DNA from: Paraphysomonas bandaiensis
Taxonomy: Eukaryota > Protista > Chrysophyceae
Reading direction: 5' to 3'
NCBI GenBank assembly: GCA_965644295.1
Contig: CBFFRP010000159.1
Location: forward strand, 61,676 to 125,675
Length of the DNA stretch: 64,000 nucleotides
Under the pieces are notes generated by a model, which was given only the letters and a program-made list of their open reading frames with translations, did no database searches and was not told the origin of the DNA. The position numbers and the translations under genes were made by a program. Each line of letters starts with the position of its first letter. The first letter of the stretch is position 1. Below, piece after piece: positions 1-64,000 of this stretch.

Positions 1-768
1 GAGCAAGGGATATTCTCATGAGACTTGAAAATGGCAGTGAGAAAAGAAAAAATCTCATTAAACGCACAAAACTGTTTTCCATTATCGGAAAACGTAAGCA
101 ATTGTATACTATTAAGTTCAGAAAAGTCCATTAGACACTCTGAGATAGCAAGCAAAGCAGGCCATCTTCAACCTCTTCCATATTGAAGCAAAGAGCTCTT
201 TGGCGATAATCCTTTGACACAGTGCAAGAAGAATGATACAGGAAGATGATCTAAAAAGATGGGGTGATATATATTATAAATTAGAGTCATGAATGGCCGA
301 ATGGAAAGATGTGACAAAGGCAACCTTTTGAGCCCATTTTGTCATTCTTTTCGGACAACTTCCGACAGAGAAAAAAACATTCAAATGCTATGAAAATCAA
401 CGCACTCGCGATATATCGCGATCTCACTTCTGGACCAAGAACTTACTTGTTGTGGAGAAGATACAGCAGTATGATATACCGGCATACCGTACAAGTGGGT
501 AATACACAATACAGTACCGTATTCCTGTATTCTACACTCTGCTGTGTGGGGATGTATATATAGAATGTAGATAATACATGTGCTGTATATATCTTTTGAT
601 GGAGATATCACACACAGCGGTGACTTTATTTAACTTACTTCCACTTCTTCTACACCACACTCTACACCAGATACGGTACACAGATATATGAGTTCATAGA
701 TACTAGAGTATATGAAGAAGTGATAGTTACTACACCCGTATAAGTGTCCTACATACGAATACACCAGT

Positions 769-2982
769 ATGAAGCGTCGGTCATCACTTCAGGCCTATTT
801 TAAGCAAACAAAAGAAGATAACTTTTCCAGTCAAATTCTTGGAGGTGGTGAATTTCGAAAAAAAGGAAGTCATGTTAAAAACTGGAAAATTCGATCATAT
901 TATATAAAAGATGATGCAAAATTACTATACTTTGATCCCGAAACTAAGCAACCGAAGGGTGTAGTGGATGTATCTGAAGTGGGTATTGCGAGAGGCCCAG
1001 AAGAAAATTTAAAAAAATCAGGAAGTTCTAATTTTTCTCTTGAGAATGGATACTCTATAGTTTTATCCCTATTTATTGAGTCAAAAAAAATGGAACTTGT
1101 GTTTGATTCCTATAAAGAATTGAAAAAGTTTTGTATTTTATTGGGATATGTAGCTGTGGTTAGTAATCTAGTGGTATGGTATCATGTGGACTGTATGAGA
1201 TGGTGTGTTGATTGGAGTATATGTAGGAGTTTGTACGTGAGATGGGGTGGGATGATGTCGCCCTGTCAATGGAAGGTAACTGACTGTATGAGTAGATGAC
1301 ATAGCATGATATGTATATGATTGTATGTATGTCGTGATGTATTTTATGTGTATAGATCGACAGAATACGAATCGAGGGAGATCATCTATTGGAGGAAGGG
1401 AGCGTGCAGCTTCGGATTCTGTGCATGCTGCTTGCACTGGACATAGGAATGACGATGGTACTGCTTGTAGTAGATGATATCTTTCGGGGGTGTCTTAGTA
1501 ATGGATTTCATGTTTACTTGTATCAGATACAGCACCAAACCATCGCAAGGATGCTTCTGTTCTTCAAATGTACCGTGATGCTCAATCAGCATCGTCTGAT
1601 AGTGGAGTGGACTCAGAGGGGGTGGAGGGCGAGGTAGACGGCTTCATCAAAAACAGGCCCTCGATTGCAGAACTCGCGGCATCTGAGCGTGCTGCGGAGA
1701 TGGAACTTGGCAGTGGCGAGTCTGATGGAAGTGATATTGATCACAAGTCTGCTATTAAGCCGGCGGTCAAAAAGCGAGAGCCTTCAGGTGCGACAGTGAT
1801 TCACTCAGGATTATTTTTGAAACAAGGTTGGGTTTTATTGTTTACTAGTCACTATTTAATATGAGTTCTTCTGCACAGGCCAAATAAGGAAAAATTGGAA
1901 ATATCGCTACTTTGAAATATTGTAGGGCGTATTACTGACACAATACTGGATGGATATTAACATGTTCGTACTCAGGTCTAATGGGGTTCTTGTGTATAAG
2001 GAGTCAAAAGACTCTGTGTGTAAGTAGTATCTTATGATGTTAGGGTTTGTTGCTTATATAAATACAGTTGAGAAAGGACGTATGGAGCTCAAAGTGTGTG
2101 TTGTACATCACGTCGATGTGAGAAAAATATTGATAGTTAAATTTCGTTCTAAACATTAATAACTTGTGTAGGTATATGTACCAGCGTCGGCTGCTCCGGA
2201 TGGACTCATGGAGGAGGCGATATCGTCTAAAGCAGTCTCCGCAAAGGATATAATTCATCGACACGGTGTGACTCTCATTCGAGTAGGAGCTATTGAAATC
2301 AAATCTATTCATGACAAACGTGTTTTCATGGTGTAAGTTGTGTGCCTTCTTCAAAGTAATTTTTGTGTTATGTACTTTTGTAGGGCGTTTGATGCTGCAT
2401 CACGAGAGAGAAATATTGCCCTGATGGAGCAATTCGAAATTGCTCTGAAACGAGTTTCTGCGGATAAAAGAACAAACACGGACGTCACATTTGCTGACAA
2501 GTGCCCTGATCCCACTCTATCCCTTGAATCTGAGCATCGTTCACGTACAACCTCTGGTGGGGCGTCAGCGGCTGAAGAAAAAAATCGTAAACATGGCGGG
2601 TCTGGAGATATGCCGAATAGTTCTCCAAAAACTAAATCAGCGCATTCTAATCTTACCAGCAATCATAGTAATTCCGCGATTTCAACTTTTCTATCTATCT
2701 GGAATAGTGCTGGAGATTCCTTGACAAGGCTTATTGAGTCCAATAAGGACGCTTTCCTTATTGCTGGCATTCCAGGTGCAGTCCTGTCGTATTGTAATGT
2801 TTGCAACTCTATCGTTATTTTTGTTTACAGTGTGGTGCGCGCTACTGTTCAACACGTGTAGTCATCCTACACTCTTCAGTATATTTATATTTTGCGCTGT
2901 AACTACTGTTTTTGGGATGCATTACTCCAAGGATACGCCAGATGTTGATGAGGTTGAGGATTTTGAAGTAGATGTGGATTGA
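769..2982 (+). CDS. Multi-exon protein with two PH domains and C-terminal hydrophobic (TM) segments
   Basis: PH motif GEFRKKGSHVKNWKIRSYYI in the 769 ORF. A second PH start, HSGLFLKQG|QIRKNWKYRYFEI, spans GT-AG introns at ~1830-1920. Hydrophobic C-terminal exons at 2750-2930. Confidence 0.7.
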
Positions 2983-3287
2983 GTTAGTTAGATTTATTTT
3001 AATTAATTAAGTGATATGAATGTGAGCTAGCAGTTGCTATAAAACGTAAAACACTGTCTTCTATCGATAAGTTGCAGGAAGTACCTCATTTGACTATCCA
3101 CTATCTACTGTAAAGAAAAGCGGTGTATCAATGCACCATTAAAGTCGAGCATATTGCTTACTAGAAATATATTAATCTTATTTTTATGCTAACTCCTATA
3201 TACTCGTCGCTGTAACATATGACCACAAATCTTGACCAGTCACTGAAAATAGTTTTTATACTGCTGACATGGAATGTTTCTAAGAAA

Positions 3288-6200
3288 TCAACGATCACTA
3301 GGGTTTGTTCCTCCAGTGCCAAAAGGAATAGGCGAGTGGCAGAGGACGCAGTGTAAGTTAAGCCCACGATCGTGCTCAAGCATATGATGGCGACACGTCT
3401 TGCATACGTACGACGGCGATTCCATGATAGCCCTGATTACGGTCTCGTTTGAGATTATGCGGCATGTACAGAGTAATACGGCTTACCGTCCAGTGATAAT
3501 GCATGCTTTATACGACTTCCCAACACTGAGACACTTCAAATAGGGGTCTGGAAGGGTGATGGGGTCAACAGGACTATGCTTCACAAATATCCTCACTGCA
3601 AGTGTTTCTATTTGATCCCTATCGGCCTCAGGAATGTCTGGAATAGTCTCCAACTGAATAGACCTCATAAATTACGCTATATAATTTTTCAGGAATATAC
3701 CTTAACAAAGGCTTGACTACATATGCCATAGAATTTATTGAAGTATGCCGTCAAAGCCAGAAGAGAGTAAATATCACGAGGGTTCAAAATGTCGTCGTAC
3801 TCGCACAGTTTGATAGAACATTTCATGGCACCATCATAATTCCCTATAAAACATTGTAAGATACAAAACAATTAGACGACAAGATAGCGTGCCTGCGTAG
3901 AACAGCCTCTGGGCAAGCATTTGATAATGATAGGCAGCAGCGCCACGCCATGCATTTCCAAAGGCTCGACTAGCTTTCCTCGCCCCTTGAGTGGTTGAAA
4001 GAGTTGCGGTGGCACCTTCCTGAGTGTCAAGCGAAGTCATCATCAGACTCTCAAGGGTGGCTGCGGTGGCCATGGCTATGTTTTGAGTTGCACTCCCATC
4101 GAGATCTGTCCCACCAGCCTTAGTGGCCTGATCCAACGTTTTCTTTCGGTGGCGCTCGATCTCAAGTGCGGAGAGCACGTGCAGGCGCTTCGCCAAGAAA
4201 GGGTGCACATCACGCCTCGCGGCCTAAAAGGAACAGACCATAATCAAATGTGCACACGAACGATTGGGCTAAAAAGGGATATCTCACCTGCTCAGCAATA
4301 TCACCAATTAGAATGGCAGAGTCCGTTGGACGATTCGCACGACGATAGAGTTCAACAGCTTCCAGTCTCTTGCCCTTACTTAGTAAGGATTGTGCGTATC
4401 GAGTCAGCAATCCTTCCACCTGACAGTGTACCTCACATACAAGTCACGAATACATAACATTTTACCTGTGGGTAGTCGTGCTCTTCTGCTAGAGATAAGG
4501 CTAAATCCCATCGGTTCTGAATCACGCAGCAGTCGATGGCTGCTTTGGGATTTCCGCATCGAATGTAACAGTCCACCGCCTCCTCGTGCATACCAAGATT
4601 GGCAAACCTCTGAGCAAGAGTATTCAAAAGCGGTGTGCCGTCTGGAATATCAACTCTCATGTCAGCCAGCTCCTGGAACAATTCCAAGCGATAGAGACAT
4701 TCCGCAAGGCGCTCAACATTGCGACTCTGCCGAAAATACTGCGACGCCTTGCGCCACTTAAACCGGTCAGCATATTGCTCCCCAATCTTGTCCCATGCAT
4801 CTTTCATAAGCTGGTCATTCCCACCGCCAGTCTGAAGCAGCTGTACTACACGAGGGTAATCGCCGATACGCTTTCGCATCTGTATAGCAAGATCTTTTCT
4901 GTCTATCTCACGATATAACGCCTCCGCCTCGTCATACCGCTTCAGATACACAGCCACTTCAGCACGAGCCTTCATTTTATCCTTCATCTCCCGCAGCTTC
5001 CGCACCAACTGGATGGCGTGATAGTCTTCGCACCTAACAAAAGACTTTTCAGCCATTGTTAAATCCAGGCTCTCCAATGCACTCTCAGCAAGTAAGCGGA
5101 ACAGTCGTGGGTGTGGCGCACTGTCCGCCACCTGGTATCCCGCAGCAAGCCCCTCGGCCGTCATCTTATCCCGCACCTCGCGGAGAGATTTCGATTCAAA
5201 GTCGATAACCAAGTCTCGACTGGGAGGCTGGGGCTGTTGTTCGATGGGTTGTTTGATAATTTCATCCAAGATAACAGATCGTATCTCAAGGTTTTGAAAC
5301 CGGCAGAGGTATCCCGATGACACAATCGGCTCTTCCAGAACCTCTCCTCGTATGACTTGCAATTTGGTCTTCTCCATGATGCATATCATCTCGTCATTAT
5401 CGTCCGCCCATTTCATATCCCACACATCCCTTCGCTCTACTTTCATGCGTTTACCATACACCTGATCCGCACCGCGGCCATCAGATGATAATTTCACTTC
5501 GCCCGCACTGTCGTCTGCTTTCTTAGCATCATCTTGCACGCGAGCCTCAAGATCAATCATACTGAATCCACCCATGACATCAATTACGCCTAGTTTGGTA
5601 GACAGACAACTCAGTTCCATGCGGAATGGCTCCGCACTACCCCCAATCTGGTATTCGTTTTCGGTGCTCAGGTGTGGAAGGGTGAACCTTGTAATCATGC
5701 CACTCTTTCGACCCACCATCAGGTAACGATCGCTGACAGTAATACAGGTAATAGGGTTCATGACCTCGTCGGTTAAGATTTTAAAAGTCTCTGGAGGCTG
5801 TGCCTGGGAGTATGCGATCGTCTCAATATCGAATATGCGCTCTTTGGATTGCGATGGTCTGCCTGAAACGATCTGATCCATCGCAGAGACACCACTGACA
5901 TTAGCACTCCCAAACGAAGTCTGAAATTGCCATGTGTATACAGTCCTGTCGTTAGCTATGACCAGGTGGTTGGGACCCATGCTCACATATTTTGGAGCAA
6001 AAGGAAGCTTTTTAGAGTGAACGATAGCTCCCACAGAGTTACGCAGCTGTGCTGTATACACATCTAGATGGCTACTGCTTCGCTTTGTCTTCTTATTTCC
6101 AGGGGTTTCACATATAACCAGAGCACAGTTATCATTGTTCGATACTAGAAATTCGAGATTCGGTACATACTTAGCATGGGCTTCACCCGAGGTCAGATCC

Positions 6201-7517
6201 CAGAAGACAACTACGGTCTCTCTGCGCTCGGGGCGGTAGTAAGAATATATGACGGTATTTTCCAGATATGTCCAGATATAGGAGTTCCGGACGTTAGCGA
6301 AAAAGATGAATGCGTCTACTGCTAATGCGATTCGCAGTCCAGAAGTCTCCCAGGTGATAGAATTTATTTCTTCCCCAGGGATTCTCACCTGGCGCAGAAA
6401 TCGTCCCCCTGATGAATAAAACTTGATATAGTTCGTTGCTCGATCGTTTACTTCTCTGGAACTCTTACGCGAGAGTGAAGACGCAGAAGGGTCGGATAAC
6501 TGCGACCGTGACTGAGAGCCTATGAAGGCTATCACTGATCCATCCGGGCTCCACTTGCAAGAAATAAGGTTCAGTTCTGTGTCCAAAACCATCGGATCGG
6601 GATCGTCTTCCCCGCGAGAGATCTGCACAACCCCACAGTCGAAAGCTATACATAGATTCTGCCCAACATCGCTCAGAGTCGACCGGGTATATCGCATGCT
6701 CCCGCTATACCAGTCAATCCCAACGATATTAGCCTCGTCCGCGACCCCCGATTCCATACCTTGAAAGGCACTGAGGGACATATTCTTGACCTTTACGCCC
6801 TCAGCGTCATATACAAACACCTCCGCCTCAGCTGTGACAAATATTATGAGACGCCCATCCGGACTCCACTCAACTAGCTTCAGCGATAGGTTAAGCTCTT
6901 TGCCCCATAGGCGATTACCGTCGACTGACCCGACGATTACAGCTCCGTCCTCGTATATGATGCAGATTTTCTTCCCATCGGAAGTCCACTTCATATCCAT
7001 CACTACGGACTTGTTGCGATTGTTTATCATTTCCTCGTACCACATACCCTTGTGAAGAGTCCAAACTATAATAAGACCCTTCTCGTCACTTGTGGTAAGC
7101 TTCCTGAAAGTTGGGTTCCAAGCCAAGCACATTACTGTGCCATTATGGCCCTCTAACGTTTGATTCATAGACAGATTAGTGGGAGCCGCAACCCCCTATA
7201 CACAATTAGCGCACCCTAATTAAGCATCCAAACAACATACCATAACTTTGGTATCGGATCCACCAACAGTTTCAAGTTTTAATACTTTCAGCAGCCCAGC
7301 CTCTCCACCACATGCAATCCAACCCTACAAAACGAAACGAAATTATCAGTCCCATTCCCTCTATCTGTATATATATAAGTAGGTAGCCCACCTGTTCCTG
7401 GTTCCAAGATATGCACTGAAGCTTCAGCTGATTGGGAATAGCAATCTAATAAAAAAAAACTAAGCATCAGATCAAATCAGAAAAATTATCAACCTTTTTC
7501 GATAAGTAAGCGAGCAT
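3288..7517 (-). CDS. WDR35: WD repeat protein 35 / IFT121 (IFT-A complex), multi-exon
   Basis: Spliced N-terminus MLAYLSKK|IAIPNQLKLQCISWNQEQ|GWIACGG, then SMNQTLEGHNGTV...KLTTSDEKGLIIVW...WYEEMINNRNKSVV. C-terminal TPR-like region and Zn finger (CKTC...CVLCH); stop at 3288-3290. Confidence 0.95.
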
Positions 7518-7919
7518 GTTACTATATATATATGTATATGTATAGAGAGAGACAGACAACTAGTGATAGATGAGTGCTAGTGATGCAACACCTCTCCTTG
7601 ATTGAAGGTAATAGATGAGAGAGGTGGCAGATGAGACAGTTGTTTGTGGGGAGATCTATAGGGTGGATCTATGGTGCAGTGCAGTTGTTAATATTCAAAT
7701 TACAGCTCTGGTGATATCACACATGCATACACACACACACATACATACATACATCTACAGCAGCAGTTTATACGTACACGTACACATACATATCAGCGCT
7801 GCATGTCAAAAAATCAAAAAAGCGTTACAAATGTAGGTAGATATCCGGGACCGGATGAATGTGATCCGTATACGGGAAATTCACTTTGAGTTGATTACAG
7901 CTGTATCTTTATCATACAA

Positions 7920-8129
7920 AGGCACGGAGACTTGTCGTACTCTCAGGGTTTGAAGAGGCACGGAGACTTGTCGTCCTCTCAGGGTTTGAAGAGGCACGGA
8001 GACTTGTCGTCCTCTCAGGGTTTGAAGAGGCACGGAGACTTGTCGTACTCTCAGGGTTTGAAGAGGCGCGGAGACTTGTCGTACTCTCAGGGTTTGAAGA
8101 GGCACGGAGACTTGTCGTCCTCTCAGGGT
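7920..8129 (+). repeat. 36-bp tandem repeat, ~5.8 copies, in frame (RHGDLS[S/Y]SQGLK)
   Basis: Unit AGGCACGGAGACTTGTCGT(A/C)CTCTCAGGGTTTGAAG at 7920, 7956, 7992, 8028, 8064 and a partial copy at 8100. Confidence 0.95.
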
Positions 8130-8432
8130 CGACTTGAAAATGCCCTCAAACACTACAATGATGCGCTAGGTGCTCTGAGTGAAGAGGGGTGTGATAGTGA
8201 GAGTGATGCGGTCGTAGAAATCTACATCAGTATCGGACGTGTTTATCATGACCAGCGTAGATTTCGTCCTGCTATAGAATACCTGCAGAAGGCAGTGGAC
8301 ATTCTTCAACGCGGTAGCTCATCCTCTTTGAGTAACATGGCGCAAGCGTATAAATTGAGTGGTCGTTTTGATGATACTATTGAGTGTTTATACAAAGCCA
8401 TAGTTCAAGCTCAAGAGGATGCTCAAACCTAA
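7932..8432 (+). CDS. Short TPR-containing ORF (gene fragment or pseudogene); 5' end uncertain
   Basis: TPR-like helices (GRLENALKHYNDAL, IGRVYHDQRRFRPAIEYLQKAV, MAQAYKLSGRFDDTIECLYKAI) preceded by a 12-aa repeat. Confidence 0.55.
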   Translation: MSYSQGLKRHGDLSSSQGLKRHGDLSSSQGLKRHGDLSYSQGLKRRGDLSYSQGLKRHGDLSSSQGRLENALKHYNDALGALSEEGCDSESDAVVEIYISIGRVYHDQRRFRPAIEYLQKAVDILQRGSSSSLSNMAQAYKLSGRFDDTIECLYKAIVQAQEDAQT

Positions 8433-8598
8433 CTCTTTAGGCAATGAATGATGTGATGCCTTGTGTTTTCTAAACCTCACCATCCGCAATGTAAAGTCTA
8501 CAGTCTGTACTATGTACTAATATGTTTCAAGTAGGTAATATACGATATATATACACAGTTTCTATTAATTATATACTGTTGTATCAGACTCCTACTGC

Positions 8599-9005
8599 AG
8601 CACACTCTACCTCGGTGAACATGTTAGCCACTCCCTTCCGCTTTGAGCACGGAGGCTTTGTCATGTACAGTATGAGACAGGACTTGAGTCATGTACAATG
8701 AAGGAAACAGCTGTTGATTTTGTTAATACCAAATTTCTACACGTATATTCTAGTTCTAGTTAGTGCTTTTACGAAAACAGCGTACTTAAAGAAGTAATGC
8801 TTGTGTTTTAAATAACTCATAGCTTGTTTTACACCAGGCTACGGGACTGTATATTGCAATATTATTGACTATTGTTGGTGTTTTTTAATCGACCAGACAA
8901 TACTATTGCAATATGGTAGTATAGTTATTTAGCAATTAAGCGCTTGCGTATATTCCATATTGATTACAAGTCATTATTCATTTAAACCACTACGCTGCCA
9001 CACAA
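8599..9005. mobile_element. Possible retroposed 407-bp insertion flanked by a 13-bp direct repeat
   Basis: AGACTCCTACTGC at 8586-8598 and 9006-9018. Confidence 0.4.
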
Positions 9006-9574
9006 AGACTCCTACTGCTCAGGTAGTCACAACCCTCCTCCTACTCATTCTCGGAGCCACCATTGGTGATGTTATTCTTATATTCTTATCACTTATCACC
9101 ACATCCAATCAATATTAAATGAAATATGCACCAGGTCACATGTCACAAGTGTCGATTAGCTTTCAGAAACAACAACATCATAGTATTAAGTGCAGAAGGA
9201 TGCATACGACTTGGTAGCACTGAGACAATAAATCTAGCTGCGCTCAACAGGCGTTCACAGTTCACAGCAAGCACATATCTCAACACATCTACAATCTACA
9301 AGGGTGGTGATATCGTAATTCTGTCGAGCAGTAGGAATAATATCAGTCACTACATACATCTGGTGGCCTTTGATTATAGGATCTTTCATACACAACCTGA
9401 AAGGTAGAAGATGACCTTGTGGTATTAATCGTTTATGCCAAGTAGCATTCTTAATCTGCTTTAACTTTCCTATTCGCAGGTCTACCAATCGAATGAGAGG
9501 TCTACTACCTTCGTCTGATTTTGTCACATCTCTTTTTGCTATGTGTGTGAAAGTTGATACAGCATCCCTTAGAG

Positions 9575-9746
9575 TGAAGTGTGGAAGTCTTATTACTAGC
9601 AGTAGGCGACAAGAACCAACACAGATAAGTAGTTAGATGAAGACTAGTCACGCTAGATCGACTGCTACCTGTAATTAACTTTTGCAAATTCATATCCTAC
9701 TATGTAACGCTACAGAAGCTGTTTATGCGTCGCCGCAAGCACCAAT
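9575..9746 (-). mobile_element. 5'-truncated LINE 3'-UTR fragment
   Basis: The reverse complement reads TTGGTGCTTGCGGCGACGCA...GTAGCGTTACATAGTAGGATA..., matching the LINE 3' UTR at 49160-49330 and the copy at 61165-61320. Confidence 0.8.
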
Positions 9747-9983
9747 GCGTATACTACGACTTATACTCAACCTTATACACACAACATTCAATCGTATCTA
9801 CAGCTATAAGATTGAGGCATCCTTTTTTCAGTATGAGAGGCTATCTATTGGATGAGTCACAAAATCAGAGTCGTAAAACCACCATCATTCCACACACAGT
9901 TCTACAGATAGCAACTTGAATCACTTCCTTCTAGTGTGATGTAGTCTACAGAGCTTGGAAGTAGTCTTGGAACACACTGTTTT

Positions 9984-12900
9984 CTAGTGTTCTATTATCC
10001 GTGCGCTGTGTTTTCTTCTGCCGTCACTCAGTGTGCCACTTCTTGACGGACCCCCCTCCCGTTCTACCTTCGTAAGCTCCGACTATTAGACGCAATGAAT
10101 ATCAGGAAATGAAACTCTATGAGAGCATATGGTAAAATATTCCCGCACCTTACGAACCGACAACAGAGATTCCAATTCTTGTATTTTCAACTCGTTCTCA
10201 GTCCGCTGACTAAGAAGCTCCGCAGCGAGCTACAATCCTAATGAGAAAGTGCAGTGACACTAACGATAACTCACCTCTCTCTTTCTTCTTTCGGCACGGT
10301 GATACTTGTCCAACGCGCTCGTAAGATCTTTTTCAATAGCAGACTGCTCTAATGTCTTATCAGCGAGTTGCTTTGATAGCTTCTCGCATTGCCGCTTCAA
10401 TGCGTCAAAAGTAGTACTCAACGCTTTCTCTTTTTCTGAAAACTCACTGCAACTTGACGGTCAATAACTGTTAAATGAGATATGATTACACACACCTTTG
10501 ATACTTGTCAAGAATAGACTGGTGATGTTTCTCCGAGTCGCGCTTCAACTTTCTTGCGTTTTCCAGCGCAATGCCTTCCGCCCGCAAAAGTGTTCTTAGT
10601 CTCCCATTCACACTTTCCATGCCCTTGAGCTCTGCTTCAAGATCAGCACGAATTCCAGTCATAGTTTCGATCTCAGAATCTCGCTCATCCAGCCATGCCC
10701 TACATCAGACGAGAATGTTTACAGTATTAACGTGAAATAAAAGGTGTTACTTGTGCCGCTCCAAGTCTCTTTGAGTCTCAGCCAAAACTCTTTTATTTCG
10801 TTTGCCTCGATAGAGCTCATACACGCGTCGTCCAATCGCTTTCACCAACACGCTTGCCACCTTGCGATCGTAATGTGGCATATCTTCTTTCGTTACTATG
10901 GTCACAACGCCCTTCACTTCGTACACTTGAAATTCAAAAGACAACGTAACAACGGCGGATTGGCTTATCGCGCACGACGGTGTCAATGGCCGATAGTCTA
11001 CGTCAACGCCGTCGCTATCGATTGAGGAATTGCTAACTTGATTTGAATGCGTATCCGTTGAACTTGACGCAGCAAAGTCAGCAATCGGCATGTTTCCATC
11101 GTACAAGACAGCATTGTCATGGGAATCTTCGCAATATATGGAAACTGTTTCGCAGCACGCAAGAGACGCAAATTCCTTTTCCACCGACTTTATCACGGGT
11201 ATTAGGCGACCATTAGCAACATGAAGTTCCTTCAGACATTTGGTTAAAACATGAAGACGATTCACGTGAAGGGCCTCCTCACGTCGAGTTCGAAACAACT
11301 CTTCTTGTAATTTTTTTGATTCTACAACGCCATGAAATGATGACACTACGGCTTCTTTCCATAGACAAACTATTCTGAGATAGTCATCACTGTCACAAAA
11401 CCGACGCCACAGTTCACCATCCTGGGCATTTAGTTGCAATACCACCATATGAGAGGCACAGCATCGAAGAGGAATTAATTCTGTAAAGTCGTCGCTTATT
11501 CGTTCAAATCCTTCATCCCAAACACGATCAAGAAGCTCAGGCTTCAAAGGAGACGGAATGATAAGTGTTTCACTGTCACAACTACCACCCAACTTAGTCG
11601 AATCAAGACTAAAAATACCCATGGACGTGCTGTCGACAGTGTTCCAGATGCTCTTTGAAATATCGTCCACAGATGTAGCTGTCTTCCAGTGCAGTCTGAA
11701 ATAAATCAGAATTCGTAAGACAAAAATATGATGAATACCTTGCCGTCATAAAACTCCGAACAGATCCAGAATAAGCCTCCATCAAATCTACATTCAAGAG
11801 CGATGTCTCGAACTTCTGGTTTCGATATTCACTATCCGGAAAACCACTGAGATAACTATCTCTAACATACAATTCATCATGAAGTGACACCATTAGGGCA
11901 GCAGCAAACGACGAAATTGTTGTAATAGATTCCTTCTCAACCAGCCTAGCCAAGAGCACTATCGACCTCAAAAATTGAAAACTTAATCTCCTACATGCAC
12001 TATTACCTTCGACTCAACAATATTAAAAAACATACCTAACATGCGCTAATGAAAACTCCGATATTCCGAGTGAGTTCTCTACTTCAGCATTATTCAACTC
12101 TCCTGCAGCTTCCTCGTCATGTTCAACTGTCGTGCTTTCTTCATTCTTTACAACTGTTATACGTGTATTATGCCCAGTCAAATATTCTTGTCTTCGCCTG
12201 CAGATAATTCTAATATACTTAAGAAGCACTTTCTGTATGGCACACTCATCCGACACGGGGTTCATTGCGTGAATCTGTTGAAGAATTGCTCCGGGAGACA
12301 GGTTATCTTCTCCAGAAAGGTCCATCGCAATTGGCCAGTATGTCACATGTACGATGGTGTCATTTTGATCCTTAAATTCTGCAGTACAGCACTGTCCTGA
12401 AGATAAGGCCTGCATATAGCAATCCTTATGAGCTATATGTTGCCATAACACTTCATCATTCTCACTATTTAATGCTGGACAATTATTCCTCCAAAATACA
12501 TCCCATTGATCCCCACTGAAAGTGGAAAAGTGGCGACAGAGCCAATTCGCAATATCAGTACTCATTCCCCCTTCCGACATAACGCCTGACACAATATGAG
12601 AAGTCACATGACATACCCCTGACATCTTCCTCACCTGCAATATAATTAAGAAAATCGGCATGATAGTTCCCGAGCTGTAACGCTATCTCTAGTTTTCGTA
12701 CTAATACAGAAGCATCGCTATCATTCTTCTCTTTCAGACATCCATCACCGACAAAGAGATCCAAGCCAAGACAAGATCCCTTTTGGAGAAGAGAAAAAAT
12801 CACATCTATCAATTCACAATGCTTGCGAGAGAGGGTAGAAAGCTCTTCTTCGACAGCCCTCGAACAACTTATTGCTGTAGATAATTCCGACCGAATATCA

Positions 12901-15900
12901 TTGATCTAAAGACCAATTATCACTGAACGCAATTTGTCATAATATATCTCACCTGACTCGTTTTTTCAGCAATGAGATTATCTTTTAAAATTATACTCTG
13001 CAGCATTGTTATGATATAGTTTGAAGAAAGTCATATTACCTCCTGAATTTCTCTGCAACGCATTTCAATACCATTTACAAAATCAGTGATAACTCTATCG
13101 GTCATATTGTCACCACTATTTACACCTTTAAAATCACTCAAGGATGAGGTAATCGATTTTGGCAATAGTTTTCCTATTACTTCTTCACAATGATGCAGGT
13201 ATGTTCTCCACGTCGTCTGGTACTCATCCACCTGAGATTTTAGAGAACTAATCACAGACTCATACGTTAATTGTATGGCCTGATTACGGACAATAACTGA
13301 GCGTAATATTGTTGACAAAAGAGTGAATTGTTGTAAAGTTGAGATGGAGAGGAATGTTGTACCCTGCTCACATCGACTAGGTCGGTGTGTGGGTTCAAGT
13401 AGATTCAATCTTTCGACCCTAAGCAACACCGCTGCTAAGCAACTTGCACAATCACCGGGCATCTCTGTTGATGAAGTGATCAATATGCGAATGATATATA
13501 CTCCTTCATCATACGGGCCTTCCGATGAAGATATTGGTGAAACCATATCATCACTAATACCATCCTCGGAGGAATCTTCACGAAAGAAATGGATTTGAAC
13601 TCCATTCACCCCACAGACAGCGTCACTACAGATAATTTGATATTCCTTAGGCAGAGATTTGGAAAAATCCGACAAAGTCATTTCAGTGCCTGTAATCTGC
13701 ATATATTTTCGATCTACAACTTTTTCCAAGCCATTTCCGTCAAAAATATAGCAGGCACCATCCAGCACCCGTAACTCAATACCATCATTTTGTCGTTCCG
13801 TCATGCGATATAAATTATCCGCACAAGCATCCATGAAGTTTTCCAAACTACTCTTTGACTGAGAGAGAACTAACCTACAGTGGTCCAATGGATTTGAAAT
13901 GTCCTGGACAGACTGGGTGTGAATAGATGAATCAATTCCTTGTATAGGAGATGCAAGACTCTGTATGTCTTTCATTCGTGTTACCGTTTCGTTAGCAATA
14001 TGCAAGGGTAGTAATGAGCAGAGAAGCATACTTTCAAGTACCAGAATATCTCGTGGTGTGATTAACGATGTAATTGGTGATCTTGCAATCAAGAAAAACT
14101 CCAGCCCATCAATCCGAAGCGCGCACAGAATGATGTTGTCCTCCTGAATGCAGTCCCCTAAGTCCCCCGAATTCGTCAAATACTGGTACAGCAGTTCTCT
14201 CATCGTTGATTGGCCACAAAAAACATGAATATCTAACATGCCATTGTCAGATATATAACTATAATTCGAGCTGTCGTGGCGTGCAGTCACAATGAATTGC
14301 TGAAATTGTTGCGGTATTTCGGCGCCTTGTCGTAGGGTATCAACTAAACTACTTTTGTAGCTCGCGTTACACACGTAGTTCGCTGAACTTGGATTACGGA
14401 TTAGTGCTGAAGATACGCGCATCGGAAGCCAACACCGCGTAAAAAGCAAATCCCACGTCGTTGAGCTGTAGGGAAAATTTGAATCACGCAGACAAGACTG
14501 CGCTGAACATGAACGTCCCATCCATGCAGCAGGACCAAAGAGCTCTCTTGACACTAAGCTAGTAGCATTCTCAGTGGCGCACATAGTACAATCTCGCACA
14601 GCGCACGACAAAACTGTTGATCTTGAATCGCACGTGGGATAACATCCCGTTCTTAGAGCTATAATTGTGTCAATATTTCGAAGAACATAACTCTGAATAA
14701 CTGATATCCACCGCGAAGCGAAACCCAAACAATGAGGTACTCTACCGCCATCATCATTATCTGCAACAAATATAATAACTGACATCTCAAGCGATGTATT
14801 TGCCAAAGACTCAGAGTAGATAGGGAATAAGTAGTAGGTCGTCAGAGCACTGTGGGACTCCGATTGAGCGCATGGGATAGAACAAGTTCCACTGTGTAAC
14901 GTGCTGTGCGTATCATTCCATTCAATCACACTCGAGAATAGTGTATCCATCAACTGCCACTGTACATAATCTGGCGGAGACGCGGGATCACCACATTGTA
15001 AAACCCAGTGTCCAGCAGCAACGCCCTCATTCACACATAGCATCACGACGCAGTCTCCGCCAAATATTTTCGGTCCCGTTTCATTGATTGAATCAACGAG
15101 AACTTTTCCGACAGTGCCGGGTGTCTCAGTGATATTGGGATGAAAATCCAGCCGAATGCGTATGTCCTCAATGCACTCTTCCATATCAGGTTTTAACTCA
15201 GACGCAGATACAGGAATTTTCTGGGCCCCTGCACCTAACGCACCGAGAGCTAGCTGTATCTCATGTGCTACAGTGCTACACTCAGACAAAACCAGTGGAT
15301 GTTTTTTCCTGCCCGATACAACAATAATGTTTTGACTACCCTGATACATCCCAAGAGAAATTGTAAACCTTGAGCACGCCACGTGCTGTTGTGTATGGTT
15401 CAACGCATCTCGATTTTCATCCCCACCAGCCTGCAGCAGAGACTGCAACAAGTACTGTGCACTCCTAGTTGAACAGGAGAAATCACCCTCTATATCACGT
15501 GTAGAAAGAAGGTCATTTAGCACAATACTGACTTCAATATCCCCATTATCACCACCACTGTCATAATATAACATGTGAATTATGGCTCGCGATAGAGGGT
15601 TTGTGTCAACTTCATCCACGTGCAGTTGATAGGTTGTGGTGTATCCAGCATCGTTCGTTAGCATTAAATCGTAACTCGTCATCTTCTCACATCCACTTTC
15701 CGTCGATATCGGGACAAGTATCACCGCCCACTCGCAAGAAAAACATGCGGCCAGTGTGGTCACAAGAGGTGCACATTGTGGACTGATGTCTATAGTCTTA
15801 AAACTTTCGTTCACGATAGCCTCCATACAAGAACGAAAATGTCGAACCGATGATATGCTATTGGAGAAATATGTGGAGTTAATGTGCGCAGGTGGCGATT

Positions 15901-17182
15901 CAAGCATAGCTGGTGTCGGATATGCGTTGACGATATCGAAAACATGCTCTTCTACCCACTCCCGCAGAAGACAAAATCCGTTTCGAGTGACCGCCAGCAG
16001 CACGTCCACTTCCGACTCAGTAAACAATCGGGTTGGCATGCGATATACAACAGCAGCTCGGATATCCATGATACTCGAATTTGAGTCAGGGCTAGCCATA
16101 GAATGAGACCCTGGACAACGCCACAGTGGTGCTATTCCTATCGACACATCTCTCAATACCTCTTGATTTTCATCGGGGTCATTGTCTGCTCCGCAATCAA
16201 TCCACTGATTACGAATGGCGTTTTTTCGATCGCTACAAATTAAGAGCTCCGTGCCATCAGCGATAGCTTTTTCCGTCAGCGATCCAGAATGATTATTAAA
16301 TACCCTCGTCCCTTTTAGAGCGGACGACACCACAGTGACTCCATTCCCATCGTCCCAGATTAGCAAGATATCGCATTCGACTTCATCAATGGAAAACTCT
16401 AGGATAGAAGGAAGCATCCTCCATATTGTTTCCGTTTTCATGACTATTCTACCGGAACAATCTGCACGCCTGCTCGATAGTAGCAGCCGCAACATTTCAC
16501 GTGACGTCTGCATTCGGCAGAGCTCATTAAACTCTGTCGATGGCTCCAGTTGATTGGCAACAGTAGACATAATAAGTTCTGTAGCAGTCTCCAACAGTGA
16601 GTAGAAGCCCAAGGCAAGATGGGCTGCTTCCTGTGCTCCCACCCCAATTATCACCCACACACATTTTGCGTAGATCGCTATACCAACTGATTCATGGGAA
16701 TGGCTCCAACCCAAAGTATGCAACACATTCTCCGGAATAACATTGGAGCTGCTAATTCCATCTGATGATACACCACAGCACAGCACAATATCATCTAACA
16801 CGGCACTATGACATAGTTGCTTGATCTCGTGATTCTCTTCGACAATAACCCACGAATCTCCTGTTTTAATGCAGCATGCCATAGTTGCATCTACGTAGTC
16901 AGGAAGCCATTTCGCGACAATATGAACAATCATACGGGGATCAGTATTCTTTGACTGACAGCTTGCTGTTAGTTCTGCCCTAGATGCCTCAAAATCTCGC
17001 TCTGCCTCAACAGTGCTCAATTTCTCTTGTAATATAGATATTTGATGACTAAGTTTCGTGTTGGCTTTACGTAAAGAGATGCATTCTTCATGCTCATTTT
17101 TCAAAGCCAATTTAAGCTGATGAACATAGCTCGTCGTCAACTGGTCTGGAGTAACAATGTCAATATCACCAACCAAATTCAT
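9984..17182 (-). CDS. Very large multi-exon protein of unknown function with N- and C-terminal coiled-coil regions; true start probably upstream of 17182
   Basis: ORFs of 1383, 212, 120 and 307 aa on the same strand are joined by short GT-AG introns. Coiled-coil-like exons at 10100-10700. No family recognised. Confidence 0.65.
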
Positions 17183-17726
17183 GATATCTACACTGCGAAT
17201 GATTAAATGCAGCTACTTCTATTCATTAACGATTTTGATTGAAACATTATGCAACTTATCAACCGTGCGATTATTCAAATAAAGAACTCATTGTTAGGTG
17301 AGTCTAAAACGTTATGATAGACGATACAATAGTCGTATTCATGGAAATGGGTTTGATTATTCAGTAATATCTTGATTGTATGGAGATGCTATTCAGTAAT
17401 TCGAATTTATAGAGGTGTCCATATGGATATAGCCAGTATGTCATACAAAACAACATATTTTCATTCACCTGGGCAAAATATCTAGTTTTCTGGCTGTGAA
17501 ATTATACAAAATCTGGTTTTTGTACAGAAACTTAAATGAAACTATAGTATTGATAGCTGTACCAGAATTCAAAACTGAAAACAAAGTGCTCATGTAAGAT
17601 ACCAAAAAAATACTATTTGTGGTTCGGAATATAAGTAATTTTATACACTTGACAGCAGTGCTGTTAATAAGAGGAAACAGCATAGAATAGTGTATTCATA
17701 TTCTAGTGGAGAGCTGATCTAGTAGG

Positions 17727-17987
17727 ATGGTATCCTGATATTCACAACTCATGATTAGTACTCATATGCTTTCTTTGTATTGCAGCCATCTCAGAAGACT
17801 TTTCGCACCAAGCGCACTCTTGGAGTCAAGATGAAGCAAAATCGCCCTGTTCCTCACTGGATCAGAATGCGCACTGACAATACCATCAGGTGTGTCTTAA
17901 AAATATGGAGAATTTAATGTCTAACGTGAGTGTATCAGGTACAATGCGAAGAGAAGACACTGGAGACGCACTAAGCTTGGCCTCTAA
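17727..17987 (+). CDS. RPL39: 60S ribosomal protein L39 (3 exons; first intron directly after ATG)
   Basis: M|[35 protein letters not shown]|[15 protein letters not shown]. Confidence 0.97.
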
Positions 17988-19186
17988 ATAATTCACCCAT
18001 GTTTTGTGGTTGTAATACTATTAACACTCTTCCACTATATTCGTTATGTTTCAGTTATGTCGCGAATATGCTCGTATATTTACCCGATAGTAGAATCGTT
18101 GTATGTTCCTTGTCAACAACTCTCGTTCCATGTATATATACCACGACAGAGCGAATCAGCAACAGAAGCGTCTTATAGACTAGGTATTGCAGTTTAGTCA
18201 ATGGAATTTCTCGCTTAGCTACCGTAGCTATAGAATTGTTAGTCTGCTAACTGATCTGTTTTGAATGATGCTATAGTCCGTTTAAAATAGTTCTGTACCC
18301 GAGGGTATCACACAGGCTGATATGTATATATGTATAAGACATAAGATCGGTAGCACTCAAGATTGATACCTATAAGTCGCTTCCATAGGTGTTATGTTAT
18401 GGTACCTATTGGTAATATGTGTTAGTATTACCTGTGGCTAAAGCACCTAGTATAGCTAGTGTATAGTACCTAGGTGGTGAGAGATAGGCATCCACCTAGA
18501 AGTAGTGTCGCTGTGAATACCTATTGCTATGTACCTAATAGGAACGTATCTATAAGCTAATAGGTATGCACGAAGTCCGTATAGGTACGTCGCAATAGCT
18601 TCATTCTTAACATGATAATTCTTACCACAAATAATAATTATTACAACTATCTCTTAGTAAAATCTAGTTTTTTTGTAAACAACTAGATTTACAATGCAGA
18701 TATACAAAGCCAGGCTGTATAGCAACTAAGGCACTATACAATCAGAGTACTACACAGATAAATTATTGATCTAATAAAATAGTACTGTACGTAATACTGA
18801 AAAAGAGAGTGTCTTCATTACTTGCTCAATACGATCATTGTAAACAAAATAACATTCTATTGATAGTGATAATAGTCGAGATCTTTATTATATTTTCGTT
18901 CAGTTGATATTATTAGATTTTGTCATTGACCGAGTATTACTATTGCACATGCTTTCGAAATCGCTACAAATATGTAGTACAATAGGTATGGTGCCTGTCC
19001 TCTCCTCATTAAACCCTACAATTCGCAACACTTTGCTCAAGGAACATTGAGTATTGAGTACACGAAAAATGTCAAAAACTATCATATGTATCTCACGTTA
19101 TTTACTTTCAAACGCAGAACTAACAATATTCATATGGGTATGGCAATACACTATCCAGTTATAGCTACTAACAAATCACAACGTTG

Positions 19187-19564
19187 CTACTTAGAGTTCT
19201 CCTTCCTCGCAGCATCCTGAAGCAACTCAGTGTCGACTTCACTAGCGGGAATTTGAATATAGCGGACAACAGATCCTCTTATAAAGCAACTCTTAAGGGG
19301 GATCTGAACACTGCATCAGCTGTGGTGATAATAAGACAAAAAACAGTACTTACCAGTTGGGGGTGCTTGTCAGGATTTACAACTTGTACGTCTGTAATTT
19401 TAATATTTAAATATTGGTCAACGGAGAGTAGAGTCCCAGTGATAGACACATCATTCTTAAGCTCAACGGCAACCTCTTTTCCAACGAGAGTCTTGAAGAA
19501 GGAGAAGAACAGCTACAGAAGAAGGTTACTTAATATTAGTATAATATCAGACGAATAGTACCAT
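19187..19564 (-). CDS. LSM2: U6 snRNA-associated Sm-like protein LSm2 (3 exons; first intron directly after ATG)
   Basis: M|LFFSFFKTLVGKEVAVELKNDVSITGTLLSVDQYLNIKITDVQVVNPDKHPQL|IPLKSCFIRGSVVRYIQIPASEVDTELLQDAARKENSK*. Confidence 0.96.
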
Positions 19565-19978
19565 AGCAATGCGTTTTTCAAACGGAATTTATTTTAAAGA
19601 TAGACTAAGTGGTCTCAATAGAGCACAATATGCAGTCAAGTGATATGGTTAAATAGCATATGAGTATATGCACAGCACTGTATGCATCTAGCTAGTCTAT
19701 CAAACACGCACAGAGAGTACATCTGTATTCCACAGTATACCCGTATAAGGATTATCTGCTTTTGAAAGAATTGAGAAAATTCGAAAAGCCTGCTTTACAG
19801 TGCATAAAACTGTCAATCATACGTATATATTTTATATACAACACGGACTTAAATATAACGATTACACCCTCCAGCTAAAGAGGAAGAAGTGAAGAAAGAA
19901 GTGAGGAAAGGGAGTGAGTGAAGTGAGTGGGAAGTGTATCATCTCTCAATGATATTTTGAACGTATATATATATAAAC

Positions 19979-22900
19979 ATGAGGAAACAATCGAGAGTTA
20001 CTATTGTTGCACCCAAATCTGCTCCTGCTATTGCAGCTAAAGATACGAATGAAGCGGCCGCAGAAGCCGCCCTTCATGAGATCAACAAATCCATGAACCT
20101 TATTTCGCCACCTAACCCTTTCGATAGAGGTCCAGCACCGGTTAAAGTATCATATTCCACTCAAATGCCACTATATTCAAATAGTTCCATTGTATCGACT
20201 GGAAAACGCCACAGTATGCGCAAACAGGCTTCAATGATAAAGAGAAAGCAGTCAGATATTCCTGTAGAGGAGACAAAGGGATTCGAGGCAATTAAAGCAA
20301 GTAGTAAGAAAGCAAGTAGTTTAGTAGATTCAATGGCGAAAGAAGATATGCGATGGGCTAATGTTCCTGATAAGAACTACCATGAATATAGAGACAGTGA
20401 CTTTGTGTTCAAATTAAATGAAAATCAACTTGAAGTAAGTAGTATTTTTAATATTGAAATTTATAATTTGATGATGCTATGGTTGTATTAGACTCTTTTC
20501 CAGGGTGTGAGACGCATGGAGTTCGATCCTGCTCTTGTGACAGAGCCCAGTCACGGGGAGATGCTTGTTAACAACCGTGAAGAAGTACGTTATTGTGGAT
20601 TTACTTTACTTACGCTGTTATATGTTTCGACATAATACAATTACGATACAATTTTATATTACTAATTAAAACTGCAGATTATTTCCAAGGCCATTGAGCT
20701 GAGGGCGAAAGATAGGCAGAAAATTGTGGCTGTATATGATAAGTTCAGAAAGTTTAGAAAACAGCAGGATGCAGAGTTTGCAGCACGTCTCAAACGAATC
20801 ACTGATGAGAAAGGTGTGTTGGTGTGCGTCATAAGTGCGGCTGTATTGTAGAGGAGTTAGTGTCATAATGGTGCTATACGTGGTTATATCTCTTTCAATG
20901 CAATAGGACTGCAGCGACTGGAGACCAGGCTTCGAGAGAGAGAACTGCAAGTTGCACGACTGGAGCGAGTGGTTGGGCAAAAGAAGCAATTTATTGACAT
21001 CATCGAGCAATTTGGTACTGCCTCATCTTCTGAGCAGATCAGAGCGCTAATTGAGCTGGTGAGAATAAAATTATCTAATAGATGTCGTTGATTTGTATGA
21101 GCATATGCACTTTACTTGATCTGGGTGTATGCTATTCCTACTTGTGATTGTGATATGGCTAATATATTTGTTGAAGAACGCCCAGGATGATATTCAACTA
21201 CTTGTGCATGCACTTGATGAGGTTGGAGATTGCATCGCCGAGCGGCTATCTGAAAAGCTTGCGATGTCAGAAGAGATATCTAGACTCAGAGAGCAAATAG
21301 TCAGACATGTGAGTCCTACACACCTTTAATGAATAGTTTAACATATAAGTAGATGCCAAACGTGGATCAATTTGATGAAGAACATACCATTGAGATGCAG
21401 CAAAAAGAGTATGCTAAAAGCAGTGTCAAAGTGGTAATCCGTAATTGGTTTTATATAGAAAGGAACTCCGTCTGAAGCTTGAGGCTGTCCAAAGAGACCT
21501 CTCGAAAGCGATCACCAACATTTCAAAGGTATATCGTGTCATACTGTAAAGGAATTAATAATATCATATACAATAAAATGGATTTTGTTGAGAGATGTAT
21601 CTGAAAAGTACAATTGCAGGCGAACGAAATGATCCTAGTTATGGACATGAAAGCAGAGAGCAAAGAGGAACATCTACGCATGGCTACTACTCAGAGTCCG
21701 GAATATATTGAGATAGAATCTCTAAAGGTGTGCGATAGCCTACGCTGTAGGGTGCCCACACATTGTACTGCTATGTAGATTTCACGCATATTATGTAGAA
21801 ATCTATCACGAGACTTAAAGACCAGAAACGAGAGTATGATATTCAAGCGAAAGTAGGTGCCAAAGTTAAAAATATGTATTTCTTTAAAATGTGGAATGCG
21901 TTGCTACACAGGAACTTGAGGAGGTGCTAAAGCAACGCCAGGAAGATGCAATTAAAGCAAGTCAACGCACTTTAGCTCGCCAGCAGTTACCAGCTGAGGA
22001 ATCGGAGACCGATGATGATGATGATGAACTTAACAAGGATAGTAGCATAACCGTACCGGAGACTTTAACACCTGACCCAGAAGCACTTAAGCCTTCACAT
22101 TTACTCAAGGCACAACAAGAACATGCCGCTTCGAGGAGAGCACCACCGGTTGCATCCGCTTTGCTGTCTACGGAACGAAGACCGGCGAACACAATAGCTG
22201 GAGAGAGTACCTCTACTGTTGCGGCTTACGGACTTAGTGCTAGCCGGAAGGCCGACCCTCATGAAGAATATGAGAACTTTGTTGTCTCGGAATATACGAA
22301 GAAATTTGAGCAGGTTTGCTATATATGTTATGATGTTGCGCGAACTGACTGCATTGCATTGAATTATAGATTCTGGACGCCGCCCTCCAAGTAAATACTT
22401 CGCAGAGGCTACTACCGAATGAACTGGACCAGATCGAAGATATAAGCTTCGTAAGACACTTCATAGTTGTGCCACCTGTACTAATAGTTGTTGTATGTAT
22501 GGGTTTGCTCAGAACGATAGCAAGCAGTGGTGCATGATCGATAACATCAGGGTGTGATTTCTACTCTTTCTGTAATAGCTGTAATATATAATTCTACTGT
22601 GGCTAGGATGCTCAAATTAAGCGAAGAATATCTCGTCTGGACTCTCTTGCAGGTGGGATTCTTGATACTGAAACACCGCCTGCGGATGAGGTGGATGCTG
22701 AGCTGGAAGAACTTGATTTGGAAGGGTACGGTCTTGAAGCTGTAGCTGTACAGGTTAGATTTGTGTGGATGATTTTATGTGCAATGCCCTTGATAACTCC
22801 TGTAGCTTCGAAGAATACGCGACATTATTCACATAGAACCTGAAGAAGATGAAAGTACCGAAATCACCCCTATAGCTCCCAGGCGGAATGCGGAGGCAGG

Positions 22901-25747
22901 AATTCTCTTGGAGGGCAACATTTCCTCTCTACTTGGTGTTGACGACCAAGGTAAACTACTTAACGAGGCGTCTCGCAATACTAGTTGCACAGACAGTGGC
23001 TCGGAAAACGACAGTGACAGTGGAAACGAGAGCGATTCGAGTGCGAAGTCTTCTCGTTCGTATCTCAAGGGATCGGACATTTATAGGACGCGTAAGTATA
23101 ACTCCTGTATGCCACATGTAGTTATGCTCGTTGCAGGAAAAAAACTAATGGCAGCAATTGTAAGACGACGGAATAAACTGAAAGAACTAAGGGATAAAGG
23201 AAATAAGGTGGGCATGTAAATTGTTTTATGCTTGTTATTTGAATTGTGGCGTGCAGCTTGACAATAAACTGAATAAATTAAAGAAATTTCTCAAAGGAGA
23301 AGAGTCGAAAAGGTTGCTTGGCATTATGATTTCGTAGTATTATCACAAACCTTGTTATGTTTTAGAACTGCATCTTATCAGAATATTATCAAACTCGCTA
23401 GAGGTGACACGAAAAAGGGACGCAAAGCGACTTTATATTTTAGCGGTATGGAAGATATTTGTGCACAATAATCATGTAGTAATTGAAATACAGAAGTTGA
23501 ACTTAATTCCATCAGAGACCGTAACAAAAAATTACGTAAAGAGAAGGCGATGTGGCAGCGAAAGTACGTCATTCCGGGGTCATCGTTCATTTTAATCTGT
23601 TTTTTCTCAGGTTGACATCACTGCTTAAGACTCCTGCGAAAGAGCTAGAGGCTTCCAAAAGCTCTTTATCGTCCAATCCAGCGACAGTAGACGGAACACT
23701 GCAGCATTTGCAGCACTCTTCAACATCGAGGTCATCAGATATTCAGGATATGTCGACCCCGCATACACAGGATGCATCCCAGAGCAGTGAATCTGATCGC
23801 TTAGCTGATGGGATAGACTTAACATCTGGAAAGTCAACGGTACTGTTTTCTATCTGAGCCATATTGCGAATAATAGCTGATATCCTAAGGCTGACCGAGA
23901 TTCCGCTAAGAGAAGTGATCGTACTGCCTCGATTCCGCAGGCAGCGTTGATAGAGTGCCCTGAACCGCGTGCGCGCACAGGGCCAGCAATCATAGAAAAG
24001 AGTTACAGCCAGGAACTAATGGAATATGCCACAAGGTTTGTTTCGATGTTTTCGAGCTATGTGTTCAATATATGTTCCAGGTCTTTTGAAGAAGCCCTTC
24101 TGGCTGAAGACGATGAGAATATATTTGATGATCACAACAAACTTCTCGAAAAACTGGTGTGTTAATTCAATTGAAGTAGTATAGTAAACGTGCTTCATCG
24201 TCTATGTAGCTCACTTCCCAGAAGAATTTATCTGCTCCTCAGAAGCAACGTCTGCAGACAGGTTTTTGGAGGATTTTTTAATATCTGTTTTTGATTTTGG
24301 GAATAAATGTAGAATTTGGTGCTACTAAATTACCGACTCTTGAACAGTCACTCAAGGAGCTTCAGGATTTCATTAAAATTGAAAGAGTGGATGTTCCGCG
24401 CTCACCTGATCAACTCGGTCGTCAGCGGTACGATCTCTCTATGATGCTGAGTTTTATATAAAATGTTGCTGTAACAGGACTGATAAGAGAGTGAAGGTAG
24501 TTATCGGTGATACTTCGGATGGCAGTGTATTTAACGGTGACAGCAACTTTCTTGTTCGAGGAATGAATTTACATAGCAGAGAAAGTAATCAGCGGACTCA
24601 GAAGGACCAGGGTGTCGGGCAAGAAGGAACAGAGAGGGGACTCTCTGCGAGGCTTTCTTTACCATCTTTTCCATCGACACACCGTTCTAATGCTATAGAC
24701 AGTGAAGGAGACGTTACAGCAACGATAGTGTATACAGGTAATGCGGGACTGTTAGAGGAGGACGACGAGGAAAAGAAGTCGAAAATCGACGGCATGTCAA
24801 CAGAACCTGTGCCGCATTCAGATATTAATGACTCTGTGTCTATCAACTTGTCAGAGTTTGAGGGGCCGAAGCAAAGGAGTGACAATGCCTCAGTACCAAC
24901 AGCTACTGACTCCAGACCGACGTCATATATGACACCCACAACGGCGCACCGGAAGTATTTGAGCAGTGCCCAGTTAGACCACTCACGGAATAAGAATTCT
25001 CCTGCTCCAGTTTACAATTATCCGCGCTTCGCAGGTGAAAATAGTGTTCATGGTAGCCCTGCCGTGGTTGATATGTTCAGTGCTGCGTTGAACACTGTCC
25101 CTGAGGCGAAGCCAGCCTCGGTTATGTTTACTTCACACAAACTGAATACATCGAAGAATTGGCCAGACTCAGTGGGAAAATATGTGCGACAGGACGAACC
25201 CGATGAAGCCCATTCGGAAAGTGTGGACGAACCGATGGAAATTGTGTCTGATGTGGACAGATACAAGAGTTCGCTATTCGCACGTAGCATCGTGACACGT
25301 CAGCTCATAGGGCGTTCATCATGGGACAGAGTTGTAGGCATGCATTCTGAGTTCGTGAGAGAATACATATTATCTCAACTGCGAGACCCGCGAATTGTGT
25401 TTATTATTAATACTGCAGATACAGAGAGAGAAAAGGACCGTTCTGCTATCCGTGCGATGTATTCCAATGCGCCTTCTTTGGATGCTAAACTTGACAGTAC
25501 ATGTATGCCTTGGTTGGGAAAATCAGAAACTCTGATTCCACCATGTCTGATGCATGCGAATAGTGGCGACGCAGTTAGTTCTTTGGAGCTGCAAGAAGAA
25601 GAAAGTGAGGCATATGATAGTTTTCCTGTAATCTCTGCAGAGGATAGTTGTATTAGTAAAGTCATACCGCAGTTAACGGTACATGAGCCTATAGCACCCA
25701 AGCCATCATTTTCACCCCGAAAGCGATCAATGCATTGTGGAAAGTGA
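19979..25747 (+). CDS. Large intron-rich coiled-coil / low-complexity protein of unknown function
   Basis: Chain of short plus-strand exons with GT-AG introns, E/K/Q-rich coiled-coil segments, acidic/Ser-rich tracts, and a 418-aa terminal ORF. Confidence 0.6.
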
Positions 25748-26215
25748 AAAAATCTTGTATTGCTGTGCATAAAGAAGTAGTAAAAGTGTATTTTTCCTTT
25801 AATGATAATGAAACATGTTTATATATGACAGATTGTTATCACCTTTGGTTACCAGGACGTATTCTGTTACGATTTTTTCTAGTATCTTATGTGCTTTAAA
25901 GGTTTCCGTTTCTGCGTTATATTCTTTTTTCTCTTCACCTTCATCACTTTCGTCATCATGATATGGAATCTCACTGGATGACTGGATATACCATGCAAAA
26001 CTGGATAATCTTTTCCATCGTCAGAAAAATATAAAATAAATTTAAAGCCCTGTTTACAGTTTACAGAGGGCGTCAGTATGAAGCGATGCGAAATGTTAGA
26101 TGAAAAAAATGTTTTCGTCGTCGTTATGTGTGTATTCAGTTGTGAACAATTGATATGATTTACCGCATCTAATCAAGTTCAGTGCACTGCTATTATATAT
26201 TACATACTATTATTA

Positions 26216-27703
26216 TCATTTATCATTCACATCCATTATATCATCTTCTGCAACGTTGTAGACTGATTCATGGGATTGATGTAACGGCATAGCCCCATTA
26301 CAAATACTATTCGGTTGTACATCACAATCACCACCAACATTCTCCACACTATGCACTACGGGGTTCGCTACGACCGAAGCAATATGATCTATCGTGATTG
26401 GAGACGTTCTGAGCTGGTGCTTGAAAAGAATCTTGCTCCAGGAATCACCCTCAACTCTCTTTCCAGAAAGCACCTATAAGTAACACCACATGCCCATTAA
26501 TCAGAAAATGAAACTAGAGCAAGATACGTTACACATAAAGCGTAAGCACACACACAGGAGTAAACAGTAGGTAAGTGTACAACTAAGTACTTGTACTTAT
26601 ATACAGGTACAACCTTGTGCATCTGAAAACCCGTCACATGGGGTACCCCAGAGTCTGTGTAGCCAACAGAGGCCACAGCCCCTCTCACTACATCCCCGCA
26701 GACTACAGGTGCAGTCTGTAATTGAGAGGGAAGGGGAACAAGTGGGATACCTTCAAAGGTATGTAGCGCCAATTGGTGAGGTTCTGTGGAGAGCTGGAGC
26801 GCTTTGAGTGCAATTGTTTCCTCACCGTCGGCATCCAGATAGGTAGTGATAGTGGCATCCTTCCACAATAATACGAGAGGGGTCAGCCCTATTTCATATT
26901 GTCCCTCGCGATGATAGAAGAGGAGGCCATTCCTCGGATAAGGCAAAGGAGATCGATATGCTTGCTCCAGACCTGTCAGTGAGCACTCCCAGTGGGGTAC
27001 TGCACGGAAGGAGTGGGCAACTGCACCTCCACCGGATAACCCGGCCGTCTCTTCAAACTTCGTATGCAGCCAAAAAAAACGGAACTCCGCTTCACAATCA
27101 TAGCAGTCCATATCGTTCCAATTCATGATATCAAGAGCATAGTAAGTGTTATCTGCAGGAGTATATATGCACTCAAGTATAGCAGATGATCCATGTCGTC
27201 CAGTCATACCTCCTCCAGGTAGAGGTGACTTAAAACTATGCAACATACATCCATTCTCCAAGTAACTAATAGTCCGCCCTCGAGAAGATACAACAACACA
27301 CCTCTTACCCTCTGGTCGTGCAACTACATACCAATTGCATCTATTAGCATGATATGATCCTAAGTCTGAAGGTATCTCCACCATCCATTCAGGTACACAC
27401 AGCTGACTCTCTTTTATATACTTATCTTTTCGATTACGTCTATTTGAAGTGTCTTCACGAGTCGGGGTATCTTCGATTAGACGTCTCTGATTGGCTAGAT
27501 CTCGACGAAGTGACTTTTGTCTTTTTAAATATTCGTTTCGTTTAGTTTCTTGTGAATACTTATGACTACGTTGCTTGTATCTGTAATACACATCCAATTA
27601 GAAACGAAGAGTGAGATTCACATACCCACTATACTGTGTATAGAATCTCATGGACAATATTAGAATATGGTTTGTACCTGTCTTTCAGTCGAAACTCAGA
27701 CAT
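26216..27703 (-). CDS. SNUPN: Snurportin-1 (m3G-cap binding snRNP import adaptor)
   Basis: N-terminal R-YKQR...QETKRNEYLKRQK (IBB-like), plus PEWM, RPEGKRCVVVSSRGRT, DCEAEFRFFWL and GLLFYHREGQYEIGLTPLVLLWKD motifs. Confidence 0.9.
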
Positions 27704-28465
27704 CTTTGCTTCTGTAGTTCTAAAATGAAGTATCCAGTGTATGCCAAGATTAGGGTGCAATGACTGTAAGGTTCATACGGAACATCATGAAGAGTTATGT
27801 AATCCACATACAGCAGCATTGTCTGCATCTATACTTCATACTATGTGCAAGTAGGCAACAATATGCACCATAATACACTGTTATACGGTAAATACACATA
27901 CTTTATACTCTGGTATACTACAGCAGTACGTGATGAAATAGGCATCGGGATGGACGATTTCATATCTAAATATCTCAGTTCTATGAATCTGTCACACTAC
28001 TTCAGTGTGGTCATCGAATTCACAGTGTACTGCTGCTATCAATAGACTCATTTGTGAGGTGTATGTCTATGTATGCATATGTGTGTGTCTATATATAAGC
28101 ATATGCTGTTCATGGTACTGCTAATCTATCCGATATCTTCTCTTAAAATCTAGTCATGGAATATGGCTGCTAGGTAATGAGTAATGAAACGTATATGTAT
28201 ATGTACGCTTCTATTTATATGCCTGTATACTCGTATGTATTCATCTGTATAAAGTGTGTATGTAGCACACTTCTCTCACTTTCTTCTTCTGTGAAAATAG
28301 TCATCCAATTGTAGGGATGATCTGTCACATGTAGTCCTATATATACTATTGTACGCATAGCTATATATAGACACACATACAGTGCTAGTATGTACCGCTA
28401 GCGTCTGTTGGTAGTATCGATATAAGCAGCCTATTGAATAGATCTCTGTAGATCTCACTCAACCC

Positions 28466-30943
28466 ATGCACTTGTCTCTTCCCCCTCCGCAACAACTCAT
28501 CTTCATCATCCTTATTATCCTAACATACTTAACGGGCCGTATACGGGCCGCACTCCCGTGTTCCCTCCCGTCACTTAACAATACTTACCTCCCATTCCAT
28601 GAATTACAGCACCAAATCCAGCGTCTCGAGCAAGACATGCTCACCATGGAGGCGCATAGAGGGGTCATCGTCACGATTGGTCTCTCTGGCAGCGGAAAGT
28701 CCACAACAGTAAACTTTGCAACCAAACAGCCGTTACATGTCCTGTTGGATGATTTTGGATATACATACAGTCGAATCGATCCTTTCAACCCCCCTTGTGG
28801 CGCTATCGGCTCTAGATTCACATCCAATACTACTATACCTTGTATCCTGGAGAACTTCATTGATATGCCTGGGCTGAATGACAACAGAGGCCCTGTCACT
28901 GAGATAACTGGAAAATTTGCTCTTACCAAAATATTGACTAATTTCAGCTCCATTACGTTCCTGATATGTATTCCTCAGTATTATTTAGTTACTCAGGATC
29001 GTGCCTGTAGACTCAAGGAATTAATTAGTCATCTACAACCTCTAATAGCTGCGAACTCAGTGGAGACTTTTGTTACTTTTTCGAATATTGTTGTCACTTT
29101 TGCTACTCATTCGGACACCCATGTTATACGTTCGCGTTTTAGGCGTATGTTGGAAGAGGTTCCCAATCTCTCCCGAAATCAGGCCCGCATACTTTTGGAA
29201 TGGTCCAAAGAGGATTTCAACAGAATATCATTCATTAGAATGCCGACTCGCGCTGGTATACTTCACCCTGAAGATTACACAAGTGTGCTCAAGCCGTATT
29301 CAGTGTATGTATCTGATATTCACTATGATTGGAGTTTTTTATCAGAGTCAGTAAGGGAGTTTCTGGATTATATGAAAAGAATCATGTCCCATGACATAAT
29401 CACTATCATGGATCGGTTTTATGATAGAATAGACACATTGACTACTGAGTATATTGCCGAACATCATTTCGATGATAGTGGAAGGTTGATACGAGAAAGG
29501 CTCAGCAACATAGTGGAGTCTATTCAAACGTCTGTGAACGATGGAAGTGTGGCTGCTCTAGGAAAAGCCGTAGAAGTATTGGACCCATGCACTGCTGCTG
29601 GATTAAGAGACATCGCGAACACACAAAGCGTTTTGATCTCTGCCTGTGGTTTGCGTGGCCTGCCTCTTGATGTACAGGTTTCTTCCGTGTCATTGTTAAT
29701 AGAATGGTTAAGCGGTATGACACGCAACCCAGTTTTAGAAGCCAGCCCTGATCGCCTGGTGGTGATTGGAGGGGTTGTGGGAGCCCGCGATCTCTCAGAT
29801 TCGTTTCCCATCTCAATGTTTCCTGCTGATAGCGAAATTGAAGTAGTGGCATCTGCTTCACATTTCTTCTTTGACAGTGACTTACGTATGCAGAACAGAA
29901 GTCTGCTCATAAGTGCCCAGAACTGCTGGCTGGGCACTGCTCTTGTCCATGTCGATCTGTCTGGCGCCCCTGCACTTACTCCTTCCTGCACACACCCAGG
30001 TGGTAACCCCGGCAGTCCAGGTAATCCCGGAGGACACTTTGCGTTGTCTTGCACTTTTCACACTCTTCCGCGCTATACACTCAAAGAGGAAGTTGGGATG
30101 ATAGTGAATGTATCAGGAGGGACGGGCGGCAGCGGCTGTGATGGGGCGGCTGGTGCCCCAGGCGATCCGGCTATTCCTGGTGAAATTTCTCACGACGGAA
30201 GAGTGCTTCTTGCGCCTCATTTACATAGCGTAGTTCCAGGAATTCTGGCAGATGTACATATCTATCGTAGCGGGTTCCCAGCCGGCGCAGGGGGAGTAGG
30301 GGGCATGGGTGGAAGAGGGGGGAAGGGGGGGCTTCCCGGACAAACACACCTTCCTCCTGCCCTAATTTTACACGATGGATCAACGAAATCAGATGAAGTC
30401 GAAGAACTATCTGTCATGAACGCAGTACAAGTAGTTCGTGACGTCGGTAATCGTGGTCTTGATGGTGTAGGTGGTACAGGAGGAGCGGGCGGAAGGCACA
30501 GTGTATTGTATCAACAACAGGTGTTTGTCACCTCCTCGAACGCTTGTGGAATTGCAGCTAGCGCAGCGTTATCTGCTGGGATTTTGTTGACTGGAGTGGC
30601 TGCTGTGCGCTTTTTGGACACGCCAGGGGGGATCATTAATGCTATGTATGCCGTCAATTATGCTTCAGGGACACTCGGTGTATCGACTGCGCTAGTGGGA
30701 TGTGTAGCAACCATACTTATCTCTGTCATAACCACAGTTACCAACATATTCTTTTCTGAAAGTTGTCAATGGGGTGCCACTCTGCCTAAAGAAATTCGAG
30801 ATAGGGATTTTAAAGCCCCGGATGGTTTTCGAGGCGGATGCTGTCTCGATTGGCCTGCTAGTGAAGGGAGTCCTAGAGAAAGACCTTTTCCAGCGTCATT
30901 TACTGACATTATTATGAGTAGTCGAGAGAAACGTGTACTCTAG
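28466..30943 (+). CDS. Intronless P-loop (TRAFAC-like) GTPase with N-terminal hydrophobic leader, Gly-rich repeats and two C-terminal TM segments
   Basis: G1 GLSGSGKST, G2-like SNTT, G3 DMPG. GxxGxxG tracts (GAGGVGGMGGRGGKGG). Hydrophobic segments near the C-terminus. Confidence 0.75.
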   Translation: MHLSLPPPQQLIFIILIILTYLTGRIRAALPCSLPSLNNTYLPFHELQHQIQRLEQDMLTMEAHRGVIVTIGLSGSGKSTTVNFATKQPLHVLLDDFGYTYSRIDPFNPPCGAIGSRFTSNTTIPCILENFIDMPGLNDNRGPVTEITGKFALTKILTNFSSITFLICIPQYYLVTQDRACRLKELISHLQPLIAANSVETFVTFSNIVVTFATHSDTHVIRSRFRRMLEEVPNLSRNQARILLEWSKEDFNRISFIRMPTRAGILHPEDYTSVLKPYSVYVSDIHYDWSFLSESVREFLDYMKRIMSHDIITIMDRFYDRIDTLTTEYIAEHHFDDSGRLIRERLSNIVESIQTSVNDGSVAALGKAVEVLDPCTAAGLRDIANTQSVLISACGLRGLPLDVQVSSVSLLIEWLSGMTRNPVLEASPDRLVVIGGVVGARDLSDSFPISMFPADSEIEVVASASHFFFDSDLRMQNRSLLISAQNCWLGTALVHVDLSGAPALTPSCTHPGGNPGSPGNPGGHFALSCTFHTLPRYTLKEEVGMIVNVSGGTGGSGCDGAAGAPGDPAIPGEISHDGRVLLAPHLHSVVPGILADVHIYRSGFPAGAGGVGGMGGRGGKGGLPGQTHLPPALILHDGSTKSDEVEELSVMNAVQVVRDVGNRGLDGVGGTGGAGGRHSVLYQQQVFVTSSNACGIAASAALSAGILLTGVAAVRFLDTPGGIINAMYAVNYASGTLGVSTALVGCVATILISVITTVTNIFFSESCQWGATLPKEIRDRDFKAPDGFRGGCCLDWPASEGSPRERPFPASFTDIIMSSREKRVL

Positions 30944-31625
30944 TGTGTCGAATTTTTACCACATATAATTTTTATTTTATGGATTCCTGTTGTGCTATTT
31001 GTTCTTAATTTCGTTGTGAAGTTATTTTTTAATATTGTGCTTATTTTTCTAATTCGAAAGCTTCTTAGTTTCAGTATGTACCCATCAGCCATCAGATAAG
31101 TACACACATCGATTCCATTGTAGGGGGTATATCAAAAACGGGATAAGTAGAATAAAAAGCCGCCATATTGCACAAACGTTATGTTTATAAGTAATAAGCA
31201 GCTGGTCATGAAAGTTCGACCAAGTTGAGGTGGTCCTGTTGAAAAACTACTACATTAACTATCATATTACTAGTTTTCATAGTACAGTCAACTACTACTG
31301 TATTCGTTGAGTAGCGGTTATCATATTTCAAAGACCTAGAACTACAACTTTACTTGCAAAACTCAACAGTTCCTACATATTTCCGCTCAACCTTTAAAAC
31401 ATTCAGGAAAGCATTGTTACATTGTTACCAAAGTATCTAAATCATCGGTACCAGAAGTAGCGCGAAGTGACAGCAGTAACACCCATGTAACTAACACTAC
31501 TACATACTACACACCACCTCGTTCGCAAGCAAACTAGCAACGTACTATTGAAACCGACAAAAGTGGATAAGACTGTGGATCACATCAGATGCCTCCTCAA
31601 AAACCACTCAATAGAAGACAAGAGC

Positions 31626-33204
31626 TTACAAAATATGCCTCTTGATAAGCTTTTTGTAGAAAATGAAAAGGCCAATAGCAGATGCTAGCAGCAGAACGAC
31701 AATGATAAGGAAGGGCAGTTTCCAACTCCCAGCAGATGTCATGGAGCTCTCCAGAGAGGACTCGAGCTGCTTGTTGAGCTGGGACTCCATGCCCTTCACC
31801 TTCCTATTCATATTTCCATTCAGCTGAAGCTCCAACCGGTTCAGACGACTCTCAAGAGTTCCGTCCACCTCCTTCTTAATAACCTAATACCCAGTATCAG
31901 AATTCGACCCTACGATATAAATTCACGAAAACACTTACCGCCTCCAGATCTTCAATCCGCCCCTCTGCCTTGTCTTCACGCTTCTCAAGTTTGGAGACCA
32001 TGTTACTGATGTGGTCATCAACAGATGCGAGCTCATGCTCGACATGATGGCTCAGGGTTTCGAATTGTGTCACAAGAGAGTTTATCTTCTCCTCAATCCT
32101 GCGCAAAACAGTAAAACACAATGCTGGAATTGAATAGCTCAGTGAACTGCACCTGTGTAGTCTGGTTTCAGTATCCTCACCAATGGCGACGGGAAAAGGC
32201 GTAATGGTCTTGCGCTTCTCTTCTTCCTGCTCCAACACTTCATACTCGCTGAAAGAAAGCAGAGAGATCACGTCATGGTTGTCTGCCAGCTGTCCCGTGG
32301 ATGCAGTCACCCCGACGTAAGCCTTGGTGAGCCAATCTCGTGGAAGGCCTGGGTTTACGACTGTTGCACACTCAGTCCAATCGCCGGAGTTAACCGGATC
32401 AATCGCCACAACAATTCTGTAGGAATTGCAATGAGCATTGAAAAAACATGCAGTAAAACTCACTTCTCGTTATCAATAACAACTTTCGCACGAGCAGCGT
32501 TCGTAACAGAAAAATCTGCACGCTCAGCATGAAATCTAAAGTTCGCATTGCAGCCCTGCAGCGATATACACTTGAGTTCAAAATATATAACGACGAGACA
32601 AATTTCACCTGAATGTCGTCAGTCATCATCTCGAAGGTCTTCTCGCCATCATTGATGAGAATTGTGACATCACGATGAGCATTAATATTTTCCGTATTTC
32701 TGAACGTGTCAAATATGACGCCTACTCCGAGAAACTTTTCCTGTGAGCCGTGAAGATCACCAGCATTGTAGTAGGACTGTTGGGTGATCCATAGTGCAAT
32801 ACCATCACCAAAGAAATTCTTCCCCTGTCCAGATATTCTGAATTTGAATATGCAAGAGTACTGAGGGACACCAAGAGGCTTGCGTGACCAGAGGGCCCCC
32901 TTCTTACTCTACATTATAGTGTACAAGCATCAGCGGGTCATCAAGTATATGAGCAGATATGTCACCTGTCTATCAGGAGTCAATCGAGCAAAATTAGAAT
33001 TAACAACTGCGTGTCCCGCTGTCCTCCAAAACTTTCCTACCATTCTATATATATATATCAGGTGCATCTATGGTGCTATGTACGGTATCGCTACCTCTGA
33101 CCGGAGTTGTCGATATCTTCGAATGGAGGCTCGAAGGACTGGTATTCGAGTTTGGTGCATGAAACCAACCCCATGCAGAGGGAAAGGAAGCTGATCAATC
33201 TCAT
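31626..33204 (-). CDS. L-type (legume-like) lectin cargo receptor, VIP36/ERGIC-53 family, multi-exon
   Basis: Signal peptide MRLISFLSLCMG, FFGDGIALW, GVIFDTFRN, YVGVTASTGQLADNHDVISL, coiled coil, TM segment and basic tail KKLIKRHIL. Confidence 0.88.
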
Positions 33205-33327
33205 GTTTATTCTTGGGAATGTTGTATGGGTATATGGGAGGTTATGTGACCAGGAGGGAGTTTGTTTGAGTGGTTTGACACGTGCACCTATAAGTGTTTA
33301 CACAGCAATACACACACACAGACCAAC

Positions 33328-33502
33328 TACATACATACATACATACATACATACATACATACATACATACATACATACATACATACATACATACATACAT
33401 ACATACATACATACATACATACATACATACATACATACATACATACATACATACATACATACATACATACATACATACATACATACATACATACATACAT
33501 AC
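33328..33502. repeat. (TACA)n microsatellite
   Basis: Perfect tetranucleotide array. Confidence 0.99.
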
Positions 33503-34016
33503 CTACACTGTACTCCAGTACTCTGCTCTGAAAGAATTGTATTATTATACCGTATTTCAAATATGCTTTTTTTGACTTTTACAACAAAACCGGGATTTTT
33601 TAACAGAAATCAAAGATAGAGTACAATCTGAGAAAATCAGTTGGAGCAAACTCCAGGTATTCGGTATTCTAGATCACACCATATGAATGGATGCAGAGTG
33701 TATCAACCCCGTAGCCCAGCATATACAACCGTATACCATATACGTATATACTACTAGTATATAGAAAATTTCATATTCGAGGGAGACCCTACACACATCC
33801 GTATTCTTGCACCTCTCTATACTATTGTAGGTATACTGGATCCACGCATACTGTATGTCCGATGCCTACATCGCCTCTGGTGACATCATGCAGCTATATT
33901 CTTGCTTCGATCGCATCTCCATATCTGACTGCATGTAACTTCATCCATATCATTGACTTATATTCAACTACTGTATTGGCAGATACTCATCCCGTGTAGC
34001 CCTATTGTCCTCTACA

Positions 34017-35507
34017 ATGCATGCACTACTAAACATCGTACTACTCTCATGTATCTCCACTATCTTTGCTCAAATAATAGATTTGAAATCAGGACAACCT
34101 GTGGAAGGTCAATGGATGGAGACTGGGTTCATGTCTATCACATCGAGAGAATGGACACCTGTACAGACTCTATACGACACGTATAGAGACCCTGTGGTGT
34201 TTTTAAGGTATGGTTAGATGTGTGTATATATGGTTTAGCTTATATATGGTGTTCTATGAAGCACGCCGTTAACTCTCTATGGGAGAGATAACGAACCTGT
34301 ACAAGCGAGGATCTCTAATATGAATAACAATGATGGAGCTCTATCTTTTGATGTCAAACTTGTCATGCCGAATGATTCGTATTGCTCGAAGGAGTGGTGG
34401 GTTCCAGAGGACTATCCTGGATCTTTGAACGTAACATGGCTAGTTATGGAGAGTGGTGGCTATTCTATTAACGGCACACAGACAGTTGTCAATACAGCTG
34501 AAGTTTCTGGCTACGTGACGAAAGTTGACTGGGATTACACTTTCGGATCAGAGTGCAACTATCCCACCCAGGAAGGAGACACTGACTTCGCTCCTGGGGT
34601 GCTGCTTTCACTGCAAAGTTTCGACAACGAGATGTTTGTTGTTCCCCGTGCTACGAGCTTATGGACGAAGGGTGAGGTAAACAAGTGCTCCTACTCATGG
34701 AGCACGGGCAGATTTTTCCTCGACAGCCACGACGGTTACCCCGTGGCAGAACGATACAACATGCGTACCGAGCTACTGGGATATCTATTGTTTGATCAGT
34801 ACAGACCCCATGTGATTGACTGTGTGGAAGGGTATTTCTTTGAATTCGGGATGATCGATCGGCTTACCGACTCCTCAATGCTAGTGGATCTGCACGAGCA
34901 GGTTGACGCTTCTGTCCAGCCTGTTGGTCTCTTCGCCACACTTGTGTCATATTACGGAGGAGACAGCAGCAGTCTACGTACCTACTATACCAGTCCTGAA
35001 TCTGCCTCGGACATGTATATTTTTATACAGGTGGGTATGCTATAATCTGTGTAGTATAGAAATTGTATATAGCGTTTGATCTCGTTTCTATAGGAGGATC
35101 AGTGCGAGGACGAAGAAGAGGTTCACCTCGAGGAATCTACCAGCTACCTCTTCATAAGCACTACTTCACGAAATTGCACACTTGAGGAAAACCCTGTCTT
35201 CATTTATTATACTGAAGCCCCGACTTCTATCCCTTCTGGGGAGCCTACCCGGTTGCCATCCATTACGGGACATCCCACTTCGTCGGCACCTACAACTGCT
35301 TTGCAGGGACAGGAAGACAGGAAGAACAAGAGCAAAGACAGTGATGGCTCCGGCGTACTACTCGCGATTATCCTTCCGATAATTATTTTGGCTGTAATTG
35401 CAATAGTGGGGCTTGTAGCTAGGGCGTATTTCGTAGCAGGACCAAGCGGAGCCACAGCACTGGCAGACAGTGACCACAGCGACAACAATCTAGTACAATT
35501 TTCGTGA
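34017..35507 (+). CDS. Type I membrane protein (signal peptide, beta-rich ectodomain, P/T/S stalk, TM), 3 exons
   Basis: Signal MHALLNIVLLSCISTIFAQ, PTSIPSGEPT stalk, TM VLLAIILPIIILAVIAIVGLVA. Confidence 0.7.
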
Positions 35508-35929
35508 ATTGAATCATAGAAATTATGAATTCTATTGTGATTGAATATTTGAGTTTAGACAAGTTTTGGTTGCAGTTGTAACACCTTTGTCTTTTTAATT
35601 TGATAATTATTAAGGGTTCGCCCGGACTGAACGACAAATGGCGTAACTTACTTGAAAAACATTAAACACTACTTTTGTTACCTGTTACTAGTACTACTAC
35701 CGAGTCAATATCGCAATTCTACTATAACTCTGCTTCTAGTCAATATTGCTTTTGTTTCTACTACATTGCGGTTACGACATACACCATACACTAATACCTA
35801 ATACTATTTTCTATTTTACAAAACCTATATATACGGACTCACTCCTTTTCGTGGTGTTCTTGGGTCTGGGGGATAAGGAGTACACAGGAGATAATTTTCT
35901 ACGTAAGCCGCAAATATAGACAGTAGATA

Positions 35930-36380
35930 ACGTTCTGCTCACTCATAGCCGAATGCTTGTGTGGTACAAGGTACAAGGGACACTAATAAGCAGGGCTGCT
36001 TATCAAGTAATTGTCAATTGTTGAAATTGCTAGTGTATTTTAGTACTATAAATTATTGCAATAATTGCAATTATAATTGACTACAACCTGCGTCAATTAA
36101 TTGCCACGCAACCCTGCAAATAAATGTCACTTATGTAGACGTCTTTGGGTCTTTACGAATAAACAGGCATACGGGAATGGGCTATCTGCTGACTTCAAAA
36201 TCCTGGAGTTAGCAGATACCAGGTATATATCAACATACTACTTGCTCACTGCATAGTTTGCTTTGAGCGAAAGTGGTTGCACCTTGGTACTTGCGGTGAC
36301 GCATATGCAGCTTTTATAGCGGTAAATATAATGTTAGGATATCAGAGTTAAGCACCCAAATAATAACTATTATACTACTG
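35930..36380 (+). mobile_element. Non-coding retro-copy sharing the LINE 3' end (truncated LINE or SINE-like), interrupted by a small MITE
   Basis: Shares CTCATA(G/A)CCGAATGCTTGTGTGGTACAAGG and GCGAAAGTGGTTGCACCTTGGT...TAGGATATCAGAGTTAAGCAC with 42040-42275. Confidence 0.75.
35991..36116. mobile_element. 126-bp hAT-like MITE
   Basis: TIR CAGGGCTGC...GCAACCCTG, degenerate 8-bp flanks CTAATAAG/CAAATAAA, and absence from the paralogous copy at ~42080. Confidence 0.5.
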
Positions 36381-36708
36381 ATGGACTGGTAGTACAGCAG
36401 TATTGGCAAAATAACGTAAGTTATCCTTTTTGTTGATATATATATATACTTATCATTGAATTTTTGCGTAGCATACTTTGTATTATGCTGATTTCACAGA
36501 CGGTTAAAATAATCTTGCAGTATTTCTTTGACATCATTGAGATATATTAAAAATCGGATTTCCTTCAAAAAAATGAGATAACTATTAACACGAAAAAGTA
36601 TGGTAATTATGTATGGAACTGCATATATATTCCATATGTAATAGAACGCTGATCGCGTGCCAACAGTACCACATAGATACTTCTATCATTGACTAAGATA
36701 AAGAAGCG

Positions 36709-39613
36709 TCACTTCTCTGTGGACCATACTCCATACAGAGAGCCCTTAGTATCAAGTCGTCTGAGATTAGGTGCCTCTTCTCTCAGTCTCTGTAGCCGAT
36801 GTGACGAGCTGTTGCCGTCGCATGATCGAAATACACGTATACATTCAGAAATAAAGTCTACCCATAGGCATTTCCTATCCATGGTAGGGGCATAAATTAC
36901 CCTGTTGTGAGGTGACGTTGATTGGCCAAGCAAGGTGGAGATCCCACCTCTGACTGCGGAGGAAAGAGATGAATCCGTGAGTAGTATGGCACATGACTGT
37001 TGCAAATCGGAGGTTGTGGTGCAGCTATTGCTACTCCCTCCACCCCCCGCGCTGTCCCAGGAATAATGAGAACACTCTAGGTTTCGCATCTCGATGTGAA
37101 AGGCGTAAGTCAGCTGGTACTCCTTTTCCCCTTCAGGAGAAGGACACAGACGCATTGCGAGCAGAACATGGCTGAGAAGAAAAACTTGAAGTATATGGGG
37201 GCGGCCATTGTTGACTCCCCATCGTCGTTGTGTGTCTCCCGCCCGTCTGCCTGAACCGGCAGGCCTAAATAAACACATGTACCGCACGTTAGAACCAATC
37301 GTACATACAGTTACAACACTAGACACCGTAGCATCTTTACCTCTCGAAGAACCAATCAACTGCAATCAGATGCTGCATATGGGGGTCAGACGTTACCGAA
37401 GACAGCCAGGTACTAGAATTATTATCCAATGCAGCTAATACAGCCTCTTTGCTAGACCTGGTGGCACATCGAGATAAAAGAGATTCGGAAAATTCCTGGG
37501 CATGCTGATCGATAACTAGGCGCAGATGGGATACTGGTGAATTTGATGACCCCACACTTACAGTGTCTGTATTGTCCTCTACACTATCTGTAGCCTGAGT
37601 TCCGCTGCTGTCGATAGATTTCTTCAGCTGTTCCTCATCAACAATTGCTTCCAGCAATTCATAAAGACCCCACCAATTAGGTTGTGTTAGAAATACATTC
37701 CGCCGCATCAGCAAACCCATTGTTCGCTCGTGTTTGCCGCTATTTTTCGAATGATTAAGCGCATAAGTTGGGGGACATTTCATTCCTCCCGCCACTGTGG
37801 CCTGCTGATTAAGTCGTGTAAATATTTCACCTATCAATGTATTCACGAGAGCCAATTGGTTCTTTACTCTATATGTATCTTTGTCAGCCAAGTTAACGCT
37901 TAACACCTGATTGATTGATTCCACCCATTCGTCTCGCTCGTGAACGCTTCCGGCGCAAAGATATACAGCTGTGTTCGGAGAAACCACAACAAACCAGCTG
38001 CTATCGTTATCGGAGCACAGGCTCGGTAATGGGAGACACACAGTATCGGACCCCTTATTCAGTGGCAACGTAAACTCCAGGCGTAGAGTTCCGGGAGCCA
38101 GTTCACGCTCTTGTGGCGAATTCGGCTCCGGGGGAGGATGCTGAGGAGGGGTTTGAAAAGGGCGCCGGGTCTTTACCACAGGCGGTGTGGGGTCAGCTAT
38201 AAATCGATCTTTTCGAGAATTAAGAGATCTCGCCGCACTATCATCCGAAATGGGCACACGAACTTGCACCTCACTAGTGGCTACGAGAATATCTGACATC
38301 AAATAAACATGCACACGCCTCACCGCACCGGCGCAACCTTTTCCACTCTTTACATGCCTCTTTAGAAATCCCTTCCGCAATATACTCCGACCACTACTCG
38401 CCAGAGCAGGTACTTGGTGCCCTAAATTACCACGAACTAATTGGTCGTACAGATCATGAAGATGCTTCCTGTGCTGGTCTTCTCTGATAGCATGGTAACA
38501 CCCCAGCAAACATTTAGACATATCCATGAACAGTTTCCTCGCCAATTGGTAGGTAGATTCGAATACCTCAACATAATCTGAATCAACAAGTCGAAGCGCA
38601 CCCCCAACGCACTCGTATATCTGCTTGCAATTCAACAGATACCACGGGAGTCGTTTCGCGGGCCTGGACAACAGTGACATTAAACTTTCTCCTACACGCC
38701 CCTCTACTGACAGGACGTGCTCACCAAACTCAGGCTGATCCCGCACGAGCGATGACAGTAACTCCAACACTCTCGGAAGCGACCCAACACAGCCTCTAAA
38801 CACCCGGAAGGATGGACAAAATTTACGAATAGTTGTTATGAAAGCTGTATGTGCACTCAAAATATCTGGGAGTGCCTCGTCCATGTGAAAACTGGCATGG
38901 GTGTTCAGTGATCGCTTCCAGTGGGACACGCGCAGATCTTTCAGGCTCTGTAAATGGAGCTCACACACAGTTTTCACACCATCTAAGGATGCGACAAAAC
39001 TTAAAACTGCAGCGGACTCCATGAATTCTCGCACTGGTGGCATACTAATGTACCTAAAGTCCTGCAGAATCACAGAAAGCATCTGCATAACATGTACGAA
39101 GTCTTGTTCAGAGGCGATGCATGCCTCCATGATAGCGAAGAACTTGTGGAAAAAAGGAAAACAAGGATGCAAACGCTCAGCGTTCGGATTGTATGGTGTA
39201 CAAGTATGGTGTCTGTAGGGCTTCACCAGTATATGTACACCCCAACAGGACTCGCAGAAGTAAGAGTCCGCATTGTCACATTGTTCACACCGAAGACTGG
39301 CAGGCACCGAGTCACAATTACCACACATCATATGCGGTAAGCTGGAGAGGTCTGTTTGTTTCTCTTTTAAACTCTCCAAAACATCACAAGTGTCACTGCA
39401 TTCTTGATATATATTTACGTCGACTGAAAATACAGCACAGAAATCATCTCGATTGATGTCTATAAGCCGCTCTGATGGTCGCCACAGCTGTCCTCTTTCC
39501 TCTGGAGTGAGAGGGGTTGATAGAAGAGGACTTATGAGACATGTTTCTTCATCACCAGTGTGGTCGGTGGTGTATTCTTCTTCAATTACCCCCTGCAGTA
39601 TCTCCATATCCAT
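36709..39613 (-). CDS. B-box + RhoGEF (DH) + PH domain protein
   Basis: B-box CGNC...CEQC...FCESCWGVH..H; DH motifs EACIASEQDFV and LLSRPAKRLPWY; PH region ILRKGFLKR...VYLMSDILV...ERDEWVESI; further PH-like 3' exons. Confidence 0.8.
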
Positions 39614-39782
39614 ACCTATCTGTATATATACAACTATAAAGATATTATGAGATCATTATGCGATACAATACACGAGAGAAGAGAATAGGAGTAAGAAGAT
39701 GGAGGGGAGTGTTACATGTGAGGATTGGAAGGGATAGTTTGGTGTTGTTCGTGTTACTGTTAACTATCCATACCTTCACTGC

Positions 39783-39995
39783 TGTATGTATGTATGTATG
39801 TATGTATGTATGTATGTATGTATGTATGTATGTATGTATGTATGTATGTATGTATGTATGTATGTATGTATGTATGTATGTATGTATGTATGTATGTAGG
39901 TAGGTAGGTATGTATGTATGTATGTATGTATGTATGTATGTATGTATGTATGTATGTATGTATGTATGTATGTATGTATGTATGTATGTATGTAT
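39783..39995. repeat. (TATG)n microsatellite with a short (TAGG)3 interruption
   Basis: Direct observation. Confidence 0.99.
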
Positions 39996-40048
39996 CTAGT
40001 ATATCAGATATGGTTAGCTATCCACTGCATACAAACTCATGCATATAC

Positions 40049-41269
40049 ATGACACCACGTGCGATTAAACGAACCAGCACCCTTCTAGCGTCCCTCTTAT
40101 ACCTCTCCCCCTACAGTGTCAACAGCATACACTCAGAAGCAGAGCCATCACCTCTGGTCTCTAAGTATGTCATAGTTAAGTACGGGGGATCGGCTATTAC
40201 TCATAAGGGGAAACTCGAAACTGTTCATGAAGATAATCTTGATTCCACTGCGTGTCAAGTACAAAGCGTTCTCCAGCAGCATGATTCTCCTCATATCGCA
40301 ATAGTTCACGGAGCGGGTAATACATACATATGTGTGATACGTAAATATGTATATGCTCATAATCTGTATACATATATATACGTATATTCTATGTTCTGTT
40401 TTGTGGTGATTGTAGTTTCATTACTTGTAGGGTCATTTGGACACTTTCAAGCCCACAAGTATGGGTTGAAATCTGGTGGAGGAGGAGACTGGGTGGAAGG
40501 GCTGTGCATGACCCGACAGAGTGTGTTGAAACTCAACACACTGGTGACTGACTCGCACATCCGAAAGGGTGTTCCTGCTGTAAGCGTATCATTATTTCCT
40601 ACTGCAATATGCAATGATGGAGCATTGATAGCTCCTGGCTCAATGGCTATGGTGAAGTCATTATTATCCTTAGGGATAATCCCTGTACTACATGGCGATG
40701 TATTGCTGGATACACGGCAGAAATGTTTGATATATAGCGGAGACAGGATCCTACATTGGTAATGTATACTGCAGATCCGTACCTTCCAGCTATAATTTAT
40801 CTATGTATAAACGTAGGGTGATTAAAGAACTTGCTAATGGCAATCCTACTGCCAGCAACGTCCGAGCAGTGTTTCTCACAGACGTGGCAGGAGTATATGA
40901 TCGACCACCGGGTGTCCAAAATGACGAAACCGGAATGCCCAATGAAATGCCCTCTCTAATAAAAGAAATTTTCGTCACCAATAGTGGCAAGGTTGATATC
41001 GTGCATTATATAGAAGTATTTATGTGTAACGAAAGGTCTATACTGTGCAGATATTAAGCGCAGTTGACACATCTTCACACATGCATGAACACGACGTGAC
41101 GGGTGGCATGGGGGCTAAGATTCGATGTGCTGCTGACATTGCTAGAGATACCGGGTCAGAGGTGTTTATAGTACAAGCTGGAACTGATCACGCACTGGTC
41201 GCTCTTTCGGGACGTGCGTGTGACAGCTCCAAAGGGTTCGTTGGAACCAAAGTTTCACGATTGTATTGA
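40049..41269 (+). CDS. IPK: Isopentenyl phosphate kinase (amino-acid kinase family), 4 exons
   Basis: IVKYGGSAITHK, IVHGAG|SFGHFQA (IPK signature His), PVLHGDV, YSGD, FLTDVAGVY, DVTGGMGAKI. Confidence 0.85.
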
Positions 41270-41962
41270 AATCTGTGTAGGTGTGTAAATATAAGCAATA
41301 ATTATGTATATTTTTGAAAGGTACTACTACTGTGTACAAGAAACACGAAGGGTAGTTACTAGTTAGACACAATTATATTGCATTAGACTACATTATCTAG
41401 CAAAGCAACAGAAAACTCCTTGTATATCTTATATACTTATATACATTATACAAATCCTTCGACGAATAATGGTACATTCTGGTGTCCACAACACTCTCTC
41501 CTGTATAGTGCTGTGTATAGCTGTAATATATTCAAACAAACCCATCACTCCTTAGCAGCCAGGGATGCTTGCACGTACTCTATCATTGCTGGATTGTTGG
41601 CCGTTGTTGTATTTAAATTGCTACACAATGAAGCTGCCTACGATTAAAATATATGTTCAATAATGGGCCTGTCATGCACATGAGCCATTCGTCGTTCGTC
41701 GTAGTGCGTGTGTTATGAAAGTATTAACAACTTTTTGGTTGTGTCTATGAAGCCAATGTTGAAACAAACTATAAAGTTCAGCCCTGTTGGGTGTTGTGCG
41801 ATATATGCGATATTGAGAAATTAAGAATTGTATTCTAAGGTTTTTACTTTCAACCGTCACTTGCATAATACAGTAGTCAGATACAGTTTTATTCCCATTT
41901 TCTCTCAAAATAAGTGTTTCTTGACCTGAATTTGGTCCAACGAATGCTCATAATACTAGCAC

Positions 41963-42354
41963 TAGGCGTTTAACATAATATATATGTAATATGTAACGTA
42001 TATATATCTTATGCACACTTAGTCAGCAAATATTCTTCTGCCTACTCATAACCGAATGCTTGTGTGGTACAAGGGACACTAAAAAGTAAAAGTGTCTCTC
42101 GTGTAATTATGGGCCCACCTCAAGGGCATCCGGGGTATGGGGCTGCAGATTAAAGTCAAGCATCCGGGCTACTAAGTTCACCTTAACGACAAAGAAGAGC
42201 GAAAGTGGTTGCACCTTGGTGCTTTCGGTGACTTACAAGCTGCTTTCAAATAGTAGGATATCAGAGTTAAGCACTGGTTAATAAAATTGTTTGGCTGCAA
42301 TAGTTCTGACTCTACACGCCTATTGATAATAATCAGACATTCACTACATACTAG
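41963..42354 (+). mobile_element. 392-bp non-coding retro-copy with LINE 3' end and 10-bp TSD
   Basis: TSD ATACTAGCAC at 41953-41962 and 42355-42364. Ends in AATAATCAGACATTCACTAC, like the LINE at 49310-49330. Confidence 0.8.
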
Positions 42355-42884
42355 ATACTAGCACCATTAAAACAGGGAATATACAGCCTTTCAACAACGT
42401 CAATATTCGGTTCGAACAGAAGCTACCTCTTATCATAATTACGATATTCGATATTGGCAGTCATTTATATTGTTATCCAAATACACAATTTATTCAACTT
42501 TCATAAAAGTCGAGGTAATACCAAAACCTGGTAAAGCAATTTCACCAGGTTTCATATATAAATATTGAGTTATTATTTTACTGTAATTTGTATCTGAGAG
42601 GTTAAAGATAAAGAAAAAGTCGCAAGTATAGTTGTTATTAGCAGTATTTATTGCGTTAAAAGTTGGCCCTGCTATTATTACTTGTGTTTTGTAATATCAT
42701 ATTCTCATATATAGCTACATCTGCTTCGCTTGAGACTGCAAACGCTCCAACCGAATAGCCTGATTTTGGATACATTGCATACGCATATAGCTATCTTTAC
42801 CACTACTACTTACAGTAGTATTAGTACCTATGCTCGGAAACGACGCGGCAACAGCCGCTGGGGGCACATTGCTAGTAGGTGGAG

Positions 42885-45800
42885 AGCTAGGGAGAGCGTC
42901 CCGTGGTATCTGTACTGCTGACCCCTACAAGCTCCTATGCAACATCCTTACGAAATGGGTCACTAAAGCCAGAGCCAAGGACCATACTGTCATTGTCGCC
43001 GGCGACTTCAATGGCTCCATGGAGACAAATCCTAAAGGCAGAGACATACGACCACTTGCCGACAAACTCCAACTGGCTGCACCACTCCATGAGCTTCTCC
43101 TACCCAGGAAAACATATCATACCTTCCACAGATTAGACAAAGGAATATCGCGGATCGATCATATTCTACACACGCCGTTACCTCCGAACATGTCTGTTAC
43201 GGACACTGGCTGCCTTGACTCCCCCTCATTACTCGCAGCAGCCTTCGATCATCGACCGGTCTGGGTCGGTTTCACCGTACCAGTCAATCTTGACCCTCGA
43301 CCACCGGAGTCGCACCTCCGAATCCCCCCCCGTCTCAATGTAAACCCGAAGGACTCCAAGGAAGTACAGGCATACACCGCAAGACTCCTCCAACTTCATG
43401 CACAACTACCACATTTAGACAACGGATCGACTGCCATACTCCCTCCTGAGGTGGCAGCCAACAGACTAGCGGCCATCCATCACATAACCCTCCAGGCTTC
43501 GCTTGAGGCGAAGCGTCCTGCATGTACACATAGCACACGCCTACACGAACGTTGTCAGCGCACACGCTCAAAGTTCAAGAATGGCTTTTCCCCGGAAATG
43601 AGAGTAATACAGGAAGGAATGCTCATGGTTTTGCGGATTATCCAAAAGATGTTCAATTCTGCTGGATACAAACGGCATGGATGGCGCGGCCCCCCGGCAA
43701 CCACCCCCACCCACGAAATCATCACTGCATGGTTCGCCCGATGGGACTCCTATCTCAGGAGTTCTCAGGGTCACATCAAAGGCATATCGGACATCAACTT
43801 CTGGTGCAGCCACCGCAACGCGGACCCACGAGTAATCCTGGGTTGGAACGCAAAGCAAGCCACCAAGAAAAACCTTCTCCGAATTGCCTTGCGACTGAGA
43901 GGACTTCTTCATGGAAGAGCCAGGACAGAAATGCGGACTAGACTCACGGCTCGCACCAAGCAGATGGAGGCACTGCTACAGCAGAAAAGACTTCAAGCAA
44001 TTCTTCAGAAAATTGGTCTCAAGGTCAAAACACCACTCCGACTTACCACGGTGAAAACAACGGACGGACACATCCTCACAACGCCGCAAGACATTCATGA
44101 AGGCATTAATGCGCACTTCCGTGAGCATCATGCCAAACCTCCTGGACTTGACCCTGTAGCACAACAGCTCCAGGATGACCCTACATGGTGGAAATCACTT
44201 CTTGATCCGGGCTCAGCGACATGCCAGGAACCACTCCACCCCCGCTCGAAAATTCCTCTTCCCCTGCAACTGGGGTTACGACGGGCCCTTTGTACCAAGA
44301 CCACTCCGGCCATGGCAGCCACACTCAAATCTACTCTTGCAAAAGACATCACCCAGGATGAATTCTACTGCACACTTCACTCTCTCTCCTTCAACCGCGC
44401 GCCTGGACCCTCAATGGTCTCCTCCAACATGGTCAAATCCTGGCCACCGGTAGTTCAGCGAGAGGCTTACATCCTCACCAGATCTCTCTGGAAACATAAA
44501 CATGTGCCCATTTGGTGGAGAGACAGGGTAATGTCTCCCATTCTCAAGAAACCAGGAGAATCCTCCCTCACTAATCTCCGACCGATTGGTCTGCTTGAAG
44601 TCAGTAGGAAAATATTAACAAGGATAATCACTCATAGAATTCTTACCGTATGGGAGGAACAGAAAGTTTTGCATCCGTCCCAGCATGGTTATCGCTGGAG
44701 GAACGGGACGGACACAGCGATACTACGGGTACTCGCGGCTGCAGAAGAAGCAAGACGAAAAGGCGACCAGCATATATGTACACTCTGGGACTTCAAGAAG
44801 GCCTTCGACTCAATTGCGCCTAACCTCATGCGTCTCGCGTGGGCACGACTGGGCGTTCCGGACGATGTAGTTGACTGGTTTGGCAACTTAGATGCCGGCG
44901 GTCTAACATTTCCCTGGACACCATTCATGGCAAACAACATAGAGCCACGTTCTCTCCTTGACCTCCTGTCCGCAGACGGCCACTTCATTGCACTATTCAG
45001 TCTGGGTTTCGAAGCCGAAAGGGGTATCACCCAAGGGGGCACAGAATCCACATGCGCCTGGGTGGCACTCTACGACATCCTTCTCACGTGGCTGGACATT
45101 GAACTGTCAACAACGAGTCCAACGTTACCAACTATTCAACTCACGACTCCGACTACAGGCGAAATAAAGATCTCCTTCGCGGATGATCTTAACACAATAG
45201 CTAAATCCATACACGCTGCCCAACTCATTGCCCAACAAATATCTGCGTTCTGCGTACTTTCGGGAATGGAACTCTCTATCCCCAAAGTAGTTTGCACAGT
45301 GTTTCCGATCCTACAGGATTCCAACAAGTCCTCCGACCCCATTGGCTACAACATTCTCTACGACTGGTCATGGCGCCCACACCCAGTCCCTATCCAAACA
45401 TCACTAGAGTCGATACATTACCTCGGAGCAGACCTTTGCAATGGAACTCAGGTTGGGACCTGAGAGCCAAACTCTAAATAAGCTAAAACTCGCTTTAACA
45501 GAGAGAATGCTGCTTATTATTAACCTATACTACTTCTGCAGTACTAAATGCTTCTCGGCACCCCAAGAAACTAAAGCACAACTCACCAGCTATGCAGTTC
45601 AGTACTAAACAGAAAAGTGACGAGCTACAACAACCAACAAAGAGAGAACAAGCTTAACTAAAAAGAATGACGATGCGCTTGAGCGTTGACAGCCACACAG
45701 TGACTAAATCCAAATTTTCTGCGAAGGAGTGACGATATTTATGAATGTTCTTGGAGAATTCTTCTTCTTCATACTCTACACATTAATGTATGAACTCTGC

Positions 45801-48800
45801 CGTATACACTCTCAACTGCTGCTCATCTAAACGATAATGGGCACTCGACCAATCAGAATTGAGAATAGGGAAAGCATTGGTTCAGTATTCGCTTCCTGTA
45901 TTTATACAGTGTAGGGTACAGTATACTGATACTGTATACCTACGAGTGATATAGACGCATACATACGATAGAGGAATACTGCAAATACATCATATACAGT
46001 GTATACGGTATACAGTGCGGTTGCTGAGAGGAGATGCAGCATGCTCCTAACTGCCATCTTAATGTGATTGCAGCACACATACCGAACATACTTATAAGCG
46101 AGCAGATTATCGTGAAAATTGAACAATATGTCCAGAGATGCATTACCGTTGTACTCGCTAACGACCACTGCTTCTTCAATTGCCGATATAGAGTACGAGG
46201 CGATATAGTATATTGACTGTGCAGCATCAGTACGAGGGTCCACACAGTGTGATGATCGAATGGAAGGTACCGTAAAATCATGTAATCAGTACGTACAGTC
46301 ATGACAGGTGATATACAGGTCCTTCTTCCAGACAGAGGCGGTCTATGGCAACCCTCAGCCACCAGTAATTGGAAATGGATATATGAACCACACAGAGGCA
46401 TATAATAACGGTAAAGAAGCCGCAGACACATCCACTGATTGCAGGAAAAGCACGTGTACACTGTTTACGTACTATAGGTGATTGTAGAAGCTACATATGT
46501 GCATTTACAGGCCACTGGTTTAATATAGAGCCATGTACACATATATACCATATATTAGGGTAAGGATACAACATATATATATATTCTGTAGAAGGGTCAC
46601 AACCTATACATATATGTGTGGGTGAAAGAGAGAAACTAGGTTAGTATGTACGCATATATATGTATACATCCAAACTGTAATAATAATAACTCTTCAAAAG
46701 AATTATATATCACAGCCCAGCATATAAAATAGAAGATAGTGCTGATGATTATAAACCTGCTTTAAACCTGCACAGGTTTACACCTTCCTCTCACAATCAC
46801 AGACAAGGCCTCCCATGACTGGTGTCTAAAATACCTGAAAGTCGTGACCACACACCTAGGGATCAAACAGGCCTCAGCCGGCTGTAAAGTCATGGTTATC
46901 GAGACCCAAATCATACCGACTTTGCTCTATAGAGCCACCAAAGCTTCATGGCCGCTACACTGGTACAGAGAAATTGACGCTGCTTGCGCAACCCTCTACA
47001 GAAAGGCCCTCAGTCTAGGCCCTGGATACCCCACGGAACTGATCTACCTCTCACTCAAGCACAACGGATTAGGTATGAAACGTTTCTCAGACTCAGCGCA
47101 GGAGCAAAAATGGGGATCTCTACAGCGCGCAATAACCCTCGGGGGAGAAGCAGGTCAAGCAGCACATTTTCTACTCACTCAGACAACAGAGCCACAGCCC
47201 CAATACCACCACTATGTTCTCAGCCTCAGGGAATGGGGAACGGAATTGGGCCTTACCCTTCAGGAACCTGAGCCCCCCGAACCACAGGATGAACACATGC
47301 TGACCAACCTAAAACAAGAACTCGGCCTTAATAGTGTCCAACCAGATACTTTCAAGGCTATCTTCACAGATGGATCATACACAGCCAGTGCGCTCTCCAC
47401 TCGTCGCCTCACTCATGTCAATCCGCGAACCCGATGGACACACCGAGGAGGTGCAGCGGTCGTCTACTTACCCCCAGAAAATGCCTGGGAAGATGGTACA
47501 ACCACAATACTACGACTAGATACACCCTTTCGTGACGTGCCCGGTTTGGACTCATACGCATATGAACTCATAGGCACAGCCATGGGGCTTATACTCTCAA
47601 CACGTATTCCCGAACACATAAGAAGCCACACAGACTGTCAGGCAGTGTGCACCCGCACTGAGGAAGCACTCTCCACAAGACGCAGAGCTCTCGGTCACCG
47701 TGCAAAAGGGGTACTACTCGAAAGCATCGCAGCCAGCAGAGATTGCAAACGACAGGTGACCTGGGTGAGGTCTCATCCCGAACGACGTACCACAGATGAA
47801 ACGGAGTGGACGTTTGAGGACAAGGGCATCTATATTGCGGACGCAGTTGCGGGTGAAGACTGGCATGAAGTCGATCGCATCCTTGGAAAAAATAACTACA
47901 CTGTCTGCACAATTGCGATTGACAGTGCCATCGAACGCTTACTAACTGCTGGATTATGGCACTGGCGTATGCACAGTACAAGACGGCCATACTACTCTAG
48001 CCCACTCCTTACTAATTTCCAGGATCTCTGCGACCTAAGGACACTTGAGAACTACACTTCAACCAGAGATCAACGCTACGGACACAATCCTGATCGAGCG
48101 CCTGGCTACTGGACCAATAGCGGAGTACACCTCCCGCGCAAACTAGCTCAAGCGGATGGCAGTGCATCCAAAGACAAACTCAGCTCAAATCTACGCCAAA
48201 GAATACTCAACACGGCACTGACATGGGACAAATCTTTCTGCATAGGGAGGAACCGGGCCAAAACCAAACAGGGGCTTGACCTGACCAAAGCCGCATGCTC
48301 TGACTGCGGGTTTCGACTAGATTCCCTAAAACATATGTGCCTCGACTGCACACATGAATCCATCACCCAAATAAGGGAAACTGCATTTCAATCGCATAAA
48401 AATGTGCTCCACGAAATACAGAGAACTCAGACCTTACCCAACTGGATCACATCTGCACTACGGAGACTCTCCAGCAGAGCCTGGAATCCCTCCATCCCAC
48501 AGGTCGAGAGATACTGGACTGGAACCATCACAGCAGCCCAACTGGAAACGGTCTTCGAAGATGCCATACACAACCACCTGACGGCACACAGTCTACGGAA
48601 CCTAGAAACAGCGGTTATTAATCTCCTGCAACCGCTTTACACTGCAGCGAAGCTTATGCTACAGGATCGCGGTTGTCGCTATATCACCATGTCCAAAAGG
48701 CCGCCCAGGCTACTCCCGAGACCCCGTCCGAAACGCAGTCAGTCAAGACAACGTCCGAGAGTCCTTCGACTACTAGGGGTCCAACGAAGACCCCCCACAG

Positions 48801-49329
48801 CGTCCCCGACTCCAGACACACGTGCACACCTCACAGATCCTACCCGACAGAGCACTGGACTGCCCAGACCTCCACAACGCCGACGGCTTCGACAACTCTA
48901 TCTACACCCGCGGCCCCACAGGAGCACAGTAACACAGACTACAAACCCAACTCCTCCTCCCAACAATCCCCACCACTCTCAACCCACACACCTGGAACTA
49001 GGTGCACTCAGGACCCTAATCCAGAACGCTGAGCCCCCTCCAACACCAATGGAGACCCATCCCAAAGGGAGACCCCCAGATCAATAGCGCCGGTGAGTCC
49101 ACGGACACACGACAAAGGCGAATTTCATATCACACAAAAAGAACGGAAGTGGTTGCACCTTGGTGCTTGCGGCGACGCACAAGCAGCTTTCGTAGCGTTA
49201 AATAGTAGGATAAAAGAGTTTGTATTGATTAGTTACGGGTAGTGGTCTAACTAGTATGACTAGCATTCTTCTAGCCACTAATTGCTGCAAGGTCTCAACG
49301 CCTATTGCTAAATAATCAGACATTCACTA
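42885..49329 (+). mobile_element. 5'-truncated non-LTR retrotransposon (APE-RT-RNase H-CCHC), 13-bp TSD, split by an insertion
   Basis: APE AGDFN/SRIDHI/FDHRPV; RT NLRPIGL, DFKKAFDS, GITQG, FADD, YLG; RNase H IFTDGS..AYEL..HTDC..VRSH..IAD; Zn knuckle CSDC..H...C. TSD CTAGTAGGTGGAG at 42872-84 and 49330-42; empty site at 61980-92. Confidence 0.95.
45437..46782. mobile_element. Solo-LTR-like insertion (TG...CA, 1346 bp, CCTT TSD)
   Basis: CCTT at 45433-36 and 46783-86; termini TGCAA.../...TTACA. Removing it restores the LINE frame YLGADL|PLTITDKA. Confidence 0.75.
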
Positions 49330-50232
49330 CTAGTAGGTGGAGGATCATAAGCAGGTGAAGGATCATAAGCAGTTAGTACAGTGTATAGTAACAACGCACA
49401 ACAATAATCAGAACAATACCGCATATATACGACATACGACCCCGTCAGTATAGTGGTGTTTAGTGAGATGGTAAAGTGGTGTACAGTGAGATGGTTATAG
49501 TTCATACTTGTGAACTGTATGTAATATATATGTGTAGTCGGTGACTTTTATTGCTGTAAAACTGAAGTAATATGGAAGAAATTAGTAAAAAATATTATAA
49601 ATAATACTTTTCATACTGTTATTATCTTCATAGTTACTTATTGTGCATAGTTATACCCTTTTCCAACCATCATCAAAAATTTCACCAGGTTTTACATCAA
49701 AAGCCAGGTTTTGGTATTACCTCGACTTTAAGCAGATCCTCAACACTCCAAGAAGTTATACGATACAGAAGTTTATATCATTGTCTAGTAAGTGATGCTG
49801 ATTATAATTTTACTAATTGATTATTGAGTGAGTTCAACGTTCAATTATTTAAGTTTAACCATCATAATGTTGAATACTTATAAGCTCTACACACCGTTAT
49901 TACGCCAGCCAATTTCGGGCTCAGGTACATTGATATATCTGAGTTACTAGTAGTGGAACCCACACCGAATATAAAGTAATTTACTCCCACAAATAAATTA
50001 CTGGATGTAACAGTCGCTTGTAAACGCATGCTTCGATGCCACACAATCCTTTTATTAGTACACTTACAACAATAAACATAATTTACGACAATATCTTTGG
50101 ATTCATACCTTTAAGGTTATAAGGTAAAAATCCAATAAAAAAAATCATACAAAAAATGATGTGCCAATTTTTTTGTGAAAAAGTTGGACACTAGAATATA
50201 GATAAGTTTCTAGAAATTATAAATACGAAGTG

Positions 50233-52739
50233 TTATATCTTTTCAGTGTCGGAATCATTGCCCTTGAATGGTGAGACACTCGAATAACTCACTGATGGAT
50301 TGGCCACTGCAAAATATAGTTAAGCATGTAATCAGCGAAGACTAGAATAGTACCTATAGTTGCTAGTATTTTCTCTACTCTGTCGAGAGTACAAGGCTTC
50401 ACAACCACGTCATTGGCACCTGAAGTCATGAATCCAGATATATCTTCCGGTGTAGCATTTCCAGTCAGAAAAACAATCATTCCCTGGTATCCCATTTCGC
50501 GTATCAGTAATGTAGCTTTCGTACCACACATCTCAGGCATTGTGGAGTCCATAAATATCAAATCAAAAGGTGATCCACCTTCCATAGCCTTCTGTACACT
50601 AGCAACAGCCTCCACGCCGTTCTCGGCCTGTGTTACATGCCCAACTTTCGGCTCGATAAGACGACTCATCATTTTTCGGTTTACCGCTGAATCATCAACA
50701 ATAAGTACTTTGATACTGCGCACAATAGCGGAATCAGCTCTGGCAAAGATGCGAGCCGACACACTTGACTGACACTCAAAATTGTGAATGGACCTACACC
50801 GAATGTCCTTGGTATTTTCATTCATCGTGGCGACGTCTAGCTCTACGAAAAACATTGACCCTTTGCCTGGCTCCGACGTCACACCTATACGACCTCCATG
50901 AAGATCCACAATCTTCTTAGATACTGCATCACACAACAATTACATAGAACACGAGAATCATGCGAACTTACTCCACAATCCTATACCAGACCCACCACCG
51001 TTCTGAAGCTGCGCGGCATTAAACTGGACAATTTCTCCGAAGAGCTTTCGTTGGTTATCCTAATATAATCGTCAGTTTTAGATGTCAATAAACATTGCAT
51101 TGCAGTCTACCGGTGATATGCCCACTCCAGTATCATGTACTTCAATCCGCAGTACACTGCAGTCTACATCGTGTATTTTTGGTGTACTCATAGTTGGCCA
51201 CAGATCTACCCCTAGTTTACTTCTATTCAGAGCGACTTTGCTTCCACTGAAGGCTGTTAGTAAAGGGTGCATACTTTGGGAAACCGAAAGCGATAAAGAA
51301 TGGCCCGTGGGCGATACACTAGCTGAGAACTTCGACGTAAGATACGCGTACACATCTACTTTTCCATCCTTTGGGGTGAACTTCAGAGCATTCGAGATAA
51401 GGTTTCGCAGTACTTGGCTAATTTTTCGACAGTCCACTTACACTTTTACCTTATCAGTCACCATTGCTGGATCTACATGAGTATCTCCACTGTGAGTGAA
51501 AATAATACCTTTCTGTCGAGCCTGTTCAGACTAAGTATAGTAATGTCAAAGTAACTTCAATCTCCATACCTGCACTCCAAAAGGGTCGGCGACACTTCTA
51601 ATTAAATCACTAGCAGAAACCAATTCCTTCTCCAATGTGACGTTTCCAGCCTCAAGTTTATTAGCAAGCAAAAACTCATTCAGAATCTCTATAGCTACTT
51701 TGCAAGAGACAGATACGTCGCTTAAAATGCTTCTCACATCTACCACATTCTGGATACCTTCCTTGCATTCCTTGGAGAGCAGTTGTATACCCATGTACAC
51801 GGCGTTGAGAGGAGTCCGGATCTCGTGAGACATATAGCTCACATAGTCTCTCTTGGATTCAATGATATGCTATATACCAATTAGTTCATTATTAGACACA
51901 TCACTTAAACCAATGACAATATGTATCACCTCAGCTATAGCTTTCTCTTGTCTCGCCTGTCTACCTGGAATAGTGGTTGCCACAATGCAAACAAACATAT
52001 CAATAAATCCAGCATATGCCATATCACTTGTAAGTGAAAGCACAAGAAGTTTAAGAAAAATATTTATAGAAAAAAGAGCTGGATATAGCGCTGCGTAAGT
52101 TGCAGCTTGGAACGAGCAATTTATGGTGTTGTGCCATCGAATAGCGGCCATCACGCCAGTAACTATCGCCGAGGTAATAGACATCACTCGACCAAACATA
52201 TTCCACCAATTGGAAACAAGATCAGGTCTAAATGTACTCCATAGAAGTGTATGAAGTGAAAAAAATGTCATTAGTAACGCACAAGCAACAGAAAAAATAG
52301 TTTTCCAAGAGCGATTGTCATCTAGAACGTATCTCAAGAGACAACCCCTGAGCATTATCTCACGTGCAACCAAGCCGCTAAATGCCAGAGGAAGTACATT
52401 GGATTCTTCCAAACAAGAATATCCAATATAAGTCACAACGCCTGGAAGGGTTAGTGATATAACTATTAACCATCTTGGAATAGTTGCTCTCAGTGGCAGT
52501 TGAAAATCTAACACAGCATCTAAAGTTATGGGCAGGGCAATAGAGAATGTAGCTATGGTTGTTGTGTTAAATATCTGCCAGTTTTGTAGAGATAATGATT
52601 CAAATAATTGAGCCCCATCAAACCCTGTATTTAAATATACGGGAATGAATGAACATGTAGAGGCCAGCAGAGTCATTGTAACACACACGTCACAGGCATA
52701 AGTGCGGAGTAGTGTCCGTTGATCTGACATGGTTTTCAT
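50233..52739 (-). CDS. Membrane-bound hybrid histidine kinase (TM region, HisKA, HATPase, receiver), multi-exon
   Basis: Multi-TM N-terminus; H-box MSHEIRTPLN; N-box LRNLISNALKFT; G1 DTGVGI; G2 GGGSGIGLW; receiver IVDD..IFMD..LTG..VKP. Confidence 0.92.
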
Positions 52740-52936
52740 AGCAGCTTTATTAAATGAAGATATTACGGGAATCGTTTGTACGTGTAATACATACATCCAT
52801 ATATATATGGTCAAGGAGGGAGTTAAAGTGTCCCTTCTTATCGAGATATGTGGATACGAATGAAAAGGGATACAAACGAACTGAGAAGGGATACAGACAC
52901 ATGTTGGGATGTGTGAGATGTGTGAGGCCACTAATT

Positions 52937-55161
52937 ATAGTGAGACAAAAGACAAAAAGACAGAAGACATTTTTCTGGAAAAATGTCTTCTGTCTTTGAA
53001 AAGCTGTAGTTATAGGAGGACAAAAGACAGAAATCCGTCGAAAGACAAAATGTCTTTCTGTCTTCGGCCGACAGAAAGACATAAATATGAGCAAATTTAT
53101 GTCTTTTTGTCTTCAAGGACAGAAATCGAGAGTGGAAGACATTTTTACACAATGGAGCTTCATTAATAGTTATACACCTCATAAACAGCACCAGGCGCAA
53201 TGATTTATAGTCTCAAGGATTGGCAGAAGCTTGCCATTGCTTTGGCAGGCATGGAGACCCATGGTGTCAAGACCACGACGATTACAGAGCTTGGAGAAAC
53301 ATGTCGGTGAAACTACTTACGACACGCCGCACTCCTGTCAACAATGAAAGCACTGACATCTACATCAATGAAACCGTATCCCTGACCGAGTATATTCCGG
53401 CAGGAACCATAACTATTATCAGATTGTGAAAGGTGAAGAGTGTGTGTTGATTTAAACATACATATACATACATACATACATACATACATACATACATACA
53501 TACATACATACATACATACATACATACATACATACATACATACATACATACACTAGGAACTCTTTGGAATCAACTCTGAAACTATTTGGAAGAAATAAAC
53601 AACACTGGAAATAAAGAAGGAAGTCAGTCATTAATGAGTTCACTCCAGATTTTGTTATCCTTTTGAATAAGGTATATATATCTTATAAAGTTATTCAATA
53701 GTAATATTTGTTGATGCAGGACGAAACAATACCGTCAGGCGTGCAGATGAGAGAGTTGCTCGTCAAGACGGTGGAGCTCTCCTGGAATCGTAAAGAAGCT
53801 GAAAGGATAAGAAGAGAGCTGGCACTAACAGCAACGCCAACCAATGGTAATTATCTTGGTCCGATTGATTGTCTGTTATCCATGCAAGTTCTGTTTGTTT
53901 TATACATATGTTGTTACTATATTATACACGTTAGTTATAATGACGTTTGTCAGTGTCAGTTTTAAATTCACAACTTTGTTTATTACAATTGACTAATAAT
54001 TATCACATGATCTAACTGTAAGATGCATTTAATCTTGCATGTAATCACAGATATATTGAATGGGATCTAACTACACAAACAACTGAAATGTAGTGTATGT
54101 TGTACATATAACATATTGGCAACATATTGTAATAAACTAAATATACACATTCAACTTCAATATTGGGTTAACAGAAACTCACTTCTATCTTAAGTATCAA
54201 TTATGATATTGGCAGTCATATGTATAGATATCGTTATATTACAAAATTATAGAGAAACCACAATGATGAGTCAACTATCAAAAGGAGTTCATCAAACACT
54301 CCAAGTCATCATCCGTCTTTCGTCTGATGTGGAAGATTATAATGATGTCAGTGCATGCGATCTATCTTCATAACCTGGACTTCGAAACAAGAGCAAGAAT
54401 ATTACAGGAGAGTTTAAGTGCCATATTTGATGCTGTATAGGAAGTTAAGGGCAGTAACACCCAGCTCTTTCAACCCAGCTCTTTCAAGGTGTCCGTCACC
54501 ACGTCGTGCGTATCAGGATTGTGCGCCTCATCTTACTATCATTCAAATCAGGTGCACTCGCAGAGGCTGAGCGTGTTTATATAAATGTGATGATGATGCT
54601 AATCAAGGCATTAAAAAGCATCGTGCTTGAAACATTTGATACGTAATTCCAAAACGCGTTCTGAATTTCTTGCCTGATGCAGTGTGACATGGTATATAAT
54701 ACAATACCAAAAGTCATACCTTCACAAGTTGTGGGGTCTCTTATCCTTGTATTCCTCAGCAGGAGTCCCCATGGTGTGTTATCGTAGCCAGTCCGTTCGT
54801 AGACATTTCTTCTTGCAAAGATACGATCCTAACTGGACGCTGGAGATTGCTTCATGAGCTGTTTGATCAAGGATGTCCTGCACAGACAACTTTCGGGACA
54901 ATGCACTCACACATGAAATATCATGCTATCAACTTTACACAGTCACTTGTGACTTATGTCGATGCTTAATGCATTGCTTCGCAGTATATTCAGTGAGATC
55001 TAGCAAGCAGGGAATGAGTAGAATTCAAAATTCTAAAAAAAATCGCTGTTTTGTCTTTTGTCTTTCTGTGTGCACTATAATTACGGCTTCGTTTGCACCC
55101 GACAAAAACAATTTGGATGAAAAAAAATGTCTTTTGTCGTTTTGTCTTTTGTCTCCACTAT
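52937..55161. mobile_element. Non-autonomous TIR DNA transposon A (2225 bp) flanked by AATT
   Basis: ~38-bp imperfect TIR ATAGTG(G)AGACAAAAGACAAAA(A/C)GACA(G/A)AAGACATTTTT at both ends; many subterminal GACA(A/G)AA repeats; AATT at 52933-36 and 55162-65. Confidence 0.85.
53456..53552. repeat. (TACA)n microsatellite inside transposon A
   Basis: Direct observation. Confidence 0.98.
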
Positions 55162-55403
55162 AATTCTAGAGGCGGAAAAAACTGTAGGCAGAGGAAAAAA
55201 CTCTAAGCATTTTTTTCGAAGTATTTTCACATTCCAGACACCATATTACACACAGTTTCATAGGTTAAGGTACCCCACATATGGCAATCATACGATCCAC
55301 CATGTGACTATTGTACAACTCTCCAAGTACCTTTGGTAAGGATATGCAATTGTTTAAGTGATGTATTGACTGAAGTTGTTAGTTCTTTTTCATTAATTCG
55401 AAA

Positions 55404-57429
55404 ATGCTCTCAACTCGTTCAGGAGTAAGTCGAGCGCCTCCAACAGGTAAAACACATGAAGAACGGCTGAACAACGCAATATATTATCATGAAAAGCTGG
55501 GCATGAGTATGGAAAAGGCTGCGATCCTAGCTTCTGTTAACAGAAATACGCTGTCAGCGTAAGTAATTTAAAACTGAACCTGTGTATTGTTGACTCAACT
55601 TTCGGTGCAGTGCTCTTAGAAGGCAAAAGAATGATGAACCAGTTCATGTTTCCGTAGGAAGAAAGCGACTTTTGTCGGATAGTGGTGTGGTTAAGCTGCA
55701 GAGAACGATTACTGACCTGTCGATGGACCTTGGTAGTCCTGAGGCGAGTATAGAGTTTGGAAAACGCTTTCAAGATTCAGTAAAAGAGGAACGCAATAAT
55801 CGCGTTGCGAAAGTCATTTATTCGGCTAGAACAGAGAGGAAATATAAACAGCGGGCGCAATTACTTACTTATCAAGCAGAAAAAAAGCCCCAGGGGAGAA
55901 TCGATGCATACAGGAATTTAAGGACGCCAATTTCTTTTTGTGCAATGCTCACCTACTTGCAGACCTTTGTACCAAGGGAGCTATTTTTCAGCAGTGATGA
56001 CGTTTCGATATTGCTGAATGGTATGCACGAAAAGCCAGTCGTTCTGACAACCGAGGCTGCTCTCCAGCAATTAAAAGCGTTAAATTTATCCGTGTCAAGT
56101 CAGGAAACTCATCAAAAACAGAGAGTCGTGTCCTTCAACTGTACTATTGCTGGAGATGGGCGCCTTATGTGCACCGTTATTAAGTTTGCGGATAGAACAT
56201 TTTCAGACTTTGATGGGAAACCGCGGCTTTATAGAGTGGATACTGGCCTTTATGTGTGCTTATATCCTTATGGTATTCCAGATTCTACAGTGGATAAACA
56301 TGTCTATCAAGGAGCTATTATTCCAGAGGTTAATTCTCGCCGCGAATCTCTTCAGAATTCACGCCGAGAGGTTGAAGTTGTTTTATCTCCTGAGGATGGT
56401 GCAGTCGTTTACCCTGGAGTGGTTTCTTCAGAAAACGGACATAGCAGCTCTTCAACACATGAATATCTTGTCCTTGCCTGCGATGGTGCCAGTGGACAGA
56501 TTCAAGCCATCGAGAATTACTTACATCCACGAAGCCAACGTAAGGGTATGAAACATATCTGGGCGAAATACGCAGGGGGTTGTAGTATGATTCAATCTGC
56601 GAATGACAAAGGTTCATGTCATCGCACCCTCCACAAACAGTTCCATTCACCGCACTTTAAGTATGATAATTCTGCTGACCCTCCAGGGCAGGAATGGGCC
56701 GTTGTAAAGGAGGTGTTAAAAAGGTATCTGCGTTTGGACTCCTTTAAAACGATATGGAAGTGTATGTGCAATGCTAGGCCATTTTTAAGCAAATCATTTA
56801 ATGAGCAATCAATTCAGCATGCGTTTGACAATGCTGGCGTTGTAATGATTGCAACTGGGTTATGTGATGTTGTTACCATTTTGAGCCACTGCCCACACTT
56901 CAGAGAATTGTCCGAGGAACAAGTGAATTTCCTTCTAGGTACTTTACCTCGATTCTCTAAAGTTTTTGAGGAGTATCGTTATATACCAGAGTGTATATTT
57001 GAAGAAATACTCAAAGGTGACTCAAACATAGACGGCATAGATAATTGCCCACATCGAGTTGGAAAGCCGCTGAACAGATTGGCGGTGAATCGACAGCGAT
57101 GTTTACTTCTCGGTGATTCCAGTCTGTTAGAGCATCAACAAATGATGAAAGAGGATAATGATTCCAACTTTATTAATACCAAATGGAGGACAGAAAGGTG
57201 TGCAGCAGAAAGGTGTAAAGAAAAACAAAAACCTGTGAAAACTACCAGATTACGGCGGTGCTCTGTGTTGGTATGTAGAACAACAGATCCTGGTACACCG
57301 AACAATAGATGGATCAGCTGTCCCACAAAAAATTGTCGCCAGATTGTCTGTGGCAAGTTGCAGTGCAGAGAGCAACTAAGCATCCACATGGAGTCTTGCT
57401 GTGGCATCCAGCAAGTTGATATGGCGTGA
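55404..57429 (+). CDS. pogo-like DDD transposase, 657 aa, one 52-nt intron (55559-55610)
   Basis: Exon 1 has an HTH_psq-like segment (RLNNAI...MSMEKAAILASVNRNTLS) followed by GRKRLL. Candidate catalytic residues FSSDDVS, LACDG and QSAND (40 aa between the last two). C-terminal Cys/His finger. Confidence 0.8.
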
Positions 57430-57477
57430 ATGTGTTTATACGCAACACGTATGCGTACATTATATCGAACATCGAAC

Positions 57478-57548
57478 CTTTGTATTTGCTATCGCTTTTG
57501 TATTTGTTACCGCTTTTTTATTTGTTACCGCTTTTTTATTTGCTATCG
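57478..57548 (+). repeat. 18-bp minisatellite x4 downstream of the transposase
   Basis: TTT(G/T)TATTTG(C/T)TA(T/C)CGCT units. Confidence 0.85.
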
Positions 57549-59026
57549 AACTTTGTTTGTATTTGTATCTCGTGATTTAATTTTTGTTCACATGCGACTT
57601 TTTGTAATAATAGCTTGTATTTAATCTGTGCACTTTTGTGGCGTCATTATTTATCCTGTGTCGTTATGTAATAGTACTCCTTCATTTAGTAGTATATTAG
57701 TAGAGTATAACGATTGGAACAAGAAGGCTGTCTTTAAACCACAAATATCAACTAAACGGTCATGATAACAATAATATATATAGGTTGTGGGTGAGATTAT
57801 CAGAGATGATACGTAACAGTGTAGCAGTAGTAGAAGTCATTGGAATCGTAAATTACAGAAGCTTGTTGCACATATAATGAAGGCACACTATCTAAGGATG
57901 AATAATAAAGGGGTTACGTATTCTACATGTCGCTATAAATGTTGTCTGTCAGTTTTATACGGTCACAACTCGCATAAATATCTCTATAAACTCGCATAAT
58001 TTATCTACATATAATCGTATTTCCAGACCAACAGTGAAAGACATATTAACCTGAACAAGAAAATGAAGTTAAATTATTTATAATAACTCACTATAAACAT
58101 CCAATTTGATTGGGTAGGGTTGATATCATATCATACGACATTTCGTTACAAGTGACATAAGTGCGAACTGTATTGCTTTGCAAAGTAGCAACTCATCCAA
58201 TATGGCCTTAATATTTCATCAAAGCATACTTACATGAATCAAACCATTATAACAGTATCATAAACAGTCATTGAGGTTAAATTCACTGCAAAATAGGACT
58301 ACTACACCCGTGGTTGGAAGGGGTTTGGGACCATGGGTGTCAATACCGCATATAGAGCTCAGTCAATGAGTGAACATAATTCCAACAAAATAAGAGATGA
58401 ACGTCAATATCATGATTTCATATCACTCAAATATTAAGAATAATACGATTCTTTGAATTTGGGGACATGTGGGATCATCAAGTGCAACAAGGAAGATGCA
58501 ATTAGGGAGAGGTCTCCTACAGTGACCTGTGCATATTTCTTGACCGTTTTTCAATGAATCCAGAATAAGAACTCATGATCTCATCTTTGCAATCACAACA
58601 TTGTTATCAGCAACTGGTCTCTGCTATGTACCTCACAGTGAGTTCAGGAGCTCTCCATCAACTGTGAATTTTGATGCAGGATAACAATTGCAATCTTACA
58701 ATCAAATTTCCACCAAAACTTGTGGAAGTTGGACTCCACACCTCCAGAATAGCATGTTCTATTGGTAACCCAGTGTGTTTATGTGGTATGTCTCAATGTT
58801 GGAGCATATGATTGACATATGGAGGGCACTTTAAACTATGAAAGTGTGTGGAATACGGTGCCCGGAATGTGCAAATGACTCAAAAAAACTGCCTAGAGTT
58901 TTTTCCTCTGCCTACAGTTTTTTCCGCCTCTAGAATTAGTGGCCTGAGGGGCGTATGGGATTGCCTGGTGTACGTCTGTGCCCCCCGTCGGTAGGATGGA
59001 TGTATAGTATAGTACTACAGTACTAC

Positions 59027-59276
59027 TGTACGTATGTACGTATGTATGTATGTATGTATGTATGTATGTATGTATGTATGTATGTATGTATGTATGTATG
59101 TATGTATGTATGTATGTATGTATGTATGTATGTATGTATGTATGTATGTATGTATGTATGTATGTATGTATGTATGTATGTATGTATGTATGTATGTATG
59201 TATGTATGTATGTATGTATGTATGTATGTATGTATGTATGTATGTATGTATGTATGTATGTATGTATGTATGTATG

Positions 59277-59310
<34 letters not shown>

Positions 59311-59490
59311 TGTATGTATGTATGTATGTATGTATGTATGTATGTATGTATGTATGTATGTATGTATGTATGTATGTATGTATGTATGTATGTATGTATG
59401 TATGTATGTATGTATGTATGTATGTATGTATGTATGTATGTATGTATGTATGTATGTATGTATGTATGTATGTATGTATGTATGTATGTA
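59027..59490. repeat. (TATG)n microsatellite, ~460 bp
   Basis: Direct observation. Confidence 0.99.
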
Positions 59491-59659
59491 CAGCAGTAGG
59501 AGTATGTGCACAGAAGTATGTCGAGAAACAGCCCCACATTTCTATGTAGGAAGGTTTTTATATAGTGGTAGTGTATACTTTGGTATACAGTCCTCTCTCT
59601 AGTTTGCTGTTAACCGCTCGTTCATTAAATAATCCACATACTATTGACCTGCACACACC

Positions 59660-60985
59660 ATGAAATCCGCTGGAGAACCCGCTCATGGAGTAGGTGATCG
59701 CAATACCTACTACAACAAATGGGACAAGTTTGCAAAAGAGTCTGTTTCAGAGATAGAGAATGAAGAGGCAGAGATTAAGAAGCAACTTGAGCAACAGGCT
59801 GCAGGTACTCCTGTCAGTTTGGCAGAGAAAAAGGACTTAGAGAAGAGGGAAGCCCTCAAAGAGGCGAAGAAGATGTGGGATGGTGTATCAGCTTCTCAAG
59901 AAGCCAGTAAAGTTATTGTTGAGGACGAAAAGGATTTGAAGCAGCGTGTGCTCGAGTTTGACACACAGTCTCGTCGAGTGTTAGTATTGAAGAATAATAG
60001 CGACTGTCATTACTATATGCCTCATGACCAGAAACTTGTGAAGCTTTTCGTTGAAGGGTGTTCGCGGTGCAAGCTACACATAGATGGCTCCCTCGTTACA
60101 AGCACAGTTGAGTTATCGAGATGTGAAGATATCACCATATCTTTCATGAAACAGCCGACTCATACTGTTCAAGTTGATATGTCTTCAAATGTGACAGTTT
60201 ACTATGCTGAGCGCCTCTTTGATGATAACTGTAAAGTGTATCATTCGGGTGTTCGAAACTTACGCGTGGACTATGACCATGTGGGTGATGGAAACACGAA
60301 ATACCAAGTTTTGGATGATATAGAGCTGTGTGAGATGCATGATAAACTGAATACTCCAAGTTCTGCTTTGACATCTGATCGTCAATTTGTTACGACTTTC
60401 GTGGACGGTGACTTGATCACCGATCTTGTCGTGAGAGATGCTGGTGGCCACCCAACTACTTTGCGTGAACTAGAACAGCGTAGGAAGGCTGTGGAAGCCG
60501 CTGCTCTGGAGAAGGGCTTGGACCTAAACTGCGAGCAAGTGCAGAAAATGATTCATGAGTATGACCCTGTGACCCCCCAGCACCAAGGCAGGAAACACAA
60601 GGACGAGGGAAACAAAGCATTCAAAGAGTGCGATTATGCTCAAGCTTCTGTTCATTACACCCAAGCCATCGACTGTCTACAGGTAGTAGCAGATGAAGCA
60701 GAAGGGCGGGATATACTCGCCACGGTATACTCCAATCGCTCGGCATGTTCTCTGAAGTTAGGTGACCATGCCACCGCCCTTGCTGATGCCAATGCTTCAC
60801 TAGAAATAGATCCCGACCACATCAAGTCGAATTTTCGAAAGGGACTTGCTCTCCACGCGATGGGAAGGTATCGCGAGGCGTGTCCAGTGCTAGGCCGTGC
60901 TCTACACCTGCAACCGAATAATGCACAAATCAAGTCTGCTTTGCAATTTGCCGAGCGCAAAGCTATGTTGGAAGGACAGAGGTAG
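59660..60985 (+). CDS. Intronless protein with a C-CAP/cofactor-C-like beta-helix and C-terminal TPR repeats
   Basis: Beta-helix repeats (KLFVEGCSRCKLHI, TVELSRCEDITI, TVQVDMSSNVTV) and TPR motifs KDEGNKAFKECDYAQA, YSNRSACSLKLG, KSNFRKGLAL. Confidence 0.85.
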   Translation: MKSAGEPAHGVGDRNTYYNKWDKFAKESVSEIENEEAEIKKQLEQQAAGTPVSLAEKKDLEKREALKEAKKMWDGVSASQEASKVIVEDEKDLKQRVLEFDTQSRRVLVLKNNSDCHYYMPHDQKLVKLFVEGCSRCKLHIDGSLVTSTVELSRCEDITISFMKQPTHTVQVDMSSNVTVYYAERLFDDNCKVYHSGVRNLRVDYDHVGDGNTKYQVLDDIELCEMHDKLNTPSSALTSDRQFVTTFVDGDLITDLVVRDAGGHPTTLRELEQRRKAVEAAALEKGLDLNCEQVQKMIHEYDPVTPQHQGRKHKDEGNKAFKECDYAQASVHYTQAIDCLQVVADEAEGRDILATVYSNRSACSLKLGDHATALADANASLEIDPDHIKSNFRKGLALHAMGRYREACPVLGRALHLQPNNAQIKSALQFAERKAMLEGQR

Positions 60986-61164
60986 TGAGACACCTATGCT
61001 ACCTGCCACCCGCAGTGAATTTAATCTAGATTGAAACTCTAAAATCTTAGAGCGGACTCCATCCATAAATAACTACTTAATATATTTCTAATCTATTTTC
61101 TGAGAATTAAACTAATTTGTCGTATACTCTGCTAAGTCGTTAACTTTATCAGATGTCGATTGTG

Positions 61165-61616
61165 AAAGTCTTATTATTAGCAGTAGTTAGATGAAGACTA
61201 ATCAAGCTAGATCGACGCTACCTGTAACTAACTAGCACAAATTCTCATATCCTACTCCTACCTACTATGTAACGCTACAGTAGCACAAAGTCGCTACAAG
61301 CACCAAGGTGCAACCACTTCCGTTCTTGTATGTGAGGGAGAAGCTCTCTATGGACTATGGACGTTAGTCCTTAAGGTAGAGAAGGATTAATCAAGGGCAC
61401 ACCCCTTGGGGTGGGGCTCCTCAGGACTTTGTGGAGATGGATTCTGAATCAGTGAGACAAGTGTTCTTAACCTGAGATACATTGGGAATATATTGGGGCT
61501 CCGGCGTGTCTTTGAATGGTTCCAGCTGCGAATTGGGCCTCGGGCAGAGGCGTCTCCGCTGAGGCTGGGTGGTGGAAGAGGAAGGCAACCGGAGAGGCGC
61601 GATAGGTCTCCGCTTT
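61165..61616 (-). mobile_element. 3' end of a related LINE (end of ORF plus 3' UTR), cut by the TIR element at 61617
   Basis: The minus strand ends ...PEEPHPKGCALD* (compare the LINE end PMETHPKGRPPDQ*), followed by GAACGGAAGTGGTTGCACCTTGGTGCTTG. Confidence 0.8.
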
Positions 61617-62028
61617 AAGTCGAGGTAATACCAAAACCTGGTAAAGCAATTTCACCAGGTTTCATATATAAGTATTGAGTTATTATTTTACTGTAATTTG
61701 TATCTGAGAGGTTAAAGATAAAGAAAAAGTCGCAAGTATAGTTGTTATTAGCAGTATTTATTGCGTTAAAAGTTGGCCCTGCTATTATTACTTGTGTTTT
61801 GTAATATCATATTCTCATATAGCTACACCTGCTTCGCTTGAGACTGCAAACGCTCCAACCGAATAGCCTGATTTCGGATACATTGCATACGCATATAGCC
61901 ATCTTTACCACTACTACTTACAGTAGTATTAGTACCTATGCTCGGAAACGACGCGGCAACAGCCGCTGGGGGCACATTGCTAGTAGGTGGAGGATCATAA
62001 GCAGGTGAAGGATCATAAGCAGTTAGTA

Positions 62029-62861
62029 CAGTGTATAGTAACAACGCACAACAATAATCAGAACAATACCGCATATATACGACATACGACCCCGTCACCA
62101 TCTTTATGAACAGTATTACTTACCCTGCTCGTGCGCTTTCGTGGTATCTCTTCCTCCGCCTCCGGGTCGTCGTTGGATATGTCGCCACGAATGTTGACAA
62201 CATTCTTCTTCCCGTTGCACTTCTCCTACACCATAATATGTACACAGTTAGTGCAGTGTATAGTAACAACGCACAACAATAATCAGAACAATACCGCATA
62301 TATACGACATACGACCCCGTCACCATCTTTATGAACAGTATTACTTACCCTGCTCGTGCACTTTCGTGGTATCTCTTCCTCCGCCTCCGGGTCGTCGTTG
62401 GATATGTCGCCACGAATGTTGACAACATTCTTCTTCCCGTTGCACTTCTCCTACACCATAATATGTACACAGTTAGTGCAGTGTATAGTAACAACGCACA
62501 ACAATAATCAGAACAATACCGCATATATACGACATACGACCCCGTCACCATCTTTATGAGCAGTATTGCTTACCCTGCTCGTGCACTTTCGTGGTATCTC
62601 TTCCTCCGCCTCCGGGTCGTCGTTGGATATGTCGCCACGAATGTTGACAACATTCTTCTTCCCGTTGCACTTCTCCTACACCATAATATGTACACAGTTA
62701 GTGCAGTGTATAGTAACAACGCACAACAATAATCAGAACAATACCGCATATATACGACATACGACCCCGTCACCATCTTTATGAGCAGTATTGCTTACCC
62801 TGCTCGTGCACTTTCGTGGTATCTCTTCCTCCGCCTCCGGGTCGTCGTTGGATATGTCGCC
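62029..62861 (-). repeat. 225-bp tandem repeat (~3.7 copies), each a 102-nt exon-like plus 123-nt intron-like unit
   Basis: Period 225. The minus strand shows TAG|exon|GTAAG with a CACTAAC branch point. Confidence 0.9.
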
Positions 62862-62864
62862 ATG

Positions 62865-63725
62865 TCTGAGAGTGGTATCAGCTCTGCAGCAATCTGATGT
62901 ATGTGTACGTGTCTGTCTGTCTGTCTGTGTGCTCAGGAGGTGTGATCCACACAACAATGAACACCTCATCCGATAAACCACACCTCCTGAGCACTCCTCA
63001 CTGTCATCAACAATGTCACCATATTAACATCAGAAGATACTAACTCAGAAGATACATGCATCACTCTATATGTATGCATGTGTATGGTGTGTTAAGTTAT
63101 GCATATATATATATTATTGTCATGATGTGCGTGTTGTAAGCACTGCTCGTGCAGTGTGGTTGCGGTGTAGTATGATGGGTTCAATGTTCAGGTGGGCTCA
63201 AAGCAGGGGGAATAGGAAGTGTTCTAACGTGCACAATCAAACGATGTTATAATGTTTCGTCTGCTTGTACTTGTTGGACCTCTCTACACGAGTCCACACT
63301 CCTCAATCCACTGTATGAGGCTCTGTGCTACAGCCTCGTGACCAAACACTGTCATGAAGACCTTCCTGGAAGGCAGTTATAAGCCTGCAACTCTGAACCA
63401 CATAGTAAGAAGTGTCATCTGAGAGTGGTGTGACCTCTGCAGCATTCGGAGGTGTGTGTATGTATGTGTGTGTCTGTCTGTGTGCTCAGGAGGTGTGATC
63501 CACACAACAATGAACACCTCATCCGATAAACCACACCTCCTGAGCACTCCTCACTGTCATCAACAATGTCACCATCTAAGCACCAGAAGATACTGACTCA
63601 GAAGATCCATCCCTCTATATGTATGTATGTGTGTGTGTGTGTGTTAAGTTATGCATATGTATTATGGTCAAGATGTGCGTGTTGTAGTCACTGCTCGTGC
63701 AGTGTGGTTGCGGTGTAGTGTGATG
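62865..63725. repeat. Diverged ~310-bp direct duplication (62865-63177 and 63418-63725), each copy with a 16-bp perfect hairpin
   Basis: GTGCTCAGGAGGTGTG...CACACCTCCTGAGCAC at 62929-62994 and 63482-63547. Confidence 0.85.
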
Positions 63726-64000
63726 CACACCGCGTCCTCACCACACACTCATGACGCGTGTTCGACGCTCTTGTGGGGCGTTTTTGGTCAAATTCAAATT
63801 TTTTTTGTACGTGTTTTTCTATATGTTATGCTGCGCCGTGCTCGATCTGGGCGCACATGCATGTCTAGATGTGTCCGGTGCGAGGAACATATTTTGAAAT
63901 GCATGCACTTCATCTCCATGTGCAGTTAGTTTCTATCACATCAACACCATATCAATAGTAGCATGTGATGTGATGTGATGTGATGTCATCTGGGACACAC

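Follow-up and report, generated by a model that had tools for sequence, protein, structure and literature searches.

A transposon with a predicted mariner/pogo-type fold and a 4-bp target duplication nested in the inverted end of a second element in Paraphysomonas bandaiensis

The window, a 64-kb stretch of DNA from Paraphysomonas bandaiensis, contained two transposable elements, A and B, between positions 52923 and 58947. When the sequence was read, the succession AATT, A, AATT, B, AATT was present letter for letter as described in the initial annotation. B is nested within the right end of A, not stacked next to it. A motif and pattern search of the window gave no further copies of either element. 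The features of the locus were as follows (unstranded features carry no sign).

52923-52925: TGA, left copy of the 3-bp target duplication of element A, a direct repeat directly outside the GGCCACT...AGTGGCC tips
52926-58944: element A, whole, carrying the nested B (contig depth and loose contig ends)
52926-53050 (+): left inverted end of element A (alignment to the reverse-complemented right arm)
52926-52932: GGCCACT, left tip of element A, read from the sequence
52933-52936: AATT inside the left end of element A, read from the sequence
52937-55161: body of element A, ATAGTG...CACTAT, read from the sequence
55030-55165 (-): right inverted end of element A, the portion left of B (alignment of arms and motifs)
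55162-55165: AATT, left copy of the 4-bp target duplication of B and the original AATT of A's end
55166-58933 (+): element B, CTAGAGG...CCTCTAG, 3,768 bp, tips CTAG...CTAG (terminal 29-mer, inverted ends)
55171-55210 (+): tandem pair of direct repeats (about 19 nt, with an A-run) within the end of B, likely transposase binding sites, mirrored at 58889-58928
55404-55558 (+): transposase exon 1, N-terminal helix-turn-helix (weak HTH_psq match; short first frame in relatives)
55559-55610 (+): putative GT..AG intron, 52 nt (frame continuity)
55611-57429 (+): transposase exon 2, with second DNA-binding helices, RNase H-like DDD core and Cys-rich C-terminal tail
57746-58837: 3' non-coding part of B with other repeated sequence (summed contig depth, joints)
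58934-58937: AATT, right copy of the target duplication of B
58938-58944 (-): AGTGGCC, outer tip of the right inverted end of A, split off by B
58945-58947: TGA, right copy of the 3-bp target duplication of element A

Element A was about 2.25 kb long without B and was non-coding. Its left tip read GGCCACT-AATT-ATAGTG. Inward of this tip, the left end had subterminal repeats of the GACAAAAGACA type and, near 53008-53040, another ATAG module. After B and one AATT had been deleted, the left arm and the reverse-complemented right arm were aligned over about 126 nt, with 101 of 135 columns identical. The first 17 nt matched perfectly, the overall identity was about 75%, and the inverted ends were about 125 nt long. 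The AATT was an internal palindromic segment of these ends, which reached out to GGCCACT, and TGA flanked both tips directly (chance of a 3-nt match, 1/64). A ends at its GGCCACT tips with a 3-bp TGA duplication, and AATT, which the initial annotation had taken for the duplication of A, is not that duplication. The left arm had a mirror copy of the "inner A-like end" at 55050-55083, which was a subterminal repeat module. For the same reason, the idea of a third A-type element at 55084-55161 was rejected.

Element A was multi-copy in the organism: in four public runs, contig depth summed over its interior exceeded the depth of the B reading frame by a factor of 10-50. Other A copies with different flanks were seen in these runs among the loose contig ends listed. 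Past AATT, the copies in the public-run contigs ran on into AGTRGCC, as AATT+AGTAGCC or AATT+AGTGGCC. The 3-bp duplication of A was read on both sides of one copy, together with the TTA right flank of a second copy in these contigs. In an exact-pattern scan of viral contigs, the end of A had no match, and its tip pattern gave three chance matches in a viral gene. Element A is possibly a passenger element of the PIF/Harbinger type. Like non-autonomous (Tourist-like) PIF/Harbinger elements, it had a 3-bp target duplication, ends starting with GGCC, multiple copies without coding capacity, and TTA beside the second copy. However, TGA differs from the usual TWA of Harbinger, and 2.25 kb is bigger than a typical miniature element. 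No cognate transposase was linked to A, and the likeness is one of resemblance rather than membership.

The inverted ends of element B lay at 55166-55303 and 58796-58933. They extended over 143 nt at 85% complementarity, counting the outside T and AATT, and their first 43 nt were identical. The terminal 29-mer occurred in the window only at the two ends of B (0 expected by chance). When B and one AATT were deleted, the right arm of A matched the left arm from the very tip (GGCCACTAATTATAGTG), whereas a TA parsing of the removal gave GGCCACTATAGTG, 4 nt short of the left arm. Therefore, B made a true 4-bp AATT duplication, as the initial annotation had proposed, and the B-free contigs agreed with the arm alignment on this point. 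Those of runs X1 and X6 read ...CACTATAATT+AGTGGCCT, and those of run X18 read ...CACTATAATT+AGTAGCCTTACATTG and represent a further copy of A, its tip unchanged but its flank different. The B-free state CACTAT-AATT-AGTGGCC was thus given by the left tip of A itself and by other A copies (X1, X6 and X18). Excision footprints were also considered for these contigs and were rejected, because the left tip of A carries the same sequence. In this genome, both flanks of B were visible at only one insertion. In addition, the left end of B was joined to a different sequence of 116 nt in a 916-nt contig of run X1, where the match began at T+AATT. Over the 57746-58837 part of B, summed contig depth exceeded that of the reading frame by a factor of 5-15, and joints were numerous. 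The end of B gave nothing in the exact-pattern scan of viral contigs or in the metagenome scan.

The transposase of B was about 658 aa long, and its reading frame was intact once spliced. The intron is predicted because the frame stays open only with the stretch 55559-55610 removed. Exon 1 gave a weak HTH_psq match (E 0.018), under the Pfam cut-off. Its 52-aa product had no record by exact look-up; the short Logan contigs of the runs are apparently unindexed. The acidic triad was D129-162-D291-41-D332 (codons at 55996-98, 56482-84 and 56605-07), and all three residues were invariant in 43 relatives. The AlphaFold2 model of the transposase without exon 1 had a pLDDT of 88, and its top Foldseek match was Mos1 (probability 0.99). 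VIA-align of the model against SETMAR, Mos1, Metnase and Sleeping Beauty gave Z of 11.8-12.9 over 192-259 aligned residues, with an rmsd of 3.2-3.8 for catalytic-domain chains and about 5 for full-length Mos1. The next fold family after the mariner group was PFV integrase (Z 7.8). Furthermore, in the alignment to full-length Mos1, the predicted helices at residues 11-116 fell on its second DNA-binding domain. The nearest predicted models in the Atlas were all from DDE_1/pogo clusters (TM 0.45-0.5 over 320-380 residues), and a feature search of unnamed Atlas clusters gave nothing informative.

No DDE_1, DDE_3 or Transposase_1 match was obtained in Pfam scans of the B transposase at E<=1 or, at E<=0.1, of any of the 43 related sequences, so that the mariner/pogo assignment is one of predicted structure. 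A PDB sequence search with the B-family profile gave no match either. In the predicted model, the core of the enzyme is clearly of the mariner/pogo type by fold, without an insertion domain. The pogo-like enzyme of the initial annotation was upheld by the modelled fold. Judged from its sequence, B looks like an autonomous cut-and-paste transposon that was recently active and could still be so: its two-exon gene is intact, the outermost 43 nt of its ends are identical, and its target duplication is perfect. The locus as a whole is probably an autonomous 4-bp duplicator of mariner/pogo fold, B, inserted into the AATT of the right end of A.

The profile search for relatives of the transposase gave 1,402 cluster representatives at E<=1e-3, and a chrysophyte genome was among their sources. 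A word-based homologue search with the 43-sequence profile gave 5 matches only, and a protein-guided metagenome scan gave 86 pattern matches, none of which was a true relative. Relatives elsewhere also had 4-bp A-N-N-T duplications. In L012, AACT/AACT flanked the tips CAAG...CTTG, and in L016, from the Ochromonadaceae sp. CCMP2298 genome, ACGT/ACGT flanked CCAG...CTGG. The eight single flanks of the P0034 element were AACT (three times), AGAT, ATAT, AGTT, AATT and AATG, seven of which fit ANNT. L006 had perfect 80-nt ends, yet its flanks were TGCT/AACT with no clean duplication. The rule of the family is ANNT, since the sites of the relatives (AACT, ACGT, AGAT) are looser than AWWT, and a 4-bp ANNT duplication was shown to hold family-wide. 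The element tips read CNAG across the family (CTAG, CAAG, CCAG). The two-repeat architecture of the ends of B was also found in L006, L010 and L016. A short first frame followed by the main frame, as in B, was found in L001, L007 and L009, and the exon-1 region of P0005 was carried in a single frame. No terminal repeats were found in the contigs of L001, L002, L009 and L018. The contigs of L007, L008 and L017 ended inside the element ends, with the flanks beyond view.

B was compared with the pogo/Tigger/Tc5 branch of IS630-Tc1-mariner (Pfam DDE_1, HTH_psq/HTH_Tnp_Tc5). Like these elements, it had predicted helix-turn-helix domains at the N-terminus and a compact RNase H-like core that lacks an insertion domain. 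Its acidic triad likewise has D as the third member, at a spacing of about 40 residues from the second. An S-x-x-Q-x-x-D stretch was shared with Tigger and a Cys-rich C-terminal tail with Tc5-type proteins, and the model resembled mariner-family structures (Z 12-13), the closest Atlas clusters being all DDE_1. Unlike these elements, B duplicates 4 bp (ANNT) instead of TA, has CNAG tips, and carries D-G-A-x-G-Q instead of D-N-x-x-x-H at the second D; moreover, 0 of 43 family members matched the DDE_1, DDE_3 or Transposase_1 HMMs. The C. elegans elements Tc4 and Tc5 duplicate TNA at CTNAG. Thus, non-TA duplications have a precedent in the superfamily.

It is possible, though rather doubtful, that B is an ordinary member of Sola1 (DDD, 4-bp AWWT) and that only the stramenopile host is new. 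In PMC3845634, the hallmark of Sola1 is given as a 4-bp AWWT duplication, with AWDT in one species (citing Bao et al. 2009), and a reading frame of 630 aa in a 2.8-kb element is on record, to which the element and protein of B are similar in size. The AATT of B meets the AWWT consensus, its invariant D129, D291 and D332 match the DDD of Sola1, and A first and T fourth in the duplication are common to both. No Pfam model exists for the Sola domains (PMC5751038), in keeping with the lack of Pfam matches in the B family. In addition, the G-Q of the D-G-A-x-G-Q motif is common to Sola1-1_AP and Sola2-1_HM in the motif blocks of the Majorek et al. supplement. However, in their profile-based classification, Majorek et al. 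placed Sola1-3 in RNase H clade E, apart from mariner and Tigger in clade A, whereas the core of B is mariner-like in the model. The G-H-T motif past the last strand of Sola1-1_AP was missing from B in a by-eye comparison of core blocks in that supplement, and A-G-G-C-S-M-I-Q-S-A-N-D of B resembled A-N-T-T-S-I-L-Q-P-M-D of Tigger, also by eye. The AACT and ACGT of the relatives fall outside AWWT, the central two bases of the family not being limited to A/T. The tips CTAG, CAAG or CCAG differ from those of the one published insect Sola1 family compared, which start with GGACC (GGACCGTTTATT) in PMC3845634. Moreover, animals, the best-known hosts of Sola1, contributed none of the 30 clusters whose source was looked up.

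A very unlikely explanation is the one favoured in the initial annotation, in which A and B belong to one AATT-targeting family that was stacked on a host palindrome, AGGCCACTAATTAGTGGCCT, and re-targets its own flanks. Each of the three A-type ends and each end of B is indeed followed by AATT, and A, with its ATAG tip and A-run repeats, bears a loose likeness to the B family, whose tips read CNAG and whose repeats also contain A-runs. Deleting both elements does leave a 20-bp palindrome, so that the arithmetic was right; its reading as a host site was not, the palindrome consisting of the two 7-nt A tips, AATT and one base of each TGA. The X18 copy of A has AGTAGCC past AATT in a different flank, and the X1 and X6 contigs stop directly after AGTGGCCT; the GGCCACT-type tip therefore travels with A. 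Moreover, TGA/TGA adjoins the tips, and the left arm contains a mirror copy of the supposed inner end, which marks it as a subterminal repeat rather than an insertion of its own. An empty copy of the palindrome was absent from the window in a pattern search. Because AATT lies within the ends of A and the AGTRGCC tip is shared among its copies, there is no host palindrome, no stacking and no evidence of array-building. Palindrome-targeting with tandem arrays, the most exotic-looking part of the first interpretation, does not hold.

Ordinary TA duplications, with B as ATTCTAG...CTAGAAT, A as TAGTG...CACTA and AATT coincidental, are hardly credible: the junctions can be parsed so, T and A sit outside AATT at B, and the X1 contig match begins at T+AATT, but the end of A is left 4 nt short, the predicted B-free site is CACTATAGTGGCC whereas the left tip of A and three B-free contigs read CACTATAATTAGTGGCC, and the non-palindromic AACT/AACT of L012 admits no TA parsing.

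Besides the anatomy of the locus, the 4-bp duplication, the modelled fold, the conserved triad and the ANNT rule, which were shown here, a course of events may be proposed for the nested insertion of B into A. Element A would have been first in place, flanked by TGA, and B would later have entered the AATT in its right end, duplicating it. A presumed transposase dimer would bind the two A-run repeats of each end, and the element would be excised at its CNAG tips. The 3' ends would then be joined to a 5'-A-N-N-T-3' target at phosphates 4 bp apart on the two strands. Given the presumed symmetry of the dimer, each subunit would recognise the equivalent A of its strand, and repair of the gaps would leave the 4-bp duplication.

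The length of the target duplication is a first-line criterion of transposon classification and reflects the geometry of the strand-transfer complex. We tentatively propose, at a little under even chances, that B represents a lineage of the Tc1/mariner/pogo fold that has so far gone undescribed and whose integration stagger was widened from 2 bp (TA) to 4 bp (A-N-N-T). Its members would have CNAG tips and two A-run binding repeats per end, would be widespread among marine stramenopiles and would go undetected by the present Pfam transposase models. The family counts about 1,400 cluster representatives and escapes Pfam, and annotation pipelines for protists probably leave it as "unknown". If B were Sola1, the gain would be smaller, namely a predicted mariner-like fold for Sola1 and a new host range. 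It is also a possibility, based on the model, that the lineage is a structural link that would make Sola1 a derived branch of mariner/pogo. If the proposal is true, a mariner-fold enzyme with a 4-bp ANNT duplication would mean that stagger geometry can shift within one fold, and B would be a natural case to compare in structural studies of the way in which target stagger is set.

Direct reading of positions 52700-59200 bore out the string of AATT-flanked modules reported in the initial annotation. These modules belong to a non-coding transposon (element A) and a transposase-encoding transposon (element B), arranged as follows:

52923-25, TGA, left 3-bp direct repeat
52926-32, GGCCACT, left tip of element A
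52933-36, AATT, left arm of element A
52937-55161, body of element A, ATAGTG...CACTAT
55162-65, AATT, left of element B
55166-58933, element B, CTAGAGG...CCTCTAG
58934-37, AATT, right of element B
58938-44, AGTGGCC, right tip of element A
58945-47, TGA, right 3-bp direct repeat

The inverted ends of element B were 143 nt long with 85% complementarity, and their first 43 nt were identical. The terminal 29-mer occurred only at the two ends of B in the 64-kb window (chance expectation 0), and no additional copies of A or B were found within this window.

The pre-insertion site of element B, obtained from the left tip of A and from B-free contigs, was CACTAT-AATT-AGTGGCC. The two sides of B had exactly AATT in common, with T versus G as the outward neighbour and C versus A as the inward one. 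Element B is nested in the right end of A with a genuine 4-bp AATT duplication, and this plain nested insertion replaces the self-retargeting into tandem arrays proposed earlier. The TA duplication offered as an alternative, with B ending in ATTCTAG...CTAGAAT, was ruled out, because it predicts CACTATAGTGGCC and leaves the right tip of A 4 nt shorter than the left. Contigs from four public sequencing runs were compared with window positions 53560-58990. In run X1, a 916-nt contig joined the left end of B to 116 nt foreign to this region, with the match starting at T+AATT; it is probably a second insertion context of B, again at AATT. The intact frame, the identical terminal 43 nt, and the perfect duplication suggest that element B was recently active. 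In the 3' non-coding stretch of B (57746-58837), the summed contig depth was 5-15x that of the reading frame and contig joints were numerous; other repeats seem to have been captured by this stretch or to be nested in it.

The arms of element A were compared after deletion of B and one AATT, with the right arm reverse-complemented and aligned to the left arm. They agreed from the extreme tip, GGCCACTAATTATAGTG, with the first 17 bases perfect, and the alignment extended over ~126 nt (101/135 columns identical). TGA immediately flanked both tips as a 3-bp direct repeat. All loose contig ends at 55165 ran beyond AATT into the identical A tip: two contigs from run X18 read AGTAGCCTTACATTG... with a flank different from that of the window, and contigs from runs X1 and X6 read AGTGGCCT and then ended, as expected where a repeat boundary falls. 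Since the loose ends all carry the same tip past AATT, the tip travels with element A. The boundaries of element A are its GGCCACT tips and not AATT, which is internal to its ends and not, as initially annotated, a target site common to A and B. Likewise, the 20-bp host palindrome on which A and B had been thought to be stacked consists of the two 7-nt tips of A, its internal palindromic AATT, and one base from each TGA. The summed contig depth of the A interior was 10-50x that of the B reading frame in the four runs; depth does not equal copy number, and the values fit a multi-copy element. The A-like end at 55050-55083, with AATT after it, is mirrored near 53008-53040 in the left arm, indicating that it is a subterminal repeat module of the long inverted end; a third A-type insertion there was ruled out.

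An outer Harbinger-like shell had also been suggested. Element A shares a 3-bp duplication and GGCC-starting ends with PIF/Harbinger-type passenger elements. However, the usual PIF/Harbinger duplication is TWA rather than TGA, and no cognate transposase for element A was found. Element A resembles such a passenger element by likeness, not by membership. A minus-strand reading frame of 353 aa (51870-52931(-)), with hydrophobic stretches and without a Pfam match, reaches the left tip of A, and A may lie at the 5' end of a minus-strand host gene.

Of eleven relatives of element B, ten yielded contig DNA; most contigs were too short or cut within the ends, and three were informative. The element of P0034, a relative of the B protein, was recovered from six metagenome contigs, where each side had four or more distinct flanks. 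One of them (L012) showed both sides, the tips CAAG...CTTG being enclosed by AACT/AACT, a direct repeat that is not a palindrome. The flanking 4-mers of this element, read tipward, were AACT, AACT, AACT, AGAT, ATAT, AGTT, AATT, and AATG (n=8); A-N-N-T fits 7/8, against a chance rate per flank of about 1 in 16. In the genome of Ochromonadaceae sp. CCMP2298, scaffold L016 showed ACGT/ACGT around CCAG...CTGG. The exception was contig L006, with perfect 80-nt ends, the tip CCAG, and the flanks TGCT (2384-2387) and AACT (6312-6315), which may reflect recombination between copies or a chimeric assembly. The L006 element lay where a reading frame with leucine-rich repeats ends. Immediately inside the CNAG tip, all family ends seen had a direct repeat of 16-20 nt, present twice in tandem and containing an A-run:

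window 55171-55210 and 58889-58928, element B
L006 2396-2430, L016 246-285, and L010 (a further contig) 720-753, relatives

The family rule is a 4-bp A-N-N-T duplication, C-N-A-G tips, and two internal repeats per end. The two-repeat ends resemble the IR/DR layout, and the transposase probably binds at these repeats.

An (ATAC)n array lies inside element A (53448-53552) and a (GTAT)n array just to its right (about 59020-59500); another two arrays of this kind, again inverted relative to each other, occur at 33326-33507 and 39783-40000. ACAT and ATGT are A-N-N-T 4-mers, and a link between the arrays and ANNT targeting is possible. Other features of the window were:

4433-7168 (-), WDR35/IFT121-like intraflagellar transport protein
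26497-27597 (-), snurportin cap-binding domain protein
42830-45463 (+), LINE-type reverse transcriptase with endonuclease
59660-60985 (+), TPR protein
13031-17182(-), 28466-30943(+), 37337-39613(-), and 46844-49087(+), long frames without Pfam match

These four long frames (750-1,380 aa), without a Pfam match at E 0.001, may be further unclassified mobile-element genes.

For the transposase gene of B, exon 1 was predicted at 55404-55558, followed by GT, and exon 2 from 55611 after AG; the predicted splicing preserves the frame and gives a ~658-aa product. Relatives were organised alike, with the main frame preceded by a short one of 52-73 aa, and in the relative P0005 the N-terminal helices lay within a single frame. 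In Pfam scans, HTH_psq appeared in exon 1 only below threshold (E 0.018), and the 605-aa main part had no match. A word-based homolog search gave 7 relatives (25-46% identity), none with Pfam domains. When 1.84 billion cluster representatives were searched with a profile, 1,402 passed E<=1e-3, of which 186 also passed E<=1e-30. R96, D129, D291, K319, S325, D332, and H337 were invariant in 43 near-full-length aligned members, and the acidic triad was D-162-D-41-D. With the threshold relaxed to E 0.1, the 43 members still had no match to DDE_1, DDE_3, or Transposase_1, and no solved structure was found by sequence using the family profile.

AlphaFold2 with the 43-sequence alignment produced a confident model (pLDDT 88, pTM 0.76), for which the top Foldseek matches in the PDB were Mos1 mariner (E 1e-3, probability 0.99), Metnase, and Sleeping Beauty. 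When VIA-align superposed the model on entire catalytic domains (SETMAR, Mos1, and Sleeping Beauty), Z was 11.8-12.9 and rmsd 3.2-3.8 over 192-200 residues; with full-length Mos1 about 256 residues were aligned, including a DNA-binding domain, and the next family was foamy-virus integrase (Z 7.8). The closest ESM Atlas models all belonged to DDE_1/pogo clusters (TM 0.45-0.5 over 320-380 residues), which a feature search likewise favoured with sub-threshold scores. These structural matches indicate that the modelled core is of the Tc1/mariner/pogo type and that no insertion domain separates its second acidic residue from the third. The main claim of the initial annotation, an enzyme of pogo type combined with a genuine duplication of AATT, was supported and extends to a large, Pfam-invisible family. 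Element B is like pogo/Tc1/mariner in fold and triad but has neither the TA duplication nor a profile match, so it was not filed as an ordinary pogo element, though it would work like one. The superfamily is not strictly TA, as C. elegans Tc4 and Tc5 duplicate TNA.

It is rather unlikely, though a serious prospect, that specialists would class element B as Sola1. Both hallmarks quoted for Sola1 (Bao et al. 2009, cited in PMC3845634), namely a transposase with a DDD triad and duplication of a 4-bp AWWT site, are present in B, with AATT as the duplication. Furthermore, the second-D motif of B, D-G-A-x-G-Q, contains the G-Q common to Sola1 and Sola2 when compared by eye. Sola domains have no Pfam model (PMC5751038), so the empty Pfam scans are neutral on Sola1 membership. 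However, a profile-based classification puts Sola1-3 in an RNase H clade other than that of mariner/Tigger, published insect Sola1 ends begin with GGACC (PMC3845634), and the duplications of B relatives include AACT and ACGT. In addition, after the last strand, the published core blocks of Sola1-1_AP read F-L-E-R-G-H-T-Q-S, whereas B has Y-A-G-G-C-S-M-I-Q-S-A-N-D, which by eye is nearer to P-A-N-T-T-S-I-L-Q-P-M-D of TIGD1. The novelty of the B family hinges on this Sola1 comparison, so far made by eye.

By analogy with the solved mariner transpososomes, a transposase dimer would bind the repeats in each end, excise element B, and attack a target phosphate on either strand, at a spacing of 4 bp where mariner has 2 bp. 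Because A...T is required symmetrically, the two subunits may each read an identical base, one per strand, as in the recognition of TA by mariner.
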